A stretch of DNA of 64,000 bases from Candidatus Omnitrophota bacterium (GTDB taxonomy: Bacteria; Omnitrophota; Gorgyraeia; Gygaellales; JAHJCI01): positions 58 to 64,057 of the forward strand of contig JBDRMR010000001.1 in assembly GCA_043812035.1 (NCBI GenBank), given 5' to 3'. Of the stretch, positions 1-64,000 are shown piece by piece. The position numbers were made by a program, and so were the translations under genes. The number at the start of each line of letters is the position of its first letter. Within the stretch, counting starts at the first letter, position 1. The notes below the pieces were generated by a model. That model was not told the DNA's origin. It saw only the letters and a list, made by a program, of their open reading frames with translations, and ran no database searches.

Positions 1-83
1 AAGGAAACCAGGCTTGCCGCAATAATAACTCCGAGCGCAAAGAGAAACGTCGCCTTAATCTCGTTAAGCCATCTCTGCCGCAT
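1..83 (-). CDS. partial ORF, N-terminus only (gene continues beyond window start); hydrophobic N-terminus MRQRWLNEIKATFLFALGVIIAASLVS, possibly a membrane protein
   Basis: ATG (cat at 81-83 on plus) is in frame to the window edge. It is absent from the ORF track because it is truncated. Confidence 0.2.
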   Translation of the reverse strand, partial: MRQRWLNEIKATFLFALGVIIAASLVS

Positions 84-98
84 ACGATTTTGCCGCCG

Positions 99-2171
99 CT
101 ATTCTTGTTCGGCCTGCTTTTTGCTCAGATTAATCCGGCCCATCTGGTCAATCCCGATTACCTTAACCCTGACCTCGTCCCCGAGCTTAACTTCTTCTTC
201 CACTTCCTTAACAAAATGGTCGGCTAACTCGGAAATGTGAATTAGGCCCTCTTTGCCCGGGCCAATCTGGCAGAATGCGCCGAAGGGCATGATACGCTTT
301 ATCTTCCCGGCATAGACTCTGCCTATCTCGACGTCTTCGGTAATCTCTCTGACCATTGCCAGAGCGCTCTCCAGCGCCCCTCTATCGGCGGAACCGATTA
401 AGACTCTGCCGTCGTCCTGTATGTCTATGGTGGCTCCGGTAGCCTTGATAATCCTCTTGATGTTCTTTCCGCCGGGGCCTATCAAGTCGCCGATCTTGCT
501 GGTGTCAATCCTGAGAATCTCGATATGGGGAGCAAATTCGGCAATCTCCGAACGCGGCTTATCAATTGTATTGCGCATCTTTTCTAAAACCAAAAGCCTG
601 GCTTCCTTTGCCTGGTTAAGCGTTTGATTCAATAAATCGATATCTATGCCCTGAATCTTCAAATCCAATTGCACCGCCGTTATTCCGTTTTTGGTGCCGG
701 CTATTTTAAAATCCATACTTCCGAAATAGTCTTCTACGCCGGCAATGTCGGTAAGAATTATCGCTTGGTCGCCTTCTTTAACCAGGCCGAGGGCAATGCC
801 GCCTACCGCTTCTTTTACGGGCACCCCCGCGTCCATTAGGGACATTGAAGCCGCGCAAACCGTGGCCATGCTCGAAGAGCCGTTGGATTCAAGGATTTCG
901 GAAACGACCCTGACCGTATAAGGAAATTGCTCTTTTGAAGGCATCACGCAAGACAACGCCTTTTCCGCTAAGGCGCCGTGTCCGATTTCGCGCCTGCCCG
1001 GGCCGCGCACCGGCCTGGTTTCCCCCACGCTAAAAGGCGGAAAACTGTAATGCAGCATAAACGACTTGTATTTTTCTCCTTCCAGAGCTTCAATAAGCTG
1101 CTCATCCTCGCCGGTGCCCAGCGTAGTAACGCAAAGGCTCTGGGTCTGCCCGCGCGTGAATAAGCTTGAGCCGTGCGTGCGCGGAAGAGTTCCCACCTCG
1201 CAAGTAATCGGGCGTATGTCTTTCATCCCCCTGCCGTCCGGACGTTTTTTCTCTTTCAAAATGAGGTTGCGCACGTTTTGTTTCTGGACTTCTATCAAAG
1301 CAACCTTAATATCTCCGGAGGCGAATCCCGAGGTAGTGAGTTTTTCTTCTAATTCCTTGCAAAACGAATCGATCGCCTCTTCTCTTTCCTCTTTCTGGGA
1401 AAGAGCAAATATTTCCTTAAGCTTTTCTCCCGATAATTCCAAGACCCGCTTTTGCAAATCCGGGTCTATTTGTTCGTATTCTATCCGCTTCTTGGGTTTG
1501 GCGTTCCTTTGGATAAATTCTTCCTGCAGGGCAAAAATATCCATCAAATTTTTCCAGCCGAATTCCACTGCTGAGGCAAAGACTTCTTCGCTGACCTCGT
1601 TACATTTGGACTCGAGCATAATGATGCCGCTTTTGCTCGCCGCAACTACCAAATCCAATTTTGACTTTTCCAATTCCGTATAAGTGGGATTAAGTATGAA
1701 CTGGCTGTCCGCGTAACCTACGCGGCAGGCAACCATCGGGATATCGAAAGGAATGTCCGAAATACATAACGCCGTCGATGCGCCGGTTACCGCCAGGACG
1801 TCGGGATCGTTCTCTCCGTCGCTGGAAAGCACGATCGCCATTATCTGGACTTCATTAAGCATGCCGGAAGGAAACAGCGGCCTGATTGAACGGTCGATAA
1901 GCCGCGCGCTTAAGATTTCGCTTTCCGAAGGCCGGCCCTCGCGCTTGAAAAACCCTCCGGGGATACGTCCCGCAGCGTAAGTCTTTTCCTGATATTCCAC
2001 ATAAAGAGGGAAAAAACCCGCATCCTCTTTAGCCTCCGGAGACAAACAGGCGGTTACCAGGACCACTGTGCCGCCGTAGCTGACCACTACCGCGGCGCTG
2101 GCCTGCTTGGCCAGCTTTCCCGTCTCGATGACTAATTCTTCTTTGCCGAATTTTATTCTCTTAGTATCCAT
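99..2171 (-). CDS. pnp: polynucleotide phosphorylase (PNPase)
   Basis: 690 aa with full-length similarity to PNPase (two RNase PH domains, C-terminal KH and S1). Conserved rpsO-pnp adjacency. Confidence 0.95.
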   Translation of the reverse strand: MDTKRIKFGKEELVIETGKLAKQASAAVVVSYGGTVVLVTACLSPEAKEDAGFFPLYVEYQEKTYAAGRIPGGFFKREGRPSESEILSARLIDRSIRPLFPSGMLNEVQIMAIVLSSDGENDPDVLAVTGASTALCISDIPFDIPMVACRVGYADSQFILNPTYTELEKSKLDLVVAASKSGIIMLESKCNEVSEEVFASAVEFGWKNLMDIFALQEEFIQRNAKPKKRIEYEQIDPDLQKRVLELSGEKLKEIFALSQKEEREEAIDSFCKELEEKLTTSGFASGDIKVALIEVQKQNVRNLILKEKKRPDGRGMKDIRPITCEVGTLPRTHGSSLFTRGQTQSLCVTTLGTGEDEQLIEALEGEKYKSFMLHYSFPPFSVGETRPVRGPGRREIGHGALAEKALSCVMPSKEQFPYTVRVVSEILESNGSSSMATVCAASMSLMDAGVPVKEAVGGIALGLVKEGDQAIILTDIAGVEDYFGSMDFKIAGTKNGITAVQLDLKIQGIDIDLLNQTLNQAKEARLLVLEKMRNTIDKPRSEIAEFAPHIEILRIDTSKIGDLIGPGGKNIKRIIKATGATIDIQDDGRVLIGSADRGALESALAMVREITEDVEIGRVYAGKIKRIMPFGAFCQIGPGKEGLIHISELADHFVKEVEEEVKLGDEVRVKVIGIDQMGRINLSKKQAEQE

Positions 2172-2172
2172 T

Positions 2173-2442
2173 TTATTTCCTCAGATTTAGTTTATTAAGA
2201 ACATCTTCGTATTTTTTATCGTCTTTCTTTTTTAAATAATTAAGCAGGCTCCGGCGCTTGCCGACCATCATCAACAGTCCCCGCCGGGAATGCAAATCCT
2301 TTTTATGGAGGGCGAAATGGTCGCTTAAAATATTTATCCGTTTAGTCAATAAGGCAATTTGCACCTCTGTGGAGCCCGTATCTTTGGCGTGGGCTTTAAA
2401 TTCCTTAATAACTTCCTGTTTGTTTGTCTTGTCCAATGTCAT
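2173..2442 (-). CDS. rpsO: 30S ribosomal protein S15
   Basis: 89 aa, typical S15 sequence ([27 protein letters not shown]). Sits immediately upstream of pnp. SD GAGGAGG precedes the ATG. Confidence 0.95.
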
Positions 2443-2475
2443 TTTGCCTCCTCAAATGAGCACATAACCTATGGA

Positions 2476-2600
2476 GGCGATAGCCGACATAAGTTATAAG
2501 TGTGAATTTGACCCTTGACATCTCCGATGTCAAGGGTAAGTTCGGCCATACAACTTATGTTCGCTATCGCTCCATAAGTTGTGGCCTCACTTATTATACT
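2476..2600 (-). promoter_or_regulatory. structured 5' leader element upstream of rpsO (copy 1 of a two-copy conserved element): two hairpins plus a loop segment complementary to the region just 5' of the rpsO SD
   Basis: Hairpin ccttgacat/atgtcaagg (2513-2536). Second stem ggccatacaacttatg/cataagttgtggcc. Near-identical copy at 9412-9533 with compensatory changes. Confidence 0.5.
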
Positions 2601-2621
2601 GCCTAATCGGGTATAAGTCAA
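2593..2621 (-). promoter_or_regulatory. sigma70-like promoter for the rpsO-pnp transcript (-35 TTGACT, 17-nt spacer, -10 TATAAT on minus strand)
   Basis: Plus strand has agtcaa at 2616-2621 and attata at 2593-2598, with exactly 17 nt between them. The predicted TSS falls at the start of the conserved leader element. Confidence 0.45.
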
Positions 2622-2677
2622 TCGTTAGCGCTATTATCGATTCTTTTGCGCGAGCACATGTGATTGAAAATCATTGA

Positions 2678-3295
2678 TTACGCAGACCTTGCATTCCTTA
2701 TGAATTTCCTGATCTTAGCAGGGTCTTTCCTGCCGGGAGCCCTCTCTAAAGAACTGGAGGCATCCACCCAGCGGGCGGGAAAGGTTTTCAACGCTTTCTT
2801 AACGTTCGCGGGGGTTAGACCTCCTGACAAAAATAAGTTTTTCTTGAAATTCTTTAAACGGCTTAAAACCCGCCAATCGAAAATTTTGCCGGTTCCGCCG
2901 AATTTTCCTTTTGAAAAAGTATCGAACATATAAGCCCAAACATCGTATTCGGATAATTCCGCGGTATCAATCCTGTCTCTTACCCGGAATGCCTTGATTA
3001 CTTTGAAATTTTTGAACCTATCGCAAAAGCGCCTTGACTCGTTTCCGTGAAACTGCAGCATATCTAATTTTAATCTGCCTGCGATTCTTTCTATCGTCGC
3101 CTCCTTTGAATTCACAAACACCCCTACCTTCTTTACGCAGACCGGCAACTGTTTAATTATTGCTTCCGCTCTTTCCGGCTTAATGTATCTGGGGCTCTTT
3201 TTATAGAATACGAAACCCAAAGCGTCCGCTCCCTGCCCGACCGCATATAAGGCGTCTTCCAAATTCGTTATCCCGCATATCTTAACTTTAACCAT
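2678..3295 (-). CDS. trpF: phosphoribosylanthranilate isomerase
   Basis: 205 aa. N-terminus MVKVKICGIT plus the TrpF TIM-barrel pattern. Follows trpC. Confidence 0.9.
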   Translation of the reverse strand: MVKVKICGITNLEDALYAVGQGADALGFVFYKKSPRYIKPERAEAIIKQLPVCVKKVGVFVNSKEATIERIAGRLKLDMLQFHGNESRRFCDRFKNFKVIKAFRVRDRIDTAELSEYDVWAYMFDTFSKGKFGGTGKIFDWRVLSRLKNFKKNLFLSGGLTPANVKKALKTFPARWVDASSSLERAPGRKDPAKIRKFIRNARSA

Positions 3296-3313
3296 AATAA
3301 ATTTCTACCCCGT

Positions 3314-3390
3314 GATAGCGTTTAGTATTTTCTATACGCTAAACGCTATACGCTCTACGCTAATAAATACACGCTCTACGCTATACGCTA
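3314..3390. repeat. heptamer-based palindromic intergenic element (family B, copy 1)
   Basis: gatagcgtttagta...tatacgctaaacgctatacgctctacgc...acgctctacgctatacgcta. Inverted arms are built of TAGCGTW and ACGCTMT 7-mers. Fills the trpC-trpF spacer. Confidence 0.7.
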
Positions 3391-3393
3391 ACT

Positions 3394-4176
3394 TTACCAA
3401 CCCATAATCTCTTTAATTTTCGCTTTGATGTCCGCAGACTCCACAATAGCCTCGCCGATCAAAACCGCGCTCACTCCCAAAACCTTCAGAAATAATATGT
3501 CCTGGTAAGACTTAATCCCGCTTTCCACCACCACGATTTTATCCCTGGGAATCAGAGGATAAAGTCTCTGCGTGGTTTCAAAGTCCACCGCCAGACTATG
3601 GAGGTTGCGGTTATTTATGCCGATAAGCCCAGCCTTTGCCTTCAAGGCCTTTTTAATATCCTTCTCGGTATTAACCTCTACCAGACAATCCAAATTCAGA
3701 CTATTGGCCAAACCCAGGAAACTGCTTAAGGTTTCCTGATTAAGCAGCTCGGCGATTAAAAGTACGGCGTCGCAGCCGAAAGCGCGCGCTTCGTAAATCT
3801 GATAGGGGTCTATGATGAAGTCTTTCCTTAAAACCGGCAGATTCGCCGTTTTCTTAATCTGCTGGGCGTAATTGATATCGCCTAAAAAATAATCCTCGCA
3901 GGTCACAACCGAAATCGCCTGCGCTCCGGATTCTTTGTATATTCTGGCTATCTCGCAGGGATTAAAATCCTGCCGTATAACGCCGCGGCTGGGAGAAGCT
4001 TTTTTAGCCTCGGCAATAAGAGAAATTGAGCCGGATTTATTTATGCTTTTAATAAACGAAAGCGCGGGATTCGAGGCCTCTATTTTTGCCAGTAAATTCT
4101 CCCGGGGAAATTCTTTTACCCTCTGGGCAAGTCTTTCTTTTTTCCTGACAACAATCTGTTTAAGCGCATCCTCCAT
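3394..4176 (-). CDS. trpC: indole-3-glycerol phosphate synthase
   Basis: 260 aa. IAEAKKASPSRGVI motif region typical of IGPS. Confidence 0.9.
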   Translation of the reverse strand: MEDALKQIVVRKKERLAQRVKEFPRENLLAKIEASNPALSFIKSINKSGSISLIAEAKKASPSRGVIRQDFNPCEIARIYKESGAQAISVVTCEDYFLGDINYAQQIKKTANLPVLRKDFIIDPYQIYEARAFGCDAVLLIAELLNQETLSSFLGLANSLNLDCLVEVNTEKDIKKALKAKAGLIGINNRNLHSLAVDFETTQRLYPLIPRDKIVVVESGIKSYQDILFLKVLGVSAVLIGEAIVESADIKAKIKEIMGW

Positions 4177-4198
4177 ATAAAAACCTCTCTCTGCCGAC

Positions 4199-5284
4199 CT
4201 ATGGTAAGTTGGAAAATCGGCGCAGTTCGTCCAGTTTCCTCATAGCGCTGCCGGAATCTATGCAATCGGAGGCAACTTTGATTCCTTCACCCAGATTCTT
4301 AGCCCTGTCTCCCAGATAAAGCCCGGCAGCGGCGTTGAGCAATACGATATTCAGCTTTGGCCCTCTATCTTTGCCGGATAAAATATCCGTTAAAATTCGG
4401 GCATTGTCCTGCGGCGTGCCTCCGGTTAAATCTCCGGGCTTAGCCGGTTCAATGCCGAGGCTCTGAGGATTTATTACATAATTCTTGATTTCTCCTCCCT
4501 CGGTCAATTCGTAAATCCTGGTATCTCCGATTGTAGAAATCTCATCCATGCCTAAATTACTCCCGGCATCCAATCCGTATACGACCATCGCCCTGCTCAG
4601 ATTCAGGACCTTTAACACCCTGACCAATCTATGCGTCAATCTTTCGCTGTTAACCCCCAATATCTGGACCGTCTTGATTCCGTTTTTATAGGCGGAAGAA
4701 AAAGCGGGGTTGACCAAAGGACCGAGGATGTTGAATACCGTCGGTGTTCGGATTTGCCGGCGAACTTTCTGGACGTTCTTAAACGCTCCGTGATAAAGCG
4801 GGGCGAAGAAAAAGGCGATATCTATTTCTGCCAGGCAGCGGCTGGCAATTTCTGCCTCCATTGCAATATTAACGCCGAGTTCTTCAAGCACATCCGCGCT
4901 GCCGCATTTAGAGGTTATGGCGCGGTTGCCGTGTTTGGCTACAGCCATACCCGAAGCCGATAGGATAAACATACTCGTTGTGGATACGTTAAACGTCTCT
5001 ATGGCTCCTCCGCCGGTGCCGCAGGTATCCGCCAAAACCTTATCCTTTTTTATGTCCTTTGTTTCGACTTTGCCGGCGATTTGCCTGATTGCGAAGGCAA
5101 AGCTGGCAATCTCCTCGGTTGTCGGACCCTTTGCCTGAAGCGCGACAAGAAATGCAGCTTTTTCAGAATCAGGCGCCTCTTTCGACATAATAACGCTCAT
5201 TGCCGAGGCTGCCTCCTCCATAGACAAATCAATCTTGCGGTTAAGCTTATCGATGTACGGATTTAAATCAGCCTTTTTTTCCAT
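4199..5284 (-). CDS. trpD: anthranilate phosphoribosyltransferase
   Basis: 361 aa. Glycine-rich CGTGGGAIETFNVST motif of TrpD. Confidence 0.9.
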   Translation of the reverse strand: MEKKADLNPYIDKLNRKIDLSMEEAASAMSVIMSKEAPDSEKAAFLVALQAKGPTTEEIASFAFAIRQIAGKVETKDIKKDKVLADTCGTGGGAIETFNVSTTSMFILSASGMAVAKHGNRAITSKCGSADVLEELGVNIAMEAEIASRCLAEIDIAFFFAPLYHGAFKNVQKVRRQIRTPTVFNILGPLVNPAFSSAYKNGIKTVQILGVNSERLTHRLVRVLKVLNLSRAMVVYGLDAGSNLGMDEISTIGDTRIYELTEGGEIKNYVINPQSLGIEPAKPGDLTGGTPQDNARILTDILSGKDRGPKLNIVLLNAAAGLYLGDRAKNLGEGIKVASDCIDSGSAMRKLDELRRFSNLP

Positions 5285-5843
5285 AGCCCAAGAAATTCCT
5301 TAAAATGTCTTTCCCCGTATTTGTCAGTATCGACTCCGGATGAAACTGCACTCCCCAGACCGGGTAATCCTTATATTTAAGTCCCATTATCTCATCGTCC
5401 TTAGTCCAGGCGACCACCTCCAATTCCGATGTTAAGTTGCGGCCGCTTACAATCAAAGAATGATACCGGGTAGCTTCAAAGGGGTTGGGAATGCCTTTAA
5501 ATATTCCTTTTTGGTTATGATAAATCATCGAGGTTTTCCCGTGCATTAGCCTGTGCGCCTGGACAATCTTTGCTCCGTATACAAACCCCAAACACTGGTG
5601 CCCCAGGCATACGCCCAGTATGGGAACCTTGCCGGCGAATTCCTTAATGACCTGACAGGATATTCCGGCGTCCTCAGGCCGGCCCGGCCCGGGGGAAACC
5701 ACGATTCTGTCGGGTTTCAACCTTTTTATCCCGGCAATATTAATTTTATCGTTGCGCAAGACCTTCAGATTCTGACCCAATTCCCCTAAATATTGCACAA
5801 GATTATAGGTAAACGAATCGTAATTATCGATAACCAATATCAC
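5268..5843 (-). CDS. trpG: anthranilate synthase component II / glutamine amidotransferase (TrpG or PabA type)
   Basis: 191 aa class I GATase (MILVIDNYDSFTYNLVQYL; catalytic GVCLGHQ). A 17-nt overlap with trpD suggests coupling. Confidence 0.85.
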   Translation of the reverse strand: MILVIDNYDSFTYNLVQYLGELGQNLKVLRNDKINIAGIKRLKPDRIVVSPGPGRPEDAGISCQVIKEFAGKVPILGVCLGHQCLGFVYGAKIVQAHRLMHGKTSMIYHNQKGIFKGIPNPFEATRYHSLIVSGRNLTSELEVVAWTKDDEIMGLKYKDYPVWGVQFHPESILTNTGKDILRNFLGYGKKG

Positions 5844-5868
5844 TTTCCGCTCCTTAGTAACGCAGTTC

Positions 5869-7131
5869 CTACTCCTTTTCCCTGCGTATTTCCGCTCCCA
5901 GGTTCCTCAATTTCTCATCCAGATTTTCGTATCCCCGCTCAAGATGATAGATGCGGGAAACCGAAGTCCGGCCTTGGGCAGCAAGCCCCGCCAGAACCAA
6001 ACAAGCCGAAGCCCGCAAATCCGAAGCCATTACATCGGCTCCGGACAACCGGTTCACTCCCTCAACAATAGCGTGCGGGCCCTGCCTTTGAATATGGCCT
6101 CCCATCCGGTTTAGTTCGGCTATATGCATAAACCTGTCCGGATAAACCTTCTCGGTAATTAGGCTCACTCCCGGCACAAGGCTTAACAAAGACATCATCT
6201 GCGCCTGCATATCGGTAGGGAACCCCGGGTAAGGCAGCGTGGTAACGCTGACCGGCTGCAACCGGCGGGGCGGATTTACCTTAACCGTTGCGTTGCCTTT
6301 TTGAACATCCGCTCCCATCTGCTCCAGCTTATCCAAAATTGCTCCCAGATGCTGCCAGATGACATTCTTGAGTTTGATTTCTCCTTTGGTAATTAACGCG
6401 GCGATAATAAGCGTGCCTGCCTCGACGCGGTCGGGGATAATTTTATATTCCGCTCCGTGCAGGTGCTTAACTCCCTGTATCTGGATAAGGGGCGTGCCAA
6501 TCCCTTTAACCTTGGCCCCCATTTTGTTAAGGAATTTAGCCAGGTCAACTATCTCCGGCTCACAGGCGGCGGACTCAATTTTTGTTGCGCCGGATGCCAA
6601 AACAGCCGCCATCATTACGTTGGCGGTAGCTAAAACCGAAGAGCCGAAAGAACCGCCCAAATACATATGGGCGCCCCGTAGTTTTTGCGCCTTAGCCTGC
6701 ACATAACCGCCGGCGATATCTATATGCGCACCTAAAGCCTTTAAGCCTTTAAGATGCAAGTCCACCGGCCTTAACCCGATAACGCAGCCTCCCGGTAAAG
6801 ATACCCTGGCTATTTTGTATTTAGATAAAAGCGGGCCGAGGACGCAAAAAGATGCGCGCATAGTGGACACGAGCTTATAGTCTGCCGTGGTATTAACGCG
6901 ACTGGTAGATTTTATTAAAACCTTTCCGTCTCTGAATTCCGCGCTCTTGCCCAAGGAACGCAATATCTTTATCATTGTAGCGGTGTCGCGCAGGTTCGGA
7001 ACCCCTTTGACACAGCAAGGCTCATCGGTTAATAAGGTAGCGGCCAATATCGGCAGAAGCGCATTTTTTGAACCGGAAACGGTTACTTCTCCCTTGAGTC
7101 TCCTGCCGCCTTCGATTACGAGCTTATCCAT
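5869..7131 (-). CDS. murA: UDP-N-acetylglucosamine 1-carboxyvinyltransferase
   Basis: 420 aa. N-terminus MDKLVIEGGRRLKGEVTVSGSKNA is typical of MurA. Confidence 0.95.
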   Translation of the reverse strand: MDKLVIEGGRRLKGEVTVSGSKNALLPILAATLLTDEPCCVKGVPNLRDTATMIKILRSLGKSAEFRDGKVLIKSTSRVNTTADYKLVSTMRASFCVLGPLLSKYKIARVSLPGGCVIGLRPVDLHLKGLKALGAHIDIAGGYVQAKAQKLRGAHMYLGGSFGSSVLATANVMMAAVLASGATKIESAACEPEIVDLAKFLNKMGAKVKGIGTPLIQIQGVKHLHGAEYKIIPDRVEAGTLIIAALITKGEIKLKNVIWQHLGAILDKLEQMGADVQKGNATVKVNPPRRLQPVSVTTLPYPGFPTDMQAQMMSLLSLVPGVSLITEKVYPDRFMHIAELNRMGGHIQRQGPHAIVEGVNRLSGADVMASDLRASACLVLAGLAAQGRTSVSRIYHLERGYENLDEKLRNLGAEIRREKE

Positions 7132-7136
7132 TTATT

Positions 7137-7172
7137 ATAGCGTTTAGCGTGTAGCGTATAGCGTTTAGTATT
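7137..7172. repeat. heptamer tandem array, half-element of family B (copy 2, one arm only)
   Basis: tatagcgtttagcgtgtagcgtatagcgtttagtat lies between the murA start and the prmC stop. No obvious complementary arm. Confidence 0.5.
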
Positions 7173-7174
7173 TC

Positions 7175-7963
7175 TTAGTAATTAATACTTGCTACAATAG
7201 CTCTGTCAATATTATTATAATCCTTAACTACCTCGATTACTTCGAATTCAGATGAATTCAATAGCATTCGTATTTGCGCGCATTGATTAAACCCCATCTC
7301 CATAATCAGCAACCCCTTTTTCTTTAAATAAGCCCATGAATCCCGGATAATGCGGCGGTAAAAATCCAATCCGTCGATACCTCCGTCGAGAGCCATGCGG
7401 GGCTCATGGCTTAATTCGAGCTGCAGCTTTTCAATCTGTGCAGATGGGATATAGGGCGGATTGGTTACAATTAGGTCATAGGTGTTAGGTTTTAGGTTAT
7501 GGGGAAATAAATCGCAGTGAATAAAGCTGATTCTCTGCTCGACTTTATTTAAATAAGCATTTGACTTTGCTATATCTAACGCCTTCTCTGAGATATCTGT
7601 GGCGGTAATCCCGGCTTTCGGCAGGAATCCGGCTAAAGAAATAGCGATACATCCCGAACCCGTGCCTATGTCTAATATCTGGCAATCGTCAACTGGCAAC
7701 CGGCGACTATAGCTTAACGCTTTTTCCGCCAGAATTTCCGTCTCCGGCCGCGGTATGAACACATCGGCATTCACTATGAATTCAAATCCCATAAACTCGG
7801 TCTTGCCTAATACGTACTGAAGCGGCTCGCCGTAAAATCTCCTCCTCAAAGCGCAGGCAAGAAACGACGCCTCCTCCCGTTTAAGTGTCCGTCTTCTATT
7901 AAGATGTAATTCCGCGCGGGAACAATTCAGAATTTGCGTAAATAATAATTCCGCTTCAGTCAT
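7175..7963 (-). CDS. prmC: release factor glutamine N5-methyltransferase PrmC (HemK)
   Basis: 262 aa. NPPY motif (VTNPPYIPS). Lies downstream of prfA. Confidence 0.9.
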   Translation of the reverse strand: MTEAELLFTQILNCSRAELHLNRRRTLKREEASFLACALRRRFYGEPLQYVLGKTEFMGFEFIVNADVFIPRPETEILAEKALSYSRRLPVDDCQILDIGTGSGCIAISLAGFLPKAGITATDISEKALDIAKSNAYLNKVEQRISFIHCDLFPHNLKPNTYDLIVTNPPYIPSAQIEKLQLELSHEPRMALDGGIDGLDFYRRIIRDSWAYLKKKGLLIMEMGFNQCAQIRMLLNSSEFEVIEVVKDYNNIDRAIVASINY

Positions 7964-8014
7964 TTTTAATTTAGCTAATTTAAAAACTACTCTTTGAAGT
8001 AAAAATGGGTTGAA

Positions 8015-9145
8015 TTATTGTTTTTCTAAGTTATTAACACTTCGACTTTGCTCAGTGTTAATGGTGAGCGTAGTCGAACCATTAAATTCCCTCGGGTCGC
8101 CGGGCATTTTTTTAATCAATTGCTCGGAAAAGTCGTCCAGATTGCCTTCCATAACAGACTCTAATTTATGCAGGGTTAAATTAATCCGGTGGTCTGTAAC
8201 GCGGTGGCCGGGAAAGTTGTAAGTCCGGATTTTCTCGCTGCGCTCGCCGGTGCCGACTTGCGACTTCCTGTCTTCGGAAATTTTTTTCTCTTCCTTCTGC
8301 CTGGTTATTTCCATCAATCTTGCTCTCAGGACTCTCAACGCCTTGCTTTTATTTTTAAGCTGAGAGCGTTCGTCCTGGCAAGTTACGACCAGCCCGGTAG
8401 GCAAATGGGTAATTCTCACGGCCGAGTCGGTAGTGTTGACGCTTTGTCCGCCGTGTCCGGAAGAGCGGAAGACGTCGATCCTTAAGTCTCCGGGATTAAT
8501 CTGCAACTCCGTGCTTTCCGGCTCTGCTAACACGGCTACCGTTGCGGTCGAAGTATGAATTCTGCCCTGCGTCTCGGTAGTCGGCACGCGCTGCACCCGG
8601 TGTACCCCGCTTTCCCATTTAAGGCGCGCAAAAGCCTGTTTGCCTCTTATGCTAAAGATAATTTCCTTGAACCCGCCCAGGTCCGTAGGGTGAGAGGCCA
8701 GCATTTCAGTTGCCCAGCCTTGTCTTTGAGCGTATTTGGTATACATCCTGTACAAGTCTGCGGCGAACAAACTGGCTTCCTGGCCGCCGGTTCCCGCCCT
8801 GATTTCTACGATAACGTCTTTGTCCTCCTCCCCGCTTTCCGGTTTAACCTTTTGGTTTATTTTATCCAGGCAGTCCCGGCTCTTTTCTCTTAAATCTTTT
8901 ATCTCGTTTTCCACCAAGAGGAGGAATTCTTTATCGTGTTTTTCCTTTAGGGTCTGCTCTAATTTGGCGATTTCAGCCTGGCATTGCTTAAACTTACGAT
9001 AGAGATGCACGGCGTCCGAAATCCTGGATATCTCCTTGGCATGCTGATTATACTGGTTTTTATCGGAGATTACCCCGGGCAGCACCAACAGCTTCTCCAG
9101 TTCCGCGTAACGCTTCTCTATTTTCTCCAATTCACTTAAATCCAT
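8015..9145 (-). CDS. prfA: peptide chain release factor 1
   Basis: 376 aa. GGQ motif ([24 protein letters not shown]). C-terminal extension of about 15 aa relative to typical RF1. Confidence 0.95.
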
Positions 9146-9165
9146 CTTAAATTTTTATTTTCTTG

Positions 9166-9381
9166 CTACTCGCTGCTTTCGGCAGATTTGCCGTATTTTC
9201 TCATGAATTTTTCCACCCTGCCTGCCGAGTCGACAAATTTCTGTTTGCCGGTAAAGAAAGGGTGACAACTGGAGCATATCTCGACTCGAATACTCGGTTT
9301 TGTGGAGCGGGTGTGTATGGTATTTCCGCACGCGCATACAACCGTGCACTCCTGATATTTGGGATGAATCTTGTCTTTCAT
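9166..9381 (-). CDS. rpmE: 50S ribosomal protein L31 (zinc-ribbon type)
   Basis: 71 aa. CxxC...CxxC ribbon (CACGNTIH...[10 protein letters not shown]). SD AGGAGG is 8 nt upstream. Confidence 0.9.
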
Positions 9382-9411
9382 TATTTATTCCTCCTTTAAT
9401 GAGCAGATAAT

Positions 9412-9533
9412 CCTTGACATTTTTCTATAATTCATGCGCCGGAAAAATGTCAAGGATAAGTTCGGCCTTACGACTTATGTCCTTCGACTTCGCTCAGGAC
9501 ATAAGTCGTGGCCTCACTTACTGATTCATACTG
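9412..9533 (-). promoter_or_regulatory. structured 5' leader element upstream of rpmE (copy 2 of the conserved element); its 5' end overlaps the rho stop codon
   Basis: ccttgacat-(26-nt loop)-atgtcaagg. Then ggccttacgacttatg...cataagtcgtggcctcactta. Aligns with 2513-2600 with covarying stem positions. Confidence 0.5.
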
Positions 9534-10819
9534 TTCAGGAATTCCTCGTTATTCTTGGTTTGAGACATCTTCTCGATAAGCAACTCCATTGCTTCGATAT
9601 TATTCAGCTCATTAAGCACCTTTCTCAATATCCAGATTTTTTGTAACTTGTCCCCGGGGACCAGCAGCTCTTCATGGCGGGTGTTGGATTTCTTAATATC
9701 GATTGCCGGGTAAATCCTCCTCTGGAACAGGTTCCTGTCCAATTGCAGTTCCATATTACCCGTGCCTTTGAATTCCTCAAAAATGACGTCGTCCATACGG
9801 CTGCCCGTATCGACAAGTGCCGTAGCGATAATCGTGAGGCTGCCTCCCTCTTCTATTGCCCTTGCCGCGCCGAAAAACCGCTTCGGCTTCTGAAGGGCGT
9901 TCGAATCTATACCCCCGGAAAGAACCTTGCCGCTGTGTGGTATAACCGCATTATAGGCGCGGGCCAGGCGCGTGATGCTGTCCAGCAATATCACCACATC
10001 CTTCTTATGTTCGATTAACCTCTTTGCCTTCTCAAGGACAATCTCGGCCACCTGAACGTGCCTCTCCGGAGGCTCGTCAAACGTCGAAGAGATAACCTCG
10101 CCTTTAACGTTACGCTGCATATCGGTAACCTCCTCGGGCCTTTCGTCGATAAGCAAGACAATAAGGATTACGTCGGGCTGATTTCGCACTATAGCATTGC
10201 CGAGTTTTTTAAGAAGGACGGTCTTTCCGCTATAAGGCGGAGCCACAATCAAGCTGCGCTGGCCGTAACCGGTAGGCGTCAGCAGGTCCATAATCCGGCA
10301 GGATAACTCATTCGGCTCTGTTTCCAAGACAAAGCGCTCGTGCGGATAAATCGGGGTAAGGTTATCAAACAAAACCTTATCTTTAGCCTCTTCAGGATGA
10401 CCGAAATTTACCGCTTCAATCTTAAGCAGAGCAAAATATTTTTCCCCCTCTTTGGGCGGCCTTATCTGACCGCTGACCGTATCGCCGGTTTTCAAGTCAA
10501 ATTTTCTTATCTGGGAAGGGGAAATATACACGTCGTCGGGACAGGGAAGATAATTATAATTCGGCGACCTCAAAAATCCGAATCCTTCGGACAGAACCTC
10601 CAGCACCCCTTCCCCGAACATCAAGCCTTCTTTCTCTGCCTGGGCTTGAAGAACCTTAAATATGAGGTCTTGCTTCCTCAGGCCGCTTACGCTGTTTATC
10701 CCCATCTGCTTGGCAAGTTTATTTAGCTCGGATATCTTCATTTCTTTTAAATCCCCGATATCCAGCTTTTCGATTTTCTCCGTTTTCTCTGCTTTTTCGG
10801 CTTTCTCAACTTTTTCCAT
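9518..10819 (-). CDS. rho: transcription termination factor Rho
   Basis: 433 aa. RNA-binding and RecA-like ATPase domains. Lys/Glu-rich EKxEK repeat at the N-terminus. Confidence 0.95.
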
Positions 10820-11411
10820 CTCTCATACCTCCGGTTATTTTATTCCAAATATCTCTTACTTGTTTTCCGGTCCGGCTCCTCCTTCCGCTGTTATCGACTA
10901 TGAAATCAGCAAACCCGAGCTTCTGCACTTGCGGCAGCTGAAAATTCTGCCTGTTTTTTATCTCATCGGCTGTTAAGCCGCTCTTTTTCAATCTCCGAAT
11001 CCGGACATCGGATTTGGCCTTGACCACCACTACCGCGTCAACCTTATGCTGCAGCCCGGTCTCAATCAACAGCGGCGCATCCACGGCTAAAGTTTCGCTC
11101 TTCGCAGAACCCTTAATTCTACTGTCGATTATTTTTAATATCCCGGGGTGTATTATCGCGTTAAGCTTATCCAGGGCTCCTTTATCGTTAAATACGATTC
11201 TGGCAAGCTTTTTTCGATTAATGCGAGGCTTTCGGCCGGAAAGAATATCCTTGCCAAAACAAGCCACAAGCCGCCTATAGACCTTGCCGGGCGGCTGCAT
11301 CAATTGATGCGCAATCCTGTCGGCATCTATTACCTCTGCTCCCAGCCGCCGGAACATCCCGGCAACGGTAGTTTTGCCTGAGCCGAAATTACCCGTGATG
11401 CCTATCACCAT
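10806..11411 (-). CDS. coaE: dephospho-CoA kinase
   Basis: 201 aa. P-loop [15 protein letters not shown] and a CoaE-like fold. Confidence 0.85.
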
Positions 11412-11482
11412 ATTTCCTTTAAAAGGATTGATTTTTGATATTTGAATTAGGCGTTCAAGGAATAGTTCTTGAATCGGCTAAA

Positions 11483-12871
11483 TTACTTAGCAATCAGTTT
11501 CTGGTACAGTTGAATGTATTTTTTAGCCGACTCCTGCCAGGAGAAATTCGCTTTCATACCCCTGTCTATCTTTGCCTGCCATCTCTTTTTGTCCTTATAC
11601 AGGGATATAGCCTCCCTTACCGTTTCAACCAAAGCGGGTGCGCTATAGTTGTCAAAAATAAAACCGTTTGATTTATCTATCGTATCGGCTAAGCCTCCGG
11701 TCTTAAACACCAGGGGGGCGGTTGCGTATTTTAAGCTGATCATCTGCCCCAGGCCGCAGGGCTCGAATCTGGACGGCATTAAGAATATATCCGAACCGGC
11801 GTATATTTTATGCGCAAGAGCATTATCGAACTTGAGGAACAGGCGGAACGCTTTTTTAAATTTCCTGCTTTTTTCTTCCAGGAGCTTATGATATTTTATA
11901 TCGCCGGTCCCCAGTATTATCAGCTGCAAGTTAAGTTTGCACATATCTTCGAGGGCTTCGGCGAGTATATCCAATCCCTTCTGTTCGGCCAAGCGCGAGA
12001 CCATGCCAAGCAAAGGAACCTCTCTGTTTACGGTCAATTTGCATTCGCGCTGCAATCCCTCTTTGTTCTTATATTTATCTTTCAAATTCCGGGCATCGTA
12101 TTTATTGAAAATAAGTTTATCGGTTGAGGGATCCCAGGCAGAATAGTCCAGCCCGTTTAATATCCCGAACAGTACGTTCCTCCTCCCGGCAAGAACGCCG
12201 TCCAGCCCGCAGCCGAATTCTTTGGTCTGTATCTCGGCGGCATATGAGGAGCTTACCGTATTGATGCAGTCGGAAAAAACAATGCCTCCCTTTAAGATAT
12301 TGCCCTTGTCGTAGAACTCGAGCCGCTCCATATTAAAAAGAGACCAGTCCAGGCCCAGCTTGGGAAATTCCTCCCGGGCAAACGTGCCTTGATAGGCTAA
12401 GTTATGAATGGTAAGCAAAGTCTTAGTATCTCTGTAAAAAGAATCGCAAGAATAGACGGTTTTAAGATAAATCGGAATCAGAGAAGCCTGCCAGTCGTGA
12501 ACGTGAATTATGTCGGGTTTAAATTGAATCTGTTTGAGCAATTCCAGGCACTTGCGGGAGTAGAAAGAAAACCTTTCTATATTATCGGGATAGTCTCCCT
12601 GTTTGTCGCCGTAAAGCCCCTCCCGGTCAAAATATTTATCGTTTTGGATAAAATATACCTTGATATCCTTTCCTGCCTTGCCGGTCAGGATCCCCGGGAG
12701 CAAAGGCTTGACTTCGAATTTGGTAAGCGAGGCCTTTTTATAATACGGCGTAACGATAATGACCTCCTGTTTGAGCTTCTCCAGAGCCAAAGGCAAAGCC
12801 CCGGCTACGTCAGCCAGACCTCCGGTCTTGGCGAACGGAACCGCTTCCGACGCACACACAGCTATTTTCAT
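11483..12871 (-). CDS. glgA: glycogen synthase (ADP-glucose type)
   Basis: MKIAVCASEAVPFAKTGGLADV N-terminus is typical of GlgA. Start chosen at the internal Met (ATG 12869-12871), which removes the overlap with polA. The track ORF begins 8 codons earlier at 12895. Confidence 0.9.
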   Translation of the reverse strand: MKIAVCASEAVPFAKTGGLADVAGALPLALEKLKQEVIIVTPYYKKASLTKFEVKPLLPGILTGKAGKDIKVYFIQNDKYFDREGLYGDKQGDYPDNIERFSFYSRKCLELLKQIQFKPDIIHVHDWQASLIPIYLKTVYSCDSFYRDTKTLLTIHNLAYQGTFAREEFPKLGLDWSLFNMERLEFYDKGNILKGGIVFSDCINTVSSSYAAEIQTKEFGCGLDGVLAGRRNVLFGILNGLDYSAWDPSTDKLIFNKYDARNLKDKYKNKEGLQRECKLTVNREVPLLGMVSRLAEQKGLDILAEALEDMCKLNLQLIILGTGDIKYHKLLEEKSRKFKKAFRLFLKFDNALAHKIYAGSDIFLMPSRFEPCGLGQMISLKYATAPLVFKTGGLADTIDKSNGFIFDNYSAPALVETVREAISLYKDKKRWQAKIDRGMKANFSWQESAKKYIQLYQKLIAK

Positions 12872-15447
12872 CGAACCTCCTCCATTTCCAGCCAATTCTT
12901 TCCCACCTTGGCCACTGCCCTTATGGGGACATTAAATTTAACACATCCTTCCATCTGCCGACGGACCAGCTTAATCAACTCATCCGATTCCGGCGCCGGG
13001 ACTTCAAAAACAAGCTCGTCGTGTATTTGTAAAATAAGCTTTGACTTAAGTCCCGATTTTCGTATTTCGCAAGAAATATCGACCATTGCCTTTTTTATCA
13101 GGTCGGCGGCCGAGCCCTGAACCGGCGTATTTATCGCCTGCCTTTCGGCGAATTGCCTCATTCCGGCATTATTACTGTCGATTCCCGAAATGTATCTCCT
13201 GCGCCCCAATATCGTCGTGACGTATCCATCTTGCCTGGCCCTCTGGATCTGGCTCACAATGTAATCCTTGACTCCGGGGTATCTGGAAAAATAAGCGTCG
13301 ATAAAATTGCCCGCCTCTTCCTGAGTAATCCCCAAATCTCTGCTTAAACCGTAGCTGCTCAAGCCGTATATAATTCCGAAATTAATCCTTTTTGCTACCT
13401 CCCGCATCTTGTCGTCGATGTCCTTATGGCCCAATCCATAGATCAAAGAGGCGGTAGCAATGTGAATATCCCGGTCGTTATTAAAGGCATCGATGAGCTG
13501 GGAATCCCCGGAAAGATGGGCCAGTAGCCTTAATTCTATCTGAGAATAATCGAAAGAGGCGAGAAGATTATTTTCTCCGGAAACGATTATTGCCTTTCTT
13601 ATCTGGCGCCCGATATCGCCCTTTATAGGAAGATTCTGCAAATTAGGATTGGCGGAGCTGAGCCTTCCGGTTTGTGTTCCGGTTTGATTGAATGAAGCGT
13701 GGATTCGCTTTGTTTCAGGGTCAACCAGGGCCGGAAAAGCGTCCACATAGGTTGATTTTATCTTAGTAAGTTTTCTGTACTCAAGCAATACCCCGGGCAG
13801 AGGGTGCTGACCGGCAAGCCTGTTTAAAACCTCCTCGTCCGTAGAAGGCCCGCTTTTTGTTTTTTTCTGAACCGGCAATTTCAGCCTCTCGAATAGAATG
13901 CTCCTCAGCTGCTTGGGAGAATTAATATTAAATTGGGTTCCGGAAAGTTCGTATATTTTTTCCACCAGGCCGATCAATTGTCTTTCAATCTGCCGGGATA
14001 AAGACTCAAGAAGCTCCAGGTCAACCGCTACTCCGGCGAGCTCCATTTCGCCGAGCACGTCAATCAAGGGCATTTCCAGATTGAAGAAAAGTGAATCCAA
14101 TTCCTTTTCTCTCAGCTCCTTTTCTAAAACAGACTTTAATCTCAGTATAAAACCGCAGGCCGTATCCGGCCGTAAGCTGCGAACATCCACTGCCTCTTTA
14201 AAATAATCCCAGACCGCTTCGGATAAGGCATAATCGGCTCCCGAAGGATTCAGCAAATACGCGGCAATCATTGTATCGAAATACAAGCCATCTAATCTTA
14301 TCTTTCTTTTAGCCAGCTTTACTTTTAACTCTTTAAGATTATGGCCGATTTTCTTAATACCGGGGTTGCTTAATATACTCAAGACATCATCGTTTAAATC
14401 CCGGTCGTTGAACTCGGCAAAAATCTTTTTTTCTGCCGCAAAAATAGCGAGCCTGTCGTCCCGATGGGTTAAAACCAGCTCCTTCCCGCCGTCAGAAACT
14501 ATTTTTTTTATGGTGCTTGCGTCTGCGGACTCACGGGCGCTTTCCGCCCCCTCAACCGCGCCGGCGGAAGAACTTTGAGGCAAATTTTCCAGCAGGCTCC
14601 TGAATTCCAATTGTCTGAATATATTGCGTAAAACAAAATAATCGGGCTCTCCCAACTTCAATTTACCCAGGTCAAAATCCAACTCCACGTCTTCCCTTAG
14701 TTTAATCAGGCTGCGATTCAGCATAATCTGCTGCGAACTCTCCTTCAAAGCCTCCTGCAATCTCTGAGGCTTGATTTTCTCAAGATTATCCAGTATGCCC
14801 TCAATAGATTTATAATCCCGGATGAGCCTGGCAGCAGTCTTCTCTCCTATCCCCTTAACCGGAGGAATGTTGTCTGCCGGGTCTCCGGTCAGGGAAATGA
14901 AATCAATCATCTGACTCGGCTCAATGCCGAATTGCTCCCGAACCCTCTTTGAATTATAGAGCGTGCCTTTTTTATCTTTGTACGGACTAAAAACTTTGAC
15001 GTTTTCATCTACCAATTGCAGAATATCCTTATCAGAACTGATAATCACCACATCCATCCCTGCCTTCCTTGCCTTCCTGGTCAGGGTGGCAAGCAGGTCA
15101 TCGGCTTCAAATCCGGCCTTCTCGTACATGGCAATGCCGTAAGCCCGGATTATCTGTTTTATTATGGGTATCTGGCCGGCTAAATCGTCGGGCATCGGGG
15201 GACGCTGAATCTTATACTTGGCGAATTCACGCTGCCGGAAGGTATCTCTGGATACATCAAAGCAGGCTCCCAGATATTCGGGGTTCTCCTGCTTTAAAAT
15301 CTTGTTAAAAAAATTTACGAATCCGTAAATTGCGTTTGTCGGCTGACCAAACGAGGTGCTCAAGCCCCTTAAAGCATAAAATGCGCGATAGCAATAAGCA
15401 GTGGCGTCGATAAGCAACAACCGCTGTGAGGTCCGATCAGTCTGCAT
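12868..15447 (-). CDS. polA: DNA polymerase I
   Basis: 859 aa. 5'-3' exonuclease N-domain and a family A polymerase domain (RRxxKxxNFGxxYG region, QIHDELVFE). Confidence 0.95.
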   Translation of the reverse strand: MQTDRTSQRLLLIDATAYCYRAFYALRGLSTSFGQPTNAIYGFVNFFNKILKQENPEYLGACFDVSRDTFRQREFAKYKIQRPPMPDDLAGQIPIIKQIIRAYGIAMYEKAGFEADDLLATLTRKARKAGMDVVIISSDKDILQLVDENVKVFSPYKDKKGTLYNSKRVREQFGIEPSQMIDFISLTGDPADNIPPVKGIGEKTAARLIRDYKSIEGILDNLEKIKPQRLQEALKESSQQIMLNRSLIKLREDVELDFDLGKLKLGEPDYFVLRNIFRQLEFRSLLENLPQSSSAGAVEGAESARESADASTIKKIVSDGGKELVLTHRDDRLAIFAAEKKIFAEFNDRDLNDDVLSILSNPGIKKIGHNLKELKVKLAKRKIRLDGLYFDTMIAAYLLNPSGADYALSEAVWDYFKEAVDVRSLRPDTACGFILRLKSVLEKELREKELDSLFFNLEMPLIDVLGEMELAGVAVDLELLESLSRQIERQLIGLVEKIYELSGTQFNINSPKQLRSILFERLKLPVQKKTKSGPSTDEEVLNRLAGQHPLPGVLLEYRKLTKIKSTYVDAFPALVDPETKRIHASFNQTGTQTGRLSSANPNLQNLPIKGDIGRQIRKAIIVSGENNLLASFDYSQIELRLLAHLSGDSQLIDAFNNDRDIHIATASLIYGLGHKDIDDKMREVAKRINFGIIYGLSSYGLSRDLGITQEEAGNFIDAYFSRYPGVKDYIVSQIQRARQDGYVTTILGRRRYISGIDSNNAGMRQFAERQAINTPVQGSAADLIKKAMVDISCEIRKSGLKSKLILQIHDELVFEVPAPESDELIKLVRRQMEGCVKFNVPIRAVAKVGKNWLEMEEVR

Positions 15448-15542
15448 TTGCCAACATTACGTCCATTAACCGTTATGTACTCTTTGAGTTTTAAAGTCGG
15501 CTGAGATTTTTTTCAAAGACATTGAAAGAAACGGCTGGGAGA

Positions 15543-16544
15543 TCAATTATCTTTAAGGCTTGAGGTAATCTCCGCGGAAATCTTTTCAAGTTCGCGCTTT
15601 GCTTCCTGAAGGTCGTCTTTCTGGTAATATCCCATTGCGTTTTGAAAATAATTTTCCATTTCGGCAATGCGGGCCCTTTTCCTTATTTCTTCTCTGAGGC
15701 TCAATAACTCCTGTCTATTTTCCGGATTGAGGTCTAAGACAAGGTCGAGGAGATCGATTGCTTTCGCATACTCTGCGTTTTGATATAATCTTTTTGCTTC
15801 GTTTACCAGCCCGTTGATTTTGGCGATACGGGCTTTCTTCTCCACTTCATCCCTAAAGCTCAACAGCTCCTCTTTGTTTGTCGGATTGAGATTTAAGGCA
15901 AGGTTAACGCTGTTGAGCGCCTTTTCGTATTCGCCGCTTTGGTACAAATTTTTTGCCTCGTTATACAGCCTGTTTATTTCGGCTAACTCTTTTAACCTTT
16001 CTTCTCTTCTCTTGACTGCCAACTCCTCGGCTAACTCTGCTGCCTGTGCCTTAAGATACTCCTGCTTAAGTTCCGGCACAAATTCTCTTAGCGCTACCAG
16101 CCTCTCTTGTGCTTTTTTTACCCAAACGTCTCCGGGCGGGCCTAATTCTATTCTTTTTTTCCAAAATCTGGCAGCGCTTACGTATTCCTTGTTTTTCTCG
16201 TATAGCATAGCCAGATTTGTGTATAAATTAGGATAATTAGGGTCGGTTTTCAGGCCGGCCAGATAGGCTTCTTCGGCCTTGTCGTCCATCCCTACGGCTT
16301 CGTAGACGATGCCCAAGTCGTTGTATGCGGCTGTGTAAGTCGGGTCTAAAATTATGGCTTTATGATAACATGCCATCGCTTCATCGAGACGCCCTTGGGA
16401 TTGAAACTCAAAGCCCTGTTTGCGATAGTATCGGGAACGTTCTAAAAGAAGTGGCAATTCCTTTGCGGGGAGCAAGGCAGGTAAGAAAAGGCAAACGGCA
16501 AGGAATATAAAAACATAACTACTTTTCTTTAAATATCTTAACAT
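15543..16544 (-). CDS. secreted TPR-repeat protein
   Basis: 333 aa. N-terminal signal peptide (FIFLAVCLFLPALLPA). Multiple TPR-like repeats (AxxxYxxAI...P). Confidence 0.7.
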   Translation of the reverse strand: MLRYLKKSSYVFIFLAVCLFLPALLPAKELPLLLERSRYYRKQGFEFQSQGRLDEAMACYHKAIILDPTYTAAYNDLGIVYEAVGMDDKAEEAYLAGLKTDPNYPNLYTNLAMLYEKNKEYVSAARFWKKRIELGPPGDVWVKKAQERLVALREFVPELKQEYLKAQAAELAEELAVKRREERLKELAEINRLYNEAKNLYQSGEYEKALNSVNLALNLNPTNKEELLSFRDEVEKKARIAKINGLVNEAKRLYQNAEYAKAIDLLDLVLDLNPENRQELLSLREEIRKRARIAEMENYFQNAMGYYQKDDLQEAKRELEKISAEITSSLKDN

Positions 16545-16591
16545 ATTTGATTTTAAAATACAAGATAAAAATTAAAAAGTCAAGAGAAAAT

Positions 16592-18772
16592 TTACAACAG
16601 AGCGGGCATGCTTAACGCAGGGTGTCCGACTTTAGACAAAAACTCCAGAAGTTGCTCCGAAGTAGTAGATTGCGTCTCGTCGGCAATCTTATCCGGTAAA
16701 TCCGGGTATCCGCTTTCCTGGCAACTCTGTTTTAATTTTCCCCCCAAACTTTCCTTTAACTCTTTAGGCATCCATACTATGCGGGCTAATCCGCCGTCCG
16801 CGGAAATAAATTTTTTACTCAAGATATAAAGTTTGCCTATGCCCAAAAAACCCGGGGTCTGAACGCCTCCTCCTACCGAACCGGCCAATCCGGTAAAGGT
16901 CATCCCGCAGGGCGTCATGCCGGAATGGTCGCGGTTAACAATCATAAAACCGTTTGCTTCGGGAATAATTGCCACGATGCACTCGAAGCATCCGCAAGAA
17001 CTCTGAGGACTATCCATAAGTGAGTACATGCTTACTTTACTTATGGTCTTATTTGATTTTTCATACACAAATCTGTTCACGTTTTCCCATTGGCCGAACT
17101 TCTGCTCGAGTACCTTTCCTTTTGTTATCGGCTGGTTTGGACCGGTGGGCGTAATCTCGTAGCAGGTCTTGGCATCCAGCCAGGAATAAGCCCCGCAGAG
17201 ACCCAGTCGCTCAGGGGTAACGATGCAAACATGATTAGGAGCGAAGGATTGGCAAAGTAAACACGAATAATACGTGTCCACGCTCTCGTCAGTCATGCCG
17301 CTTATGCGGCTATCCCGCTCATCGTATACCTTTCTTGCTCCGGACAATAATCTTTCCACGTCGGGAAGCTGGGTATATAACTTTACCTGTACCTTATCCA
17401 CGATTGCGCCGTAGTCCTTATGAAACATTGCGTGTAAAAATATACCGAAATGCTTAAGGCGAATGCCCTTGCTGAAAGCCTGCTGATTTATCCTTATCCA
17501 GCACATATCTCTCTGGCCGATATGCATAATTCCCATTGCGTAATTTGTATACCGGTGTATCTGGCGCTCCAGGACCGGCTCGAAATCTTTTTGCATCTTG
17601 CGGCCGGCCACTTCCGCAACAATCGCAAGGGGCATTGATTTTTTCTCCTTATCCAACTGGTCTATGTCGGGGCCGATAAGTTCGACTTTCCCGTCTTCGA
17701 CCTCTCCCAGTTCATTAGAGGTGAGGTATTCGAGAGCCGTGGAAGCCTTTCCGCCGAATTCAACATACAACTGCTCCCTCCTCACGCGCTCTCCCTCAAA
17801 AGCCGCTGCGTAAGGAACCGGGATGGGAATTTGAGTGACCGTAACTTTAACTCCTCTTACCTCGATAGCCCGCGCAACAATCTTTTTATGGTCAAGCTCC
17901 TTAACCAAAGCCTCGTAAGTGGTTATGCCCGAGGGTCTAATCTCTGGAATCTCGGTATCGGCTATTACCGGAAAACCCATATTAATCGCTCCGGCTCCGG
18001 TGGCGTATTTTAAATCGTCGACTTCGCCCAAGGTCAGCCCGAAGGCAAATACTCTCTCTTTTGTGTACAACAGGCATTGCTTTGCCTGGCCGGCTTTCAA
18101 TCCGCCGAAGGTAAGCGCCGAACGGATAGCCCAGTTCAGAGGATATATTGCCGAAACCGTATCCCTTCCGTAAGGGACAATATAATTGTCCCAACCCATC
18201 TGCACATCCTCCTCGATTAATTGGTCGATTACGGAGCGCCCGCCGGTGCTTGAGCCGACGAAAATAAGGATGTTCCTCTCCTGCAATTGACGAACGATTT
18301 CAACTGCGGTCCGGTTATCCGGCGCCGCGCCAAGGATTGCCGCAAATCCCGGCATGCGGCCGTCAACCAGTTGAATCCCCAGGGAACGCATAATCGTATC
18401 GGTAAAGAAACCGTTGCAGTCTTTCTGCGGCTCCTTGCCGTTGAGATACCGCAAAGCCATAATTATCTCCTCGGCCAGAAGAGTGGCGATTCCCGCATCC
18501 AGCGCATTGCCTAAATAAGGAAGCCAAAGATTTTCGGAAGGCTCTCCGGGCAATAAAGACCTGGCGTGCTCTAATACGGGCCTTGCGTCCTTTAAAGTCT
18601 TTACCTGAACTCCCAATAAAGCGTATGTCATCGGAAGATAAAAAGCCGTTTCCGGAAACTCTAATTTCTGCGCTTCTTGTTTCTCTTCTACCGCCTTATT
18701 TAAGGAATCCTGTGCTTCTTTAACAATTTTTTTTGCTCCGCGAATAACCGCTGTTGCAACAACCCTGGACAT
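16592..18772 (-). CDS. acsB: acetyl-CoA synthase catalytic subunit (CODH/ACS A-cluster subunit, AcsB/CdhC type)
   Basis: 726 aa. A-cluster cysteines are present: CxxC...C...C (YYSCLLCQSF...VCIV...LCGAY) and the Ni-bridging Cys-Gly-Cys (SSCGCFEC). Confidence 0.85.
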   Translation of the reverse strand: MSRVVATAVIRGAKKIVKEAQDSLNKAVEEKQEAQKLEFPETAFYLPMTYALLGVQVKTLKDARPVLEHARSLLPGEPSENLWLPYLGNALDAGIATLLAEEIIMALRYLNGKEPQKDCNGFFTDTIMRSLGIQLVDGRMPGFAAILGAAPDNRTAVEIVRQLQERNILIFVGSSTGGRSVIDQLIEEDVQMGWDNYIVPYGRDTVSAIYPLNWAIRSALTFGGLKAGQAKQCLLYTKERVFAFGLTLGEVDDLKYATGAGAINMGFPVIADTEIPEIRPSGITTYEALVKELDHKKIVARAIEVRGVKVTVTQIPIPVPYAAAFEGERVRREQLYVEFGGKASTALEYLTSNELGEVEDGKVELIGPDIDQLDKEKKSMPLAIVAEVAGRKMQKDFEPVLERQIHRYTNYAMGIMHIGQRDMCWIRINQQAFSKGIRLKHFGIFLHAMFHKDYGAIVDKVQVKLYTQLPDVERLLSGARKVYDERDSRISGMTDESVDTYYSCLLCQSFAPNHVCIVTPERLGLCGAYSWLDAKTCYEITPTGPNQPITKGKVLEQKFGQWENVNRFVYEKSNKTISKVSMYSLMDSPQSSCGCFECIVAIIPEANGFMIVNRDHSGMTPCGMTFTGLAGSVGGGVQTPGFLGIGKLYILSKKFISADGGLARIVWMPKELKESLGGKLKQSCQESGYPDLPDKIADETQSTTSEQLLEFLSKVGHPALSMPALL

Positions 18773-18785
18773 CGATTCCCCCCTT

Positions 18786-20051
18786 TTAAACTATATAAAC
18801 CTCGTCCTTCTGTTTGAGCAAATCTAATATCTTAGCGTAATTAAAAGTTTCCGATGACAACTCATCCTTAATGAAAGATATGTCGGTTTCTTCTTTTATA
18901 AGCCTTAAAAATACTCCGCAATTCCTTATATCTCCAACAGCAATCATCCCGGCGAGGCGATTCCCCTTCAAAACAAACTTTTTATAAATATCTCTCTTTT
19001 CGTCCAAGAAGACAATCTCTTCGAATTCAGGGCTCTTGGGTCTGATTATTCCGATGGAGATAGCGCAGAGGCCGAAGAATTCAATTGAATTCATTGACAT
19101 TGAGCCGCCGTATTCGATATCCTGACCGGCCATATTAAAACCGGCTACCCTGCCTTGCTCAACCGCGTTAGGCCAAAGAGCATTAACGGCGCTGTTTTTA
19201 TAGGCGAGGTCAAAACTCTGGGCTACGTCTCCGGCGGCAAAAATATTAGGAACGTTTGTTTTCATGTATTTATCAACGAGTATCCCCTTATCGGTATTTA
19301 TCCGGGTTTCTTTGATTAAATCCGTATTCGGACTTACCCCTTTGCCTATAACCAGGATTGAACAAGCAATGACCTTGCCGGTGTCGAGCTTTATTGCCTT
19401 CAAATCTCCGTTTCCTAAAATCTCTACGATGTCCCTGCCGGTCATAATCTCTACTCCGGCCTCCCGGAATCTCTTCATAAAAAATCCAGCCCCCTTCTCG
19501 TCGAGCATCTGGGAAAGGACAAATCCGGATTTAACGATTACCTTTATTCCCTGCTTTCTCTTTAAAAGCCCATAAGCGGCCTTAAAACCGATCAATCCTC
19601 CGCCCAATACGCAGCTGGTAGAAGAAACCGGCACCAAGCCCAAAATCTCTTTTGCGTCCTTTATTGTCCTGAATCCGAACACCCCTCTTTTCTTAAGGGC
19701 CTTCAGGTCCGGCGGAAACTTCGCCGAAGCGCCGGTAGCAATAAGCAGCGCATCGTAACCTATCGAGGTCTTATCCTCAAAAACCACCTTATTTTTCTTC
19801 GGTTCGACTTTTGTCACCTTCTTATTAAGAATTAAATCCAGATTATTCTCCTTGTAAAAACTCTGGGGCCTGTAGACCAGTTTTTCTTCCGGAACGTCTC
19901 CGGCTAAAAAATAGGAGATAAGGCAACGGCAGTAGGCGTCGTAATCCTCTTCAGAGATTATGGTAATCTTGCCGCCTCTGTCTTTATCCCTGATTGCCTC
20001 CGCAGCGGCTATTCCCGCCGCGGAATTGCCGACAATAACGAAATTTTTCAT
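18786..20051 (-). CDS. FAD/NAD(P)-dependent pyridine nucleotide-disulfide family oxidoreductase (CODH-associated FNOR-like)
   Basis: 421 aa. N-terminal GxGxxG (VIVGNSAAGIAAA) and a second dinucleotide-binding motif. Gene order cooS-cooF-FNOR matches the clostridial cooS1 modules. Confidence 0.7.
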   Translation of the reverse strand: MKNFVIVGNSAAGIAAAEAIRDKDRGGKITIISEEDYDAYCRCLISYFLAGDVPEEKLVYRPQSFYKENNLDLILNKKVTKVEPKKNKVVFEDKTSIGYDALLIATGASAKFPPDLKALKKRGVFGFRTIKDAKEILGLVPVSSTSCVLGGGLIGFKAAYGLLKRKQGIKVIVKSGFVLSQMLDEKGAGFFMKRFREAGVEIMTGRDIVEILGNGDLKAIKLDTGKVIACSILVIGKGVSPNTDLIKETRINTDKGILVDKYMKTNVPNIFAAGDVAQSFDLAYKNSAVNALWPNAVEQGRVAGFNMAGQDIEYGGSMSMNSIEFFGLCAISIGIIRPKSPEFEEIVFLDEKRDIYKKFVLKGNRLAGMIAVGDIRNCGVFLRLIKEETDISFIKDELSSETFNYAKILDLLKQKDEVYIV

Positions 20052-20052
20052 C

Positions 20053-21150
20053 CTACAGCCTCTCTACAAGCTTATCTATATCGACGTTTTCTTTTACTAA
20101 CTTCTGCACCGCCTCTATCTTCTCTTTATCCTGAGGTCTTATTTTTATCATCAGGTCATGGATGCGCGAGGCGACGCTATAGGTGTCCAGCTTGGCCAGG
20201 AGAACGGGTATCTTCGCCTGCTCTAACAGGTCCATAATCTTCTTGTGGGGCACAATGTTTCCGGTCAGGATAATCCCGGAGATATTAATATGGTCGGCGG
20301 AATTTCTAAAACAACAGCCAAGAAAAGCCAGAATCATATCTTCGCGGTCACCAGGCGTAATAAGGAGTGCTCCGTCAACAAAGTAATTTATGGCGTTGTG
20401 CGGCTGCATCGCCCCGACGACTATCTTCTTGACTAAATTATTCAGGCTTTCTTTGCCGCATAGCAATTGATAGTCGGTCTCCTCCAATATTTGCTCAATC
20501 GTCGGGCAGGACAACAGGGGTAGATAAGGCATGACTCCCAGGACCTCGATGCCTTTGCGCCCCAGCCCCTTCCTTACCAGTTTATTTACCTTGGAGAATT
20601 TTTCGGGCAAAACCTTGTTGATGACTACGCCGAGCAGCTCTATCCCTTCTTTTTCAAAAAGCGTCTTATTGAGAATAATTTCGTCGATAGGCCGGCCGAT
20701 ACCTCCTGAGGAAATGAGCAGAACTTTCGAATCTAACAATTTCGCCACGAAGGCATTGGAGTGGTCGAACACCGAACCGACCGCAGCGTGTCCGGTCCCC
20801 TCGATAATCATCAGTTCTTTATCCTGGGCTATTCGCGAAAAGGATTCTTTTATCTGACCTGTCAGCCTCTTGCTGTCGGGGTTAAGAATATATTTTTCTG
20901 TAAACCCGCGCTCCACGGCAATGGGGCTCATATCTTTAAGAACGTATCTTATGCCCAATGACTCAAAAAGCCTCTCTATCAGAACAGAATCCTCGTCTAC
21001 CTTTTCGCCTTCTTCCATAAGGTAGCGCTGGCCTATCGGTTTAATAAACCCGATTTTCTTAAACTTCTCCCTGAGATTAAAAATCAAACCCAGCGCAAGC
21101 GTAGTCTTGCCGTCATTTTGCTCTGTCGCGGCTATGAACAACTTTTTCAT
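20053..21150 (-). CDS. P-loop (CobQ/BioD-like) plus DRTGG domain protein, resembling the N-terminal domain of phosphotransacetylase
   Basis: 365 aa. MKKLFIAATEQNDGKTTLALGL P-loop. C-terminal ITPGDREDMILA resembles a DRTGG motif. No Pta catalytic domain. Confidence 0.5.
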   Translation of the reverse strand: MKKLFIAATEQNDGKTTLALGLIFNLREKFKKIGFIKPIGQRYLMEEGEKVDEDSVLIERLFESLGIRYVLKDMSPIAVERGFTEKYILNPDSKRLTGQIKESFSRIAQDKELMIIEGTGHAAVGSVFDHSNAFVAKLLDSKVLLISSGGIGRPIDEIILNKTLFEKEGIELLGVVINKVLPEKFSKVNKLVRKGLGRKGIEVLGVMPYLPLLSCPTIEQILEETDYQLLCGKESLNNLVKKIVVGAMQPHNAINYFVDGALLITPGDREDMILAFLGCCFRNSADHINISGIILTGNIVPHKKIMDLLEQAKIPVLLAKLDTYSVASRIHDLMIKIRPQDKEKIEAVQKLVKENVDIDKLVERL

Positions 21151-21583
21151 CGCTCTCCTGTAAAATAATCGCTCCGGTCAGGCAGGCCTTGACGCATGCC
21201 GGCCCAACCTCATCTTTGCATTTGTCGCAGCGTATGGGAATCTTGGTTTTTAGGTTTGGCCTGATTGCCCCGTAGGGACAGACCATCACGCACATCCAGC
21301 AGCCCACGCACCGGCTTTCTTCATGCAAAACCGTTTGGCTATGTCCGTCGTAAGTCAATGCGCCCGCCATGCAAGCATCAACGCAGGGGTGCTCCTGGCA
21401 ATGGCGGCAGGAAACGGGAAAATTTTTGTCTTTTGTTCTGTAAACCTTCTTCCGCGGCAGGGACAATATCTCTTCCTTAAGCGCCTTGAGCAAATTTTTG
21501 CTTTGCGAGTGGACCACGGCGCAGACAATCTCGCAAGATTTGCAACCGAGACATTTTTTAATATCGTAAAGGAGTTTATTCAT
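21113..21583 (-). CDS. cooF: 4Fe-4S ferredoxin-type iron-sulfur protein (CooF-like)
   Basis: 156 aa with four CxxCxxCxxxC(P) clusters. Lies immediately downstream of cooS. Confidence 0.75.
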   Translation of the reverse strand: MNKLLYDIKKCLGCKSCEIVCAVVHSQSKNLLKALKEEILSLPRKKVYRTKDKNFPVSCRHCQEHPCVDACMAGALTYDGHSQTVLHEESRCVGCWMCVMVCPYGAIRPNLKTKIPIRCDKCKDEVGPACVKACLTGAIILQESDEKVVHSRDRAK

Positions 21584-23498
21584 ACATCACGGGGCTAAGC
21601 TTCAGCGCTTTCCTTTTCTCATCAATGTGCTCAATCATGAGCTTAGCCATTTCCTTAGGGTCGCCGCAGAAAGCAAACTTTCCCGCTACCTGTTCCTCTA
21701 AACCCCCGCATAGATAATCGGTCAAATTTGGACTCCCTAAAGTGGGAAAGGGATTTGCGCCAAATACGGTAAAAACCCCGCTGGCCACAAAATACATACC
21801 GATGGTAATCGCTTTCTCGGACATCCATTCGGGCGCAGCTCCGGCTGCAGGGATATCGGACAAATCCTCACCCAAGCCGCCCTGCGCAATTATCTGGGAA
21901 GCGGCGGTTAGAATCCTGCTATTGTCAACACAGGAGCCTAAATGCAGAACCGGAGGAATACCCACGGCTTCGCAGATTTCCTGCAAGCCCCTGCCCGCAA
22001 ACTCCCTGGCGGCTTCGGGGACTAAGAGTCCCTGCTTTGCGCAGGCAATTGCTGAACAACCGGTCTGCAGCACTAAAACATCCTTTTTAATTAACTCTTT
22101 AACCAATGCGGTGTGAAAATAATCGTGGGTCTGCTTGGGGTTGTTGCACCCCACCACGCCTGCTACTCCCCGCAGCCGGCCCTGAATAATCGCGTCATTC
22201 AAGGGCTGATAAGTCGCTCTGTATCTTCCGCCCAGAATCTGAAACACGACCTCTTTGGTAAACCCAGCAATCAAATCCATCTCTTGTTTGGGAATACCAA
22301 CCCGCTCTTTGTTTCTGTTAGAAAAGTTTTCAATCCCTATCTTTATAATCTTCTTGGCGACTTCATAAGCATCTTTTGTCTGAAACTCTATATGCTCGAC
22401 TCCGGGAAACTTTGCCTTAGTGCTGGTGGTGACCAGCCTGGTATGAAAACAACTGGCAACCTCCTGTAATGCCGGCATAATGCATTGCACATCCACCATC
22501 ATCACCTCAACCGCGCCTGTAACGATGGCTAATTCCTGCTGCAGGAAATTTCCTGCCACCGCTATGCCGTGACGCATCAATACCTCATTTGCCGTGCAGC
22601 AGATTCCAGCCAGGTTTATGCCCTTGGCGCCTTTGGCCTGAGCCAGCTTTAACAACTCCGGATCCTGACTTGCCTTAACCGCCATCTCGGACAATACCGG
22701 CTCATGTCCGTGGACGACAATGTTAACGCTATCTTCTTTCAATACGCCCAGATTGACCTTTCCGCGAATGGGCTGCGGCGAGCCCAGGATTATGTCCTGC
22801 AGGTCCGTCGCCACCATTGAGCCGCCCCAACCGTCGGACAAGGCGCAACGCAAGCTGTTCTTTATTATATTCCTGTAATCGTTGTCTACGCCCATGGTCG
22901 TAGTGTGCAACAATTCCACAACCTCCCTGTCAATGCCCCGCGGGACAATACCCAGCTTCCTCCAGATATCCTGCCTTTTCTTTGGCGCCCGCTTTATAAA
23001 GCTGAGCTCGCCCTCCTGCTTTCCAAACTCATCCAATATCTTTCTGGCCAGCTCTTTGGCTATAACTTCCTGGGGTTTGTTTGTATCTATGGAGAACTCT
23101 GCGGCCAATTCCTTTAGTTTTTTGATATCCGAAATCCCGTAGTCATGGGCTTTGCCTTCGGCTAACAACAATAACGTATGGGCCACGTCTCTGCCGTGGT
23201 CGGAATGGGCTGAAGCGCCCACTGCAACCTTGCGGCCGAGGTTTCGGGCGGCGATTGTATCCGCATTGGCTCCGCAAACACCTGCTTGCGGCCCTTCGCC
23301 AAACGGGTCAATCCTGCAAGGCCCCATATCGCAGACGGTACAACACAACCCCAGTTGGCCGAAACCGCACTGCGGCTGCTGCTGCTCTAACCTCTCCCAG
23401 GCGGTGCGGACATTCTCCTCCTGCGCTTTCTTTAATGCCTCTTGCGTAGCTAAGTCTATAGATTTTGATTTTATATCTCCCATTAATGACCTCCGCAA
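21576..23498 (-). CDS. cooS: anaerobic carbon-monoxide dehydrogenase catalytic subunit (CooS/AcsA)
   Basis: 640 aa. N-terminal B/D-cluster motif CGFGQLGLCCTVCDMGPCRI. Full-length Ni-CODH similarity. Confidence 0.9.
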   Translation of the reverse strand: MRRSLMGDIKSKSIDLATQEALKKAQEENVRTAWERLEQQQPQCGFGQLGLCCTVCDMGPCRIDPFGEGPQAGVCGANADTIAARNLGRKVAVGASAHSDHGRDVAHTLLLLAEGKAHDYGISDIKKLKELAAEFSIDTNKPQEVIAKELARKILDEFGKQEGELSFIKRAPKKRQDIWRKLGIVPRGIDREVVELLHTTTMGVDNDYRNIIKNSLRCALSDGWGGSMVATDLQDIILGSPQPIRGKVNLGVLKEDSVNIVVHGHEPVLSEMAVKASQDPELLKLAQAKGAKGINLAGICCTANEVLMRHGIAVAGNFLQQELAIVTGAVEVMMVDVQCIMPALQEVASCFHTRLVTTSTKAKFPGVEHIEFQTKDAYEVAKKIIKIGIENFSNRNKERVGIPKQEMDLIAGFTKEVVFQILGGRYRATYQPLNDAIIQGRLRGVAGVVGCNNPKQTHDYFHTALVKELIKKDVLVLQTGCSAIACAKQGLLVPEAAREFAGRGLQEICEAVGIPPVLHLGSCVDNSRILTAASQIIAQGGLGEDLSDIPAAGAAPEWMSEKAITIGMYFVASGVFTVFGANPFPTLGSPNLTDYLCGGLEEQVAGKFAFCGDPKEMAKLMIEHIDEKRKALKLSPVMYE

Positions 23499-23522
23499 AT
23501 AATAAATGACGAAATAAGCTAT

Positions 23523-24398
23523 CTACAGTCCAGCTGCATCCAGAACCAGCGGAACCTTCTTATCCCAGCCAATCGGCATAATATGAATGCCCTGACACAC
23601 CGGCTTAAGTTGCTTGATAAGCCGAGCGGCTATCTCAACCGATTTCTTTGACCTGTCTTGTTTTGCTGCCGAGTTCATTTCATCGATTAAATCCTGCGGG
23701 ACGGTAACTCCGGCTACGTTTTCGTTCATGTATTTTGCCATCCCCGCGGATTTTAACAAAACGATACCGGCGAGTATCGTAGTCTTCAAATGCTTAATCC
23801 TGGACAGAAAATTTTCATAGACCTTTATGTCATATACCGCCTGAGTCTGAAAAAACTCAGCACCTTGCTCGATTTTCTTCTCCATCTTGATAATCTGAGG
23901 CTCTATTGGGTCTGCTCCGGGATTTACCACTGCTCCGACGCAAAATTTAGGCGGCTCGCCCTCAAGATTATTGCCTGCCATGTCAAAACCTTCCTGGAGT
24001 TTCTCTACCACGCCCAATAACTGCACGGAATCCAAATCGAACACCGGCTTTGCCTGAGGGTGGTCTCCCATAGTCGTATGGTCGCCGGTTAAGACTAAAA
24101 TATTCTCGATGCCCAGACTTGCAGCGGATAGAATGTCCGACTGCAGAGCCAGGCGATTGCGGTCCCGGCAGGTTATCTGGAATATCGGCTCAAATCCTCT
24201 CTGCTTCAGGAGTGCGCACACCGCCAATGAACCCAATCTCATCACCGAACTCTGCAGGTCCGTGACGTTTATTGCGTCAACCCTGCCGCGAATGAGCTCT
24301 GCGTCCTCCAAAATCACCTTGGTCTCAATCCCCTTCGGAGGCCCTATCTCAGAGGTCACCAGAAATTTTCCTGCCCGAATCTTTTCCTTAAAACTCAT
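23523..24398 (-). CDS. metF: 5,10-methylenetetrahydrofolate reductase
   Basis: 291 aa MTHFR TIM-barrel (FLVTSEIGPPKG...). Sits within the folate-branch cluster. Confidence 0.85.
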   Translation of the reverse strand: MSFKEKIRAGKFLVTSEIGPPKGIETKVILEDAELIRGRVDAINVTDLQSSVMRLGSLAVCALLKQRGFEPIFQITCRDRNRLALQSDILSAASLGIENILVLTGDHTTMGDHPQAKPVFDLDSVQLLGVVEKLQEGFDMAGNNLEGEPPKFCVGAVVNPGADPIEPQIIKMEKKIEQGAEFFQTQAVYDIKVYENFLSRIKHLKTTILAGIVLLKSAGMAKYMNENVAGVTVPQDLIDEMNSAAKQDRSKKSVEIAARLIKQLKPVCQGIHIMPIGWDKKVPLVLDAAGL

Positions 24399-24411
24399 CT
24401 CTTCTCCATGC

Positions 24412-24921
24412 CTATCCCACCAACCTGGCGACTAAATGACCAATACCATGCGAAATAACAATAACAAATAAAGCCAGTAAAACATGCTCAGAGATAAGTA
24501 TTACTGAGTTTTCCTGTTTTACCCTGGCAATAGCAAAGTTAAGAAAAACTAGTAGTAATATTCCCCAAGCAATGGCAACGAAGACGGCATTTCTTAAAGG
24601 AAGAATCAAAAAGGGGACAGCAAAAGTTAAAGTAAAAGTAAGTTTAGAAATAAAAGTAAAGATGGTAGCTGCCCAAATTTCCTTTTGAGTATGCTTAGCG
24701 GTTCCCTTTTCAAGCTCTGATTCCTCAGATATATGCACGCCTGCTGCATCGGATAAACCATCAGCTATTGCCAGAATTATGACGCTGGCAATAACCACTA
24801 ATCGTGAAGAGGTGGCTGAATTCAAACCCACAATCATCCCCAGAGAAGTAATTACCCCAGAGGTCATACCGAAAGAAACTCCTGTCATTAACTGATGAAA
24901 ATATTTTTTAATCATCCACAA
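24412..24921 (-). CDS. small integral membrane protein, VIT1/CCC1-like (DUF125) candidate
   Basis: 169 aa with about 5 predicted TM segments. The AIADGLSDAAG motif resembles the VIT family. Homology not verified. Confidence 0.4.
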   Translation of the reverse strand: MWMIKKYFHQLMTGVSFGMTSGVITSLGMIVGLNSATSSRLVVIASVIILAIADGLSDAAGVHISEESELEKGTAKHTQKEIWAATIFTFISKLTFTLTFAVPFLILPLRNAVFVAIAWGILLLVFLNFAIARVKQENSVILISEHVLLALFVIVISHGIGHLVARLVG

Positions 24922-24929
24922 ATACCTGT

Positions 24930-25769
24930 CTATGCTTGCAGCTTGGTTGCCTCAACTACATTACACATCAACATTATTACGGTAAGTGGACCTACCCCAC
25001 CAGGAACAGGCGTAATCCAAGAGGCGCGCTTTACTGCTTGGTCAAACTCCACATCTCCCACAATCTTATCACCAACCCGATTTATGCCTACATCAACAAC
25101 CACTGCCCCCTGTTTAATCCATGCACCCTTAATTAATCCTGCTTTTCCCACAGCCACAACCAAAATCTCAGCGCTCTTTACATGCTCTTCTAACTTGCCC
25201 GCCTGGGATGTTCCGATATGGCAGACTGTGACTGTAGCAAATTTCTCAAGAAGAAGAAGCGATAAGGGTTTACCCACAATCTCACTGTGTCCGACAATTA
25301 CCACCTCTTTTCCATATAAATCAACTCCCGTCTGTTTTAACAATTCCATCACTGCCGCTGGGGTGCAAGGCAAAATCCTTGCTTTACCAAACGTGATTTT
25401 GCCCATATTCATCGGATGCATTCCCTCTGCATCTTTCTCGGGCAGAATAAAGTTGCTCATCTTTTTATAATCGATTTGTGCCGGCAGTGGCATTTGCAGT
25501 ATTATTCCATTTACGCCCTTATCCTGGTTTAATCTCTGTATAAAATCTATCAGCTCTTGCTCTTTTGTTTCCTGATTTAATTTGTGGAACTGATAGTCTA
25601 TACCCAAATTCTCTGCGGTTTTCTTCTGCGACTTTGCATAAGACTCAGCCCCAGCGTTCTCTCCTACCTGAATGCTAATCAATACCGGCTTTATCTTCAA
25701 TTCCTGAATTCTCTTCTTTAACTCTTCCTTAATTCTATTAGCAATCGGTTTACCCTCTAATAATTTCAT
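24930..25769 (-). CDS. folD: bifunctional methylene-THF dehydrogenase / methenyl-THF cyclohydrolase
   Basis: 279 aa. MKLLEGKPIANRIKEEL N-terminus. Conserved FolD core. Confidence 0.9.
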   Translation of the reverse strand: MKLLEGKPIANRIKEELKKRIQELKIKPVLISIQVGENAGAESYAKSQKKTAENLGIDYQFHKLNQETKEQELIDFIQRLNQDKGVNGIILQMPLPAQIDYKKMSNFILPEKDAEGMHPMNMGKITFGKARILPCTPAAVMELLKQTGVDLYGKEVVIVGHSEIVGKPLSLLLLEKFATVTVCHIGTSQAGKLEEHVKSAEILVVAVGKAGLIKGAWIKQGAVVVDVGINRVGDKIVGDVEFDQAVKRASWITPVPGGVGPLTVIMLMCNVVEATKLQA

Positions 25770-26310
25770 CTATCCTTTCCTCCAGATTATGACGCATTTT
25801 TATTATTGTACCCCTCTTTTTATCTAACTCTTTATTTATTTTATCTGCCCTTTTTTTATTGTTTAAATATTTCAGATTTATCCTTACATTAAATAAAGCG
25901 CTGGAAAATCCTGACTCAAGCAAAATAGCGGCAACCGCCACATCGCTAATCAAATTTATATTACCTTTTTTTAATAAGGTTGGGCATAGCCTTAAAACCT
26001 CAGAGCAAAGTCTGGCTATCTCTAGAGGAACTCTAAGCGATTTATTTATATCTTTACTCTTAAAAGCCAAGACATCTAAATCCACAAGTTGCAAAAACCT
26101 CTTTCTTGCTTTTTCTGTAACAGATAATACCCTGGCTAAATCTGCTCGATATTTTGCATATTTTGGTTTACCGAGGGTAAAATTAATAACCATACCAATT
26201 AAAGCTGCCCCCAGCGCTGCAGTCAATGCCGCTGCAGAACCTCCTCCCGGAGCAGGAAGCTTTGCCGCCAGGTCATCCAGATATTTCTTAAGAGATTTAT
26301 TGTAATACAT
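25750..26310 (-). CDS. fchA: formiminotransferase-cyclodeaminase C-domain family protein (methenyl-THF cyclohydrolase FchA-like)
   Basis: 186 aa. LPAPGGGSAAALTAALGAAL signature of the cyclodeaminase/cyclohydrolase family. Located between fhs and folD as in acetogens. Confidence 0.7.
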   Translation of the reverse strand: MYYNKSLKKYLDDLAAKLPAPGGGSAAALTAALGAALIGMVINFTLGKPKYAKYRADLARVLSVTEKARKRFLQLVDLDVLAFKSKDINKSLRVPLEIARLCSEVLRLCPTLLKKGNINLISDVAVAAILLESGFSSALFNVRINLKYLNNKKRADKINKELDKKRGTIIKMRHNLEERIDEIIRG

Positions 26311-26317
26311 AAATTTT

Positions 26318-26385
26318 TAGCGTGCAGCGGATAGCGTACAGCGTTTAGTATTTCCTATACGCTATACGCTATACGCTCTACGCTA
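26318..26385. repeat. heptamer-based palindromic intergenic element (family B, copy 3); overlaps the fhs stop codon
   Basis: tagcgtgcagcggatagcgtacagcgtttagta-tttcc-tatacgctatacgctatacgctctacgcta. The final cta at 26383-26385 is the fhs TAG stop. Confidence 0.7.
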
Positions 26386-28089
26386 AAATAAGCCTGTAAT
26401 CTTTCCGTTTTCGTCAATATCAATCTTCTCTCCGGCAGGATGACTGGGCAAACCGGGCATTGTCCGCATTGACCCGCATAATAAATACAAGAATCCCGCT
26501 CCAACCGAGGCGCGTATATCCCGGATGGGTAAAGTAAACCCTTGAGGACGTCCTTTTATTTTAGGGTCGTGCGAAAGGGAAAGGTGGGTCTTGGCCATAC
26601 ATATAGGCAGTTTATCGTAACCAAACTTCGTATAAAGCCTTATCTTAGCACGAGCGGCTTCTTCATAACGAACAGCTCCTGCGCCATAAATCTTCTTGGC
26701 AATTGTCTCAACCTTTTTTTTGATTGGCCAATTAAGCGAATAGAGAAATTTAAAACTGGATTTCTTCTCGGCAGCGCGCACAACTGCCTTAGCCAGCTCC
26801 TCCCCGCCCTTAGAGCCTCTTGCCCAAACCTCACTGAGAACTGCATCTTCTGCGCCTGCCTCAATGGCCTTTTTACGAATCAGCTCTATCTCTCTTTTTG
26901 TATCGGTAGTGAATTTATTTATCGCCACCACCACAGGCACGCCAAATAGCTTCATATTTTCTATTTGCTTCTCTAGATTAGAACACCCTTGCTCCAGAGC
27001 CTCCAGATTTTCCTGCAGGAGCCTCCGGTCAAGCGGTTTACCAGCAACAACAGTAAACTTGCCCGAATGCATCTTCAGCGCCCGAACAGTGCAAACCAAA
27101 ACCACACAATCAGGCCGAAGGCCGCTTATCCGGCACTTTATGTTAAAGAACTTCTCTGCCCCACAGTCAGCGCCGAAGCCAGACTCAGTAACAACGTACT
27201 CCGAAAGCTTCAAAGCGATTTTATCAGCAAGGATGGAGCTGTTACCGTGGGCGATATTGGCAAATGGACCGGCATGGACAAAACAGGGAGTGTTCTCGAT
27301 AGTCTGCAGCAAATTGGGTTTAAGCGCATCTTTAAGCAAAACCGTCATTGCGCCAGCTACCTTGATATCCTCGGCAGTAACGGGTCTACCGTCTTTTGTG
27401 GTAGCTAACACGATACGGCCAAGGCGCTTACGCAAATCCTCCAGCCCATTGGTCAGGGCAAGTATAGCCATTACCTCGCTGGCCACGGTTATATCAAATC
27501 CGGAATCCCGCGGGAAACCATCCTCTGATCCGCCTAAACCGATCTTTATATTACGCAAAAACCTGTCCGAGACATCAACTACGCGGCGCCAGATTATCGA
27601 GGAGGGGTCTATATTGAGTGGATTTCCCTTTAGGATAGAATTGTCCAAAAATGCCGCGCAGAGATTATGTGCCAGGCCTACTGCATGGACATCGCCGGTA
27701 AGATGCAGGTTGAAATCCTCCATTGGAACGACCTGAGAATAACCTCCACCGGCCGCACCCCCTTTTATCCCGAATACAGGACCCAGTGAGGGCTGACGGA
27801 TACAAACAGTAGTTTGCTTGCCGATCCGGTTCAAAGACATAGCCAGACCAATAGTGGTAACCGTCTTTCCTTCGCCCAAGGGAGTGGGTGTTATTGCGGT
27901 TACATCGATATACTTGTTATTCTTCCTGTCCTTTAAACGTTTTAAAGTTAACAAAGATACCTTTGCCTTATAGTCTCCATAAAGATAGAGTTCTTTCTGC
28001 TTAAGCCCTAAGCTCTTGGCAATTGTCTTTATGGGCACCAAACGTGCGCGTCTGGCGATCTCTAAATCAGTCAGCATTACTACCTCCAC
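26383..28089 (-). CDS. fhs: formate--tetrahydrofolate ligase
   Basis: 568 aa. [16 protein letters not shown]-loop of FTHFS. Confidence 0.95.
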
Positions 28090-28110
28090 AGTTTCTAAAT
28101 TTTGTTATTT

Positions 28111-28527
28111 TTAATAAAGGTAACGATAATCCAACTCAAACGCATTTCTGAACAGCTCTATCTTGGGTTGTAAATCCTCGTGAGAAATCGAAATCACATC
28201 AAAGCGCGCGGGCGAATCCAAGAGTCCTTTTTGTTTAAGAAACATTAGCGCAACTTGCGAAATTTTCCTTTGTTTGAAAAAATCTACTGCCTCGGCAGGC
28301 CGGCCGAATCGAGCAGACTTGCGCGTTTTTACCTCAATGAAGCAAACAGTCTCTTTATCTTTTGCTACAATATCTATCTGTCCTAATCTGGTGCGGTAAT
28401 TAACAGCGACAATGCGATAGCCCTTATCCCTAAGGAAATCAACTGCAATCCGTTCACCCTTCTGACCTAATTCCGACTGCGCTTTAGACATAAGAGAATG
28501 ACAGGCGATGAGCAGGGCATGGGCCAA
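28111..28527 (-). CDS. yraN: YraN family (UPF0102) endonuclease-like protein
   Basis: 138 aa. Conserved D...EVK core (QIDIVAKDKETVCFIEVKTRK). Typical rnhB-yraN pairing. Confidence 0.8.
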   Translation of the reverse strand: MAHALLIACHSLMSKAQSELGQKGERIAVDFLRDKGYRIVAVNYRTRLGQIDIVAKDKETVCFIEVKTRKSARFGRPAEAVDFFKQRKISQVALMFLKQKGLLDSPARFDVISISHEDLQPKIELFRNAFELDYRYLY

Positions 28528-29086
28528 ACTGCCTCAAGGCGTCGCGGTGCAGAGACGTCGGATAGCCCTTGTGTTTCAGGAAGCCGTACCGAGGCCACAC
28601 CTTATCGTACAGCGACATCATCCGGTCGCGGCTGACTTTGGCTAAGATAGAGGCGCAAGCAATGGTCTTTGATATCGCATCTCCGTGAGGGATGCTGAAA
28701 ACCGGATAATCCGGAATCGTCAATCTTATATTACCGTCGACCAGGATGCAGGTTTTCTTATTTCTTAATTTGCTCAGGAGCGAGGAGACGGCGTTTTCCA
28801 TACAAATACGCGTGGCTACCAAAATGTTTAAAGCGTCTATCTTCTTCTCGTCGATTATGCCAAAGGCAAACACGGATTTCTGGATAATCTCCGAGAATGC
28901 TTCTTCTCTTTCTTTTGCGGTAAGTTTTTTAGAATCGTCGATGCGGGCCCTGAATCTGTAAGTATTGAGGCATACTGCTGCCGTAACCACCGGCCCTGCC
29001 AAGGGGCCGCGCCCCACTTCGTCCACTCCTATCACGGCATCAAAGCCCAGCCTGTTTAGTCTCCTTTCCAGTACGAAATCGGCCAT
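28484..29086 (-). CDS. rnhB: ribonuclease HII
   Basis: 200 aa. VIGVDEVGRGPLAGPVV active-site motif. Confidence 0.9.
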   Translation of the reverse strand: MADFVLERRLNRLGFDAVIGVDEVGRGPLAGPVVTAAVCLNTYRFRARIDDSKKLTAKEREEAFSEIIQKSVFAFGIIDEKKIDALNILVATRICMENAVSSLLSKLRNKKTCILVDGNIRLTIPDYPVFSIPHGDAISKTIACASILAKVSRDRMMSLYDKVWPRYGFLKHKGYPTSLHRDALRQFGPCPAHRLSFSYV

Positions 29087-29126
29087 AAGGAATTAAAAAA
29101 TAGTAGTGAGAATATTTCACGCTTTC

Positions 29127-29465
29127 TTAAATCCTGGTTGCGGCTTTGCCTACTCTCTGCCTCAGGTAGTAAATTTTTGCGCGGCGGGGTTTGCTGCGGC
29201 GGCGGCGCAAAATTTCTATCCTTTCTATCTTCGGCGAGTAAAGAGGAAAAACGCGCTCTACGCCTTCGCCGTAAGAAATTTTGCGCACGGTAAAGCTGCT
29301 TCTTATGCCCTTATCCTTTTTTGTAATGACTATCCCCTCAAAGGGATGGAAGCGAATTTTGTCCCCTTCCAGAATTTTGGTAATTACCTTTACCGTATCG
29401 CCGACGCTAAAATCGGGAATTTCTTTTTGTGTGTATGCCTGCTCAATGAGTTTTATCTTATCCAT
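29127..29465 (-). CDS. rplS: 50S ribosomal protein L19
   Basis: Start taken at MDKIKLIEQ with SD AGGAGG upstream (ATG 29463-29465). The track ORF is 5'-extended into the repeat element. Confidence 0.9.
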
Positions 29466-29485
29466 GATAAGCCTCCTGGAACACA

Positions 29486-29584
29486 TAGCGTTCGTTTTAG
29501 CGTTTAGCGGATAGCGTTTAGCGTATATAGGATTTAAAAAATGTTCTGTTTCCACTATACGCTATACGCTCTACGCTATACGCT
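29486..29584. repeat. heptamer-based palindromic intergenic element (family B, copy 4); 3' arm overlaps the last codons and stop of trmD
   Basis: tagcgttcgttttagcgtttagcggatagcgtttagcgtata...ctatacgctatacgctctacgctatacgctat. The trmD TAG stop is at 29576-29578. Confidence 0.7.
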
Positions 29585-30262
29585 ATCTAATAGTTCCGGT
29601 CTTCGCTGCCTTGTGATTTTTATTGCTTGCTTCTTTCTCCAGTCTTCTATCTTTTTGTGATTGCCGGAGAAAAGGATTAACGGCACTCTCATCCCTTTAT
29701 AGTTCGCCGGCCTGGTGTATTGAGGGTATTCTAATAAATTACCTTCAAATGACTCAAAATGCAAGGATTTTTTTTCGCCGAGAACGCCGGGAATCAACCG
29801 AGTCACGCTATCGATTACCACCATCGCCGGAAGCTCTCCGCCGGTGAGGACGTAATCTCCTATCGAAATCTCTTTATCAACCGGATGTCTCCTTACCCGC
29901 TCGTCCACCCCTTCGTAATGCCCGCAAATAAAAATCAGATGCTTGCACCGGGAGAGTTTTTTTGCTGTCTTCTGGTCAAACCTTTCGCCTTGGGGAGAAA
30001 GCAGAATAACCCTTGCCCCGGATTTTGGCTTTTTAGCCAAAATATGCTCAACAGCATTAAATATCGGCTCCGGCCGCATTACCATTCCCGGCCCTCCCCC
30101 GAACGGACGGTCGTCGACCTTGCGGTGCTTATCGGCGGAAAAATCCCTGAGGTTATGTACAAAAATTTTCACCTTGCCCTTTGCCTGCGCCCGCTTAATA
30201 ATCGATTCGTTCAAAATTGGCGCAAACATATTAGGAAAAATTGTGAGGATATCGATACGCAT
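29576..30262 (-). CDS. trmD: tRNA (guanine37-N1)-methyltransferase
   Basis: 228 aa. [14 protein letters not shown]-terminus and the SPOUT fold of TrmD. trmD-rplS order is conserved. Confidence 0.95.
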
Positions 30263-30266
30263 AGGT

Positions 30267-31765
<1,499 letters not shown>

Positions 31766-32727
31766 ACCTTCCCCTCGAGCTGCGCTTCAGGTATCCGGCT
31801 TTTAACAGATACGGCTCGATTGCATCTATAATCGTGCCTGAATCCTCATTAAGGTTGGCCGCCAAAGCCTCTATTCCGACCGGGCCTCCGTCGTAATTCT
31901 CTAATATAATTTTTAAGAACCGGCGGTCTATTTCATCAAGCCCCCCGCCGTCAATGCCGAGAGACCCCATAGCACTATTTACCAAATCCAGCTCAATCTT
32001 ATCCTTCTTCTCTATCTGGGCGTAATCTCTAATGCGCCTCAATAACCGGTTAGCTACGCGCGGGGTCCCGCGGGAGCGCCTGGCAACTTCCGGAGACGCG
32101 GTCTTGTCTATTTTCACTCCTAAGTGTTTTGCGGAATTCTGAATAATCATAGATAATTCTTCGGGAGAGTAGAAATCCAGGTAGTAAAACATTCCGAACC
32201 GCCCTCTCAGAGGAGCCGATAGCAGGCCGGTGCGGGTCGTAGCTCCGACCAGAGTAAAGGACTTAAGATTGAACTTGATTGTCCTGGCATAAGGGCCTTT
32301 GTCAATCACAAAATCAATCTGAAAATTCTCCATTGCCGGATAAAGAAACTCTTCCACTACCTTAGAAAGACGGTGTATCTCGTCGATAAACAGAACGTCG
32401 TTTTTTTCTAAATTAGTCAAAATGCCTATTAAGTCTCCGGCGCGCTCGATAGCCGGACCGGAGGTTGCGGTTATCTTCGAGCCCATTTCACGGGCAATGA
32501 TGTGGGCTAAAGAGGTCTTGCCCAAACCGGGCGGTCCGCTTAACAGGACATGCTCTAAAGGCTCCTTTCTCTGCTTGGCGGCGGTTATGGCTACCTTAAG
32601 GTTCGACACTACATCCGACTGGCCGATAAATTCGCCGAGGGCCCGCGGCCTTAAAGAAAAATTAAAAATGGTATCGTCCTCTGTCTCTTTTGCCGCGATG
32701 TTTCTGTCCGGGGGCGTATCTTTTTTT

Positions 32728-33471
32728 CTATCTTCGCCGTTCATAAGGAATGATATTATTGGTGTTGCGGAAGATCTCGATTTGCCCGAAGAGCTCTCTC
32801 TGTCCGATAACAATCTCTTTAAGGCGAATTAACTCCAGAACAGCCAGGAAAGTTGCGATTATCTCCATTTTATTCTTGGCTTGCTCAAAAAGATGAGATA
32901 AAACCAATTCTTCTTTCTCCAGGAGTAAATGGAGAATGTCGTGAATCTTCTGCTCAACGGTAAATTCGTCTTTGACAACCTCATAAAATAACTCTCTGGG
33001 TACTTCCTTTAACGCCTGCGTGAATGCATTAATCAGATCGAAAATGCTCGCCTCAAAATATACTTCTTCCTCCTGCTTCGATTCCGGCAGGGGCAAAATG
33101 CGCCTGCGGCGAAAATGTTCCTTCTGCCTCTGTTCTCTCTGCCGCAGTTCTGACGCAATCTCTTTGAACCGCTGATATTCCAGTAATCTTTGAATCAGCT
33201 CTTCCCGGGGGTCATGTTCCTCCTCCTGTTGGATTTCCTCCTCTTTGGGAAGCAACATCCGGGATTTAATTTGCATTAACGTGGCGGCCATGACCAAAAA
33301 TTCCCCGGCGATATTTAAGTCCAGTAACCGCATCAATTCCAGATAAACCAAATACTGCTCGGTAACCTGGGCTATGGGAATATCGTAAATATTGAGGTGG
33401 TCTCTTTTTACTAAATACAAAAGCAGGTCTAACGGCCCTTCAAAAATATCGAGTTTAATTTTGTAAGCCAT
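32728..33471 (-). CDS. scpA: segregation and condensation protein A
   Basis: 247 aa. FEGPLDLLLYLVKRDHLNIYDIPIAQVTEQYL matches the ScpA N-terminus. Confidence 0.85.
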   Translation of the reverse strand: MAYKIKLDIFEGPLDLLLYLVKRDHLNIYDIPIAQVTEQYLVYLELMRLLDLNIAGEFLVMAATLMQIKSRMLLPKEEEIQQEEEHDPREELIQRLLEYQRFKEIASELRQREQRQKEHFRRRRILPLPESKQEEEVYFEASIFDLINAFTQALKEVPRELFYEVVKDEFTVEQKIHDILHLLLEKEELVLSHLFEQAKNKMEIIATFLAVLELIRLKEIVIGQRELFGQIEIFRNTNNIIPYERRR

Positions 33472-33480
33472 ATATTTAAT

Positions 33481-34476
33481 TTATTCGTAAACAAGCCCTA
33501 TTGCCTTTTTGATTTCCCCTATCGTTTGACCGGCGACGCCGGAGGCCCTGCGGCACCCTTCTTGAAGTATATTTTTCAATTGTTCCTTATCTTTAATAAA
33601 CGGTTCTCTTTTTTCCTGGTGAGCCTTAAGCCAATCAATTATCACGCCGGCAAGAATCCTTTTACATTCGGTGCAGCCTTTTTGCGCGTCCTTGCACCAA
33701 TTAAACGCTTCTTTTTCCCTCTCCCGGAGAAATACCTTATAGTAACTGAAAACATTGCACACGTCGGGATGCCCGGGGTCGGTAAGCTTTATCCTCTTGG
33801 AGTCGGTAACCATGTTCTGAATTTTTTTTCTGATGGTTTCCGCATCGTCGGAAAGATTCACCGTGTTGCCAAAACTCTTGCTCATCTTTCGGTTGTCCAG
33901 CCCAAGGAGCCGCGGCGATGCGGTAAGCAAGGCCTGAGGGTCGGGGAAAACTTTCTTTTTATACAGGCCGTTGAAACGGCGGGCAATCTCGCGGGTCAAT
34001 TCAAGATGAGGAAGCTGGTCCTCTCCTACGGGAACCCTGCTTGCTTTGTATAAAAGAATATCCGCTGCCTGTAAAACCGGATAGCCGAGAAACCCGTAAG
34101 TCTTAAGGTCCCGTTCGCTCTGTTCCCTCAACTGCTCTTTGTAAGTGGGGCAGCGCTCGAGCCAGCCCAAAGGAACCAGGCAGGAAAGTATCATATATAA
34201 TTCGAGGTGTTCGGCTACCTGAGATTGAATGAATATAGTAGATTTCCCCGGATCTATCCCCGCTGCCAGCCAATCGGCGACGTTATCCAGGACAGATTTA
34301 CAGATTACCGACGGAGCTTCGTATTCGCTCATCAAAGCGTGCCAATCCGCAACCATAAAGAAACATTCGTTATTTTTCTGTAATTCAACCCAATTATCCA
34401 GCGCTCCTACTAAATGGCCCAAGTGCAATTTTCCGGTAGGCCTCATTCCGCTTAATATTCGATTTTTCTTAAGCAT
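33481..34476 (-). CDS. trpS: tryptophan--tRNA ligase
   Basis: 331 aa. Class I HIGH (GKLHLGH) and KMSKS motifs. Confidence 0.95.
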   Translation of the reverse strand: MLKKNRILSGMRPTGKLHLGHLVGALDNWVELQKNNECFFMVADWHALMSEYEAPSVICKSVLDNVADWLAAGIDPGKSTIFIQSQVAEHLELYMILSCLVPLGWLERCPTYKEQLREQSERDLKTYGFLGYPVLQAADILLYKASRVPVGEDQLPHLELTREIARRFNGLYKKKVFPDPQALLTASPRLLGLDNRKMSKSFGNTVNLSDDAETIRKKIQNMVTDSKRIKLTDPGHPDVCNVFSYYKVFLREREKEAFNWCKDAQKGCTECKRILAGVIIDWLKAHQEKREPFIKDKEQLKNILQEGCRRASGVAGQTIGEIKKAIGLVYE

Positions 34477-36590
34477 TACAATTTTCTGGCGATTTTCTGA
34501 ATCTCGTACGCCTCTATTACGTCGCCTTCCCCGTAATCATCGAATCCGGCCAGGGAAATCCCGCACTCAAACCCTTCGGACGCCTCGCGAACATCGTCTT
34601 TATACCGCTTGAGGTTGGAAATCTTTCCTTCGAAAATAACCTGCTCGCCCCTGATTAAATATACCGTGGCAGAGCGGGGGATTTTACCCTTGGTAACGTA
34701 ACAGCCGGCTACCGTTCCGGCGCGGGAGAGATTAAAGACCTTGCGCACCTGAGCCCGGCCTAAAAATACCTTTTTTATTTTTGGCTCAAGCAGGCCTTCC
34801 AAAGCGCCTTTTATCTCGCTTATTAACTCGTATATGATATTGTAAGTCCTGACCTCTATGCCCTCGCGTTCGATTATCGCAGCCGCCCTCTCGTCCGGCT
34901 GAACGTGGAACCCCAGGATGAGCGCGTCTGTGACTTTAGCCAACATTACATCCGAGGTATTTATTGAGCCGATACCGCCATGGACAATCTGGAATTTGAC
35001 TTCGGAGGTCGCAAGCTTCTGGAGTGAATCCCGCACAGCTTCCAGCGAACCGCTCACGTCGGACTTAATGATTAGTCTTAGCTCCTTAATCTTGCCTTGC
35101 TTTATCTCCGAGTGCAGCTCTTCCAGAGATAGCCTCTTTACGGGCTGGAACTGGCGTTTCCGCTCTTTTTCCTGCCTCAAAGCGACGATTTCCCGGGCTT
35201 GCTTTTCATCGTTGACAACGTAAAATTCTTTGCCTACTTCGGGTAAGCCGGTCAATCCAAGAACCTCAACCGGCGTTCCCGGAAGCGCTTCGTCAATCCT
35301 TTTGCCCCGGTCATTAAACATCGCTTTTACCTTTGCGTAAACCAATCCGGAGATAAAAATATCGTTAAGATGCAAGGTGCCTTTCTCAACCAGCAATGTG
35401 GCGATGGGGCCGCGGTCCTTGTCGTGCCGGGATTCAATCACCACTCCCGAAGCGAGCTTCTGGTAATTCGCCTTAAGCTCCAGCATCTCCGCTTCCAAAA
35501 GTATCATTTCCAGTAATTCGTCAACGCCCTCCCCGGTCTTAGCCGAAACCCCGACAGTTATGGTTCTCCCCTGCCAGTCCTCGGGGGTCAAACCTAAATT
35601 ACTGAGCTGCTTCTTAACCCTTTCAATGTCAACCTGCGGCTTATCAATCTTATTTATCGCGACCACAATCGGAACTCCCGCAGCCTTAGCATGATCGATA
35701 GCTTCTATTGTCTGGGGCATAACCCCGTCGTCAGCGGCCACTACCAGCACTACGATATCGGTAATGTGTGCTCCGTGAGCGCGCATAGCCGTGAATGCCT
35801 CATGCCCCGGAGTGTCCAAAAATGTAATCTTGCCTTTGGGCAACGAGACCTCATAAGCTCCGATATGCTGTGTTATCCCGCCGTGTTCGCCATCGGTTAT
35901 ATTGGTTTTTCTAATAATATCCAACAGAGAAGTCTTGCCATGGTCGACATGCCCCATAAGAGTTACTACGGGCGAGCGCGGTTTTAAAAGGCGGTTGTCT
36001 TCATCCCCGCGATGCAAAGAGAGTATCTGTTCTTCCTTGTCGGGAGCGAGCTTTATTTTATAGCCGAATATTTCGCAGACCTTCGCAGCGTCTTCCTGGG
36101 ATAGCTGCTGATTTATCGTAACAAAGACCCTTGTCCGCATCGATTCCTGTATCAGGCGAGACGGCTTCACCTGCAATTTTACCGCCAGGTCCTTTACAGA
36201 AACGGGAAATTCAAGCTCCACCTCATTTTTAGCCAGCCCTTCCTCCTCGGCTATATGAGGGGCAGGTGCTTGCGGGAGCGGGGCTGCTTCCGGCTTTTTT
36301 TCGGAAGCGGTCCTGGCAGCAACAGGCTCGGCCGCGACAGGCTCTGGAACAATTTCTGCCGGCTTGGTAGGCGCGGCCGGCTGCTCAACAACCCTGACAG
36401 CCTCCTCCTGCTTGACCAGCTCTACGACGGGCTGCTTTTTAAGCCTTTGCGCCCTCTTCCTCGGCTTGACAGTCTTTGCAGGAGCGGGCTTCTGCGGCTG
36501 TTTCTTCTTAGCTACCCTCTTCTTTGCCGTTCTTGAAGCCGTCGTTCTTGGCTTTTTCTTTTTATCTGATTTTGATTCTTCCGATTTCAT
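34476..36590 (-). CDS. infB: translation initiation factor IF-2
   Basis: 704 aa. Basic/Ala-Pro-rich N-terminus. GTPase G-domain (GHVDHGKTSLLD, DTPGH). Conserved nusA-infB order. Confidence 0.95.
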   Translation of the reverse strand: MKSEESKSDKKKKPRTTASRTAKKRVAKKKQPQKPAPAKTVKPRKRAQRLKKQPVVELVKQEEAVRVVEQPAAPTKPAEIVPEPVAAEPVAARTASEKKPEAAPLPQAPAPHIAEEEGLAKNEVELEFPVSVKDLAVKLQVKPSRLIQESMRTRVFVTINQQLSQEDAAKVCEIFGYKIKLAPDKEEQILSLHRGDEDNRLLKPRSPVVTLMGHVDHGKTSLLDIIRKTNITDGEHGGITQHIGAYEVSLPKGKITFLDTPGHEAFTAMRAHGAHITDIVVLVVAADDGVMPQTIEAIDHAKAAGVPIVVAINKIDKPQVDIERVKKQLSNLGLTPEDWQGRTITVGVSAKTGEGVDELLEMILLEAEMLELKANYQKLASGVVIESRHDKDRGPIATLLVEKGTLHLNDIFISGLVYAKVKAMFNDRGKRIDEALPGTPVEVLGLTGLPEVGKEFYVVNDEKQAREIVALRQEKERKRQFQPVKRLSLEELHSEIKQGKIKELRLIIKSDVSGSLEAVRDSLQKLATSEVKFQIVHGGIGSINTSDVMLAKVTDALILGFHVQPDERAAAIIEREGIEVRTYNIIYELISEIKGALEGLLEPKIKKVFLGRAQVRKVFNLSRAGTVAGCYVTKGKIPRSATVYLIRGEQVIFEGKISNLKRYKDDVREASEGFECGISLAGFDDYGEGDVIEAYEIQKIARKL

Positions 36591-37777
36591 TTCGAACCCG
36601 ACAATTTTTTTGCTTCTTCCATTAACTTCTTTGCTTTTACTTTGCCGATTCCGTCTACCTTAAGAAGCTGTTCCGTATCGGCCCGGAGTAAATCTTGCAC
36701 GGTACTGAATCCTGCCGCCTTTAAGTTCTTCAATAATTTCTCCCCTATGCCCCCTATCTCGGTTAGCGGCATTCCTTCTTTATCTATCTTTGCGGACTCT
36801 ATTGAGGCTAATTCCGCCCTGACCCCCTCTTCTTCTTTTGCCTTTTTAGTGCGGATATCTAACTCCCAACCGACGAGGCGGCTGGCTAAACGGACATTTT
36901 GCCCTTGCTTTCCTATAGCCAGCGACAACTGATCATCGGCAACGATAACCTCGGCCCTCTGATTTTCCCTGTTTAAATGTATTTCCGAAATTTTTGCCGG
37001 AGCTAAGGCAGTGGAAATATACTCCCGCATATCATCGCTGTATCGCACGATATCTATCTTCTCCCCCCTAAGTTCATTAACAATGTTTTTGACCCGGTTG
37101 CCCCTCATACCCACGCAGGCTCCCACGGGGTCGACCTTTTCGTCTTTGGAATAAACCGTAATTTTAGTCCGTTCTCCCGGCTGCCTGGATATAGACTTAA
37201 TCTCTACGACGCCTTCGTAGATCTCGGGGATCTCCAGCTCAAAAAGCTTCTTAACGAAATTCGGGTGAGTGCGGGAGAGAATAATCTGCGGGCCCCGCGG
37301 TTCCTTTTTAACCTCAAGCAGATAAGTCCGTATACGCTCTCCCTGACGGAACTCTTCGCGCGGAGACTGCTCGCGGCGAAGCAAAATACCCTCTGCTTTG
37401 CCCAGAAGGTCAACGATAATATTGCCTCTTTCAAAACGATATACGGTTCCGCTGACTATGTTACCGACCTTTGCCTGGAATTCGGTAAACACAACTTCTT
37501 TCTCGGCCTCCCGGATTTTCTGTATTATTACCTGCCTGGCAGTCTGTGCGGCGATCCTGCCGAAATCAATAGAGGTGACCGGTCGGCCCTCACAGGTTGC
37601 CTTAATCTTTCCGGTTGCCCGGTCTATCTCTACCTTTAATTCCTGGTCGGGCTTAAGATTAATCGCCTTTTTTGCGGCAGAGACCAGAGCGCTCTCTACC
37701 GCCTGAATAAGCAGTTCTTTTTTTATGCCCTTCTCTCTTTCGATCTGTTCCAATATGGCTAAGATTTCTTCGCTCAT
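36587..37777 (-). CDS. nusA: transcription termination/antitermination factor NusA
   Basis: 396 aa. S1 and KH domains. C-terminal helix-hairpin-helix extension. Confidence 0.95.
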   Translation of the reverse strand: MSEEILAILEQIEREKGIKKELLIQAVESALVSAAKKAINLKPDQELKVEIDRATGKIKATCEGRPVTSIDFGRIAAQTARQVIIQKIREAEKEVVFTEFQAKVGNIVSGTVYRFERGNIIVDLLGKAEGILLRREQSPREEFRQGERIRTYLLEVKKEPRGPQIILSRTHPNFVKKLFELEIPEIYEGVVEIKSISRQPGERTKITVYSKDEKVDPVGACVGMRGNRVKNIVNELRGEKIDIVRYSDDMREYISTALAPAKISEIHLNRENQRAEVIVADDQLSLAIGKQGQNVRLASRLVGWELDIRTKKAKEEEGVRAELASIESAKIDKEGMPLTEIGGIGEKLLKNLKAAGFSTVQDLLRADTEQLLKVDGIGKVKAKKLMEEAKKLSGSK

Positions 37778-38277
37778 TTAAATTCCTCGACTATTTGTTT
37801 GGCCTTCCTGATTCTGTCAAAGGGAATTTGCCGGATTTGTCCCTCGGAATCGATATCCACTCCCGCGTCGGCGACCGAAACGATTACACCGGTAATCTCG
37901 CTTTTATCCAGCCCTTGCGTGCAAGGGTTGGGTTTATCCTCTTGGAACTGATTAAAAAATATTCTTACCTTCCGGTTTAGGCACCGGGAGAAATCTTCTT
38001 TGCCTATCAAAGGCCTGTCGATTCCCGGAGAGGAAACCTTTAAGGCGTAACTGCTCTGAATTAAATCTTCCTGATCCAGCAGTTGACTTATTGAGTTATT
38101 TATATAGGTGCATTTATCCATGGTAATTCCTCCACCGGGCACATCTACCAAAATTTGCAAAATACTTTTTTCCCCAGAAGGTATAAAGTTCAAGTCTACC
38201 AAAATGACGCCTTCCCTGTTTAGATAATCGCCGATTGTTGATTTTAATTTTTCTTGAAGTTCGTATTTATCTATCAT
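37774..38277 (-). CDS. rimP: ribosome maturation factor RimP
   Basis: 167 aa. Located immediately upstream of nusA (conserved rimP-nusA-infB). Motif LKVSSPGIDRPL. Confidence 0.85.
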   Translation of the reverse strand: MIDKYELQEKLKSTIGDYLNREGVILVDLNFIPSGEKSILQILVDVPGGGITMDKCTYINNSISQLLDQEDLIQSSYALKVSSPGIDRPLIGKEDFSRCLNRKVRIFFNQFQEDKPNPCTQGLDKSEITGVIVSVADAGVDIDSEGQIRQIPFDRIRKAKQIVEEFK

Positions 38278-38280
38278 TTC

Positions 38281-39531
38281 TTATTTTACCTGCAAGTGTT
38301 TGCGGACTTGTTCTAACAGCTCCCGCTCGGCCACGGCGATTCTCTTGCCGCCGCGACGGACCTTCAATTCTATCTCATTATGTTTGAGAAACTTTTCTCC
38401 GATAATTATCTGTAGCGGAATGCCCACTAAATCAGCGTCCTTAAACTTGATGCCTGCCCGCTCATCGCGGTCGTCCAAGAGAACCTCAAAGCCTCTCTTT
38501 TTTAGATTATTATAAACACCGAGTCCGGTTTCATAAACCTTTTTCTTATTTACCTCCAGCGGCAATATAACAATATCGAACGGAGCAACTTCTTTAGGCC
38601 AAACGATTCCGTTCTCGTCGTAATTTTGCTCGAGCATAGCCGGAATTAACCGGGAAACTCCGATACCGTAACAGCCCATAATGACCGGCCTTTTTCCCCC
38701 TTGCCGGTCAAGGACCTCCGCCTTAAAAACTTTGCTGTATTTGGTTCCTAACTGGAAAATATGCCCGACTTCAATGGTGTTTAATTTCTGCAATTCGTTG
38801 CTGCAATTGGGGCACTTAGGCCCAACTTCGGTCTGGCTCCTGAGAAATCCGCAACCGGGGCAGCATAAGATTATATCTTCACCGCTTTGGGCGGGCACCA
38901 TAAATTCGTGAGATAAACTGCCGCCCATTACGCCGGGGTCAGCCTCCAGTACCTTAAAATTCAAACCGCATCTGTTGAATATTCGTTTGTATCCGTCGAG
39001 CATCGTATCATAATTCCGCTTAAGGCCCTCTTCGTCCAGGTCAAAACTGTAAGCGTCTTTCATTATAAATTCGCAGGAACGGACCAAGCCAAACCTTGGG
39101 CGAATTTCATCCCGGAACTTAACCTGTATCTGATAAAGAATTAAGGGCAGCTGCTTGTAAGAAAAAACATGATTGCTAATTAACTCCGTTATTACCTCTT
39201 CGTGCGTCGGGCCGAGGCAGAGCTTGCGCCCCCGCCGGTCGGCAAAGCGAAACATCACCTCGCCTATCTCTTCGTCCCTGCCGGATTTCCTCCATAACTC
39301 CTCCGGCTGAAGCGCAGGTAGCAATAACTCCTGAGCTCCGCACGAATTCATTTCCTGGCGAACTATATTCTCGACTTTATCCAAGACCCTGAAACCCAGC
39401 GGCAGATATGAATAAACCCCCGCCATAAGGGACCGGCTGAGGCCCGCGCGCAACATTAACCGGTGACTTATCGATTCGGCCTCTTGCGGCGTCTCTTTTA
39501 GCGTTGGGATAAAAGATTTTGACCAGAACAT
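38281..39531 (-). CDS. proS: proline--tRNA ligase (class II, archaeal/eukaryote-like short type)
   Basis: Start taken at the internal Met MFWSKSFIPTLKE, which removes the 55-nt overlap with ispG. Class II motifs and a zinc-binding C-terminus. Confidence 0.9.
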   Translation of the reverse strand: MFWSKSFIPTLKETPQEAESISHRLMLRAGLSRSLMAGVYSYLPLGFRVLDKVENIVRQEMNSCGAQELLLPALQPEELWRKSGRDEEIGEVMFRFADRRGRKLCLGPTHEEVITELISNHVFSYKQLPLILYQIQVKFRDEIRPRFGLVRSCEFIMKDAYSFDLDEEGLKRNYDTMLDGYKRIFNRCGLNFKVLEADPGVMGGSLSHEFMVPAQSGEDIILCCPGCGFLRSQTEVGPKCPNCSNELQKLNTIEVGHIFQLGTKYSKVFKAEVLDRQGGKRPVIMGCYGIGVSRLIPAMLEQNYDENGIVWPKEVAPFDIVILPLEVNKKKVYETGLGVYNNLKKRGFEVLLDDRDERAGIKFKDADLVGIPLQIIIGEKFLKHNEIELKVRRGGKRIAVAERELLEQVRKHLQVK

Positions 39532-39560
39532 GACTCTCGCTCCCTTCGGTCGCCCGGGAG

Positions 39561-40691
39561 TTATCGGTTGCCGGTTCGCGGTTGACAGATTTCTTTCATT
39601 AACACATCCACGCACTTGTCGGTTGAAACTTTTCTAACCGCCTTTCCCTTTTTAAATAACAGTCCTTCTCTTTTTCCGAACGCAACTCCGATGTCTGCGT
39701 CCTTTGCTTCGCCCGGGCCGTTAACCACGCAGCCCATTACGGCCAATTTCATCGGCTGAGTAGCAAGTAGAGAGTGGCGAGTAGAGAGCTTATTTTCCAG
39801 ATTATTAACAATCTTAATTAAATCTACTTCGCATCTGCCGCAAGTGGGACAGCTGATAATCTCCGTCCTTGTGCGGGTTAAACCCAGAGCCTCTAAAATA
39901 CCGTATGCAGCCTTTACCTCGCTAACCGGATTATCGGTAAGCGATATTCTTATTGTATCACCAATACCCTCGGAAAGCAACCCCCCTATAACTATGGCCG
40001 ACTTTACGATGCCGGCGGAAGGCGGCCCGGCTGCGGTCACTCCTAAATGGAGGGGATAATCGCAGGATTTAGCAATCAGCCGGTTCGCTTCGATGGTAGT
40101 AAGAACGTCCGAGCCTTTTATAGAAACTACAATATTATCGAACCCTGTGCTTTCTAATAAGTTAATATAATCCAGAGCGCATTTTACCATAAGCTTTGCC
40201 GGATTTTTCGAGCCCCACCCCTGCGCACAGGCCTCGCTCTTGCGTGCAAAGGAGAGGCAGGGGCGGGGCGAGCAGTGAGTAATAGATCCGGAATTTACCC
40301 CCACCCTTATCGGTATTCGGGCTCGCTTCGCCGCCTTGGCAATTTCTCTAACCTCCTCTTTCTTATAGATATTGCCGGGGTTCAATCTGATTTTATCCAC
40401 TCCGCTCTCAATAGCGGCGAGCGCCAATCTTTTATCAAAATGTATATCCGCTACCAGCGGAACGGCAATCCTCTGCTTTATCTTCTTTAGGTTTGCGGCA
40501 TCATTGTTATCTCTGACCGCGACGCGGATAATCTGGCAACCCCAACCTTGAAGTCTTTCTATCTCTTTTAAGGTAGCGTGTAAATCAGAGGTAAACGTTT
40601 TAACCATCGATTGAACGGCTATAGGTTTACCTGCCCCTATTGCGATGCCGCCTATTTTTATTTCCCGGGTTTTTCGTCGTTTTATTTTCAT
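39561..40691 (-). CDS. ispG: 4-hydroxy-3-methylbut-2-en-1-yl diphosphate synthase (IspG/GcpE)
   Basis: 376 aa. IKIGGIAIGAGKPIAVQSM N-terminal TIM barrel. C-terminal 4Fe-4S cysteines (CPTCGRC). Confidence 0.9.
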   Translation of the reverse strand: MKIKRRKTREIKIGGIAIGAGKPIAVQSMVKTFTSDLHATLKEIERLQGWGCQIIRVAVRDNNDAANLKKIKQRIAVPLVADIHFDKRLALAAIESGVDKIRLNPGNIYKKEEVREIAKAAKRARIPIRVGVNSGSITHCSPRPCLSFARKSEACAQGWGSKNPAKLMVKCALDYINLLESTGFDNIVVSIKGSDVLTTIEANRLIAKSCDYPLHLGVTAAGPPSAGIVKSAIVIGGLLSEGIGDTIRISLTDNPVSEVKAAYGILEALGLTRTRTEIISCPTCGRCEVDLIKIVNNLENKLSTRHSLLATQPMKLAVMGCVVNGPGEAKDADIGVAFGKREGLLFKKGKAVRKVSTDKCVDVLMKEICQPRTGNR

Positions 40692-40722
40692 TTTTTAAAC
40701 TTTCGATACCGCGCTCGTTGCG

Positions 40723-41814
40723 CTATCGGAAAAATCTTGACCACCATTCGGAAACCCTGGTAAATACTTCGTATCTTAATAAATCGTTATAAAATACGAA
40801 AATCGTCAACAGTAATATTAAGCTGTATCCGACCTTAATTATCATCGTCTCCGTCCGGCTGCTTAAGCGCCGCCCCCTTATCTTCTCGATAAGAAGAAAC
40901 AGAAGGTTGCCGCCGTCCAGGACCGGCAGGGGCAGCAAATTGAAAATCGCCAGAGCCATGCTGATGAGCGCGGTAACGTTGATGAGGGGCACAATGCCCA
41001 AATAAGCTGCTTCCTTAGTGATAAAAAACACGCCCAGCGGGCCTGTTATTGATTGACGAAACGAAACCCTGCCCAGAATAATCCAAACCAAAGACTTAAG
41101 GGTAAGCCAGGTAAAATATAACAACCTCCCTCCCGCCTGAAAAAAAGATTTAATGGGGCCGTATCTTATTCTGGTAATTTCGCCCTCCGGCTCAATCCCG
41201 ATTATGCCGATGGTCTTTTTTTCTCCCCATATGGTATCTATTTCCTTTTGTTTTATCCTCACGGGAATGCTCAACTCTTTATTGCCGCGCAGGACCGAAA
41301 TTGTAACCGTCTGGTCTTCGCTGCCCTTCTGGACAATCTCCTGCAATTCTTCCCAGATTTCTACTTTCTGCCCGTCTACCGCAATAATATTATCTTGCGC
41401 CTGCATACCCGCCTCCTCTGCGCCGTAATTTTCCATTACCTTGCCGACGCGGCAGGTTAAAGCGGGAAAACCCCAGAGGAAAATAAACCAGAAACAGATA
41501 AACGCTAAGACATAATTAAATAACGGTCCGAAGAAAATTATCCTCGCCCTCTGCCCTACGGCCTTAGCGAGATATTCGTCGGGCTGAAATTTGGATTCTT
41601 CGGGATTACCTTCCGCCAACTTTACATAAGCGCCCACGGGGAAGGCGCAGAGCATATACTCTGTTCCGCCCTTTTTCAAACCGATAACCTTGGGTCCGAA
41701 ACCCACCGAAAATTGCTCGACCCTTACACCCGCTTTTTTAGCGGCAATAAAATGGCCGAATTCGTGCACGATGACTATCGCGCTGAATACTGCAATAAAG
41801 ATAAGTATTGACAT
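40723..41814 (-). CDS. rseP: RIP metalloprotease RseP (site-2 protease, M50 family)
   Basis: 363 aa. HEFGHFIAAK zinc motif, a PDZ domain, multiple TM segments. dxr-rseP order is conserved. Confidence 0.85.
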   Translation of the reverse strand: MSILIFIAVFSAIVIVHEFGHFIAAKKAGVRVEQFSVGFGPKVIGLKKGGTEYMLCAFPVGAYVKLAEGNPEESKFQPDEYLAKAVGQRARIIFFGPLFNYVLAFICFWFIFLWGFPALTCRVGKVMENYGAEEAGMQAQDNIIAVDGQKVEIWEELQEIVQKGSEDQTVTISVLRGNKELSIPVRIKQKEIDTIWGEKKTIGIIGIEPEGEITRIRYGPIKSFFQAGGRLLYFTWLTLKSLVWIILGRVSFRQSITGPLGVFFITKEAAYLGIVPLINVTALISMALAIFNLLPLPVLDGGNLLFLLIEKIRGRRLSSRTETMIIKVGYSLILLLTIFVFYNDLLRYEVFTRVSEWWSRFFR

Positions 41815-41832
41815 AGTTAATTGACCTTTTTT

Positions 41833-43053
41833 TCAAGAAAAATCTGCCCTCGCCAGAGACTTTAGCAGATTTTTCTTGACTCCCTCATTTATTCCCAATA
41901 ATTTTTTTGCCTCGGTTCTCGCCCACGCGTCTACGGCTAAAATCTCCTTCAGGCTCGGCTTATCTATCTTTTTATGACGGCCCGTTATCCGCGCAACTGT
42001 TTTAGGTATATCGGTAAACTGTATCCTTCTCTCTAAAAATGCGCCCACGGCGACTTCGTCAGCGGCATTCAATACGCAAGGCATTGAACCTCCCTCCCGG
42101 GCAGCATCGATCGCCAATCTCAAGCAAGGGAATCTCCTTAAATTCGGCTTCTGAAAATTTATATTCCTGAGTTTGAAAAAATCCAGGGGCTTAAGCTTGT
42201 TTGTAAAACGCTGCGGATAGGTAAGCGCATATTGAATAGGTATGCGCATATCGGCAATGGAAAGCTGCGCCAAAATCGTTCCGTCGATAAATTCAACCAT
42301 GGAATGAACTACGGCCTCGGGCTGAATTACCACCTCTATCCGGGATAAATCCACGTCAAACAGCCACATTGCCTCGATAATCTCTAACCCTTTATTCATC
42401 AGGGTTGCCGAATCAACGGTAATCCTCCTGCCCATATTCCAACGCGGATGACGCAGCACATCGCTGATGCTTATGCTTTTAAGCTGCTCGGAGTTATAAT
42501 TTTTAAACGGCCCGCCGGAAGCGGTAAGATAAACCCGCCTCAACTGCTTTTTGTCACTGTTCTCTAAGCATTGCCATATCGCCGACTGCTCGCTGTCCAC
42601 GGGCAGGATCCCGACGCCGTTCCTTGCAGCCAAGGGCATAATTATCGAACCGGCCATAACCAGAGCTTCTTTATTCGCCAAGATAACGGTCTTTTTCATA
42701 GAAACCGCCTTAAACAGCGGCATAAGCGCCTCAGCGCCCGAAACCGCCAAAACCACGGCATCGGCGCGGCTTTTTTGAATTAAATCCTGAAGTCCCCCGC
42801 GGCCGCTCAAAAGCCTGCAAGAGGCAGGCAAACTCGCCCTTGCCCTCTTCGCACAAAACTCATCCACCAGGCAAATCCATCCGGGTTTAAATTGCCTCGC
42901 TTGTTTTAATAAAGTAGTTGCGTTCGAATAGGCGCTCAGGCCGACAACTCTGAATTTATCGCCTAAAGACGCAATTACCCTCAGGGTATTCTGGCCGACG
43001 GAGCCAGTTGAACCCAATATCGCAATACGCTTCATATTCGGATTAGGTGCCAA
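41833..43053 (-). CDS. dxr: 1-deoxy-D-xylulose 5-phosphate reductoisomerase
   Basis: 406 aa. MKRIAILGSTGSVGQNTL NADPH-binding N-terminus. Confidence 0.95.
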   Translation of the reverse strand: MAPNPNMKRIAILGSTGSVGQNTLRVIASLGDKFRVVGLSAYSNATTLLKQARQFKPGWICLVDEFCAKRARASLPASCRLLSGRGGLQDLIQKSRADAVVLAVSGAEALMPLFKAVSMKKTVILANKEALVMAGSIIMPLAARNGVGILPVDSEQSAIWQCLENSDKKQLRRVYLTASGGPFKNYNSEQLKSISISDVLRHPRWNMGRRITVDSATLMNKGLEIIEAMWLFDVDLSRIEVVIQPEAVVHSMVEFIDGTILAQLSIADMRIPIQYALTYPQRFTNKLKPLDFFKLRNINFQKPNLRRFPCLRLAIDAAREGGSMPCVLNAADEVAVGAFLERRIQFTDIPKTVARITGRHKKIDKPSLKEILAVDAWARTEAKKLLGINEGVKKNLLKSLARADFS

Positions 43054-43843
43054 AATGCAGAACCCAAAAATAAAATACAGGAGCCGTAAATAAAAGGCTG
43101 TCTACGCAGTCCAAGGCCCCTCCCAGGCCGGGGAAAATATTTCCCGAGTCCTTAATCCCGCAGTCACGCTTCATCAGGGACTCGGACAAATCCCCGAGTT
43201 GACCCAACACGCCCAAGAAGAGACCGAGAATAAAAAGATGGGGATAAGAAAAATAAGGGGGCATGAAAATCTTGCCGGCCAAAGCCGCTAAAACGCTGAA
43301 AAGCAACCCGCCCAGAAAGCCTTCTCTGGTCTTGTTGGGGCTGATGCGCGATATCAGCGTATGACGGCCAAATCGGCTGCCGATAAGATAAGCTCCTATG
43401 TCGCCAACCTTGGTAATCAAAATCACGGTCGCCAACAGGCCTACTCCGTAACTCAAATATCTTACCTTAATTAAGAAACTCATAAACCAGGCTATATAAA
43501 ATACTCCGAATATAGTAGTGGAGAGGCTGATAATAACTCCGCTGTTTTCGTAGCGTTTGAATTGAATCAACATAAGAGACAAAAGCGCCAGGGTAATAAA
43601 CAAGAGCTCCCAGCCGCGGGTAATTTCGAAGCGGATACTAACCGACAGCAAAACTGTCAAACCGACGACTATGCCAAAATATTTAAAAATTTCGATGTCT
43701 TTTTTCTCAATCATCGTGAAGAATTCGTATAAGGCAAGGAGAGAGAAAGCGATTATTACAAAATTCGTCAGCCAGTTAACAGCTATAGAGACCCCCACGA
43801 GCAAAATCAGGATAAGCGAACTCGACAGCCGTTTTGCTATCAT
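43043..43843 (-). CDS. cdsA: phosphatidate cytidylyltransferase
   Basis: 266 aa polytopic membrane protein with the CdsA C-terminal signature region. uppS-cdsA order is conserved. Confidence 0.85.
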   Translation of the reverse strand: MIAKRLSSSLILILLVGVSIAVNWLTNFVIIAFSLLALYEFFTMIEKKDIEIFKYFGIVVGLTVLLSVSIRFEITRGWELLFITLALLSLMLIQFKRYENSGVIISLSTTIFGVFYIAWFMSFLIKVRYLSYGVGLLATVILITKVGDIGAYLIGSRFGRHTLISRISPNKTREGFLGGLLFSVLAALAGKIFMPPYFSYPHLFILGLFLGVLGQLGDLSESLMKRDCGIKDSGNIFPGLGGALDCVDSLLFTAPVFYFWVLHFGT

Positions 43844-44550
43844 ACCTCACCGAACCTTCTTTGCCTTTTTTGATAATCGCCGATAGCTTTGACTAAATCG
43901 TCTTTGGTAAAGTCCGGCCAATATTTTTCCGTAAAATAAAATTCCGTATAAGCTAATTCCCATAGTAGAAAATTGCTTATTCGTAATTCGCCGCTCGTCC
44001 TGATGAGAAGGTCGGGCTCGGGCAGGCTGGGATCGTAAAGAAAATCCGAAAATAGTTTCTCGTCCAGCTGAGACGGCTTGTATTTACCCGAACACGCCGA
44101 TTGCGCAAATCGCTTCGCCGCATCGACTATTTCAGCCCGGCCGCCATAGTTTAAAGCCAGGACAACGGTTAATCCGGTATTGGCCGCCGTTAGCTTCTGC
44201 GCCTCTCTAATTTTACTGATTATTTCCGGCAGCAGGGGTTCACTCCGGCCGATAACCCGAAAACGGAAATTATTTTTATGCAGCTCTCCGATTTCTTTGT
44301 TCAAAAAATTAGAAAACGCCCGCATAAGCATATTGACCTCGCTGCCGGGCCTCTGCCAATTCTCCGTAGAAAACGCAAATATCGTTATTATCTTAATGCC
44401 TAACTCGGATGCGTTCTTTACTATCTCTCTGATTCTCTTAATGCCGGCGTGGTGCCCGATGCTGCGGGCAAGTCCTCGCCGTCTCGCCCAGCGCCCGTTT
44501 CCGTCCATTATTATGGCTACATGTTTTGGAATGTTATTCTTATCTAGCAT
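43840..44550 (-). CDS. uppS: di-trans,poly-cis-undecaprenyl-diphosphate synthase
   Basis: 236 aa. HVAIIMDGNGRWA motif. Confidence 0.95.
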   Translation of the reverse strand: MLDKNNIPKHVAIIMDGNGRWARRRGLARSIGHHAGIKRIREIVKNASELGIKIITIFAFSTENWQRPGSEVNMLMRAFSNFLNKEIGELHKNNFRFRVIGRSEPLLPEIISKIREAQKLTAANTGLTVVLALNYGGRAEIVDAAKRFAQSACSGKYKPSQLDEKLFSDFLYDPSLPEPDLLIRTSGELRISNFLLWELAYTEFYFTEKYWPDFTKDDLVKAIGDYQKRQRRFGEV

Positions 44551-44594
44551 GTTAATCCTTAATCTTAATCGATATATCGTTTTGATGTTTAAGT

Positions 44595-46172
44595 TTACTG
44601 ATGCACCCGATAATCTATTTCCGGAAAAATATTGTCCTTGTATTCGATGTCCGAGAGCCAGGTCTCGTCGATAGAATCGGATTTAATCCCCTCGTACAGG
44701 CGCATAAATCTGAGCAAATGCTCTTTGGTTCTGCGCACGGCATAATCGGTATGGGTGCCGGTTGCCATAATAAAGGCCCAATCCGAACTTTGAGCGAGAA
44801 GCAACTCCCGCAAAAGTTGATTGAGGGCCCTGCGCAAAATCCCTTGCGCGTCGGGAAACCTGTTAACCATCTCGGTCATCCGATTGGAGGCTTCGTGCAG
44901 GTGGCGATATATCCAATCGTTTGAACCCTGCAGCCAGACTTCGCTGTAACCCTTCCAGCCCCAGCTGGACATCGAGGGAATAATAACCTGATTGCGCGGA
45001 TTCTGGGCAAGATACTCAGAGGGAGTTATCATTCTGATCGCCTTCTGGTCAAAATAGAGTTTGCGAATCAGAAAATCGAACCACAGCGGCCCTTCAAACC
45101 ACCAATGCCCGAACAGTTCCGCATCATAAGGAGAAACAATAATCGGCTTCTTGCCCATAATCCCGTAAAGATACTCTATTTGTCTGCACCGGTTGAACAT
45201 GAAATTTCCGGCGTGCTCCGCGGCTTTATCCCGAGCCCCCTGGGGAAGATAAGGCTGCTTGTCATTGTTCGTTCCGGTTATGCGGTAATATTTTATGCCG
45301 GTATTTATCCGGTGCCCGTCGGGATGTATATAAGCTTTTATGTAATCGTAGTCCAGGTCAAAACCGATATCACGGTAGAATTCTCGGTAGTAATAATCGC
45401 CGGGGTATCCTTCAACAGATGACCAGACCTGCTTTGAAGATTCCAGGTCCCTGCCGAAGCAGGCGACTCCGGATTTGCAGTAAACCGGAGCAAATACGCC
45501 GTATTTAGGGCGCGGCGTGCCGTGCAGGACGCCGTGCGCGTCAACAAAAAAGTACTTAAGCCCGGCCTCCTTAAGAATTTCGTCATCACCGGGATTATAT
45601 CCGCATTCCGGCAGCCAAATTCCCCTGGGCTTGCGCCCGAAAACCTGAGCGTAATGATTCGCGGCAACCTTAACCTGTGCCCGCAGCGAAGCTTTTATTG
45701 TTTCCATTAAAGGGAAAAAACCGTGGGTTGCGCCGCAGGTAATAATTTCCAGATTCCCCGTTTCCTGAAAATTCTTGAAAGCGAGAGATAAATTTCTCTG
45801 ATAACGCTCAAAAGTCTCTCTTGCTTTTAGAAAATGGCCTAGATACATATGAGCCAGCGAGTTGAACTCCGGTTGCCAGCGGGTGCGCTCCGTTTCCTTT
45901 TGAGCAAGCTCAATCAGTTTATTTATATGTTTTATGTATCTTTCCTGAAGCAGGCTATCGGCAAACATACTTAACAGGGTGGGGCTTAATGACAAGGTCA
46001 GGCGGAAGTCCACCTTATCCCTCAGCAGGCCCTCAAAAACCAAGATTAGAGGAATATAAGTTTCCGTAACCGCCTCGTAGAACCAATCCTCTTCAAGGAA
46101 ATCATCGTATTCGGGATGCCGAACAAAAGGCAAATGCCCGTGCAGCACTAAACATAAATATCCCTTATTCAT
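44595..46172 (-). CDS. glycoside hydrolase family 57 protein (alpha-glucan branching enzyme / amylopullulanase-like)
   Basis: 525 aa. LCLVLHGHLPFVRHPE N-terminal GH57 signature. Confidence 0.85.
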   Translation of the reverse strand: MNKGYLCLVLHGHLPFVRHPEYDDFLEEDWFYEAVTETYIPLILVFEGLLRDKVDFRLTLSLSPTLLSMFADSLLQERYIKHINKLIELAQKETERTRWQPEFNSLAHMYLGHFLKARETFERYQRNLSLAFKNFQETGNLEIITCGATHGFFPLMETIKASLRAQVKVAANHYAQVFGRKPRGIWLPECGYNPGDDEILKEAGLKYFFVDAHGVLHGTPRPKYGVFAPVYCKSGVACFGRDLESSKQVWSSVEGYPGDYYYREFYRDIGFDLDYDYIKAYIHPDGHRINTGIKYYRITGTNNDKQPYLPQGARDKAAEHAGNFMFNRCRQIEYLYGIMGKKPIIVSPYDAELFGHWWFEGPLWFDFLIRKLYFDQKAIRMITPSEYLAQNPRNQVIIPSMSSWGWKGYSEVWLQGSNDWIYRHLHEASNRMTEMVNRFPDAQGILRRALNQLLRELLLAQSSDWAFIMATGTHTDYAVRRTKEHLLRFMRLYEGIKSDSIDETWLSDIEYKDNIFPEIDYRVHQ

Positions 46173-46177
46173 AGTTT

Positions 46178-46253
46178 TAGCGTTTAGCGGACAGCGTATA
46201 GCGGATAGTGCGTTTCGATTTTCTATACGCTAACCGCTATACGCTCTACGCTA
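46178..46253. repeat. heptamer-based palindromic intergenic element (family B, copy 5); followed on plus strand by TTTTTT; abuts the GH57 start codon
   Basis: tagcgtttagcggacagcgtatagcggatagtgcgtttcgattttctatacgctaaccgctatacgctctacgcta, then tttttta. This last stretch overlaps the upstream gene stop. Confidence 0.7.
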
Positions 46254-46257
46254 TTTT

Positions 46258-47280
46258 TTATCTGGTTTCCTTTGTCACAATGGGAGTAATGCTTCTTTCT
46301 TGCTCGCCGTCCGAGGAGGTCGCTACAACTGGTATGACTTGTTTTCCATCGGGAAGGAAAAAGCGTAAACTGAAACTTCCGTCCGGCCTCAGGCTTACCG
46401 GCTGGCCGCCGACCGTCACCTTGGCGTCGGACTCGGTCTGACCGTAAACAATTAACTCCGTATTGACCATCAGCCAGAACCCTTTCGCCCTTTCTCTTTT
46501 TCTCACCGGGCTGGCTATTGAAGATACGGCTCCGGAAGCAAATTCCCTTTTTAATCTTTCCTTCCATAATTCTTTTAATTTAAGAGGAGAGCTACCCATT
46601 CCTACGCCCATCCCATAGAGCTTGGCGAACATTTCCTCGGGAATCATCCACTCTTCGTCGGTAATCCATGACGGGCCGTCAAGCGGCGTTGAAACCGTGT
46701 TAGAGCGGACTATGGTTATAAACCTCCCGTCGTTAAGAAACAGTCCCAAATCCACGCACCAGGAGCGACCCGCCCCCTGAGTGTCAATGTACCAGTTATT
46801 CGCTCCGGGGGTAATCTCGATATCGAAACAGCGGTGAGCGTTGCTTCCGTTAAAGATTATCTGGCTTATGTCGTATACCCGTAAAATCTTCTTAAAACCT
46901 CCGGAAACGATGGAAGGGAATTTTTGCTTCAGCCTCTCCCAGGTAGTTTCGGCAACATCCCAGTAAGCGTGAATCCACCACGGGTCGCGCACCTGAAGAA
47001 CAATCCTATCGCGGCTGTACTGCGCCGGCAGCTCGCGAGGCTCCGGATAAACCTTTTTTGCTTCCTCTACTTTTGGCGGAGTATAAAACTTAGATTCGCC
47101 GACGGCAACCTCAATCGGCACCTTCTTTTCGGGAGCTCCTGTCTTTGCAAAAACAGGCTTACGCCTGGTTGCTCTGGATGGCTTTATTCTTGTAACCTCG
47201 GCGTGAATCTTTCTGCTCTTCGACCCTTGGCTCATAACCTTTTTTATTCCTTCTTTGACTCTATGTAAAATTTTTCTCAT
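46258..47280 (-). CDS. hypothetical protein, DUF4912-like (often linked to glycogen/GH57 genes)
   Basis: 340 aa. Basic N-terminus. The RDPWWIHAYWDV motif is reminiscent of DUF4912. Not confirmed. Confidence 0.4.
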   Translation of the reverse strand: MRKILHRVKEGIKKVMSQGSKSRKIHAEVTRIKPSRATRRKPVFAKTGAPEKKVPIEVAVGESKFYTPPKVEEAKKVYPEPRELPAQYSRDRIVLQVRDPWWIHAYWDVAETTWERLKQKFPSIVSGGFKKILRVYDISQIIFNGSNAHRCFDIEITPGANNWYIDTQGAGRSWCVDLGLFLNDGRFITIVRSNTVSTPLDGPSWITDEEWMIPEEMFAKLYGMGVGMGSSPLKLKELWKERLKREFASGAVSSIASPVRKRERAKGFWLMVNTELIVYGQTESDAKVTVGGQPVSLRPDGSFSLRFFLPDGKQVIPVVATSSDGEQERSITPIVTKETR

Positions 47281-47621
47281 TCGGCACCTCCTTCTTCCGG
47301 TTCTTCCTTTAATTTAGCGGCTCTGTTAAGCTCTTCCTGCAACTGCGCTACTTGCCGATTAAGCTCTCTTTGATTCTCTTGGCAAACAGTTTCCTGTCGG
47401 TTGAGCTTTCCCTCTAATTGACTCACCTTTTGTTCTAATTCGGAATTCCGGCCGGATAAGGTAAGCATTTCCTCTTCCAGCTCCATCCGCTTCAGTCTCT
47501 CCTGGCCTACCAATCTCTTTTGCTTCGCAGCGTCCCGACAGGAGCTGGCTGTAGCTAATAAAAAAATTGCGGTGAGCAGACTTAGAATTAAAATTAGTTT
47601 ATTTCTCGCCCCTTCTCTCAT
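47277..47621 (-). CDS. small coiled-coil lipoprotein (putative)
   Basis: 114 aa. Signal peptide with LLATASSC lipobox-like cysteine. Heptad-rich Glu/Leu/Gln body. 4-nt overlap with the downstream ORF. Confidence 0.4.
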   Translation of the reverse strand: MREGARNKLILILSLLTAIFLLATASSCRDAAKQKRLVGQERLKRMELEEEMLTLSGRNSELEQKVSQLEGKLNRQETVCQENQRELNRQVAQLQEELNRAAKLKEEPEEGGAE

Positions 47622-47641
47622 AGTTCACCGCTCCCTCGTTT

Positions 47642-48322
47642 TTATTTCAAATTTGCTGCCGGCTCGGAAACCTTAACCTCGGCAGGTTTAACCTCCGAAC
47701 TTTTTACCTCCGGTTCTGCCGCCGCTGCCTTGACTTTGGTGACTTTAGGCAAAATGACAATCTCTACCCGGCGATTAAACTGGCGCCCTTCTTGGGTGTC
47801 GTTGGAAACCATCGGCCGATATTCGCCGTAGCCGATTGCCGATACGCGGTGCGGAGAAATCCCCCTCTCGTCAACGAGATAATGCAGCACGCTTAGCGCT
47901 CGGGCCGTGGATAATTCCCAATTCGATTTCCAGCCCGAATATTTAATCGGTTCGTTGTCGGTGTGCCCCTCGATACCGATGTTGTTCTCCGGAACGTTCT
48001 CGGTTAAAACAGCGGCAACTTTATCCAAGATAGGATATGCCTCAGACCTCAATTTAGCTTTCCCCGAATCAAATAAAACGTCCGCAACGAAAGTAATTAC
48101 TAAGCCTTTCTCCGCCCTTTCCAGGCGAACCTGCTTGTCGGCGATTTCCTGCTTCAATCTCTGCTCAAGCAAACGCCTGGTTTGTCCAAACTCGTCCAAT
48201 TGTTCGGACAACTCCTTGATTTTTTCAATATCAGAGCGCCTTCCCTTTTGGAAAACAAAAGCGCAACCGGAAAGACTTACTATCAGAAAGAAACTCGCCG
48301 CCACGGTCAATATTCTCTTCAT
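47642..48322 (-). CDS. OmpA/MotB-domain peptidoglycan-associated lipoprotein (Pal-like)
   Basis: 226 aa. Lipobox LSGC. OmpA-like C-domain (GHTDNEP...NRRVEIV). Confidence 0.8.
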   Translation of the reverse strand: MKRILTVAASFFLIVSLSGCAFVFQKGRRSDIEKIKELSEQLDEFGQTRRLLEQRLKQEIADKQVRLERAEKGLVITFVADVLFDSGKAKLRSEAYPILDKVAAVLTENVPENNIGIEGHTDNEPIKYSGWKSNWELSTARALSVLHYLVDERGISPHRVSAIGYGEYRPMVSNDTQEGRQFNRRVEIVILPKVTKVKAAAAEPEVKSSEVKPAEVKVSEPAANLK

Positions 48323-48422
48323 CCTTTACCTCCTAAAATAAAAAATTTTTTTAAAATCGGCTTTTCTAATATTTGTATTTATTCCACAGGTCTATGTTTT
48401 GAAGACTAATCCGGGATTAATA

Positions 48423-48453
48423 ATTATATATCATATAAAAGGTTATGGGTCAA
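48423..48453 (-). promoter_or_regulatory. candidate sigma70 promoter for the OmpA-like lipoprotein operon (-35 TTGACC, -10 TATATA/TATAAT)
   Basis: AT-rich 143-nt spacer. On the minus strand it reads ttgacc-N17-tatata with an overlapping tataat. SD AGGAGG lies at the gene start. Confidence 0.35.
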
Positions 48454-48465
48454 GAAAAATGTAGG

Positions 48466-49893
<1,428 letters not shown>

Positions 49894-49897
49894 TTTT

Positions 49898-51139
49898 TTA
49901 TGTATTCATGGTAAATATCTTTTTCGCGATATCGGGATATCTGGCGATAAATTTTAACTCGTCGTTAACCAGGGGCTTTTGATTATGGACGTTGGCGTAA
50001 CGCACCAATTCCAGAATCTTAACCGCCTCGTCCTCATCCTTGAACTCAACTTCCAATTTTTCAAAGACGTTCCTGAACCCTTTAATTCCGGAATACTCGC
50101 CTGCGGTAATCTTGCGGCCGGTTTCGATTATCTCCGGCTCCCCGCGGCCCAATTCTTCGAAATCGTAAAGCTCGTAATTGCGGCGGTCCTTTAAGGCTCC
50201 GTCGGCGTGAATCCCCGATTCATGAGCAAAGGCATTAGCTCCGACTCCCGGCTGGTTTATCGGTATAGGGACGCCGAACGCATAAGAGGCGTACTGGCAT
50301 ATTTTCCAGGCCATCTTCAGGTTGACCCGCTCATCTAAAGTATATTCCCCTTGTATCCCGCTGGCGTATTTTATCGCCAGAATAACCGCTATTAAGTCGG
50401 CGTTTCCGGCGCGCTCGCCCATTCCGTTAACGCAGGTATTGATGTAAGCATCGACCCCTCCGTCAACCGCTCCCTTTGCGCCCGCAACGGAATTAGCCAC
50501 TACCATGCCCAGGTCGTTATGGCAATGGATCTCTACGGGCAAGCCGACGTTTTGTGCCAGCGATTTTACCCGTTCATAAATCGAGAACGGAGAATCGCAA
50601 CCGAGGGTATCGCAATAACGGATGCGCTCGCCTCCGGCCTTCTTTGCCGCTTTGGCGAATCTTATCAGATAGTCCATATCCGTCCTGGAGGAATCCTCGG
50701 CATTTACCCCGATTGTCTTCGCCCCCAGTTTGCGTGCCAGGCGAACCGCCTGAGTCATCTCCGAAATTACCGATTCGTGGTTCAGTTTGCCTTTAAATTT
50801 GTATTTAATCATCTGGTCCGAAGTAGAAATCGAAAGATTAAGGTGTTTTATTTCGGGAACCAGATTAAAAGCGGCCTCCACGTCCTGAGCGGTCGCGCGC
50901 ATCCAGCCCCCTAAACGGATAGGGCTTAAAACTCCCATTTTAGCCAACTCTAAATTTGCGTTGAGGTAATTTGTCTCATGATAGGTAATCGGAAAACCGA
51001 ATTCCGACTGAAAAACCCCCATCTCGTTAAGATAAATATTAATCATGGTTTTTTCTAACTTTGACAGGCAGATTCGCGAAGTCTGAACTCCGTCGCGATT
51101 GGTCACGTCAATAATGTGAATTTTTGATTTTTTACTCAT
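49898..51139 (-). CDS. LeuA/HMGL-like family synthase, short form (homocitrate/citramalate/2-isopropylmalate synthase-like)
   Basis: 413 aa. DRE-like TIM barrel (VTNRDGVQT) and HxH metal motif (IHCHNDLG). Lacks the LeuA C-terminal regulatory domain. Confidence 0.75.
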   Translation of the reverse strand: MSKKSKIHIIDVTNRDGVQTSRICLSKLEKTMINIYLNEMGVFQSEFGFPITYHETNYLNANLELAKMGVLSPIRLGGWMRATAQDVEAAFNLVPEIKHLNLSISTSDQMIKYKFKGKLNHESVISEMTQAVRLARKLGAKTIGVNAEDSSRTDMDYLIRFAKAAKKAGGERIRYCDTLGCDSPFSIYERVKSLAQNVGLPVEIHCHNDLGMVVANSVAGAKGAVDGGVDAYINTCVNGMGERAGNADLIAVILAIKYASGIQGEYTLDERVNLKMAWKICQYASYAFGVPIPINQPGVGANAFAHESGIHADGALKDRRNYELYDFEELGRGEPEIIETGRKITAGEYSGIKGFRNVFEKLEVEFKDEDEAVKILELVRYANVHNQKPLVNDELKFIARYPDIAKKIFTMNT

Positions 51140-51147
51140 TTTTCACC

Positions 51148-52755
51148 TCATAAGAGTTTAATCAGCTTCACCGCCAGGATATTCTCGATGTTCCTAATCT
51201 TGCCGAGTAGCTCTTGAGGAATATTGCTGTCGACGTTTAATACGCTTATCGCTTCTCCGCCGGGCTCTCTGCGCCCAAAGGTCATGCTGGCGATATTGAC
51301 GTTATGCTGACCTAAAAGAGTTCCGAGATTCCCGATAATTCCCGGCTTATCCCAATTCTTTATCACAATCATATACCCGCAGGGAGAAAGTTCGACATAG
51401 AAATCGTCGATCTTAACGATTCGCGGTTGCCTGTTGGGCGACAGGGTGGCCTGAATCTCCCTTGTCTCTTTATCGGTATCTATTCTAACGGAGATTAAAT
51501 TGACAAATTCCTCTTCCTGCGACAACTTTGTCTCTTTAACCTTAATCTTGCGCGCCTCCGCCAAAGACAGAGCGTTTACAAAATTAACCGAATCTTCCAA
51601 TATGGGCGCAAGGATTCCTTTGATTAAGGCCATGGTTATAGGAGCGACGTCGTGCTGGGTTATTCCGCCGCTGTAACGTATGGATACCGACCTCAGCCGT
51701 CCCTCGCAAAGCTGGCTGCTGAAATTTCCTAACGATTGGGCTAAGTTTATATAAGGAGCGAGAGTCTTGTAAACCTCGGGTTCAATGCTCGGGTAATTAA
51801 CCGCATTGCGTATGCCTCTGCCGAGCAGATAATCGCGCACGCACTCCGCAATTTCAACAGCCACATTCACCTGAGCTTCTTCCGTAGAAGCCCCCAGATG
51901 CGGAGATGCTATCACGTTTTCAAACCTAAGAATCTCGGAATCCGGGTTGGGAGGCTCATGCTCGAACACATCCAGGCAGGCGCCGGCAATCTTGCCCTGC
52001 TTTATTGCCCTTGCTAACGCTTCCTCGTCGATAATGCCGCCCCGGGAGCAATTTATAATCCTCGCTCCCTCTTTCATTAAAGCGAATTCCTTATCGGAAA
52101 ACATATGCTGGGTGTTTTCTACAAGCGGGGTATGGACGGTAATAAAATCTGAATTCTTTAACAACTCCTCCAGCTCAACCATCGCTACTCCTAAACCCTC
52201 CCCTATATCTTTAGAAAGGTAAGGGTCGAACGCAATAACCTTCATTCCGAAAGAAAGCGCCCGCTTAGCCACTTCCGTGCCGATCCTGCCCAAGCCGATA
52301 ATGCCTAATGTCTTTTTATAAAGTTCCACACCCATAAATTTAGAGCGCTTCCATTCTCCGGATTTGACTGAGTTGTTTGCCTGAGGGATATTCCGCGCCG
52401 CCGCAAGCAGCATACTCATTGTGTGCTCGCAAGTGGAAATTGTGTTTCCCGCCGGAGCGTTCATCACCACTATCCCTCTTTCGGTTGCGGCATTTAAATC
52501 CACGTTGTCCAGCCCGACTCCCGCACGGCCGATAACCCGCAGTTTTCTGGCGGACTTGATAATCTCTTGCGTCACTTTGGTTGCGCTCCTTACTATAAGA
52601 GCATCGCAAACTGCTACGGCCTCTCTTAATTCCTCCGGTCTCAATTCCGTCTTAACCTCGACGGTAAATTCTTTTATATCTCTTAAAATCTTTAACCCTT
52701 CTTCAGAGAGCTTATCGCTGACTAAAATCCTCATGGACCATCGTCCTCCTGTCAT
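51148..52755 (-). CDS. serA: D-3-phosphoglycerate dehydrogenase (with C-terminal ACT domain)
   Basis: Full-length 2-hydroxyacid dehydrogenase plus ASB/ACT domains. Likely true start at MRILVSDKL (ATG 52732-52734). Confidence 0.9.
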   Translation of the reverse strand: MTGGRWSMRILVSDKLSEEGLKILRDIKEFTVEVKTELRPEELREAVAVCDALIVRSATKVTQEIIKSARKLRVIGRAGVGLDNVDLNAATERGIVVMNAPAGNTISTCEHTMSMLLAAARNIPQANNSVKSGEWKRSKFMGVELYKKTLGIIGLGRIGTEVAKRALSFGMKVIAFDPYLSKDIGEGLGVAMVELEELLKNSDFITVHTPLVENTQHMFSDKEFALMKEGARIINCSRGGIIDEEALARAIKQGKIAGACLDVFEHEPPNPDSEILRFENVIASPHLGASTEEAQVNVAVEIAECVRDYLLGRGIRNAVNYPSIEPEVYKTLAPYINLAQSLGNFSSQLCEGRLRSVSIRYSGGITQHDVAPITMALIKGILAPILEDSVNFVNALSLAEARKIKVKETKLSQEEEFVNLISVRIDTDKETREIQATLSPNRQPRIVKIDDFYVELSPCGYMIVIKNWDKPGIIGNLGTLLGQHNVNIASMTFGRREPGGEAISVLNVDSNIPQELLGKIRNIENILAVKLIKLL

Positions 52756-54125
52756 TTCTTTTTGCTGTATATCTCGTATGTCTCGCCTGTGACTAAACCC
52801 TGTTCGTATATTTTATCTATGGAACTTTGCATTAAATGCATTGCGGACTGAGCGCCTGACTGAATTATCGAATTCAATTGAATAAAATTTCTATCGTGGA
52901 TTGTTCTTTTTACCGCATAGTTGGCTATGCAAACTTCCGTAGCCAGAACGCGCTCAAGGCCGTTTTTATGAGGCAATAAAGCCTGGATAATTATCGCTCT
53001 TAAGCAATGGGATAGCCTGCTGGAAATAAAAGTCTGTTGCTCTAAAGGGAAAAGGCTTATAATCCGGTCCAGGACCTGCAGGGTATCGGCGGCGTGGATT
53101 GAAGTTATAACCATATGACCCGTCTCTGCGGCATTAAGAGCCGTCTCTATAGTATCGGCGTCTACCACTTCGCCTACCACAATTACATCGGGGTCCTGCC
53201 TCAAGCTGGCCGTTAATCCGGAGGCAAAGGAAGGAACATCCACGCCCACTTCTCTTTGCTTGACTATTCCCTTTACATTCTTATGCATGTATTCTATCGG
53301 TTTCTCCAGCGAAAGTATTACCCCTCCTTTTGTGCGGTTGATTATGTCTATCATCGACGCTATGGTTGTGGTCTTGCCTGACCCGGTGGTGCCGGCGATA
53401 ATTATTATTCCGTCTGTTAACTTGCATAACTCTTCAATAATGGGAGGTAACCCTAAATCTTCCCTGGTCTTTATCTGAGAAGGGATAATTCTGAAAACGA
53501 CCTCTACGTTGCCGCGCTGTTGATAAACGCTTACTCTGAATCTTAAATCCGTCCCGAGGGAGTAGACAAAATCCAGGTCTTTGGCATCTTCGAACTTTTG
53601 CCTTTGCGGCTCCGAAAGTATGCTGTAAACCATCTGCTCGACTTCGCCCGCTGAAAGCGGCTGCGCTTCTGACTCCAAAGGCCTGATCCTTCCGTATATT
53701 CTCACCATAGGAGGAGAGCCGCTGGTAAGATGCATATCGGATGCCTTGCTCTCCGCCGACCTCCTTAGCAACTTTAAAATATCCATGCGGTCGATTCGCT
53801 GCCTGATTTCTTCTTCTATATCCGCGGGTATCTGCACAAACACCGCGCCGATGTTGAAGTTATGCGAGACAAGCAATCTCTCGACTCTTACGACCTCAGC
53901 CTTTGCTTCTATTAATCTCGGCGGCGAGCCCGGCAAACGAAGATTAAATTTAATCTTCGTGCCTATCGGTATCTCTTTCACGTTTTCAAAGAGCAAGCCT
54001 TTGGCGCTGATATTTTTAGTTATTGCGCTGCGCCTGGACTCGGGGACTCCTTTTGAATCCAATATCTCGTAAGTAAACTTAATCCTTGCGGGAATCCGGA
54101 CTGCCTGCCTGCGCTCTACCGTCAT
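52752..54125 (-). CDS. pilT: PilZ domain fused to a PilT-type type IV pilus retraction ATPase
   Basis: 457 aa. N-terminal PilZ motifs RRQAVR and NISAKG. Then PilT N-domain (SDMHLTSGSPPMVRIYGRI), Walker A GTTGSGKTTT, DPDVIVVGE. Confidence 0.8.
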   Translation of the reverse strand: MTVERRQAVRIPARIKFTYEILDSKGVPESRRSAITKNISAKGLLFENVKEIPIGTKIKFNLRLPGSPPRLIEAKAEVVRVERLLVSHNFNIGAVFVQIPADIEEEIRQRIDRMDILKLLRRSAESKASDMHLTSGSPPMVRIYGRIRPLESEAQPLSAGEVEQMVYSILSEPQRQKFEDAKDLDFVYSLGTDLRFRVSVYQQRGNVEVVFRIIPSQIKTREDLGLPPIIEELCKLTDGIIIIAGTTGSGKTTTIASMIDIINRTKGGVILSLEKPIEYMHKNVKGIVKQREVGVDVPSFASGLTASLRQDPDVIVVGEVVDADTIETALNAAETGHMVITSIHAADTLQVLDRIISLFPLEQQTFISSRLSHCLRAIIIQALLPHKNGLERVLATEVCIANYAVKRTIHDRNFIQLNSIIQSGAQSAMHLMQSSIDKIYEQGLVTGETYEIYSKKK

Positions 54126-54151
54126 ATCTTTCTCCTGTTTGTTCTTGCTTA

Positions 54152-55288
54152 CTATTTCAAAAATGTCTCCTGGGCTGCCTTAACGCCCGCCCCCAGCTGA
54201 AACTTGTAACCCATTTGAAATAGAACCTTTTCTAAACAAGAGATTGCCAGTATAATGTCGAATTCTTCGATGTAGCCCATGTGGGCGATGCGGATAATCT
54301 TTCCCTTTAATTCCCCCTGTCCTCCGGCAATGGTAATCCCGTATTTGTCGCGCATGGTTTTCACCAGCTTGCCGCCGTCGATGCCGGAAGGGACGCGGAT
54401 TGCCGTAACCACGTCGGAGGCGGCATCCGGAGCGAGCAATTCCAGGCCCAGCCCCTTGGCTGCCTGCCGCGCAGCCTCGGCCATGTGCTTATGGCGCAGA
54501 AAAGTATTCTCCAGCCCTTCTTCTCTCAACATCTTCAGAGATTCGTTTAAAGCGACAATCAAAGAGATAGCCGGAGTAAAAGGCGTATCCGTTTTATCCA
54601 GAGATTTCTTGGCCGACCTTAAATCAAAATAATATCGGGGCGATTTTGACTGCCCGATTAAATTCCAGGCCTTGGAGCTTACGGAAATAAATCCCAGTCC
54701 GGGGGGGAGCATCAATCCTTTCTGAGAACCGGAAACTACCGCATCGCAGAACCAGGCATCGGACGACAAAGGCACTGCGCCTAAACTGCTAATCGCGTCG
54801 ACCACAAGCACAGCCCCGGTATCTTTTATTATTTTTCCGATTGCCTGTATGTCATTGATTACCCCGGTCGAGGTTTCGCAGTGGGTCGCGAGTACCGCCT
54901 TTACCTTAGGATTTGACTTTAACCTCTTTTCTATTTCTCCGGGCTCAACGGCCTTGCCCCACTCTACTTCGATAACCTCGCAATTAACCCCGTAAGCGCG
55001 GCAAATCTCCGTCCAGCGCTGGCCGAATTTTCCGCCTTCAACCGTTACTGCGGTATCTTGAGGAGAAAGTAAATTTGCCACAGCCGCCTCCATAACTCCC
55101 GTTCCCGAGGAAGCAAAAATAAATACGTCGTTTTCCGTCTGAAATACATATTTAAGGCCTTCTTGGGCCTGTTTCAAAATCTCCTGAAACTGAGGAGTGC
55201 GGTGATGGATTATCGGCCGGCTCAGCGCCTCGGTTATCCGGGGAGGCAAGGGAGTCGGTCCCGGGGTTAATAAGTAAGTTTTCCTCAT
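54152..55288 (-). CDS. class V aminotransferase (serine-pyruvate / alanine-glyoxylate or phosphoserine aminotransferase type)
   Basis: 378 aa. LLTPGPTPLP N-terminus typical of the AGXT/SGAT family. PLP lysine region SGSQKGLM. Lies near serA. Confidence 0.75.
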   Translation of the reverse strand: MRKTYLLTPGPTPLPPRITEALSRPIIHHRTPQFQEILKQAQEGLKYVFQTENDVFIFASSGTGVMEAAVANLLSPQDTAVTVEGGKFGQRWTEICRAYGVNCEVIEVEWGKAVEPGEIEKRLKSNPKVKAVLATHCETSTGVINDIQAIGKIIKDTGAVLVVDAISSLGAVPLSSDAWFCDAVVSGSQKGLMLPPGLGFISVSSKAWNLIGQSKSPRYYFDLRSAKKSLDKTDTPFTPAISLIVALNESLKMLREEGLENTFLRHKHMAEAARQAAKGLGLELLAPDAASDVVTAIRVPSGIDGGKLVKTMRDKYGITIAGGQGELKGKIIRIAHMGYIEEFDIILAISCLEKVLFQMGYKFQLGAGVKAAQETFLK

Positions 55289-55303
55289 AAAATCCTCCTA
55301 AAA

Positions 55304-55903
55304 TTATTTCTTCTTCGCAACAATCACTTCGTCAACCAGTTTGTATTCTTTTGCTTCTTGGGCCGACATAAAGAAATCCCGGTCAGAGTCCTTCTGAATC
55401 TTTTCCAGCAATTGGCCCGTATGAAAGGAAAAAATTTCGTTTATCTGGTCCCGCAGTTTTAGGATCTCTTTAGCGTGCCGGGAGATATCCTCGGCTGCCC
55501 CCTGAATTCCTCCCCAGGGCTGGTGAATCATAATCCTCGAGTTCGGTAACGAAAAGCGCTTGCCCTTTGTGCCGGCGCACAAAAGAAGCGCGCCCATACT
55601 TGCGGCTTGGCCCACGCAATAGGTAGCTACATCGGGCTTAACGAACTGTATGGTGTCGTATATCGCCAGGCCTGCGGTAACCGAACCGCCGGGGCAGTTA
55701 ATATAAACATTTATTTCTTTATTCATATCCTCCATCTGCAGGAAAAGCATCTGGGCGATGACAACGTTGGCCACGTTATCGTCGATTGGCGTGCCGATAA
55801 AGACAATGCGGTCTTTCAAAAGCCGGGAATAAATATCATACGCGCGTTCGTAACCCCGATGGGTCTGTTCAACAACCATCGGAACTAAAGTTTGGTTTTT
55901 CAT
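55304..55903 (-). CDS. clpP: ATP-dependent Clp protease proteolytic subunit
   Basis: 199 aa. Catalytic Ser region [11 protein letters not shown], His in MIHQP. Confidence 0.95.
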
Positions 55904-56781
55904 TTGTGTTTACCTCCCTTCCAATCTGCTTGCCTTAATAGAAACTCAATCGCCCTTTGCGTCATCTTATCGTCGCGGGAAATATTTTCCCGGCGGGCCA
56001 CCTCCTCCAAGACCAGATAGATGTGCACCTGTTTTTCCGCCTCAGGTTTTAAGTTTTCCTTCAAAGCCTGCCTTTGTTTTTCAATCTCCTGCTTGCTCAT
56101 CCCGCGCAAGGCTAAATCCACCTCTGCCTGCCTCTGGAGTCTGTCCAACTGCTGAGTAACTAGACTTTCCGGAATCTGAAAATTAACCTGTTTAAGTAAG
56201 TGCTCAATGACGCTGTTCTCCAGGTTTATTTGCTGAGCTCTTGATTTCTCCAAATAAATCTGCATCTTAAGAATTTTCTTCAACGCTTCAAAATCCGGAT
56301 ACCCTAAGCTGTGCGCCAAATCCTCTTCCGGCATCTGATTATAGTTCTGCTTGAACTTATCCAGGGCTTTGTTTATCTCTTCTTCGCTTACTTCAATCGG
56401 TTTGTATTCCAGCTTCAGCCCTTTATAATCCCTGACCTCTATTTTGGGCTTTATCTCCAGGCTCGCCTTGAAACTTAAATTATCCTTACCTAAATTAACA
56501 TCCGAAATTTCCGGCAAACTGACAGGCTCAAGCTGCGTTTCCCCCAGAGCCTGATTGTATACCTCCGGAAGCAGCTCCTTTAGCGCCTCTTGATGGGCGA
56601 CGGCAGAATAATGTTTTTCCAAAATGTCGCGGGGCACGTTACCCTGACGGAAACCCGGAACCTTTGCCTCTTTATTTAACCTTTTGTAAACTTCGTCGAA
56701 TTTTTTCTTTATGGTGTCTCCCTCTACCTCGACGGTCAATTCACGCCTGTGCTGTCCTGTCTTTTTAACTTGTGTTTTCAT
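55900..56781 (-). CDS. tig: trigger factor-like chaperone lacking the PPIase domain
   Basis: 293 aa. Ribosome-binding signature GFRQGNVP in the N-domain. C-terminal chaperone arms present. No FKBP-type domain. Conserved tig-clpP order. Confidence 0.7.
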
Positions 56782-56805
56782 CCGTTCCTCGCTCTACTTT
56801 ATTGA

Positions 56806-57528
56806 TCACATCCTGAATTTCTCTCCAAGGTAAATATCTCTGGCCTTTGGGTCATTTATTAAATCCTGGGCGCTTCCCGAAATGAGAATTTTTCCCTCCG
56901 CGATTAAATATGCCCTCTCAGTAATCGAAAGGGTCTCTCTCACATTGTGGTCGGTAAGCAAAATCCCCAAGCCTTTATTCTTCAGGTCCCGGATAATCTC
57001 CTGAACCTCGCTAACCACTATAGGATCTATGCCGGAAAACGGCTCATCGAGCAGGATAAAAGAGGGATTGCATACCAGCGCACGAGTAATCTCCAGCCGC
57101 CTTCTCTCCCCGCCGGACAGCGTGTAAGACTTATTCTTTGCCAAATGGGCTATGTTCAACTCCTCAAGCAACTTAATCAGCCGCCTCTTCCTCTCCCGGC
57201 GGCTCAAAGGCAATGTTTCCAGTATAGCCATTATGTTCTGGGCAACGGTAAGCTTTCTGAAAACAGAGGGCTCCTGAGCAAGATAGGCGATGCCGAAGTG
57301 AGAGCGCCTGTGAATTGGAAACCGGGTAATATCTTCGTTATCAAAAATAATCTGGCCTTGATTAGGGTGGATAATCCCCACAATCATATAAAAAGTGGTG
57401 GTCTTGCCTGCGCCGTTAGGGCCGAGGAGCCCGACAATCTCGCCTCTTTTGACTAAAAGATTTATCCCTTTAACGACCTGCCGCCCGTCGTAAGATTTAA
57501 ACAAATTCCTAGTTTCCAACAGATGCAT
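56806..57528 (-). CDS. lptB: LPS export ABC transporter ATP-binding protein
   Basis: 240 aa. Walker A GPNGAGKTTTF, signature LSGGERRR. Synteny with kdsD-kdsC-lpt. Confidence 0.9.
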   Translation of the reverse strand: MHLLETRNLFKSYDGRQVVKGINLLVKRGEIVGLLGPNGAGKTTTFYMIVGIIHPNQGQIIFDNEDITRFPIHRRSHFGIAYLAQEPSVFRKLTVAQNIMAILETLPLSRRERKRRLIKLLEELNIAHLAKNKSYTLSGGERRRLEITRALVCNPSFILLDEPFSGIDPIVVSEVQEIIRDLKNKGLGILLTDHNVRETLSITERAYLIAEGKILISGSAQDLINDPKARDIYLGEKFRM

Positions 57529-58357
57529 CTTTTTCCTCCGTGGAATAAATTATCAGCTTCGGCCTGCCGGTTAAAGTTATGGTTTTGTTATCTACGCTGT
57601 ACGTAGCCTCGTCTGCAAAACTGATATTCTCCCCCCTCACAATCTTAACATTGTCTCTGGCAACGATCTTTCTTATTCTGCCGGAGGGAGAATCTCCTAA
57701 ATTGGCCGAAGATTCGGCCTCAAAATACACGTCCATTAAATCAGCGTACATCTGAGATTCGCCGTCGTCAACAAAAACATCTTTTTTAAATACGGCGACA
57801 TTATCGGCGTAGTTTATACTAAGAGGTCCGCTGCAGGTAATGACAATCTTCTTCTTTTGGTTATCGATTTCGACCTTGACGTCTCTTTTTAAATCGACAG
57901 TCCTCAGATCCACGTCTCCCCTTATGCCTACGCCGGTAGTGACTATATTATCCTTCTTGATATCCACCGGCGCATCTGTGGTGACCAAAGAGGTCTCTTT
58001 ATCCCAATTCAGGTAATCCGTGGTTAATACGGCTCCCGACTCGGTGGTAATAACCACGTTCTTTTCTAAACGGACCGAGTTGCGGGTTCTGTCAAAATCT
58101 CCTTTCTCGGCGGTCACAACGATTTCCTCCTGCCCGTAGATTTTCCCCTCTACGTCATTTAGCTTTATCTGGTCCGAAAAAATATCCGCCGATTTACTGA
58201 AAATCTCCCAAGTCCTCTGGCCTTTATCCGAAAATCCGGACAAATGAAATTCGTTAATCGTCTGCTCTAGCTCTGTGGATATCGCTTCGGATAGATTCCC
58301 GGACAGAAAGCTCAACAAAAAAATCAGGATTGATAAAAGTCGACTATGCCCTGCCAT
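57509..58357 (-). CDS. OstA-like LptA/LptC family periplasmic LPS transport protein
   Basis: 282 aa. Signal/anchor N-terminus, beta-jellyroll-like repetitive body. Occupies the lptC-lptA position between kdsC and lptB. Confidence 0.55.
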   Translation of the reverse strand: MAGHSRLLSILIFLLSFLSGNLSEAISTELEQTINEFHLSGFSDKGQRTWEIFSKSADIFSDQIKLNDVEGKIYGQEEIVVTAEKGDFDRTRNSVRLEKNVVITTESGAVLTTDYLNWDKETSLVTTDAPVDIKKDNIVTTGVGIRGDVDLRTVDLKRDVKVEIDNQKKKIVITCSGPLSINYADNVAVFKKDVFVDDGESQMYADLMDVYFEAESSANLGDSPSGRIRKIVARDNVKIVRGENISFADEATYSVDNKTITLTGRPKLIIYSTEEKDASVGN

Positions 58358-58854
58358 TTGCCTTGGGATTTCAGGATTAATTCGGAAACTTCTCTAACCG
58401 CGCCTCTGCCGCCTTCTCTGTGAGTGATATAATGAGCGGCATTTTTTATTTCCGGTGCGGCGTTGAATACTGCGACCGCAAAACCCACTTTATTCATCAA
58501 GCACAAATCCACTAAATCGTCTCCGACAAAGCAGACTTCTTCGGAACTCACCCTGTATTTTTTTAATATCCTCTCGAATACAGAGCTCTTCGGAGAAATG
58601 TCCGCAAATATCTGGGCAACTTGCATGTCGCGGGCGCGGGGTTTTATGGTACGCGAGCTCTTTGCCGTTATCAAGACGGTAGGTATCTCCGCTTTTTTAA
58701 GCATATAAACTCCTAAGCCGTCATGCACATCAAAGAACTTGGAGTCGTATCCTTTGGAATCGTAGATTATGCGCCCGTCGGTTAAAACACCGTCCACGTC
58801 CAACAGCAATAATTTTATCTTCTTAGCTCTGTTTAATAAAGACTCTTCTATCAT
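58324..58854 (-). CDS. kdsC: 3-deoxy-D-manno-octulosonate 8-phosphate phosphatase
   Basis: 176 aa HAD. LLLLDVDGVLTDGRIIY motif. Confidence 0.85.
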   Translation of the reverse strand: MIEESLLNRAKKIKLLLLDVDGVLTDGRIIYDSKGYDSKFFDVHDGLGVYMLKKAEIPTVLITAKSSRTIKPRARDMQVAQIFADISPKSSVFERILKKYRVSSEEVCFVGDDLVDLCLMNKVGFAVAVFNAAPEIKNAAHYITHREGGRGAVREVSELILKSQGKWQGIVDFYQS

Positions 58855-58858
58855 CTGT

Positions 58859-59821
58859 CTATACTAATCCTGCCTCTAACAAATCCTGCACGTCAAGGAG
58901 CCCGACTACCCTGCCGTGCTTGTCTACAACGGGCACTTCGTCGATCTTCTTTTCCTCTAATATGCGCATCGCCTCGGCGGCAAGGCGGTCTTTGCTAACG
59001 GCAGCGGGATTCCTGGTCATAACGGCTGCTATCTTACGCCTGGGTAAATCCCGGTCAATCTCTATATGCCTGCGCAAATCACCGTCGGTAAATATCCCCC
59101 TCAGCCTCCCTCTTTTATCTATAATCGTTGCGCTTCCGGCACGCGCCTGGGTTATCTTCAGGAGCACGGAGGAAACGGTCTCCTCCTCATAAACTAAGGG
59201 ATTGGCTTTGCCGGTGCGCATAATATCTTCGACCTTAAGCAGCAGCCGCCTGCCCAAAGCTCCGCCCGGATGGAAAAGCGCAAAATCTTTCTCTTTAAAA
59301 CCCTTCATCTCCAGAAGGCAAACGGAGAGTGCGTCGCACATTGCCAGCATCGCTGTCGTAGAAGCGGTAGGAGCTAAACCTAGAGGGCAAGCTTCTTTTT
59401 TAACCGAGACATCCAAAGTAATGTCGCTGAACCGGGCTAAGGAAGACTTGATGTTTCCGGTTAAGGCGACAATCTTGCTTCCGATTTTCTTCAAGATAGG
59501 CAGGAGTTTCTTAATCTCTTCCGTTTCTCCGCTGTTAGAAAGTATGACTACCACATCATCGGCGGTTACCCGGCCCAAATCGCCGTGAATCGCGTCGGCC
59601 GAATGAAGAAAAAGGCTGGGCGTGCCGGTTGAAGAGAGGGTCGCGGAAAACTTCTGGGCGATAATTCCTGCCTTGCCCATGCCGCTCACTACTACCCTGC
59701 CTTTTGCTAAACGAATCATATCAACGGCTGCCTTAAACCTCTTGTCAATCTTTACCTTCAAGTCCCTGATTGCCCTGGCTTCGATGTCCAATACCTCTCT
59801 TGCCCTTTTTATAGGATTCAC
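58859..59821 (-). CDS. kdsD: arabinose-5-phosphate isomerase (SIS + tandem CBS)
   Basis: 320 aa. SIS domain (VVVSGMGKAG). C-terminal CBS pair. Confidence 0.9.
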   Translation of the reverse strand: MNPIKRAREVLDIEARAIRDLKVKIDKRFKAAVDMIRLAKGRVVVSGMGKAGIIAQKFSATLSSTGTPSLFLHSADAIHGDLGRVTADDVVVILSNSGETEEIKKLLPILKKIGSKIVALTGNIKSSLARFSDITLDVSVKKEACPLGLAPTASTTAMLAMCDALSVCLLEMKGFKEKDFALFHPGGALGRRLLLKVEDIMRTGKANPLVYEEETVSSVLLKITQARAGSATIIDKRGRLRGIFTDGDLRRHIEIDRDLPRRKIAAVMTRNPAAVSKDRLAAEAMRILEEKKIDEVPVVDKHGRVVGLLDVQDLLEAGLV

Positions 59822-60636
59822 CTCAGCGCTCCTTCTATCTTTTTCACCTGCTTAAGCAATTCTTCCAATTGTCTTAAATCAACCATGTTCGGCCCGTCGC
59901 AGAGTGCTTTATCGGGGCTAGAATGCGCCTCGATAAACAGCCCGTCGCTGCCAAAGGCAACTGCTGCACGGCAGAGCCCGGGCACGAAACGGCACTCGCC
60001 CCCCGAAGACTTGCCCAAACCCGCAGGCAGCTGCACGCTGTGGGTAGCATCGTAAATTACCGGATAGCCCAAATCGCGTATTATCGCTAAAGCACGGAAG
60101 TCAGAAACCAGATTATTATAGCCGAAACTCACTCCCCGCTCGGTAATTAAAATGCGCTTATTGCCTGCTGACTCCACTTTCCTAATCGCGGTTAAAATGT
60201 CCCAGGGAGCCAGGAATTGGCCTTTTTTAATGTTCACGACTTTGCCTGTTCTTGCTGCGGCAAGCAAAAGGTCGGTCTGGCGGCATAAAAAAGCGGGAAT
60301 CTGAATAACGTCTAGAACTTCTGCGGCCTCCCGGACTTCCTCTTTGCAATGCACGTCGGAAAGAACGGGTATCCTCAGCTCTTGCTTTATCCTTGCCAAA
60401 ATCTGGAGTCCCTTTTTCAGTCCCGGGCCGCGAAAAGAACCGATTGAGCTGCGATTCGCCTTATCGTAGCTCGACTTGAAGATAAACGGAATGTCCAATC
60501 TCCGGCAAATCCCTTTTATTCTTTTTGCCACCGAAAAGCAGAGCCGTTCGGATTCGATTACGCAAGGCCCGGCAATCAGAACCAGAGGACTGCCCCTGCC
60601 GATTCGAATGTTTCCTACTTTAACCTGACCGGCCAT
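59818..60636 (-). CDS. kdsA: 2-dehydro-3-deoxyphosphooctonate aldolase (KDO-8-P synthase)
   Basis: 272 aa. LVLIAGPCVIES N-terminus. Confidence 0.95.
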   Translation of the reverse strand: MAGQVKVGNIRIGRGSPLVLIAGPCVIESERLCFSVAKRIKGICRRLDIPFIFKSSYDKANRSSIGSFRGPGLKKGLQILARIKQELRIPVLSDVHCKEEVREAAEVLDVIQIPAFLCRQTDLLLAAARTGKVVNIKKGQFLAPWDILTAIRKVESAGNKRILITERGVSFGYNNLVSDFRALAIIRDLGYPVIYDATHSVQLPAGLGKSSGGECRFVPGLCRAAVAFGSDGLFIEAHSSPDKALCDGPNMVDLRQLEELLKQVKKIEGALR

Positions 60637-61369
60637 CTTCGTCTCTTTTTATAAGGGCCTTGATTTTCTCAAGGTCCTGCGGCGTGTCCACGCCGATGGT
60701 CTCAAACTTTGTTTCTATTACCTTTATGCGAAAACCTTCCTCCAGAACGCGCAGCTGCTCCAGCTTTTCTGCCTGCTCAAGCCGAGAGCTGGGAATGTTT
60801 TTATAGGTAAAAAGGAAGTCTTTAGTGTAAGCATAAAGGCCGATATGTTTATAGTAAACCGGTTTGATTTCGGCGTCCTTTGCCCGGTAAGGAATTTGCG
60901 CACGCGAAAAGTAGAGGACATGATTATTTTTATCTATAACTACCTTGACTACGTTTGGGTTATTAATTTCCTTGGCATCCTTTATCTGTTTCACCATAGT
61001 TGCCATATAAATAGCCTTGTCTCTCTGCAGCGCCTCCACGAGGCTGTCAATCATAAGGGGCTCAATAAGAGGTTCGTCTGCCTGGATATTGACTACCACC
61101 CGGACCTCTATAGGGCTTACCACTTCGGTAATCCTGTCGCTGCCGGAAAGATGGCCTTTTGCGGTCATTACGCAATTAGCGCCGAACTCACGAGCTGCGG
61201 AAAAAACCCGCTCGTCGTCGCAGGCAATAATAACATCGTCAAGAAGCAATGCCTTCTTTGCCCTCTCCCAGACATGCTGAATCATCGGCTTGCCGAAGAT
61301 ATCCGCTAAGACCTTGCCTTCAAAACGCGTTGAACTGTACCTGGCCGGTATTACTCCGATTGCATCCAT
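60620..61369 (-). CDS. kdsB: 3-deoxy-manno-octulosonate cytidylyltransferase (CMP-KDO synthetase)
   Basis: 249 aa. GVIPARYSSTRFEGK motif. Confidence 0.9.
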   Translation of the reverse strand: MDAIGVIPARYSSTRFEGKVLADIFGKPMIQHVWERAKKALLLDDVIIACDDERVFSAAREFGANCVMTAKGHLSGSDRITEVVSPIEVRVVVNIQADEPLIEPLMIDSLVEALQRDKAIYMATMVKQIKDAKEINNPNVVKVVIDKNNHVLYFSRAQIPYRAKDAEIKPVYYKHIGLYAYTKDFLFTYKNIPSSRLEQAEKLEQLRVLEEGFRIKVIETKFETIGVDTPQDLEKIKALIKRDEDGRSG

Positions 61370-62388
61370 GTATCCCTCGCTTTTATCCGCTTCAGTAACT
61401 CTTGCCTCGAAGCAGTAGCCGTTCCGATTTTACTTACTACGATGCCTGCGGCAAAATTGGCGATGTGCGCAGCCTCCAGTCTGGTAGCTCCGCAAGCCAG
61501 ACTCAGGGTAAAGGCGGCAATCACCGTATCGCCGGCTCCGGAAACGTCAAATACCTCTTGGGCCTGAGTAGGAATATGGGTAATGCGGCTGCCTTCGAAT
61601 AGCCGCATTCCTTCTTCTCCTAATGTAATAAGAAGCGCGTTTAACTTGAGGTATTTCAACAACTCTCGCCCCGCGAGATTCAAATCTCTGTCGCTTAGCA
61701 ATCTATCAGTGTTAACCTTGAAGGTATTTGTGTTATCCTGCATTTTAAGGTTCCTCACCGCGCTCTCCGCCTCTTTGCGGTTGGGCGTAATGCAGGTTGT
61801 TCCGGCGTAATACTGAAAATGCTCCTCTTTCGGGTCAACGGTTATTATTATGCGTCCCTGTCTGGCTGATTCAATCACCCTTTTTGCCAACCAGCGGTTT
61901 ATTACGCCCTTGCCGTAATCCTCAATTATTATAGCATCGAATTTGCCGATGTTGCTGCGAATATAATCGTACAGTTTGATATTAATTCTGTCGGTCAACG
62001 ACTCGGTTTGCTCCCAATCCAATCTCACCACCTGCTGATGTCCGGCGATAATCCGGGTCTTAACCGTAGTGTGTCTCTTATTTACCAATAATACCCCTTC
62101 CCGCCGGATACCCTGCCTTTTTAATTCGGATAAAAGGATTTCTGCATTTTTATCTTTGCCTGCCACTCCGCAAAGAGAAACTCCCGCGCCCAGACTCTTG
62201 ATATTATTTGCCACATTGGCCGCACCGCCGAGCGCGTAAGAGCGCTTGTCTGCCCACACCACCGGCACCGGCGCTTCGGGCGAAATCCTGTGAACGTTAC
62301 CCCAGATATATTCATCCAGGATTAAGTCACCCAAAACCAGTATTTTCGCCCGGGGGAATCTTCTGATAATTTTTTTTAAATTTATCAT
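61351..62388 (-). CDS. hldE: D-glycero-beta-D-manno-heptose-7-phosphate kinase (RfaE domain I, PfkB family)
   Basis: 345 aa. Ribokinase-like fold with the GAGD motif near the C-terminus (DVSGAGDT). No adenylyltransferase domain. Confidence 0.8.
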   Translation of the reverse strand: MINLKKIIRRFPRAKILVLGDLILDEYIWGNVHRISPEAPVPVVWADKRSYALGGAANVANNIKSLGAGVSLCGVAGKDKNAEILLSELKRQGIRREGVLLVNKRHTTVKTRIIAGHQQVVRLDWEQTESLTDRINIKLYDYIRSNIGKFDAIIIEDYGKGVINRWLAKRVIESARQGRIIITVDPKEEHFQYYAGTTCITPNRKEAESAVRNLKMQDNTNTFKVNTDRLLSDRDLNLAGRELLKYLKLNALLITLGEEGMRLFEGSRITHIPTQAQEVFDVSGAGDTVIAAFTLSLACGATRLEAAHIANFAAGIVVSKIGTATASRQELLKRIKARDTWMQSE

Positions 62389-63320
62389 TCCTTTATTTTC
62401 TCTATAACTGCCTGCGCCAGAAGCGGAAGCATAATCTCATGATGGCCGATAATGTAATAACCCCTGCCCCCCGTTAATACCGGGCGGCGCACTATGTTTT
62501 CCGACGGACGGTAGAGGTAAATCATATCAAAGTTTGCCGTAGTGAAATCCTTTACCTTAAACCCCAGATTTCTGGCGAGGTTCAGGGCTTTAAGGAACAC
62601 CTCGGGCAAGACTACCGCCGACCCGAAATTAAGCAAGACTCCTCCCTGATTCATCCTGGAGACTACCTCAACCAGGGTGCGAAAATCGCGCAGGCTACCC
62701 TCGGCAGTCAAGCCGGCATTAAAATCGGGATGCTGGTGGATTACGTCTGTTCCTATAGCCACGTGGACGGTCACCGGGATACCGAGTCTGCCGGCCTGGT
62801 AAATGATGCTTAGTTTCTTATAAGGCAATCTCTGCTTTGCCATTGCCTCGCCGATTGCCCGACCGATGCCCAAACCCTTAGCTACTCCGCGGGCTATTGC
62901 CTGATTTAGAAACTGCGCGGTCTTACGGTTCATGCCGAAGCTTCCGTTGCTGAGCAAAGCGGCTACGTCCTCGGAGGTCTTCCCTTGATAAGCAATCTCA
63001 AAATCATGAATTATTCCCGCTCCGTTTAAGCTGAGGCAGGTGATGATTTGTTTTTTGAGCAGCTCGATAATAACCGGATTCAGGCCGCATTTAATTACGT
63101 GCGCTCCGCACATGAATATCACCGGCTTGTTAATTCTTTCGGCTTTAATAATCGCCTGCGCTATGTTGCGCAGTTCCTTTCCCTTTAAAATATCAGGCAA
63201 TGAATTATAAAAATCAACAAAGCTCTTCTTTCGTTTCGGAGCGCCGGCGAAATCTGCCTTGTTGACCTTTAAGGCACCCGTCTTGGGCAAATAGGTTTTG
63301 ACTTTGTTAAAATTTATCAT
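62385..63320 (-). CDS. hypothetical protein, possibly deoxyhypusine synthase-like (DHS-like NAD-binding fold); function unknown
   Basis: 311 aa. Weak pattern similarity to the DHS family (LNGAGIIHD, GSAVV...K). Embedded in the LPS core cluster. Confidence 0.3.
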   Translation of the reverse strand: MINFNKVKTYLPKTGALKVNKADFAGAPKRKKSFVDFYNSLPDILKGKELRNIAQAIIKAERINKPVIFMCGAHVIKCGLNPVIIELLKKQIITCLSLNGAGIIHDFEIAYQGKTSEDVAALLSNGSFGMNRKTAQFLNQAIARGVAKGLGIGRAIGEAMAKQRLPYKKLSIIYQAGRLGIPVTVHVAIGTDVIHQHPDFNAGLTAEGSLRDFRTLVEVVSRMNQGGVLLNFGSAVVLPEVFLKALNLARNLGFKVKDFTTANFDMIYLYRPSENIVRRPVLTGGRGYYIIGHHEIMLPLLAQAVIEKIKE

Positions 63321-63335
63321 TTTAGGTTAATTATT

Positions 63336-64000
63336 TTAGCACGATTTCAGAAGGGCGTCAATGGAATCCAATACCTTGTTTACGTCAATTTTGTGCATGC
63401 ACTCAACGGTATCAAATTTACACTCGGGGCTCCTGCAGGGACGACAGTCGATCCCTGCGCTTACTATCTTAAATTTGCCTGACCAGGGCCCGTATCTTTG
63501 CTCATCGCTTGGGCCGAATAACCCGACAACGGGAACGTCCAGATAGCTGGCTAATTGCAAAACCCCCGTATCGCACACAACTACCAGAGAGGACTGTTTC
63601 AGAAGGAAGGCGAGTTGAGCTAAATTTGTTAACCCCGCAAAATCAAAGATTTTGCCTCTTGCGTCAGAAATTCTTTCCCCCGCAAAACTAGTACAGCCAT
63701 CATAAATGTATTGGGTGAGTTCTTTGTCTTCTTCTCTACCGACAAGAATAACTGTATAATTCCTGGTCAAACTCCCGCAGAGTTGAACAAACTTCTCCCT
63801 GTCCCATCTGCGCGTTTTGCCTCCGGCAGCTGCACTTAAGATAATAATCTTATCGGCCTTGCCGATTTTGTTTTTTTGCAAAAGACTATCCATATAATCT
63901 TTGTCTTCCCGGCCGATAAAAAGAGATTTCGCTTCTGCCTTGCCGAAAGATTCCGGGTTCATTAATGCTTTCTGCAACCTGTAAAGATTTTGTTCTCTCA
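63336..64000 (-). CDS. ADP-heptose:LPS heptosyltransferase (glycosyltransferase family 9), C-terminal portion; gene continues past window end
   Basis: GT9 C-terminal motifs (GLFGPSDEQRYGPW, CRPCR). The open frame runs to the window edge, so the track Met at 63977 is probably internal. Confidence 0.65.
   Translation of the reverse strand, partial: REQNLYRLQKALMNPESFGKAEAKSLFIGREDKDYMDSLLQKNKIGKADKIIILSAAAGGKTRRWDREKFVQLCGSLTRNYTVILVGREEDKELTQYIYDGCTSFAGERISDARGKIFDFAGLTNLAQLAFLLKQSSLVVVCDTGVLQLASYLDVPVVGLFGPSDEQRYGPWSGKFKIVSAGIDCRPCRSPECKFDTVECMHKIDVNKVLDSIDALLKSC

Follow-up and report, generated by a model that had tools for sequence, protein, structure and literature searches.

Two copies of a structured sequence lie upstream of ribosomal protein genes in a stretch of 64,000 nucleotides (the window) from a Candidatus Omnitrophota bacterium, which raises the question of whether they are a regulatory RNA shared by these genes or a repeat of another kind. 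Three possibilities had been named in an earlier note on this DNA, a shared cis-regulatory leader, an RNase processing or stability element, and a small MITE-like structured repeat, and of these it is the last that the evidence favours. Both loci are probably MITE-like, non-autonomous members, lacking an ORF, of a family of compact palindromic mobile elements found throughout Omnitrophota genomes. The first 13 kb of the window has genes on the minus strand only (pnp, rpsO, trpF-C-D-G, murA, prmC, prfA, rpmE, rho, coaE, and glgA), and those downstream of the two copies encode S15 (rpsO) and L31 (rpmE).

Both copies are present as first described and are found on the minus strand at 2596-2447 (copy 1, 5' of rpsO) and 9520-9395 (copy 2, 5' of rpmE, in the rho-rpmE spacer). 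In each, a hairpin of 57-64 nt that has two tandem G·A motifs precedes a CCTTGACAT hairpin. The common anatomy of the long hairpin, termed unit-1, is UAAGU-GA-GGCC-(10-bp stem)-GA-(short stem and loop)-GA(A)-(10-bp stem)-NN-GGCC-GA-ACUUA; 3' of it are a CCUUGACAU...AUGUCAAGG hairpin, termed H2, then UUAU-N-UGCUCAUU-NN-AGGAGG and the start codon. The earlier note had overlooked that the similarity runs on to this last motif just 5' of each start codon, that copy 1 has an inverted second hairpin (2453-2510, plus strand), and that the UAA of copy 2 is the stop codon of rho.

Copy 1 is complete. Its unit-1 hairpin (2593-2537, minus strand) reads UAAGU-GA-GGCC-ACAACUUAUG-[GAGCGAUAGCGAA]-CAUAAGUUGU-AU-GGCC-GA-ACUUA, which comprises 5 bp, a tandem G·A, the 4 bp of GGCC, a 2-nt bulge, a 10-bp stem, the other tandem G·A, and an apical GAUA loop. 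The H2 hairpin (2536-2512, minus strand) has the arms CCCUUGACAU-loop-AUGUCAAGGG in an inverted repeat CCCTTGACAT-ctccg-ATGTCAAGGG. Unit-2, an inverted and diverged unit-1 hairpin, is matched by the covariance model on the plus strand at 2453-2510 (38.6 bits, E 2.3e-6) and its minus-strand sequence is UCAAAUUCACAC-hairpin-GUGCUCAUUUG. In the minimum free energy fold it is paired with unit-1, so that the whole 150-nt copy folds as a single hairpin of ~70 bp, and the rpsO ribosome-binding site AGGAGG (2452-2447, minus strand) and start codon (2442-2440) are directly 3' of it. Copy 2 is shorter (~125 nt, compared with ~150 nt for copy 1) and consists of unit-1, H2, and the tail of unit-2 alone. 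Its unit-1 hairpin (9457-9520, minus strand) resembles that of copy 1 but carries ACGACUUAUG/CAUAAGUCGU, an A·U to G·C compensatory change that bears out the covariation first proposed for the second stem, and its first three bases, UAA (9520-9518), are the rho stop codon. The H2 inverted repeat (9411-9456, minus strand) has the form TCCTTGACATTTTTC-16 nt-GAAAAATGTCAAGGA, and the unit-2 remnant (9395-9410, minus strand) is only the 3' tail UUAUCUGCUCAUUAAA, for which the family consensus is GYGCUCAUUWAA. The rpmE Shine-Dalgarno sequence (9394-9390, minus strand) and ATG (9381-9379) follow. Neither copy contains an ORF.

The pattern ACTTATG-N(8-30)-CATAAGT occurs twice in the window, where 0.01 occurrences would be expected by chance. 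A covariance model (R1) was built on 92 family members, and both window copies were significant in searches with it (copy 1, 82.6 bits, E 2e-16; copy 2, 62.7 bits, E 7e-12). With filters off, no further sense-strand copy was found in the 64-kb window, and many extra copies were found in the loci that had been fetched. Both copies are far more stable than shuffled controls, with fold energies of -74.5 kcal/mol (z -9.8) for copy 1 and -56 kcal/mol (z -7.5) for copy 2.

A promoter-like TTGACT-17-TATAAT adjoins copy 1 (2593-2621, minus strand), with 11 of 12 positions agreeing with the consensus, a consensus match only, and the first base of the element is the last T of the putative -10 hexamer. 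Because this match abuts copy 1, the copy probably lies within the rpsO 5' UTR; if the site is used, the rpsO mRNA start would fall inside the basal stem of unit-1. A TATAAT ending on base 1 of unit-1 can also be seen in four copies that do not follow the end of a gene, namely the window copy (2593-2598) and those at loci L033, L079, and L110. The promoter scan called no promoter inside copy 2. An intrinsic terminator was considered and rejected, as the scan placed no terminator-like call on the minus strand at either window element; H2 is followed by UUAAUUCGC or UCAAAUUC, which is not the G+C-rich hairpin with a U tract that such terminators have. A promoter or operator function of CCTTGACAT was likewise rejected because TTGACA is just one of several H2 arm types, and it is further weakened in that a suitably spaced -10 is not conserved among the other copies. 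From the sequence, a kink-turn was also set aside: regular stems flank the tandem G·A on both sides, and the GGCC stem separates it from the 2-nt bulge.

The extent of the family was examined by an exact-pattern scan with TAAGTGAGGCC-N(20-50)-GGCCGAACTTA across one genome per species. At least 117 matching stretches were found, from about 73 assemblies among the matches listed, nearly all of them labelled Candidatus Omnitrophota. Extra copies at the 3' ends of unrelated genes, which according to the earlier note would favour a selfish repeat, are therefore what was found, usually starting on the upstream stop codon. Additional diverged copies in the fetched loci suggest a density of ~1 element per 25-30 kb, as in the window. 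The viral collection contained no match to the hairpin pattern, and a phage origin was rejected on this ground. Searches against Rfam 15 gave no match in the window at gathering threshold and only generic miRNA and snoRNA hairpin matches at E values up to 10; neither Rfam 15 nor the literature searched contains this repeat family or anything similar.

Among 92 distinct hairpins, each of the nine inner-helix pairs shows double compensatory changes, the paired cells amount to 96.9%, and the covariation observed was reached by none of 500 shuffles. In the diverged copies, both outer stems covary (GGGC/GCCC, AGCC/GGCU, UUAGU/ACUAA), and neither of the two tandem G·A motifs varies. Orthologous copies at L022 and L147, whose adjacent rho coding sequences are 88% identical, differ at 7 of 58 hairpin positions, and three compensated pairs account for six of the seven changes. 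Selection or palindrome-templated correction thus maintains the hairpin where it stands; a purely decaying relic would not behave in this way, and this counts against the mobile-element reading. An excess of G·U over A·C, as a strand-specific test for selection on RNA, is weak in unit-1 (11 against 3) and absent from the H2 arms (21 against 16), and was therefore regarded as non-decisive.

The complete element consists of the unit-1 hairpin (~57 nt, in which both tandem G·A motifs are invariant), the H2 inverted repeat, and the inverted, diverged unit-2, which ends at the ribosome-binding site of the next gene. Unit-1 starts with UAAGUGAG or NAAAUGAG. H2 starts with YCCC, ends with GGGR, and falls into a small number of arm types that recur, each of them characteristic of certain genomes. 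After H2, (U)UAAUUCGCRC-hairpin-GYGCUCAUUWAA can be recognised in 60 of the 110 evaluable copies among the matches listed; it is the reverse complement of this stretch that has the unit-1 design, and the covariance model accordingly matches the opposite strand downstream, the two units lying on opposite strands. The tandem G·A of unit-2 is therefore carried by the non-coding strand, and the mRNA there has U·C/C·U mismatches. Together with the lack of a G·U bias in H2, this argues for recognition of the conserved features at the level of DNA and not of mRNA. TAA...TAA forms the boundaries of many copies, in which the TAA is part of the terminal stems, covaries with them, and is indistinguishable from a target-site duplication.

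Several further features of individual copies were noted. In one assembly, MNVP01, the copies at L016 (~4800-4890) and L083 (~4740-4830) have the same H2 arms with mutually reverse-complementary loops, evidence that the palindrome has been inverted as DNA. At L222 (~341-404) the thrS reading frame continues into unit-1, across its 5' half, and is closed by the UGA in the conserved apical loop GGAACAAAGUGAAC, so that common unit-1 variants offer stop codons in all three frames. A conserved flank ...CCTCYTBCGTCTATT(A) is found directly 5' of unit-1 (20-45 nt upstream) at six loci from different genomes (L027, L041, L082, L106, L108, and L120) and matched no Rfam family.

The placement of the elements relative to genes is highly regular. 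Where both neighbours could be called among the matches listed, 74 of 76 copies point the same way as both genes and 2 point the opposite way. Within its first seven bases the element supplies the upstream stop codon, as its UAA (bases 1-3) in 62 of 95 cases and as a UGA (bases 5-7) in 11 of 95, again among the matches listed, and the 3' tail is followed by a Shine-Dalgarno sequence or a start codon within a few nucleotides. The neighbours are unrelated housekeeping genes, with 132 Pfam families in 77 upstream genes and 127 in 83 downstream genes among the matches listed; many sites are junctions in ribosomal protein and other highly expressed operons, and the great majority flank non-ribosomal genes. 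The copy at L119 lies between two tRNA genes, and that at L104 starts directly after one.

Orthologous junctions are variably occupied. The L6-L18 junction is filled in some species and empty (TAAtcATG) in others. For the rho-rpmE junction, 80 metagenomic relatives of L31 were fetched, of which 42 have rho directly upstream. In 16 of these 42 the spacer is an empty 17-40 nt (TAA...SD...ATG), at least 8 contain modules of this family, and several carry unrelated heptamer-array hairpins. Removal of GTGAGG...CTCATTAA from copy 2 leaves TAA-AGGAGGAATAAATAATG, which resembles the empty junctions TAAaggaggagtcagATG and TAAggaggagaaaaATG. As the junction is often empty in relatives, the element is dispensable for rpmE expression, and such presence/absence polymorphism at orthologous sites is one of the criteria by which MITEs are recognised. 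Identical-protein look-ups for rpsO and rpmE returned identical sequences only and carried no comparative information.

A small ORF was found in the H2 loop of three copies (L041, L113, and L171, the last at the rho-rpmE junction). Its product is a GIY-YIG protein of 85-97 aa that resembles UPF0213 and consists of the catalytic domain alone; Pfam PF01541 matches it at 50.7-58.8 bits (cut-off 22.6), and its catalytic residues are invariant (Y, G, R, H/N, E). The closest solved structures are UPF0213 proteins (best 1zg2, E 1.4e-6), and matches to Slx1 are weak. Seven further loci were recovered by protein homology alone, at junctions that include pho4-phoU, dapF-dapA, and thrS-infC. In all 10 Omnitrophota loci examined, at different junctions, the ORF lies inside H2, is bracketed by unit-1 upstream and inverted unit-2 downstream, and is co-oriented with unit-1 and the host genes; this form of the element measures ~450-500 bp.

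The ORF products fall into two subfamilies that are 34% identical and go with two H2 arm types, and the arms of the window copies are of the type found in L171, L222, and L226. The H2 arm type of copy 1 is that which flanks the ORF at these three loci, and the copy 2 arms CCTTGACATTTTTC/GAAAAATGTCAAGG are nearly identical to those around the ORF in L226. The 16-nt H2 loop of copy 2, cggcgcATGAATTata, keeps ATGAATT, which matches the ORF start in L222, and looks like the putative remnant of a deleted GIY-YIG ORF. No GIY-YIG gene was found in the 64-kb window. Each of the identical GIY-YIG proteins that were looked up occurs at a single locus, a pattern that gives no direct sign of a recent multi-copy spread of ORF-carrying elements.

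Outside Omnitrophota, inverted repeat-flanked GIY-YIG ORFs that lack unit-1 and unit-2 are found, for example inside a Parcubacteria 16S rRNA gene. At L212 and L213 (Parcubacteria, ~480-800), the ORF has CCCCGCCCTTTTGG just 5' of its start and ends with ...CGGGGATGA, and a LAGLIDADG ORF is located upstream; at L212 it lies within the 16S rRNA gene, where an Rfam SSU match of 559 bits spans the insertion. At L214 (~430-760), an inverted repeat-flanked GIY-YIG ORF is directly 5' of a GAGGAAAGUCCG-like motif reminiscent of RNase P RNA; an RNase P context for this locus was rejected, as the motif was its sole indication and Rfam gave no confirmation on the short locus.

These unit-less cassettes raise the possibility that the ORF is a separate invader of the repeat. 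The repeat would then be a REP/BIME- or REPIN-like palindrome, spread or maintained by other means, be it recombination, templated repair, or a RAYT-type enzyme that escaped detection, and the GIY-YIG ORF a secondary homing cassette in some H2 hairpins. We consider this explanation rather unlikely. The cassettes in the Parcubacteria 16S rRNA gene and in other contexts speak for it, as do the arrangement of two inverted imperfect palindromes around a linker, typical of BIMEs and REPINs, and the existence of solo unit-1 and solo unit-2 copies (L027, L112, L090, and L143). However, no homologue of the E. coli RayT query was found by phmmer in the 848 kb of element-bearing loci and the window (best E 0.86), so that a RAYT/REP system finds no support in these sequences, and the GTAG-type tetranucleotide that would be expected at the hairpin foot is absent from unit-1 and its flanks. 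A secondary homing cassette also sits poorly with the location of all 10 Omnitrophota ORFs examined in complete elements, and all full-length ORF-less elements keep at least a short H2, as would be expected after loss of the ORF. An RNA-level origin of the pattern, in which the host has selected the element as an intercistronic punctuation module, with a conserved protein binding its G·A motifs or RNase III cleaving it, that sets mRNA 3'/5' end stability, processing, or translation termination and re-initiation in operons, rpsO and rpmE included, appears less probable still. The 97% sense orientation could reflect such a function, and the exact stop-codon-to-RBS placement, the invariance of the tandem G·A between two covarying stems, the compensatory evolution in place between L022 and L147, the frequency of sites in highly expressed operons, and the very stable folds are all compatible with it. 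Against it, orthologous junctions are often empty at 17-40 nt, H2 arm types are genome-specific with one loop inverted, the G·A of unit-2 is antisense, H2 has no excess of G·U over A·C, the window elements received no terminator-like call, and an ORF for a GIY-YIG protein inside the element points to a selfish origin.

The shared cis-regulatory leader named in the earlier note, taken here as an autoregulatory ribosomal protein leader in which an rRNA-mimicking site for S15 or L31 would be common to rpsO and rpmE, is hardly credible. In rRNA, proteins commonly bind at tandem G·A motifs, and both window copies are 5' of ribosomal protein genes. Nevertheless, a single element would have to serve two unrelated proteins, no Rfam leader family was matched even at E values up to 10, relatives express rpmE from an empty junction, and most members of the family flank non-ribosomal genes, with more than 120 Pfam families on each side among the matches listed. 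Of the interpretation given in the earlier note, the structure with its compensatory changes stands and a position of copy 1 in the rpsO 5' UTR is probable, whereas the role as a ribosomal protein leader finds no support.

The mobile-element reading can be put in the form of a mechanism. The window copies would go back to an element of the CCCTTGACAT lineage that carried the ORF and then lost it by deletion, and copy 2 would additionally have lost most of unit-2. The GIY-YIG nuclease would be expressed through read-through from host operons and would cut hairpin or cruciform DNA, or empty sites, whereupon repair would copy the element in. Sense orientation and stop-codon overlap would mark the survivors of selection, in which the nuclease is expressed and the host genes remain intact, and the ORF-less copies would have inherited both properties. 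The genome-specific H2 arm types and the flipped loop appear to point to copying within genomes. The window elements would be transcribed as passengers, copy 1 as a long duplex in a 150-nt rpsO 5' UTR and copy 2 in the rho-rpmE spacer. Any influence on the stability or processing of the mRNA, for example through long duplexes close to ribosome-binding sites or through hairpins that stabilise 5'/3' ends, would be a side effect and not control specific to ribosomal proteins. A further suggestion, offered tentatively and more apt to fail than to hold, is that the family may represent an undescribed class of mobile element, whose sole protein would be a minimal structure-specific GIY-YIG/UPF0213 nuclease (~85-97 aa) acting on cruciform-forming G·A-hairpin ends, with precise stop-codon-to-RBS insertion and expression by host read-through.

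The closest known kinds of element are the REP/BIME/REPIN elements and the bacterial MITEs. As with the REP, BIME, and REPIN elements of E. coli and Pseudomonas and their RAYT enzymes, short imperfect palindromes, often in inverted pairs around a linker, occur in tens of copies per genome at intergenic and intra-operon positions, are co-transcribed with their neighbours, and form genome-specific subfamilies. Unlike those, the present family has neither a detected RAYT nor GTAG, is linked to a GIY-YIG nuclease rather than an HUH-Y1 enzyme, is almost always in sense and overlapping the upstream stop codon, and shares its hairpin design across about 73 Omnitrophota-type genomes among the matches listed rather than within a genus. 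With MITEs such as Correia/NEMIS, ERIC, RUP, and BOX it has in common a non-autonomous, modular unit of 100-200 bp with inverted ends, long hairpins in mRNA, and presence/absence polymorphism; the copies are small and ORF-less with inverted terminal structures, and longer relatives that share both ends encode a predicted nuclease. Known MITEs have parents that encode DDE transposases and whose target duplications are clear, whereas here the ORF-carrying form of ~450-500 bp encodes a GIY-YIG protein and the TAA...TAA ends are inseparable from the terminal stem.

Free-standing GIY-YIG homing endonucleases (the T4 seg genes, I-TevI) and the endonuclease insertions in CPR rRNA genes share with the present ORF the GIY-YIG catalytic domain and sense insertion between or within conserved genes, and in the case of the CPR insertions a related cassette is found inside the Parcubacteria 16S rRNA gene. 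They differ in that here no DNA-binding or NUMOD domain is present, structured inverted repeats flank the ORF, and many different junctions and abundant ORF-less derivatives are seen. UPF0213 (YhbQ-type) proteins and Slx1 have the same catalytic Y, G, R, H, and E, and the best structure match is to one of the former, but they are regarded as host genes, and their embedding in a hairpin-ended repeat is not described in the sources searched. Ribosomal protein leaders, such as the S15 leader of Rfam, are similarly structured and located 5' of rpsO near the ribosome-binding site; the present element, in contrast, has no Rfam match, is not specific to ribosomal protein genes, and is absent from the orthologous junctions of relatives. 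No bacterial IS family that uses a GIY-YIG enzyme was found in the literature searched, and the enzyme class differs from that of all IS transposases found there.

If the GIY-YIG link is causal, the family would be a type of bacterial mobile element with a nuclease fold that no IS transposase is known to have, a GIY-YIG-driven IS/MITE system through which the widespread UPF0213 family would gain a function. Its strict sense, stop-codon-to-RBS placement in essential operons, including those for ribosomal proteins, offers a natural system that could reveal the ways in which compact genomes cope with, and perhaps exploit, structured insertions in polycistronic mRNAs. The results also remove a false lead, as there is no shared S15/L31 regulatory RNA here, and repeats of this sort fragment assemblies of uncultured Omnitrophota and can pass for riboswitch-like RNAs.

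A second class of intergenic repeat can also be seen in the window, in which 7-nt units are arrayed palindromically, (AGCGTNT)n and then (ANACGCT)n, into long hairpins between genes (3317-3391, 7132-7177, 26315-26393, 29495-29593, 46175-46261, and 49740-49901). Analogous arrays of other heptamers (such as CGTAATN, GTAAAGC, and TTCATAG) are found in relatives, at the rho-rpmE junction and elsewhere. These heptamer arrays may be terminators or another repeat family.

What the first reader, a model, noticed from the sequence alone, without database searches (positions are those of the whole stretch)
16592..28089. Wood-Ljungdahl gene block with CODH and acetyl-CoA synthase but no corrinoid iron-sulfur protein or methyltransferase genes in the window
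One co-directional run encodes fhs, an FchA-like protein, folD, a VIT-like membrane protein, metF, cooS, a cooF-like protein, a Pta-N-like protein, an FAD/NAD oxidoreductase and acsB. This covers the whole methyl branch from formate to methyl-THF and the carbonyl branch. Classical acs operons place acsC, acsD (the CFeSP) and acsE (methyl-THF:CFeSP methyltransferase) next to acsB. Here acsB is followed instead by a secreted TPR protein and polA. MetF appears without a MetV partner. Either the missing components are encoded elsewhere or the pathway is wired differently, for example with acsB used in a non-canonical context.
Basis: partly seen in the sequence, partly recalled or inferred. Interest (0 to 1): 0.5.

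Follow-up and report, generated by a model that had tools for sequence, protein, structure and literature searches.

The report
Wood-Ljungdahl operon cut short after acsB
An uncultured Omnitrophota bacterium carries ten carbon-fixation (Wood-Ljungdahl) genes in one block that stops just before the methyl-carrier genes that follow in its relatives; a whole clade shares this gene order and the missing genes are most likely elsewhere in the genome, so it is probably ordinary.

Summary
On the minus strand, 28089-16592 encodes fhs, an FchA-like protein, folD, a weak VIT-like membrane protein, metF, cooS, cooF, an AAA_26/DRTGG protein, an FAD/NAD oxidoreductase and bacterial-type acsB, followed by a TPR protein and polA. 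No acsC, acsD, acsE, cooC or RACo, nor any remnant of them, occurs in any frame of the window.

The window is almost all of a 64,343-bp contig of an NCBI Candidatus Omnitrophota MAG, so the genes are not hiding just outside it.

The gene order is not an artefact. About 50 related loci end the block with acsB then (TPR)-polA. Other Omnitrophota and neighbouring phyla carry one long operon that continues acsB-acsC-RACo-cooC-acsD-acsE. The window's clade has that operon cut exactly after acsB.

I could not read the rest of any genome with this order. AcsB keeps its metal-cluster cysteines and all but one (Thr to Ser) of the residues conserved in complete operons. Split acs loci exist in relatives, and published Omnitrophota surveys report AcsB-E. 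The missing module is therefore most likely elsewhere (about 0.7). True loss remains possible (about 0.13).

Side result: the "Pta-N-like" gene is the free N-terminal module of a split phosphotransacetylase.

The parts
26383..28089 (-). fhs, formate-tetrahydrofolate ligase (568 aa)
   Evidence: PF01268, 877 bits; NF010030, 829 bits against a cutoff of 652
25750..26310 (-). FchA-like methenyl-THF cyclohydrolase (FTCD_C family, 186 aa)
   Evidence: PF04961, 162 bits. The NCBIfam FchA score (142 bits) is below the cutoff of 275. Conserved at this position in relatives.
24930..25769 (-). folD, bifunctional methylene-THF dehydrogenase/cyclohydrolase (279 aa)
   Evidence: PF02882 and PF00763
24412..24921 (-). 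Small membrane protein, weakly VIT1/CCC1-like (169 aa); a variable insert
   Evidence: VIT1, 25 bits, below the gathering score. At least four hydrophobic segments. Found only in the window and L006 among the relatives.
23523..24398 (-). metF, methylene-THF reductase (291 aa), with no MetV next to it
   Evidence: PF02219, 122 bits. 64-87% identical in relatives.
21576..23498 (-). cooS, Ni-CODH catalytic subunit (640 aa with the TTG start; the true start is uncertain)
   Evidence: TIGR01702, 674 bits against a cutoff of 478. Best solved structures: 6t7j (718 bits) and the CODH of the C. autoethanogenum CODH/ACS complex, 6ytt_B (646 bits).
21113..21583 (-). CooF-like 4Fe-4S electron-transfer protein (156 aa)
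   Evidence: Fer4_11 and Fer4_7; HydN/CooF-type matches
20053..21150 (-). AAA_26+DRTGG protein (365 aa): the free N-terminal module of a split phosphotransacetylase
   Evidence: PF13500 and PF07085; PRK05632 (Pta) residues 2-370. Homologues at 60-64% identity lie directly upstream of pta-ackA.
18786..20051 (-). FAD/NAD(P) oxidoreductase (FNOR type, 421 aa)
   Evidence: Pyr_redox_2 and Rubredoxin_C; PadH-like, 290 bits. The cooS-cooF-FNOR trio is conserved in relatives.
16592..18772 (-). acsB, bacterial acetyl-CoA synthase (726 aa), the last gene of the block
   Evidence: NF040764, 1028 bits. Architecture CODH_A_N + CdhC + ACS_CODH_B_C. 718 bits to C. hydrogenoformans ACS (7zkj_B). CxxC...C...C and CGC metal-cluster motifs are present.
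15543..16544 (-). TPR protein with a signal-like N-terminus; marks the junction that replaces acsC
   Evidence: TPR families. Hydrophobic N-terminus. Orthologous position in most window-like loci.
12868..15447 (-). polA, the housekeeping flank downstream of the junction
   Evidence: DNA_pol_A and 5'-3' exonuclease domains. Follows acsB (with or without the TPR gene) in about 40 related loci.

Best explanation
The block is the front part of the Wood-Ljungdahl operon typical of Omnitrophota and neighbouring lineages.

In many relatives the operon runs fhs-fchA-folD-metF-(cooC)-cooS-cooF-FNOR-acsB-acsC-RACo-cooC-acsD-acsE, often ending with the Pta N-module gene. In the window's clade a rearrangement broke the operon exactly after acsB and joined acsB to a TPR gene and polA. 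Published taxonomy tables place three relatives with this order in class Velamenicoccia (GTDB Koll11), family Profunditerraquicolaceae (UBA6249). The methyl-transfer module (CFeSP AcsC/AcsD, its activator RACo, CooC, and the methyltransferase AcsE) is inferred to lie on another contig of the same genome.

Inferred working from established pathway knowledge. Formate is activated by Fhs; no formate dehydrogenase is present. It is reduced through FchA/FolD and MetF to methyl-THF. AcsE and the CFeSP, encoded elsewhere, pass the methyl group to the metal cluster of AcsB. CooS makes CO from CO2 with electrons delivered through CooF, and the FNOR links CooF to NAD(P)(H). AcsB, whose N-terminal domain docks on CooS, joins methyl, CO and CoA into acetyl-CoA. 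Pta and AckA then turn acetyl-CoA into acetate plus ATP, with the co-encoded Pta N-module taking part.

Shown here: gene identities, intact AcsB motifs, clade-wide synteny, the complete operon in relatives, and the Pta link. Inferred: the location of acsCDE, the CooS-AcsB complex, and the direction of flux.
For: (1) Identity and integrity of all ten genes.

(2) The arrangement is real and inherited. The same order with acsB followed by (TPR)-polA-glgA is seen in L001-L003 and in about 40 of the 80 GTDB species representatives found with AcsB. Another 15 or so loci in the same AcsB clades end too soon after acsB to show the junction.

(3) The complete operon, with acsC-RACo-cooC-acsD-acsE directly after acsB, is present in other Omnitrophota. 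These include two closed genomes, CP070837 and CP070780, and also L032, L036, L084, L101, L106 and L109. In the AcsB tree, L032 is sister to the window's clade.

(4) Split loci exist in this group. L039 and L044 have acsB-acsC followed by unrelated genes. L107 has acsC-RACo-acsD-acsE with no acsB upstream.

(5) Conservation test. Of 180 AcsB columns at least 95% conserved in complete-operon lineages, the window's clade keeps all but one (Thr to Ser). The sister clade that lost cooS has changed 10 of 62 positions in the CODH-docking N-domain but only 1 of 118 in the catalytic domains. Loss of a partner therefore leaves a detectable mark, and none is seen where the CFeSP would act.

(6) Seymour et al. 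2023 (PMC10066038, main text and Supplementary Notes) report a WLP with an 'AcsB-E complex' in Velamenicoccia and Gorgyraia. They list as having the most complete pathway the families QZM4-1-77 and QZM4-1-127, whose names match the isolates of L019 and L013, both loci with the window's gene order.

(7) The AAA_26/DRTGG gene sits upstream of pta-ackA in relatives. This ties the operon to acetate formation.
Against: No acsC, acsD or acsE was found in any genome that has this arrangement, because I could not read beyond 10 kb from acsB in relatives or beyond the 64-kb contig here.

Two AcsC searches, one seeded with the sister lineage L032 and one with the stand-alone type P0130, returned 190 sequences. 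All ten AcsC clusters whose context could be read sit right after acsB in the complete-operon order, with the single exception of the small stand-alone cluster. None of the named NCBI hits looked up carries an accession in the window MAG's range (MFH1338xxx).

This negative result is weak. AcsC diverges fast (L032 against L106: AcsB 75%, AcsC 57%). The partner clade is therefore expected at about 50% identity, below the 120-hit cut-off.

The published statement on AcsB-E is not given gene by gene. Reducing CO2 to CO with NAD(P)H through FNOR-CooF is thermodynamically uphill, so the electron route and direction remain uncertain.
Confidence: 0.7

Rival explanations
1. True loss. The clade with the acsB-TPR-polA junction deleted acsC-RACo-cooC-acsD-acsE and has no CFeSP or MeTr. 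In that case CooS, CooF, FNOR and AcsB would either use an unrelated corrinoid or methyl donor, or serve only for CO/CO2 handling and acetyl-CoA carbonyl exchange. The folate genes would serve only C1 biosynthesis from formate.
For: The module is missing at the ancestral position in every locus of two AcsB clades. The window holds no remnant and no alternative corrinoid or methyltransferase gene, and none lies downstream of acsB in variant loci. No partner AcsC clade turned up in two searches. Omnitrophota genomes are reduced (PMC10066038).
Against: No known AcsB function works without a methylated corrinoid protein (established biochemistry). AcsB catalytic domains show no relaxation, whereas loss of cooS does leave a mark in the N-domain. 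metF is kept next to cooS and acsB throughout the clade. The new junction has different flanks, which looks like a breakpoint rather than a simple deletion. The literature reports AcsB-E. The AcsC searches were too shallow to exclude a partner at about 50% identity.
Confidence: 0.13
2. Same genes, opposite direction. The pathway runs oxidatively: acetyl-CoA is cleaved, CO is oxidised by CooS with electrons passed through CooF and FNOR to NAD(P)+, and the methyl group is oxidised to formate. This would fit syntrophic or predatory growth on acetyl-CoA, or supply of C1 units.
For: CO oxidation coupled to NAD(P)+ reduction is the favourable direction for a CooS-CooF-FNOR unit, and that is the role proposed for such clusters (PMC6344411). 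There is no formate dehydrogenase, so formate could be the end product. Seymour et al. note that the WLP enzymes can also run in reverse.
Against: The operon is linked to the Pta N-module, and through relatives to pta-ackA, which points to acetate formation with ATP gain. Published reconstructions favour fermentative acetogenesis. Sequence alone cannot decide direction.
Confidence: 0.25
3. Artefact. The missing genes reflect a contig break, mis-assembly or mis-binning rather than the real gene order.
For: The source is a MAG contig, and MAGs are often incomplete.
Against: acsB lies 16.5 kb from one contig end and 45 kb from the other. It is followed without a gap by TPR, polA, glgA, coaE and rho. 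The same junction occurs in independent assemblies, including single-cell genomes, JGI, ENA and NCBI records, and contigs up to 551 kb.
Confidence: 0.01

Closest known systems
Wood-Ljungdahl pathway of Omnitrophota classes Velamenicoccia and Gorgyraia (Seymour et al. 2023, PMC10066038)
   Same: Same phylum and the same enzyme set: Fhs, FolD, MetF, CooS/CooF, AcsB, no formate dehydrogenase, and Pta-AckA acetogenesis. The families QZM4-1-77 and QZM4-1-127 that the paper lists as having the most complete pathway match the isolate names of L019 and L013, loci with the window's gene order.
   Different: The text I could read does not describe gene order or the break after acsB. It reports AcsB-E as a set, not gene by gene.
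Complete WL operon of other Omnitrophota (closed genomes CP070837 and CP070780; L036, L101, L109)
   Same: The same genes in the same order from fhs to acsB, including the cooS-cooF-FNOR trio. AcsB is 68-69% identical.
   Different: Those loci continue acsB-acsC-RACo-cooC-acsD-acsE and usually end with the DRTGG gene. The window stops at acsB and has the DRTGG gene moved between cooF and FNOR.
Classical acs gene clusters of Moorella thermoacetica and Carboxydothermus hydrogenoformans
   Same: Bacterial three-domain AcsB with identical metal-cluster motifs (718 bits to 7zkj_B, 675 bits to 1mjg_M).
   Different: No acsC, acsD, acsE or cooC next to acsB. The CODH is closer to the 6t7j, D. vulgaris and C. 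autoethanogenum CODHs (646-718 bits) than to Moorella AcsA (502 bits). It is also accompanied by CooF and an FNOR.
Incomplete Wood-Ljungdahl pathway of Dehalococcoides mccartyi (Zhuang et al. 2014, as cited in PMC9324843)
   Same: A precedent for a partial WLP in which AcsB is kept for a non-canonical purpose.
   Different: D. mccartyi keeps AcsB with the CFeSP and lacks CODH and MetF. Here CODH and MetF are present, and it is the CFeSP and MeTr genes that are not seen.
CooS-CooF-FNOR gene clusters (Whitham 2015; Geelhoed 2016; reviewed by Inoue et al. 2019, PMC6344411)
   Same: The same trio: a Ni-CODH, a CooF-type ferredoxin and a COG1251-type FAD/NAD(P) oxidoreductase.
   Different: Here the trio is embedded between metF and acsB in a WL operon instead of standing alone as a CO-oxidising unit.

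Membership tests
Bacterial acetyl-CoA synthase AcsB (CODH/ACS alpha subunit) | Three-domain architecture with an N-terminal CODH-binding domain | tested here: met
   CODH_A_N + CdhC + ACS_CODH_B_C. NF040764 scores 1028 bits against a cutoff of 800.
Bacterial acetyl-CoA synthase AcsB (CODH/ACS alpha subunit) | Metal-cluster (A-cluster) ligands: CxxC...C...C for the [4Fe-4S] part and Cys-Gly-Cys for the Ni-Ni site | tested here: met
   C504-x2-C507...C516...C526 and C593-G-C595 in the window protein, aligned with the C. hydrogenoformans ACS 7zkj_B.
Bifunctional CODH/ACS with CFeSP and MeTr (complete carbonyl branch) | A Ni-CODH catalytic subunit encoded with acsB | tested here: met
   cooS lies three genes upstream of acsB. 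TIGR01702 scores 674 bits against a cutoff of 478. It is close to the CODH of the C. autoethanogenum CODH/ACS complex.
Bifunctional CODH/ACS with CFeSP and MeTr (complete carbonyl branch) | CFeSP subunits AcsC and AcsD present in the genome | not testable with these tools
   Absent from the 64-kb window. The window's proteins are not in the gene-position index.
Bifunctional CODH/ACS with CFeSP and MeTr (complete carbonyl branch) | Methyl-THF:CFeSP methyltransferase AcsE present in the genome | not testable with these tools
   No Pterin_bind ORF in the window. tblastn with Moorella MeTr (verified as 2e7f_A) and three relatives' AcsE gave nothing better than E = 0.24.
Classical contiguous acs operon (acsA/cooS, acsB, acsC, acsD, acsE, cooC) | acsC, acsD and acsE adjacent to acsB | tested here: not met
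   acsB is followed 47 bp later by a TPR gene and then polA. The same holds in about 40 related loci.
CooS-CooF-FNOR module | Ni-CODH, a CooF-type poly-ferredoxin and a Pyr_redox_2 FAD/NAD(P) oxidoreductase in one directon | tested here: met
   In the window the three genes are interrupted by the DRTGG gene. They are contiguous in most relatives.
Dehalococcoides-type incomplete WLP | AcsB and CFeSP present; CODH and MetF absent | tested here: not met
   cooS and metF are both present and intact.
Long-form phosphotransacetylase (PtaII), N-terminal module | A P-loop (AAA_26/BioD-like) domain plus a DRTGG domain, functionally linked to a PTA_PTB catalytic domain | tested here: met
   AAA_26 + DRTGG. 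Matches residues 2-370 of the PRK05632 Pta model. Homologues at 60-64% identity are immediately followed by a 309-aa PTA_PTB protein and ackA. No pta is in the window.
MetFV-type methylene-THF reductase | MetV (PF12225/DUF5981) encoded next to MetF | tested here: not met
   No PF12225 ORF in the window. MetV is present next to metF only in some relatives (L104, L105, L106).

The most novel reading that the evidence does not exclude
[quoted passage not shown] This covers at least about 45 GTDB species in two AcsB clades. The clade still keeps the folate methyl branch, and acetyl-CoA synthase under strong purifying selection. CODH is also kept in one of the two clades, which holds the window. 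Acetyl-CoA synthase would then receive its methyl group from an unknown donor, or would serve a role other than acetyl-CoA synthesis or cleavage.
Probability: 0.13. Interest if true: 0.7.

Novelty: new member of a known kind. Interest (0 to 1): 0.3.

Why it matters
If the missing module is elsewhere, this is a routine case of a pathway spread over two loci. Its value is practical: it maps how the Omnitrophota WL operon is built, shows where it broke, and warns annotators not to call the pathway incomplete from one contig.

If the module is really absent from the clade, it would be the first acetyl-CoA synthase kept without its corrinoid partner. That would open the question of how methyl groups reach the enzyme in very small, possibly predatory bacteria.

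A simple search of complete genomes decides between the two, so the question is cheap to close.

Tried and rejected
(1) Exact look-up of the window's AcsB in the gene-position index failed twice, so the MAG's other contigs could not be reached.

(2) The DRTGG gene was used as an anchor to find a relocated acsCDE module (metagenome scan). The homologues turned out to sit next to pta-ackA, not acsCDE. Only the short locus L100 shows acsD-acsE followed by DRTGG.

(3) AcsC searches were seeded with the sister lineage L032 and with the stand-alone type P0130. The 190 hits were clustered. Context was inspected for ten clusters. Nine sit right after acsB in the complete-operon order (L032, L033, L036/L103, L060, L084/L085, L101, L104, L106, L109). 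One small cluster (L107) is stand-alone. No cluster could be tied to a genome with the window's order.

(4) Accession matching with the listing of cluster members. Unnamed NCBI entries carry no accession. The one named hit, MFH1046187, belongs to another MAG.

(6) Pfam scan of genes downstream of acsB in variant loci (L012, L020, L021, L079). These are signalling and housekeeping genes, with no corrinoid or methyltransferase genes.

(7) Supplementary tables of PMC10066038 were searched for per-genome acsC/D/E calls. The relevant sheets were cut off in the stored copy.

(8) The promoter and terminator scan gave counts no higher than in shuffled sequence, so it does not delimit an operon.

(9) Assembly artefact was rejected on the synteny evidence.

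(10) An archaeal CdhC-type AcsB was rejected. The protein has the bacterial N-terminal domain and scores far higher on the bacterial alpha/beta model.


Full report
**1. What is in the window**

Every large ORF that matched a protein family lies on the minus strand. Between 28089 and 16592, ten tightly packed genes (gaps from -38 to +72 bp) encode the following:

- Fhs.
- An FTCD_C/FchA-like cyclohydrolase.
- FolD.
- A 169-aa membrane protein with a below-threshold VIT1 match.
- MetF.
- A Ni-CODH catalytic subunit CooS (TIGR01702, 674 bits against a cutoff of 478).
- A CooF-type ferredoxin.
- An AAA_26+DRTGG protein.
- A Pyr_redox_2/Rubredoxin_C FAD-NAD(P) oxidoreductase (FNOR).
- AcsB (NF040764, 1028 bits against a cutoff of 800).

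AcsB has the bacterial three-domain architecture. It aligns end to end with Carboxydothermus hydrogenoformans ACS (718 bits) and Moorella AcsB (675 bits). It keeps the CxxC...C...C and Cys-Gly-Cys metal-cluster motifs. CooS is closest to 6t7j, to the Desulfovibrio vulgaris CODH and to the CODH subunit of the Clostridium autoethanogenum CODH/ACS complex. It is less close to Moorella AcsA.

Upstream lie trmD, rplS, rnhB and yraN. Downstream lie a TPR protein with a signal-like N-terminus, then polA, glgA, coaE and rho.

**2. Are the CFeSP and methyltransferase genes really absent?**

Pfam scans of essentially all other sizeable ORFs found only housekeeping and envelope genes. A six-frame tblastn used AcsC, RACo, CooC, AcsD and AcsE from three relatives and the Moorella methyltransferase. 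I recalled that sequence from memory and verified it as identical to PDB 2e7f_A. The search found nothing better than E = 0.22. So there is no gene and no pseudogene remnant.

The 100%-identical AcsB in the protein database is from an NCBI MAG named Candidatus Omnitrophota bacterium. Its contig is 64,343 bp, so only 343 bp lie outside the window.

**3. The arrangement is inherited by a whole clade**

The top 120 AcsB relatives (75-87% identity) are all Omnitrophota-like. Two of them show the same order, trmD-rplS-rnhB-yraN-fhs-fchA-folD-metF-cooS-cooF-FNOR-acsB-TPR-polA-glgA, on 147-kb and 157-kb contigs.

A scan of one genome per GTDB species with AcsB returned 80 loci at 58-83% identity. I mapped 25 reference proteins onto these by tblastn. 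Two arrangements appear:

- **Type 1, as in the window.** acsB is followed by (TPR)-polA. About 40 loci show this junction. Some 15 more fall in the same AcsB clades but end too soon after acsB to show it. One clade has cooS-cooF-FNOR (AcsB 70-83% identical to the window). A second clade lacks cooS (59-63%).
- **Type 2.** acsB is followed within 20-2000 bp by acsC. In most loci with enough sequence, RACo, cooC, acsD and acsE follow.

Pfam confirmed the type-2 module in L036. Gene tables confirmed it in L084, L085 (closed genome CP070837), L101, L103 (closed genome CP070780), L104, L106 and L109.

In several of these loci the operon starts with fhs-fchA-folD-metF. The ancestral state is therefore a single long WL operon, and the window's clade has it cut exactly after acsB. 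In a neighbour-joining tree of AcsB, each of the two type-1 clades has a type-2 sister: L032 for the window's clade and L067/L080 for the cooS-less clade.

Record titles, together with the taxonomy tables of Seymour et al., place three type-1 genomes in Velamenicoccia, Gygaellales, Profunditerraquicolaceae (GTDB Koll11; GIF10; UBA6249). These are QZM4_1.bins.77, CAIRWO01 and JZ-4.bins.180.

**4. Relocated or lost?**

I could not read the rest of any type-1 genome. The evidence is therefore indirect.

For relocation:

- Breaks inside the acs cluster occur in this group. L039 and L044 have acsB-acsC followed by unrelated genes. L107 carries acsC-RACo-acsD-acsE preceded by lspA and a dksA-type gene rather than acsB.
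- A conservation test points the same way. Of 180 alignment columns at least 95% conserved in type-2 AcsB, the window's clade retains all but one (Thr to Ser at window position 591). The cooS-less clade has changed 10 of 62 conserved positions in the N-terminal CODH-docking domain but only 1 of 118 in the two catalytic domains. Loss of a partner leaves a visible mark on AcsB, and no such mark is seen where a methyl donor must act.
- metF stays adjacent to cooS/acsB throughout.
- Seymour et al. 2023 describe the Omnitrophota WLP as including an 'AcsB-E complex'. The families they list as having the most complete pathway include QZM4-1-77 and QZM4-1-127, whose names match the isolates of L019 and L013, both of type 1.

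For loss:

- Two AcsC searches, seeded with the sister lineage L032 and with the stand-alone type, gave 190 sequences. All ten clusters whose context I could read are type 2, apart from the small stand-alone cluster.
- No hit could be tied to the window's MAG.

This negative result is weak. AcsC diverges much faster than AcsB (L032 against L106: AcsB 75%, AcsC 57%). A type-1 AcsC is therefore expected at about 50% identity to L032's. That places it inside the mass of sequences from many phyla that the 120-hit limit cuts off.

I put relocation at about 0.7 and true loss at about 0.13.

**5. How it most likely works**

Gene identities are shown. The rest follows from established knowledge of the pathway.

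- Formate, not CO2, enters the methyl branch, because no formate dehydrogenase is present. The literature says the same for this phylum.
- Fhs, FchA/FolD and MetF give methyl-THF.
- AcsE and the CFeSP, inferred to be encoded elsewhere, methylate AcsB.
- CooS supplies CO. AcsB then forms acetyl-CoA.
- The cooS-cooF-FNOR trio is a known unit (PMC6344411). Here it is built into the operon. In one relative it is replaced by a NuoE/NuoF-type module. This suggests that pyridine nucleotides take part in the redox balance of the carbonyl branch.
- CO2 reduction by NAD(P)H alone is uphill. The direction (acetogenic sink or acetyl-CoA oxidation) and the real electron donor therefore remain open.

**6. 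The AAA_26/DRTGG gene**

Homologues at 60-64% identity in metagenome contigs are followed immediately by a 309-aa PTA_PTB protein and acetate kinase. The protein is therefore the free N-terminal module of a split long-form Pta.

In type-2 clusters the gene closes the acs operon. In L104, L105 and L060 it sits between RACo and acsD, where cooC usually lies. In the window's sub-clade (window, L004, L006, L086-L088) it lies between cooF and FNOR. This repeated link to acs genes supports acetyl-CoA to acetate as the downstream route.

**7. Comparison and verdict**

The block is a member of the known bacterial Wood-Ljungdahl and CODH/ACS systems, and of the Omnitrophota version already reported. 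It fails the 'contiguous acs operon' test. It does not match the Dehalococcoides type of incomplete pathway. Whether it meets the full CODH/ACS-CFeSP definition cannot be tested with these tools.

MetF without MetV is the commonest state in this group, complete operons included. Only L104, L105 and L106 have MetV.

The gene order itself, an ancestral operon cut after acsB across dozens of species, was not mentioned in the papers I could search. As it stands it is a modest variant. Interest is low to moderate. It would rise sharply only if complete genomes show that the CFeSP and MeTr genes are truly gone.

Noticed in passing
window 20053-21150; L091-L095; L104, L105, L060: The AAA_26+DRTGG protein is the free N-terminal module of a split phosphotransacetylase. 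It lies directly upstream of pta-ackA in relatives. It also recurs in acs clusters, and in some of them it occupies the slot where cooC usually sits.
   Followed up: yes
P0020, P0022; L085 6227-9991 (CP070837); L103 6164-9991 (CP070780): Some Omnitrophota AcsB proteins are 1209-1275 aa long because an intein with a LAGLIDADG homing endonuclease is inserted in the C-terminal catalytic domain.
   Followed up: no
AcsB alignment of L061-L083 (the cooS-less clade), window-equivalent residues 20-282: The clade that lost cooS has replaced 10 of 62 otherwise conserved residues in the CODH-docking N-terminal domain of AcsB but kept the catalytic domains. This looks like a signature of partner loss.
   Followed up: partly
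window 1-64000: All of the roughly 60 ORFs that matched a protein family in the 64-kb window are on the minus strand, with negative GC skew throughout. This is an unusually strong strand bias.
   Followed up: no
L084 3614-6685: In one single-cell Omnitrophota genome the FNOR between cooF and acsB is replaced by a NuoE/NuoF/ferredoxin-type (HydBC-like) module. This suggests interchangeable NAD(H)-linked electron modules for the CODH.
   Followed up: no
L036 18018-19727; L084, L085; L101, L106, L109: Complete operons carry conserved extra genes after acsE. They are either yjbQ plus an OMPdecase/RraA fusion protein, or panB, apbA and a second Pterin_bind paralogue. Their role in the pathway is unknown.
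   Followed up: no
L106 7646-9801: acsB is called as two ORFs (202 aa and 529 aa) in a 399-kb ENA scaffold. This may be a frameshift or a genuine split between the N-terminal and catalytic domains.
   Followed up: no
window 24412-24921: A small four-helix membrane protein with a below-threshold VIT1/CCC1 match sits between folD and metF. Among the relatives it occurs only in the window and L006. In L106 the MetV gene occupies that slot.
   Followed up: partly
L015, L025, L028, L029 (upstream of cooS): Some loci with the window's gene order carry a cooC gene between metF and cooS, and their CooS is only 58-62% identical to the window's. There appear to be two CooS subtypes within the clade.
   Followed up: no
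window 11483-12895, 44595-46172, 46258-47280: Glycogen metabolism genes are scattered in the window: glgA, a GH57 branching enzyme, and a DUF4912 protein with a faint glucodextranase-domain match. glgA is part of the conserved flank downstream of polA.
   Followed up: no

Follow-up and report, generated by a model that had tools for sequence, protein, structure and literature searches.

The stretch of DNA analysed here (64,000 nt from a Candidatus Omnitrophota bacterium, referred to below as the window) carries on its minus strand a single open reading frame that encodes a canonical PilZ domain and a PilT-family ATPase in one polypeptide (Table 1). The fusion had been proposed in the initial annotation, and its boundaries are exact. 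Both parts exceed their profile thresholds: Pfam PilZ (PF07238) matches aa 4-111 with 38.6 bits against a gathering cut-off of 22.5, spanning profile positions 1-100 of 102, while Pfam T2SSE (PF00437) matches with 121 bits and NCBIfam TIGR01420 (pilT_fam) covers aa 116-450 with 386.4 bits against a cut-off of 319.1.

Table 1. The PilZ-PilT fusion gene, its neighbours and its motifs, in window coordinates
Feature	Coordinates	Strand	Details and basis
serA (D-3-phosphoglycerate dehydrogenase), downstream neighbour	51148..52734	-	probable start ATG 52734; SD AGGAGGA 52744-52750
PilZ-PilT fusion gene	52752..54125	-	457 aa + stop codon; ORF call, Pfam PilZ + T2SSE, TIGR01420
AIRNLIRE counterpart, diverged: AVKRTIHD, aa 404-411	52893..52916	-	clade consensus A-[VI]-[RK]-R-x-I-x-x
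His box TGHMVITSIH, aa 335-344	53094..53123	-	H337 94/100, H344 100/100 homologues
Atypical Walker B + catalytic Glu, DPDVIVVGEVVD, aa 311-322	53160..53195	-	canonical GEMRD Arg = V321
Asp box LSLEKPIEY, aa 271-279	53289..53315	-	E274 and E278 invariant; canonical Asp = K275
Walker A GTTGSGKT, aa 245-252	53370..53393	-	G245, G250, K251 in 100/100 homologues
PilT N-terminal (PAS-like) domain, aa 116-215	53481..53780	-	arginine fingers R197, R212; structural match to PilT4
Fusion junction M114-D-I	53778..53786	-	ancestral PilT start codon position; alignment + DSSP
Canonical PilZ domain, aa 4-113	53787..54116	-	six-stranded beta-barrel aa 16-97 + C-terminal helix aa 101-113; Pfam, AF2, Foldseek
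[D/N]xSxxG c-di-GMP-binding motif N38-I-S40-A-K-G43	53997..54014	-	conservation
RxxxR c-di-GMP-binding motif R6-Q-A-V-R10	54096..54110	-	flexible N-terminal tail; conservation
Shine-Dalgarno AGGAGA of fusion gene	54131..54136	-	5 nt upstream of ATG (54125-54123); direct sequence reading
Class-V aminotransferase (SerC/AGXT-like), upstream neighbour	54152..55288	-	26 nt from fusion; Pfam Aminotran_5 117 bits; conserved synteny

As initially annotated, the fusion gene lies between an aminotransferase gene, upstream, and serA, downstream. The reported 4-nt overlap with the serA start was not upheld, since the ATGA overlap exists only in the longest serA ORF. A second ATG, 21 nt past the longest-ORF start, is preceded at 9 nt by a perfect Shine-Dalgarno sequence and yields a SerA of 528 aa, and the orthologues are 527-528 aa long, with 2-Hacid_dh, PGDH_inter and ACT domains, and start 16-37 nt past the stop of the fusion gene. 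With serA starting at this second ATG, the two genes are therefore 17 nt apart. The genes form a co-directional and tight block, tig-clpP-aminotransferase-fusion-serA-...-purA, and the synteny of this ~20-kb housekeeping block holds from 88% down to 53% identity. The tight spacing makes the co-transcription with housekeeping genes put forward initially plausible, and the fusion gene is probably transcribed with the block, although promoter and terminator matches around it show no excess over a shuffled background.

The same architecture was retrieved from NCBI, JGI, ENA and Logan, in every case from uncultivated organisms, as more than 100 protein clusters at 90% identity, mostly from Omnitrophota, and is found in about 22 GTDB species-representative genomes, again mostly Omnitrophota. 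Identities of the homologues lie between about 36-40% and 88%. These sequences define a conserved family, frequent in the Omnitrophota material retrieved, and no description of a PilZ-PilT-type ATPase fusion was found in the searchable literature; the family, from an uncultivated phylum, is apparently undescribed. Taken by itself, the odd position of the gene between an aminotransferase and serA could be read as the trace of an assembly or frameshift error joining separate pilZ and pilT genes, an alternative that had been raised together with the fusion, or as the sign of a function tied to serine biosynthesis. That position is the sole argument for either, and we regard the chance of both as close to negligible. 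The one-ORF form recurs in the more than 100 independent clusters, across all four data sources and including a single-cell genome, and an artefact is thereby ruled out. Furthermore, the gene has its own Shine-Dalgarno sequence, and the junction falls at the PilT start and is modelled with high confidence as continuous helices. Other fusion subclades sit in unrelated housekeeping contexts, and in the fusion loci outside the 11 with annotation the serA-block synteny is absent; linkage to serA thus reflects a gene order particular to one lineage and does not mark a functional module.

Searches and synteny with annotated loci revealed no type IV pilus genes anywhere in the 64-kb window, which extends the initial observation that pilB, pilC and pilM-Q are not nearby. 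Likewise, no pilus structural genes adjoin the fusion in the 11 annotated loci, which represent the subclade of the window and five others. The gene can thus be called an orphan in the sense that pil genes are not close to it, but not in the sense of an oddity, given a family common in the retrieved Omnitrophota and a syntenic block around it. The canonical PilT genes of Omnitrophota are also set among housekeeping genes. Nearly all Omnitrophota possess T4aP clusters, among them 135 of 141 Velamenicoccia genomes (PMC10066038). Stand-alone PilZ genes were observed near some fusion genes, in one locus (L009) together with a GAF-HD-GYP gene at a distance of at most 5 kb and in two others (L031 and L039) directly adjacent.

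The lack of linkage to T4aP genes in all 11 annotated loci raises the question of whether the fusion protein serves a different type-IV-filament-like machine, such as the T2SS-like locus beside the Omnitrophota giant genes, a Tad pilus or a DNA uptake system. Indeed, Omnitrophota carry Tad systems (PMC10066038), and their giant genes, with products that contain GGDEF domains, have small pilZ genes and conserved T2SS-like loci at their flanks (bioRxiv 10.1101/2023.11.21.568195). Furthermore, PilT-like proteins can also work for other systems, a role proposed for Geobacter PilT1, which is encoded in the recA operon (PMC5065972). We nevertheless consider this quite improbable: the best profile is that of type-4a PilT/PilU, over its trusted cut-off, whereas the TraJ, DotB, ComGA, GspE, PilB, VirB11 and TadA profiles all fall far under theirs, and no linkage to those other systems was seen in any examined locus either.

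The N-terminal domain carries both c-di-GMP-binding motifs reported initially, RRQAVR (aa 5-10) and NISAKG (aa 38-43). In canonical PilZ domains, RxxxR lies in the N-terminal tail and [D/N]xSxxG follows 20-30 residues later; here the gap between R10 and N38 is 28 residues. AF2 models (pLDDT 92.5 and 89.1) place strands at residues 16-22, 32-39, 43-48, 57-64, 70-83 and 90-97, followed by the C-terminal helix, and the first 10 residues have a pLDDT of about 62-64. In Foldseek, the top matches are MotI/DgrA (leading, TMq 0.82), Alg44, YcgR, BcsA, MrkH and MapZ, all of which are c-di-GMP-binding PilZ domains. Among 100 fusion homologues, R6 is kept in 99, R10 in 98, S40 in 88 and G43 in 99, and position 38 is always N (82) or D (18). 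In an alignment of 35 PilZ sequences with a mean column identity of 47%, R6 and R10 are both invariant and three of the five invariant columns are motif residues, while outside the motifs the domain falls to 22-57% identity across the family. This pattern argues for strong purifying selection on the ligand-binding motifs. A profile built from the N-domains of the family draws in the general PilZ world, with 17,804 matches at E<=1e-3.

PilZ domains that regulate T4P ATPases without binding c-di-GMP themselves are known from the PilB-PilZ-FimX complex (PMC8389850), and in a minority of homologues S40 is replaced by N or G. The domain could thus have lost c-di-GMP binding and retain no more than a structural or protein-contact role, as the non-canonical Xanthomonas PilZ has on PilB. 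This is highly improbable in our view: the window protein has both motifs intact, and these are 88-100% conserved while the remaining domain drifts, the topology with its C-terminal helix is canonical, and the nearest structures are ligand-bound canonical PilZ domains, with the tetrameric non-canonical Xanthomonas type ranking far lower. From its intact and conserved contact motifs, the PilZ part is predicted to be a c-di-GMP receptor.

The junction between the two domains is essentially linker-free, with PilZ welded to the ancestral start methionine of PilT. In the alignment, stand-alone PilT proteins begin with M[DE][IL]..LL at exactly the junction column, and DSSP on the model assigns helices to residues 101-113 and 116-125, with about 2 unstructured residues between the PilZ helix and the first PilT helix.

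At 342 aa, the ATPase part has a PilT-like length, and it superimposes on Geobacter PilT4 with a TMt of 0.9 and an rmsd of 1.4-2.1 Å; it shares 44-48% identity with Aquifex PilT over aligned structures (sequence E-value 9e-87). In overall fold, the match to PilT is at least as good as that to PilU. The catalytic residues that all PilT-like ATPases share have been defined (McCallum 2017; PMC5424180), and their counterparts in the fusion proteins (K251, E274/E278, G318-E319, H337/H344 and R197/R212) are either unchanged throughout or conserved to at least 94%. Furthermore, D311, G318 and E319 are kept in 100/100 homologues, R195, R197 and R212 are invariant, and the 15-residue spacing of R197 and R212 equals that of R271 and R286 in GmPilB. 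Together, these features suggest a catalytically competent ATPase of the PilT/PilU family.

The initial description of a complete PilT-type ATPase holds for the N-domain, Walker A and B and Asp box, to which the His box can be added, but it needs qualification at three sites. The Asp box reads LEKPIE against the canonical IEDPIE, GEMRD reads GEVVD, and the canonical Omnitrophota A[IV]RNLIRE has diverged to AVKRTIHD. The AIRNLIRE motif, which lies close to the PilT C-terminus, is reportedly required for PilT function in P. aeruginosa. Position 275 is K in 83, R in 11 and Q in 4 of 100 fusion homologues and D in 8/8 canonical PilT proteins, and at position 321 the fusions have L (66), V (9) or I (8), where 8/8 canonical PilT proteins have R. 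One fusion subclade is charge-swapped: R takes the place of the Asp-box Asp, and D/E that of the GEMRD Arg. PilZ-less PilT sequences (n=70) have the D/R pair. By these sequence comparisons, the window protein belongs to a PilT-like paralogue clade of its own alongside canonical PilT and PilU-like sequences. Two fusions share a contig or MAG with a fully canonical PilT (L004 and CAJVXN01), and a further MAG (CAYPRG01) encodes two different fusion paralogues.

Given the clade-specific changes and the co-occurring canonical PilT, the fusion protein is not established as the retraction motor itself, and the canonical paralogue may be the true one. The replacement of the Asp-box D by K/R and of the GEMRD R by a hydrophobic or acidic residue, at positions invariant in the canonical PilT proteins compared, counts against a retraction motor, as do the divergence of the AIRNLIRE motif and the distance from pilus structural genes in the 11 annotated loci. 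The fusion protein could instead be an accessory or regulatory paralogue, either a c-di-GMP-dependent co-motor like PilU or a competitor or plug at the PilC/PilM platform. It would then tune how readily PilB and canonical PilT gain access and would not depolymerise pili itself. Multiple PilT paralogues with divergent roles have a precedent in Geobacter PilT1-4 (PMC5065972), and PilU is described as a PilT-dependent motor (PMC6762196). We give such a role real weight but hold it to be unlikely, because the invariant catalytic residues and both arginine fingers argue for a working ATPase against a passive plug, and the fold fits PilT no less well than PilU.

As a whole, the data are best explained by a PilZ-PilT family in which c-di-GMP acts directly on a pilus motor, an explanation whose probability we put slightly above even. 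We infer that c-di-GMP gates pilus dynamics, which is the best-supported step from the sequence to a function. Six PilZ domains would sit on that face of the ATPase ring where the N-domains lie. c-di-GMP from GGDEF proteins, which have been described from Omnitrophota along with small pilZ genes (bioRxiv 10.1101/2023.11.21.568195), would bind the R6xxxR10 tail and the N38xS40xxG43 strand. Since the C-terminal PilZ helix continues in a nearly straight line into the first helix of PilT, a rearrangement of PilZ upon ligand binding could be transmitted rigidly to the PilT N-domain, which forms the mobile 'packing units' and bears the arginine fingers, and would presumably regulate the hexamer in this way. 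The motor would then run an altered ATPase cycle and/or dock differently on the platform of the type IVa pilus, so that pilus retraction and dynamics would be set directly by the second messenger. As a guess at the sign, which sequence cannot determine, high c-di-GMP may inhibit retraction and so favour persistent pili and attachment. The fusion thus suggests, short of proof, that type IV pili in Omnitrophota are controlled by a second messenger directly on the motor.

A bolder proposal, which we judge decidedly unlikely, is that the clade constitutes a third PilT-like motor class beside PilT and PilU, with ATPase activity or platform engagement obligately dependent on PilZ-bound c-di-GMP and with the rewired pair beside the active site (Lys/hydrophobic or Arg/acidic) as an adaptation to this dependence. 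If true, a pilus retraction motor would for the first time be seen to carry a c-di-GMP receptor directly, and this would endow ultra-small, host-dependent Omnitrophota with a second-messenger-triggered 'grappling hook' for attachment to prey or host.

With PilT/PilU proteins (TIGR01420; Aquifex aeolicus PilT, P. aeruginosa PilT and Geobacter PilT4), the fusion protein shares 37-48% identity over aligned structures (TMt about 0.9), the N-domain/CTD build, Walker A, the atypical Walker B with the catalytic Glu, the Asp-box glutamates, the His box and the arginine fingers. It differs from them in its extra 115-aa N-terminal PilZ domain, and from canonical PilT in having Lys for the Asp-box Asp, Val for the GEMRD Arg and AVKRTIHD for AIRNLIRE. 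As with pilT in many bacteria, its gene is encoded apart from other pil genes. Geobacter sulfurreducens PilT1 (in the recA operon) and PilT2 are likewise paralogues, several per genome, that lie outside pil clusters among housekeeping genes, with which they are co-transcribed (PMC5065972); unlike the fusion, these paralogues have no PilZ domain.

An N-terminal c-di-GMP receptor, predicted in the fusion, on a hexameric T4P/T2SS ATPase is also a feature of the MshEN ATPases (V. cholerae MshE, the GspE-type PA14_29490 of P. aeruginosa and some PilB), which are reported to bind c-di-GMP at the N-terminus (PMC5013675, PMC4624772). T4P dynamics come under c-di-GMP control by way of the extension ATPase MshE (PMC7096442), and V. 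cholerae PilT is listed as a non-binder (PMC10333796). The receptor folds differ, being helical MshEN/T2SSE_N in MshE-type ATPases and a PilZ beta-barrel here. The MshEN motif is a tandem 24-residue RLGxx(L/V/I)(L/V/I)xxG(L/V/I)(L/V/I)xxxxLxxxLxxQ (PMC10333796), whereas a Pfam search found no T2SSE_N/MshEN domain in the fusion protein at E<=1 and its N-domain is an all-beta barrel by AF2, resembling c-di-GMP-bound PilZ domains, which bears out the distinction from MshEN drawn initially. The motors also differ, since MshE and PilB drive extension or secretion and the fusion is of the PilT type.

In the PilB-PilZ-FimX system of Xanthomonas and P. aeruginosa, a protein with the PilZ fold similarly contacts a T4P motor ATPase in its N-terminal region and couples this motor to c-di-GMP signals (PMC8389850). 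That PilZ protein is encoded separately, is non-canonical and fails to bind c-di-GMP; its partner is the extension ATPase PilB, and FimX is the c-di-GMP sensor, whereas the fusion has a canonical PilZ domain with intact motifs, joined covalently to a PilT-type ATPase. The PilZ-output fusions and PilZ motor brakes BcsA, Alg44 and YcgR/MotI, which are also the nearest structures of the PilZ domain, share with the fusion the arrangement of a canonical PilZ domain on a machine, which in their case is under c-di-GMP control, and M. xanthus PilZ-DnaK is another N-terminal PilZ domain fused to an ATPase (PMC10313047). Unlike in all of these, the output domain of the fusion is a PilT-like hexameric ATPase.

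The fusion of a PilZ domain to a PilT ATPase is recognized in both halves by profile searches. The PilZ domain (aa 4-111) scores 38.6 bits against a gathering score of 22.5 (Pfam PF07238) and T2SSE (Pfam PF00437) scores 121 bits at aa 189-386; the ORF is thus present as claimed in the initial annotation, together with the motifs quoted there, RRQAVR (aa 5-10) and NISAKG (aa 38-43). At the subfamily level, aa 116-450 match the PilT/PilU model TIGR01420 (386.4 bits, cut-off 319.1), and the remaining secretion-ATPase models score far under their cut-offs (NCBIfam). The sequence preceding the ATG reads AGGAGA at a spacing of 5 nt. Among 5.8 billion proteins searched, the PF07238+PF00437 architecture at 455-470 aa recurs in over 100 clusters formed at 90% identity, with identities to the window protein from 88% down to about 40%; these clusters derive from NCBI, JGI, ENA and Logan, and all named ones are Candidatus Omnitrophota. 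Full-length matches were also found in ~22 genomes when GTDB species representatives were scanned, including the single-cell genome SAG AM-311-M22. The majority are labelled Omnitrophota, and a few MAGs are labelled Planctomycetales, Patescibacteria group, Verrucomicrobiota or Zixiibacteriota, labels taken as given in the database. Because so many clusters and representative genomes share the architecture, the fusion is a conserved protein family, and an artefact in which an assembly or frame error joined pilZ to pilT is refuted. Source annotations name these proteins merely PilT ("PilT/PilU family ATPase"), a label that conceals the receptor domain.

Coordinates of features in the window and in retrieved homologue loci (L handles)
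Feature	Location	Strand	Remarks
PilZ-PilT fusion ORF	window 52752..54125	-	457 aa
Codon of M114	window 53784-53786		in frame
Covarying pair, aa 275/321	window 53160-53315		canonical D/R; window clade K/hydrophobic; sister clade R/(D or E)
serA start region	window 52732-52755		longest ORF from ATG 52755, overlapping fusion TGA
AGGAGGA SD, perfect	window 52744-52750		before in-frame serA ATG 52734
Wood-Ljungdahl cluster	window 16592-28089	-	ACS/CODH beta 16592-18772; CooS/prismane-type CODH 21576-23498; FTHFS 26383-28089
Canonical PilT genes	L004:14077-15141; L064:6001-7062		leucine-biosynthesis/ribosomal-operon contexts
Stand-alone PilZ genes	L031:5452-5886; L039:7398-7859		adjoin fusions
PilZ and GAF-HD-GYP gene pair	L009:10893-12785		<=5 kb from fusion
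ORF pair resembling that of L009	L008:9733-11634
GAF-like/HD-GYP-type genes	L033:10200-11372; L079:11160-12326		3-4 kb downstream of canonical PilT
Sumerlaeota PilT ORFs	L055:2715-4088; L069:5467-7035; L080:468-1964		N-terminal extensions of 110-176 aa
Gene between serA and HMGL-like gene	L002:13022-14767; L087:12990-14750; L088:12994-14721		575-586 aa

The PilZ half is an ordinary canonical PilZ domain. Its ligand-contact residues are near-invariant in 100 full-length homologues (R6 in 99, R10 in 98, N/D38 in 100, S40 in 88 and G43 in 99); mean column identity in the N-domain alignment is just 47%, and R6, R10 and G43 are among its 5 invariant columns. A PilZ domain that does not bind c-di-GMP is unlikely in view of this conservation of the ligand motifs. 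In the AlphaFold model of the fusion (106 sequences; pLDDT 92.5, pTM 0.83), the PilZ part has six strands (aa 16-97) and then a helix (aa 101-113), with low confidence for the N-terminal tail bearing RxxxR, and the domain modelled by itself has the same topology. By sequence, the PilZ domain alone has no match among PDB chains even at E<=10, and the fold search resolved its identity: the top matches are exclusively PilZ domains known as c-di-GMP binders, MotI/DgrA first (TM 0.82), along with Alg44, YcgR, BcsA, MrkH, PA0012 and MapZ, and the Xanthomonas tetrameric non-canonical PilZ ranks much lower. Furthermore, the N-domain profile recovers stand-alone and di-PilZ proteins with E about 1e-20, and Pfam gives no MshEN/T2SSE_N signal in the fusion protein.

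The ATPase half aligns over its full length with Aquifex PilT (E 9e-87) and also with other PilT and PilU structures, and the model superposes on Geobacter PilT4 with TMt about 0.9 and an rmsd of 1.4-2.1 Å. The residues universally conserved in PilT-like ATPases are those of Walker A and Walker B, the catalytic Glu, a pair of arginine fingers and the Asp-box Glu that binds Mg (McCallum et al., 2017; PMC5424180). Indeed, this set is invariant throughout the fusions (K251, G318-E319, R197/R212, E274/E278), the 15 residues between R197 and R212 equal the spacing of R271/R286 in GmPilB, and the His box (H337/H344) is conserved too. Judged by these motifs, the enzyme is most likely active.

The two halves meet without a flexible linker. 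Stand-alone PilT proteins start with M[DE][IL]xxLL, and the alignment places the corresponding M114-D-I-L-K-L-L of the fusion immediately after the PilZ C-terminal helix; in the model, residues 114-115 alone separate helix 101-113 from helix 116-125 (DSSP). The retained start residues and the two-residue gap indicate that PilZ was added to an intact PilT N-terminus, and a linkerless junction, as modelled, makes rigid mechanical coupling of PilZ to PilT more likely than a sensor moving freely on a tether. The subclade of the window keeps M114, the Met at which ancestral PilT started, and other subclades have L, F or I there. A PilZ-less isoform could conceivably arise by internal initiation at this codon.

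The window protein departs from canonical PilT at two sites where the latter is invariant, with Lys275 in place of the Asp-box Asp (IEDPIE) and Val321 in place of the GEMRD Arg. Across the fusion family, these positions are K83/R11/Q4 and L66/V9/I8, respectively, and every PilZ-less PilT examined has D and R. In a sister subclade (loci L010-L018 and L021 and the further homologues P0106 and P0110) the charges are swapped to Arg and Asp/Glu, which argues that the two positions touch. Judged by this covariation, the two residues would form a directly contacting pair, rewired in PilT-like proteins that bear PilZ. Furthermore, the counterpart of AIRNLIRE is AVKRTIHD in the window, with a clade consensus of A-[VI]-[RK]-R-x-I-x-x. 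Neighbour joining on 103 ATPase-core sequences places the window-type fusions in a clade of their own, apart from PilU-like tandem paralogues and from canonical Omnitrophota PilT, all of which have IEDPIE/GEMRD/A[IV]RNLIRE. Canonical PilT is joined in the tree by four PilZ fusions whose motifs are all canonical (L019, L020, L031 and L047), and the PilZ-PilT architecture therefore occurs in more than one PilT lineage. Fusions of the window's clade coexist with canonical PilT, as in locus L004, which has both 3 kb apart, and in MAG CAJVXN01 (L007 plus L070). These diverged motifs and this co-occurrence speak for an alternative in which the fusion is an accessory or competitor paralogue instead of the retraction motor; in a further alternative, it serves another type-IV-filament-like machine.

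MAG CAYPRG01 carries two differing fusions (L005 and L031), one with LEKPIE, from the window's clade, and the other with fully canonical PilT motifs; it is labelled Planctomycetales, yet its synteny is Omnitrophota-like. The N-terminal extensions of three Sumerlaeota PilT ORFs do not match the PilZ profile; they may reflect ORFs called too long or represent other N-terminal domains.

T4aP clusters are present in nearly all Omnitrophota, in 135/141 Velamenicoccia genomes and in 19/23, 11/13 and 38/40 species of other classes, and roles in host attachment have been proposed; PilT and c-di-GMP are unmentioned in that study (Seymour et al., 2023; PMC10066038). GGDEF domains are reported within Omnitrophota giant proteins, and many small PilZ proteins as well, with small pilZ genes downstream of the giant-protein genes (West-Roberts et al., bioRxiv 10.1101/2023.11.21.568195). 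For GGDEF domains in the phylum we rely on this literature: a GGDEF regex over about 0.93 Mb of homologue loci returned no convincing diguanylate cyclase, and only HD-GYP-type proteins were seen. Stand-alone PilZ genes adjoin the fusions at two loci, and at L009 a PilZ gene precedes one of GAF-HD-GYP (HD_5) phosphodiesterase type; such genes near the fusion may constitute a local c-di-GMP module. At L008, two ORFs match the L009 pair in size and order, the PilZ ORF alone being profile-confirmed. In two Omnitrophota MAGs, GAF-like/HD-GYP-type genes lie downstream of canonical PilT, and their products carry the HHERxDGxGYP motif (Pfam HD_5, 111-121 bits). Together, the literature and the PilZ and HD-GYP genes near PilT loci indicate that pilus machinery and a c-di-GMP network are present at the level of the phylum, the source genome itself having been seen over 64 kb.

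The best-supported reading is that the fusion is a c-di-GMP-responsive PilT-like motor, for which we infer all functional steps. c-di-GMP would bind the tail with RxxxR and the strand with DxSxxG and reorient PilZ, and the rigid helix-helix junction would pass this movement to the N-domain, the part that holds the arginine fingers and makes up the mobile packing units of the hexamer, altering ATP turnover or docking to the PilC/PilM platform. In V. cholerae, extension of the MSHA pilus is promoted via MshE at high c-di-GMP, and retraction correlates with low levels (PMC7096442). By analogy, our guess is that binding would restrain retraction; the sign may be the reverse, since PilZ activates in BcsA and Alg44.

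The whole window was annotated directly or via synteny with annotated loci. It holds PNPase, trp/aro genes, RF1, Rho, glycogen synthase, PolA, translation, replication and isoprenoid genes and a Wood-Ljungdahl cluster, with no pilus gene across its 64 kb; upstream ORFs of 568, 395 and 366 aa, considered as pilB/pilC/pilT, are actually FTHFS, Tgt and RuvB. The fusion lies in the block kds/lpt-tig-clpP-aminotransferase-fusion-serA-HMGL-like-purA-OmpA-DUF4912-GH57, which is kept in relatives down to 53% identity. Remoter fusion subclades lie among different housekeeping genes (after rplQ; beside tRNA synthetases, dnaE, PPDK or glmS; beside hom/thrC). A functional tie to serine biosynthesis was rejected, serA synteny being kept in the window's subclade only. 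Canonical Omnitrophota PilT, too, sits among such genes, either flanked by rplQ/aminotransferase and leuB or placed between leuC and leuD, and PilT genes of the phylum appear to be systematically set within housekeeping operons. Placement as an orphan, as in the initial description of the gene, is thus the norm for Omnitrophota PilT; co-transcription of Geobacter pilT1 with recA is a precedent outside pil clusters (PMC5065972).

The 4-nt overlap with serA proposed earlier arises from the longest ORF and is probably a start-codon miscall: AGGAGGA lies 9 nt before the second ATG, which gives a 528-aa SerA, as in orthologues, and sets the genes 17 nt apart. Between 47 and 60 kb, promoter consensus matches (16 versus 14.0±3.8 in shuffles) and terminator consensus matches (17 versus 15.6±4.8) show no excess, so the scan says nothing on transcription units; co-transcription of the fusion with its neighbours is plausible. 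Several syntenic relatives have an extra gene between serA and the HMGL-like gene; it has no Pfam match and is missing in the window and L001. The Wood-Ljungdahl cluster, which also encodes a pyridine nucleotide-disulphide oxidoreductase, a CooC-like ATPase, ferredoxin, MTHFR, FolD and an FTCD_C-like cyclodeaminase, fits the acetogenic Omnitrophota of the literature.

We found no description of a PilZ-PilT fusion in open-access full text, and a preprint on PilZ diversity makes no mention of PilT or ATPases. Omnitrophota are uncultivated, and their lifestyle is thought to depend on near-universal T4aP, proposed for attachment to hosts or prey; the fusion would join the c-di-GMP network reported in the phylum directly to the pilus motor. 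Neither its two parts nor the general logic is new: PilZ-output fusions are known, and so is the control of T4P motors by c-di-GMP. A 2023 review describes V. cholerae PilT as a non-binder of c-di-GMP and MshEN as the receptor on PilB/GspE-type ATPases. Direct second-messenger control of T4P motors is known only in extension or secretion ATPases (MshEN) or via separate adaptors, such as PilZ-FimX acting on PilB. A covalent fusion with conserved ligand contacts is a simple system in which second-messenger control of a retraction-type motor can be tested directly.
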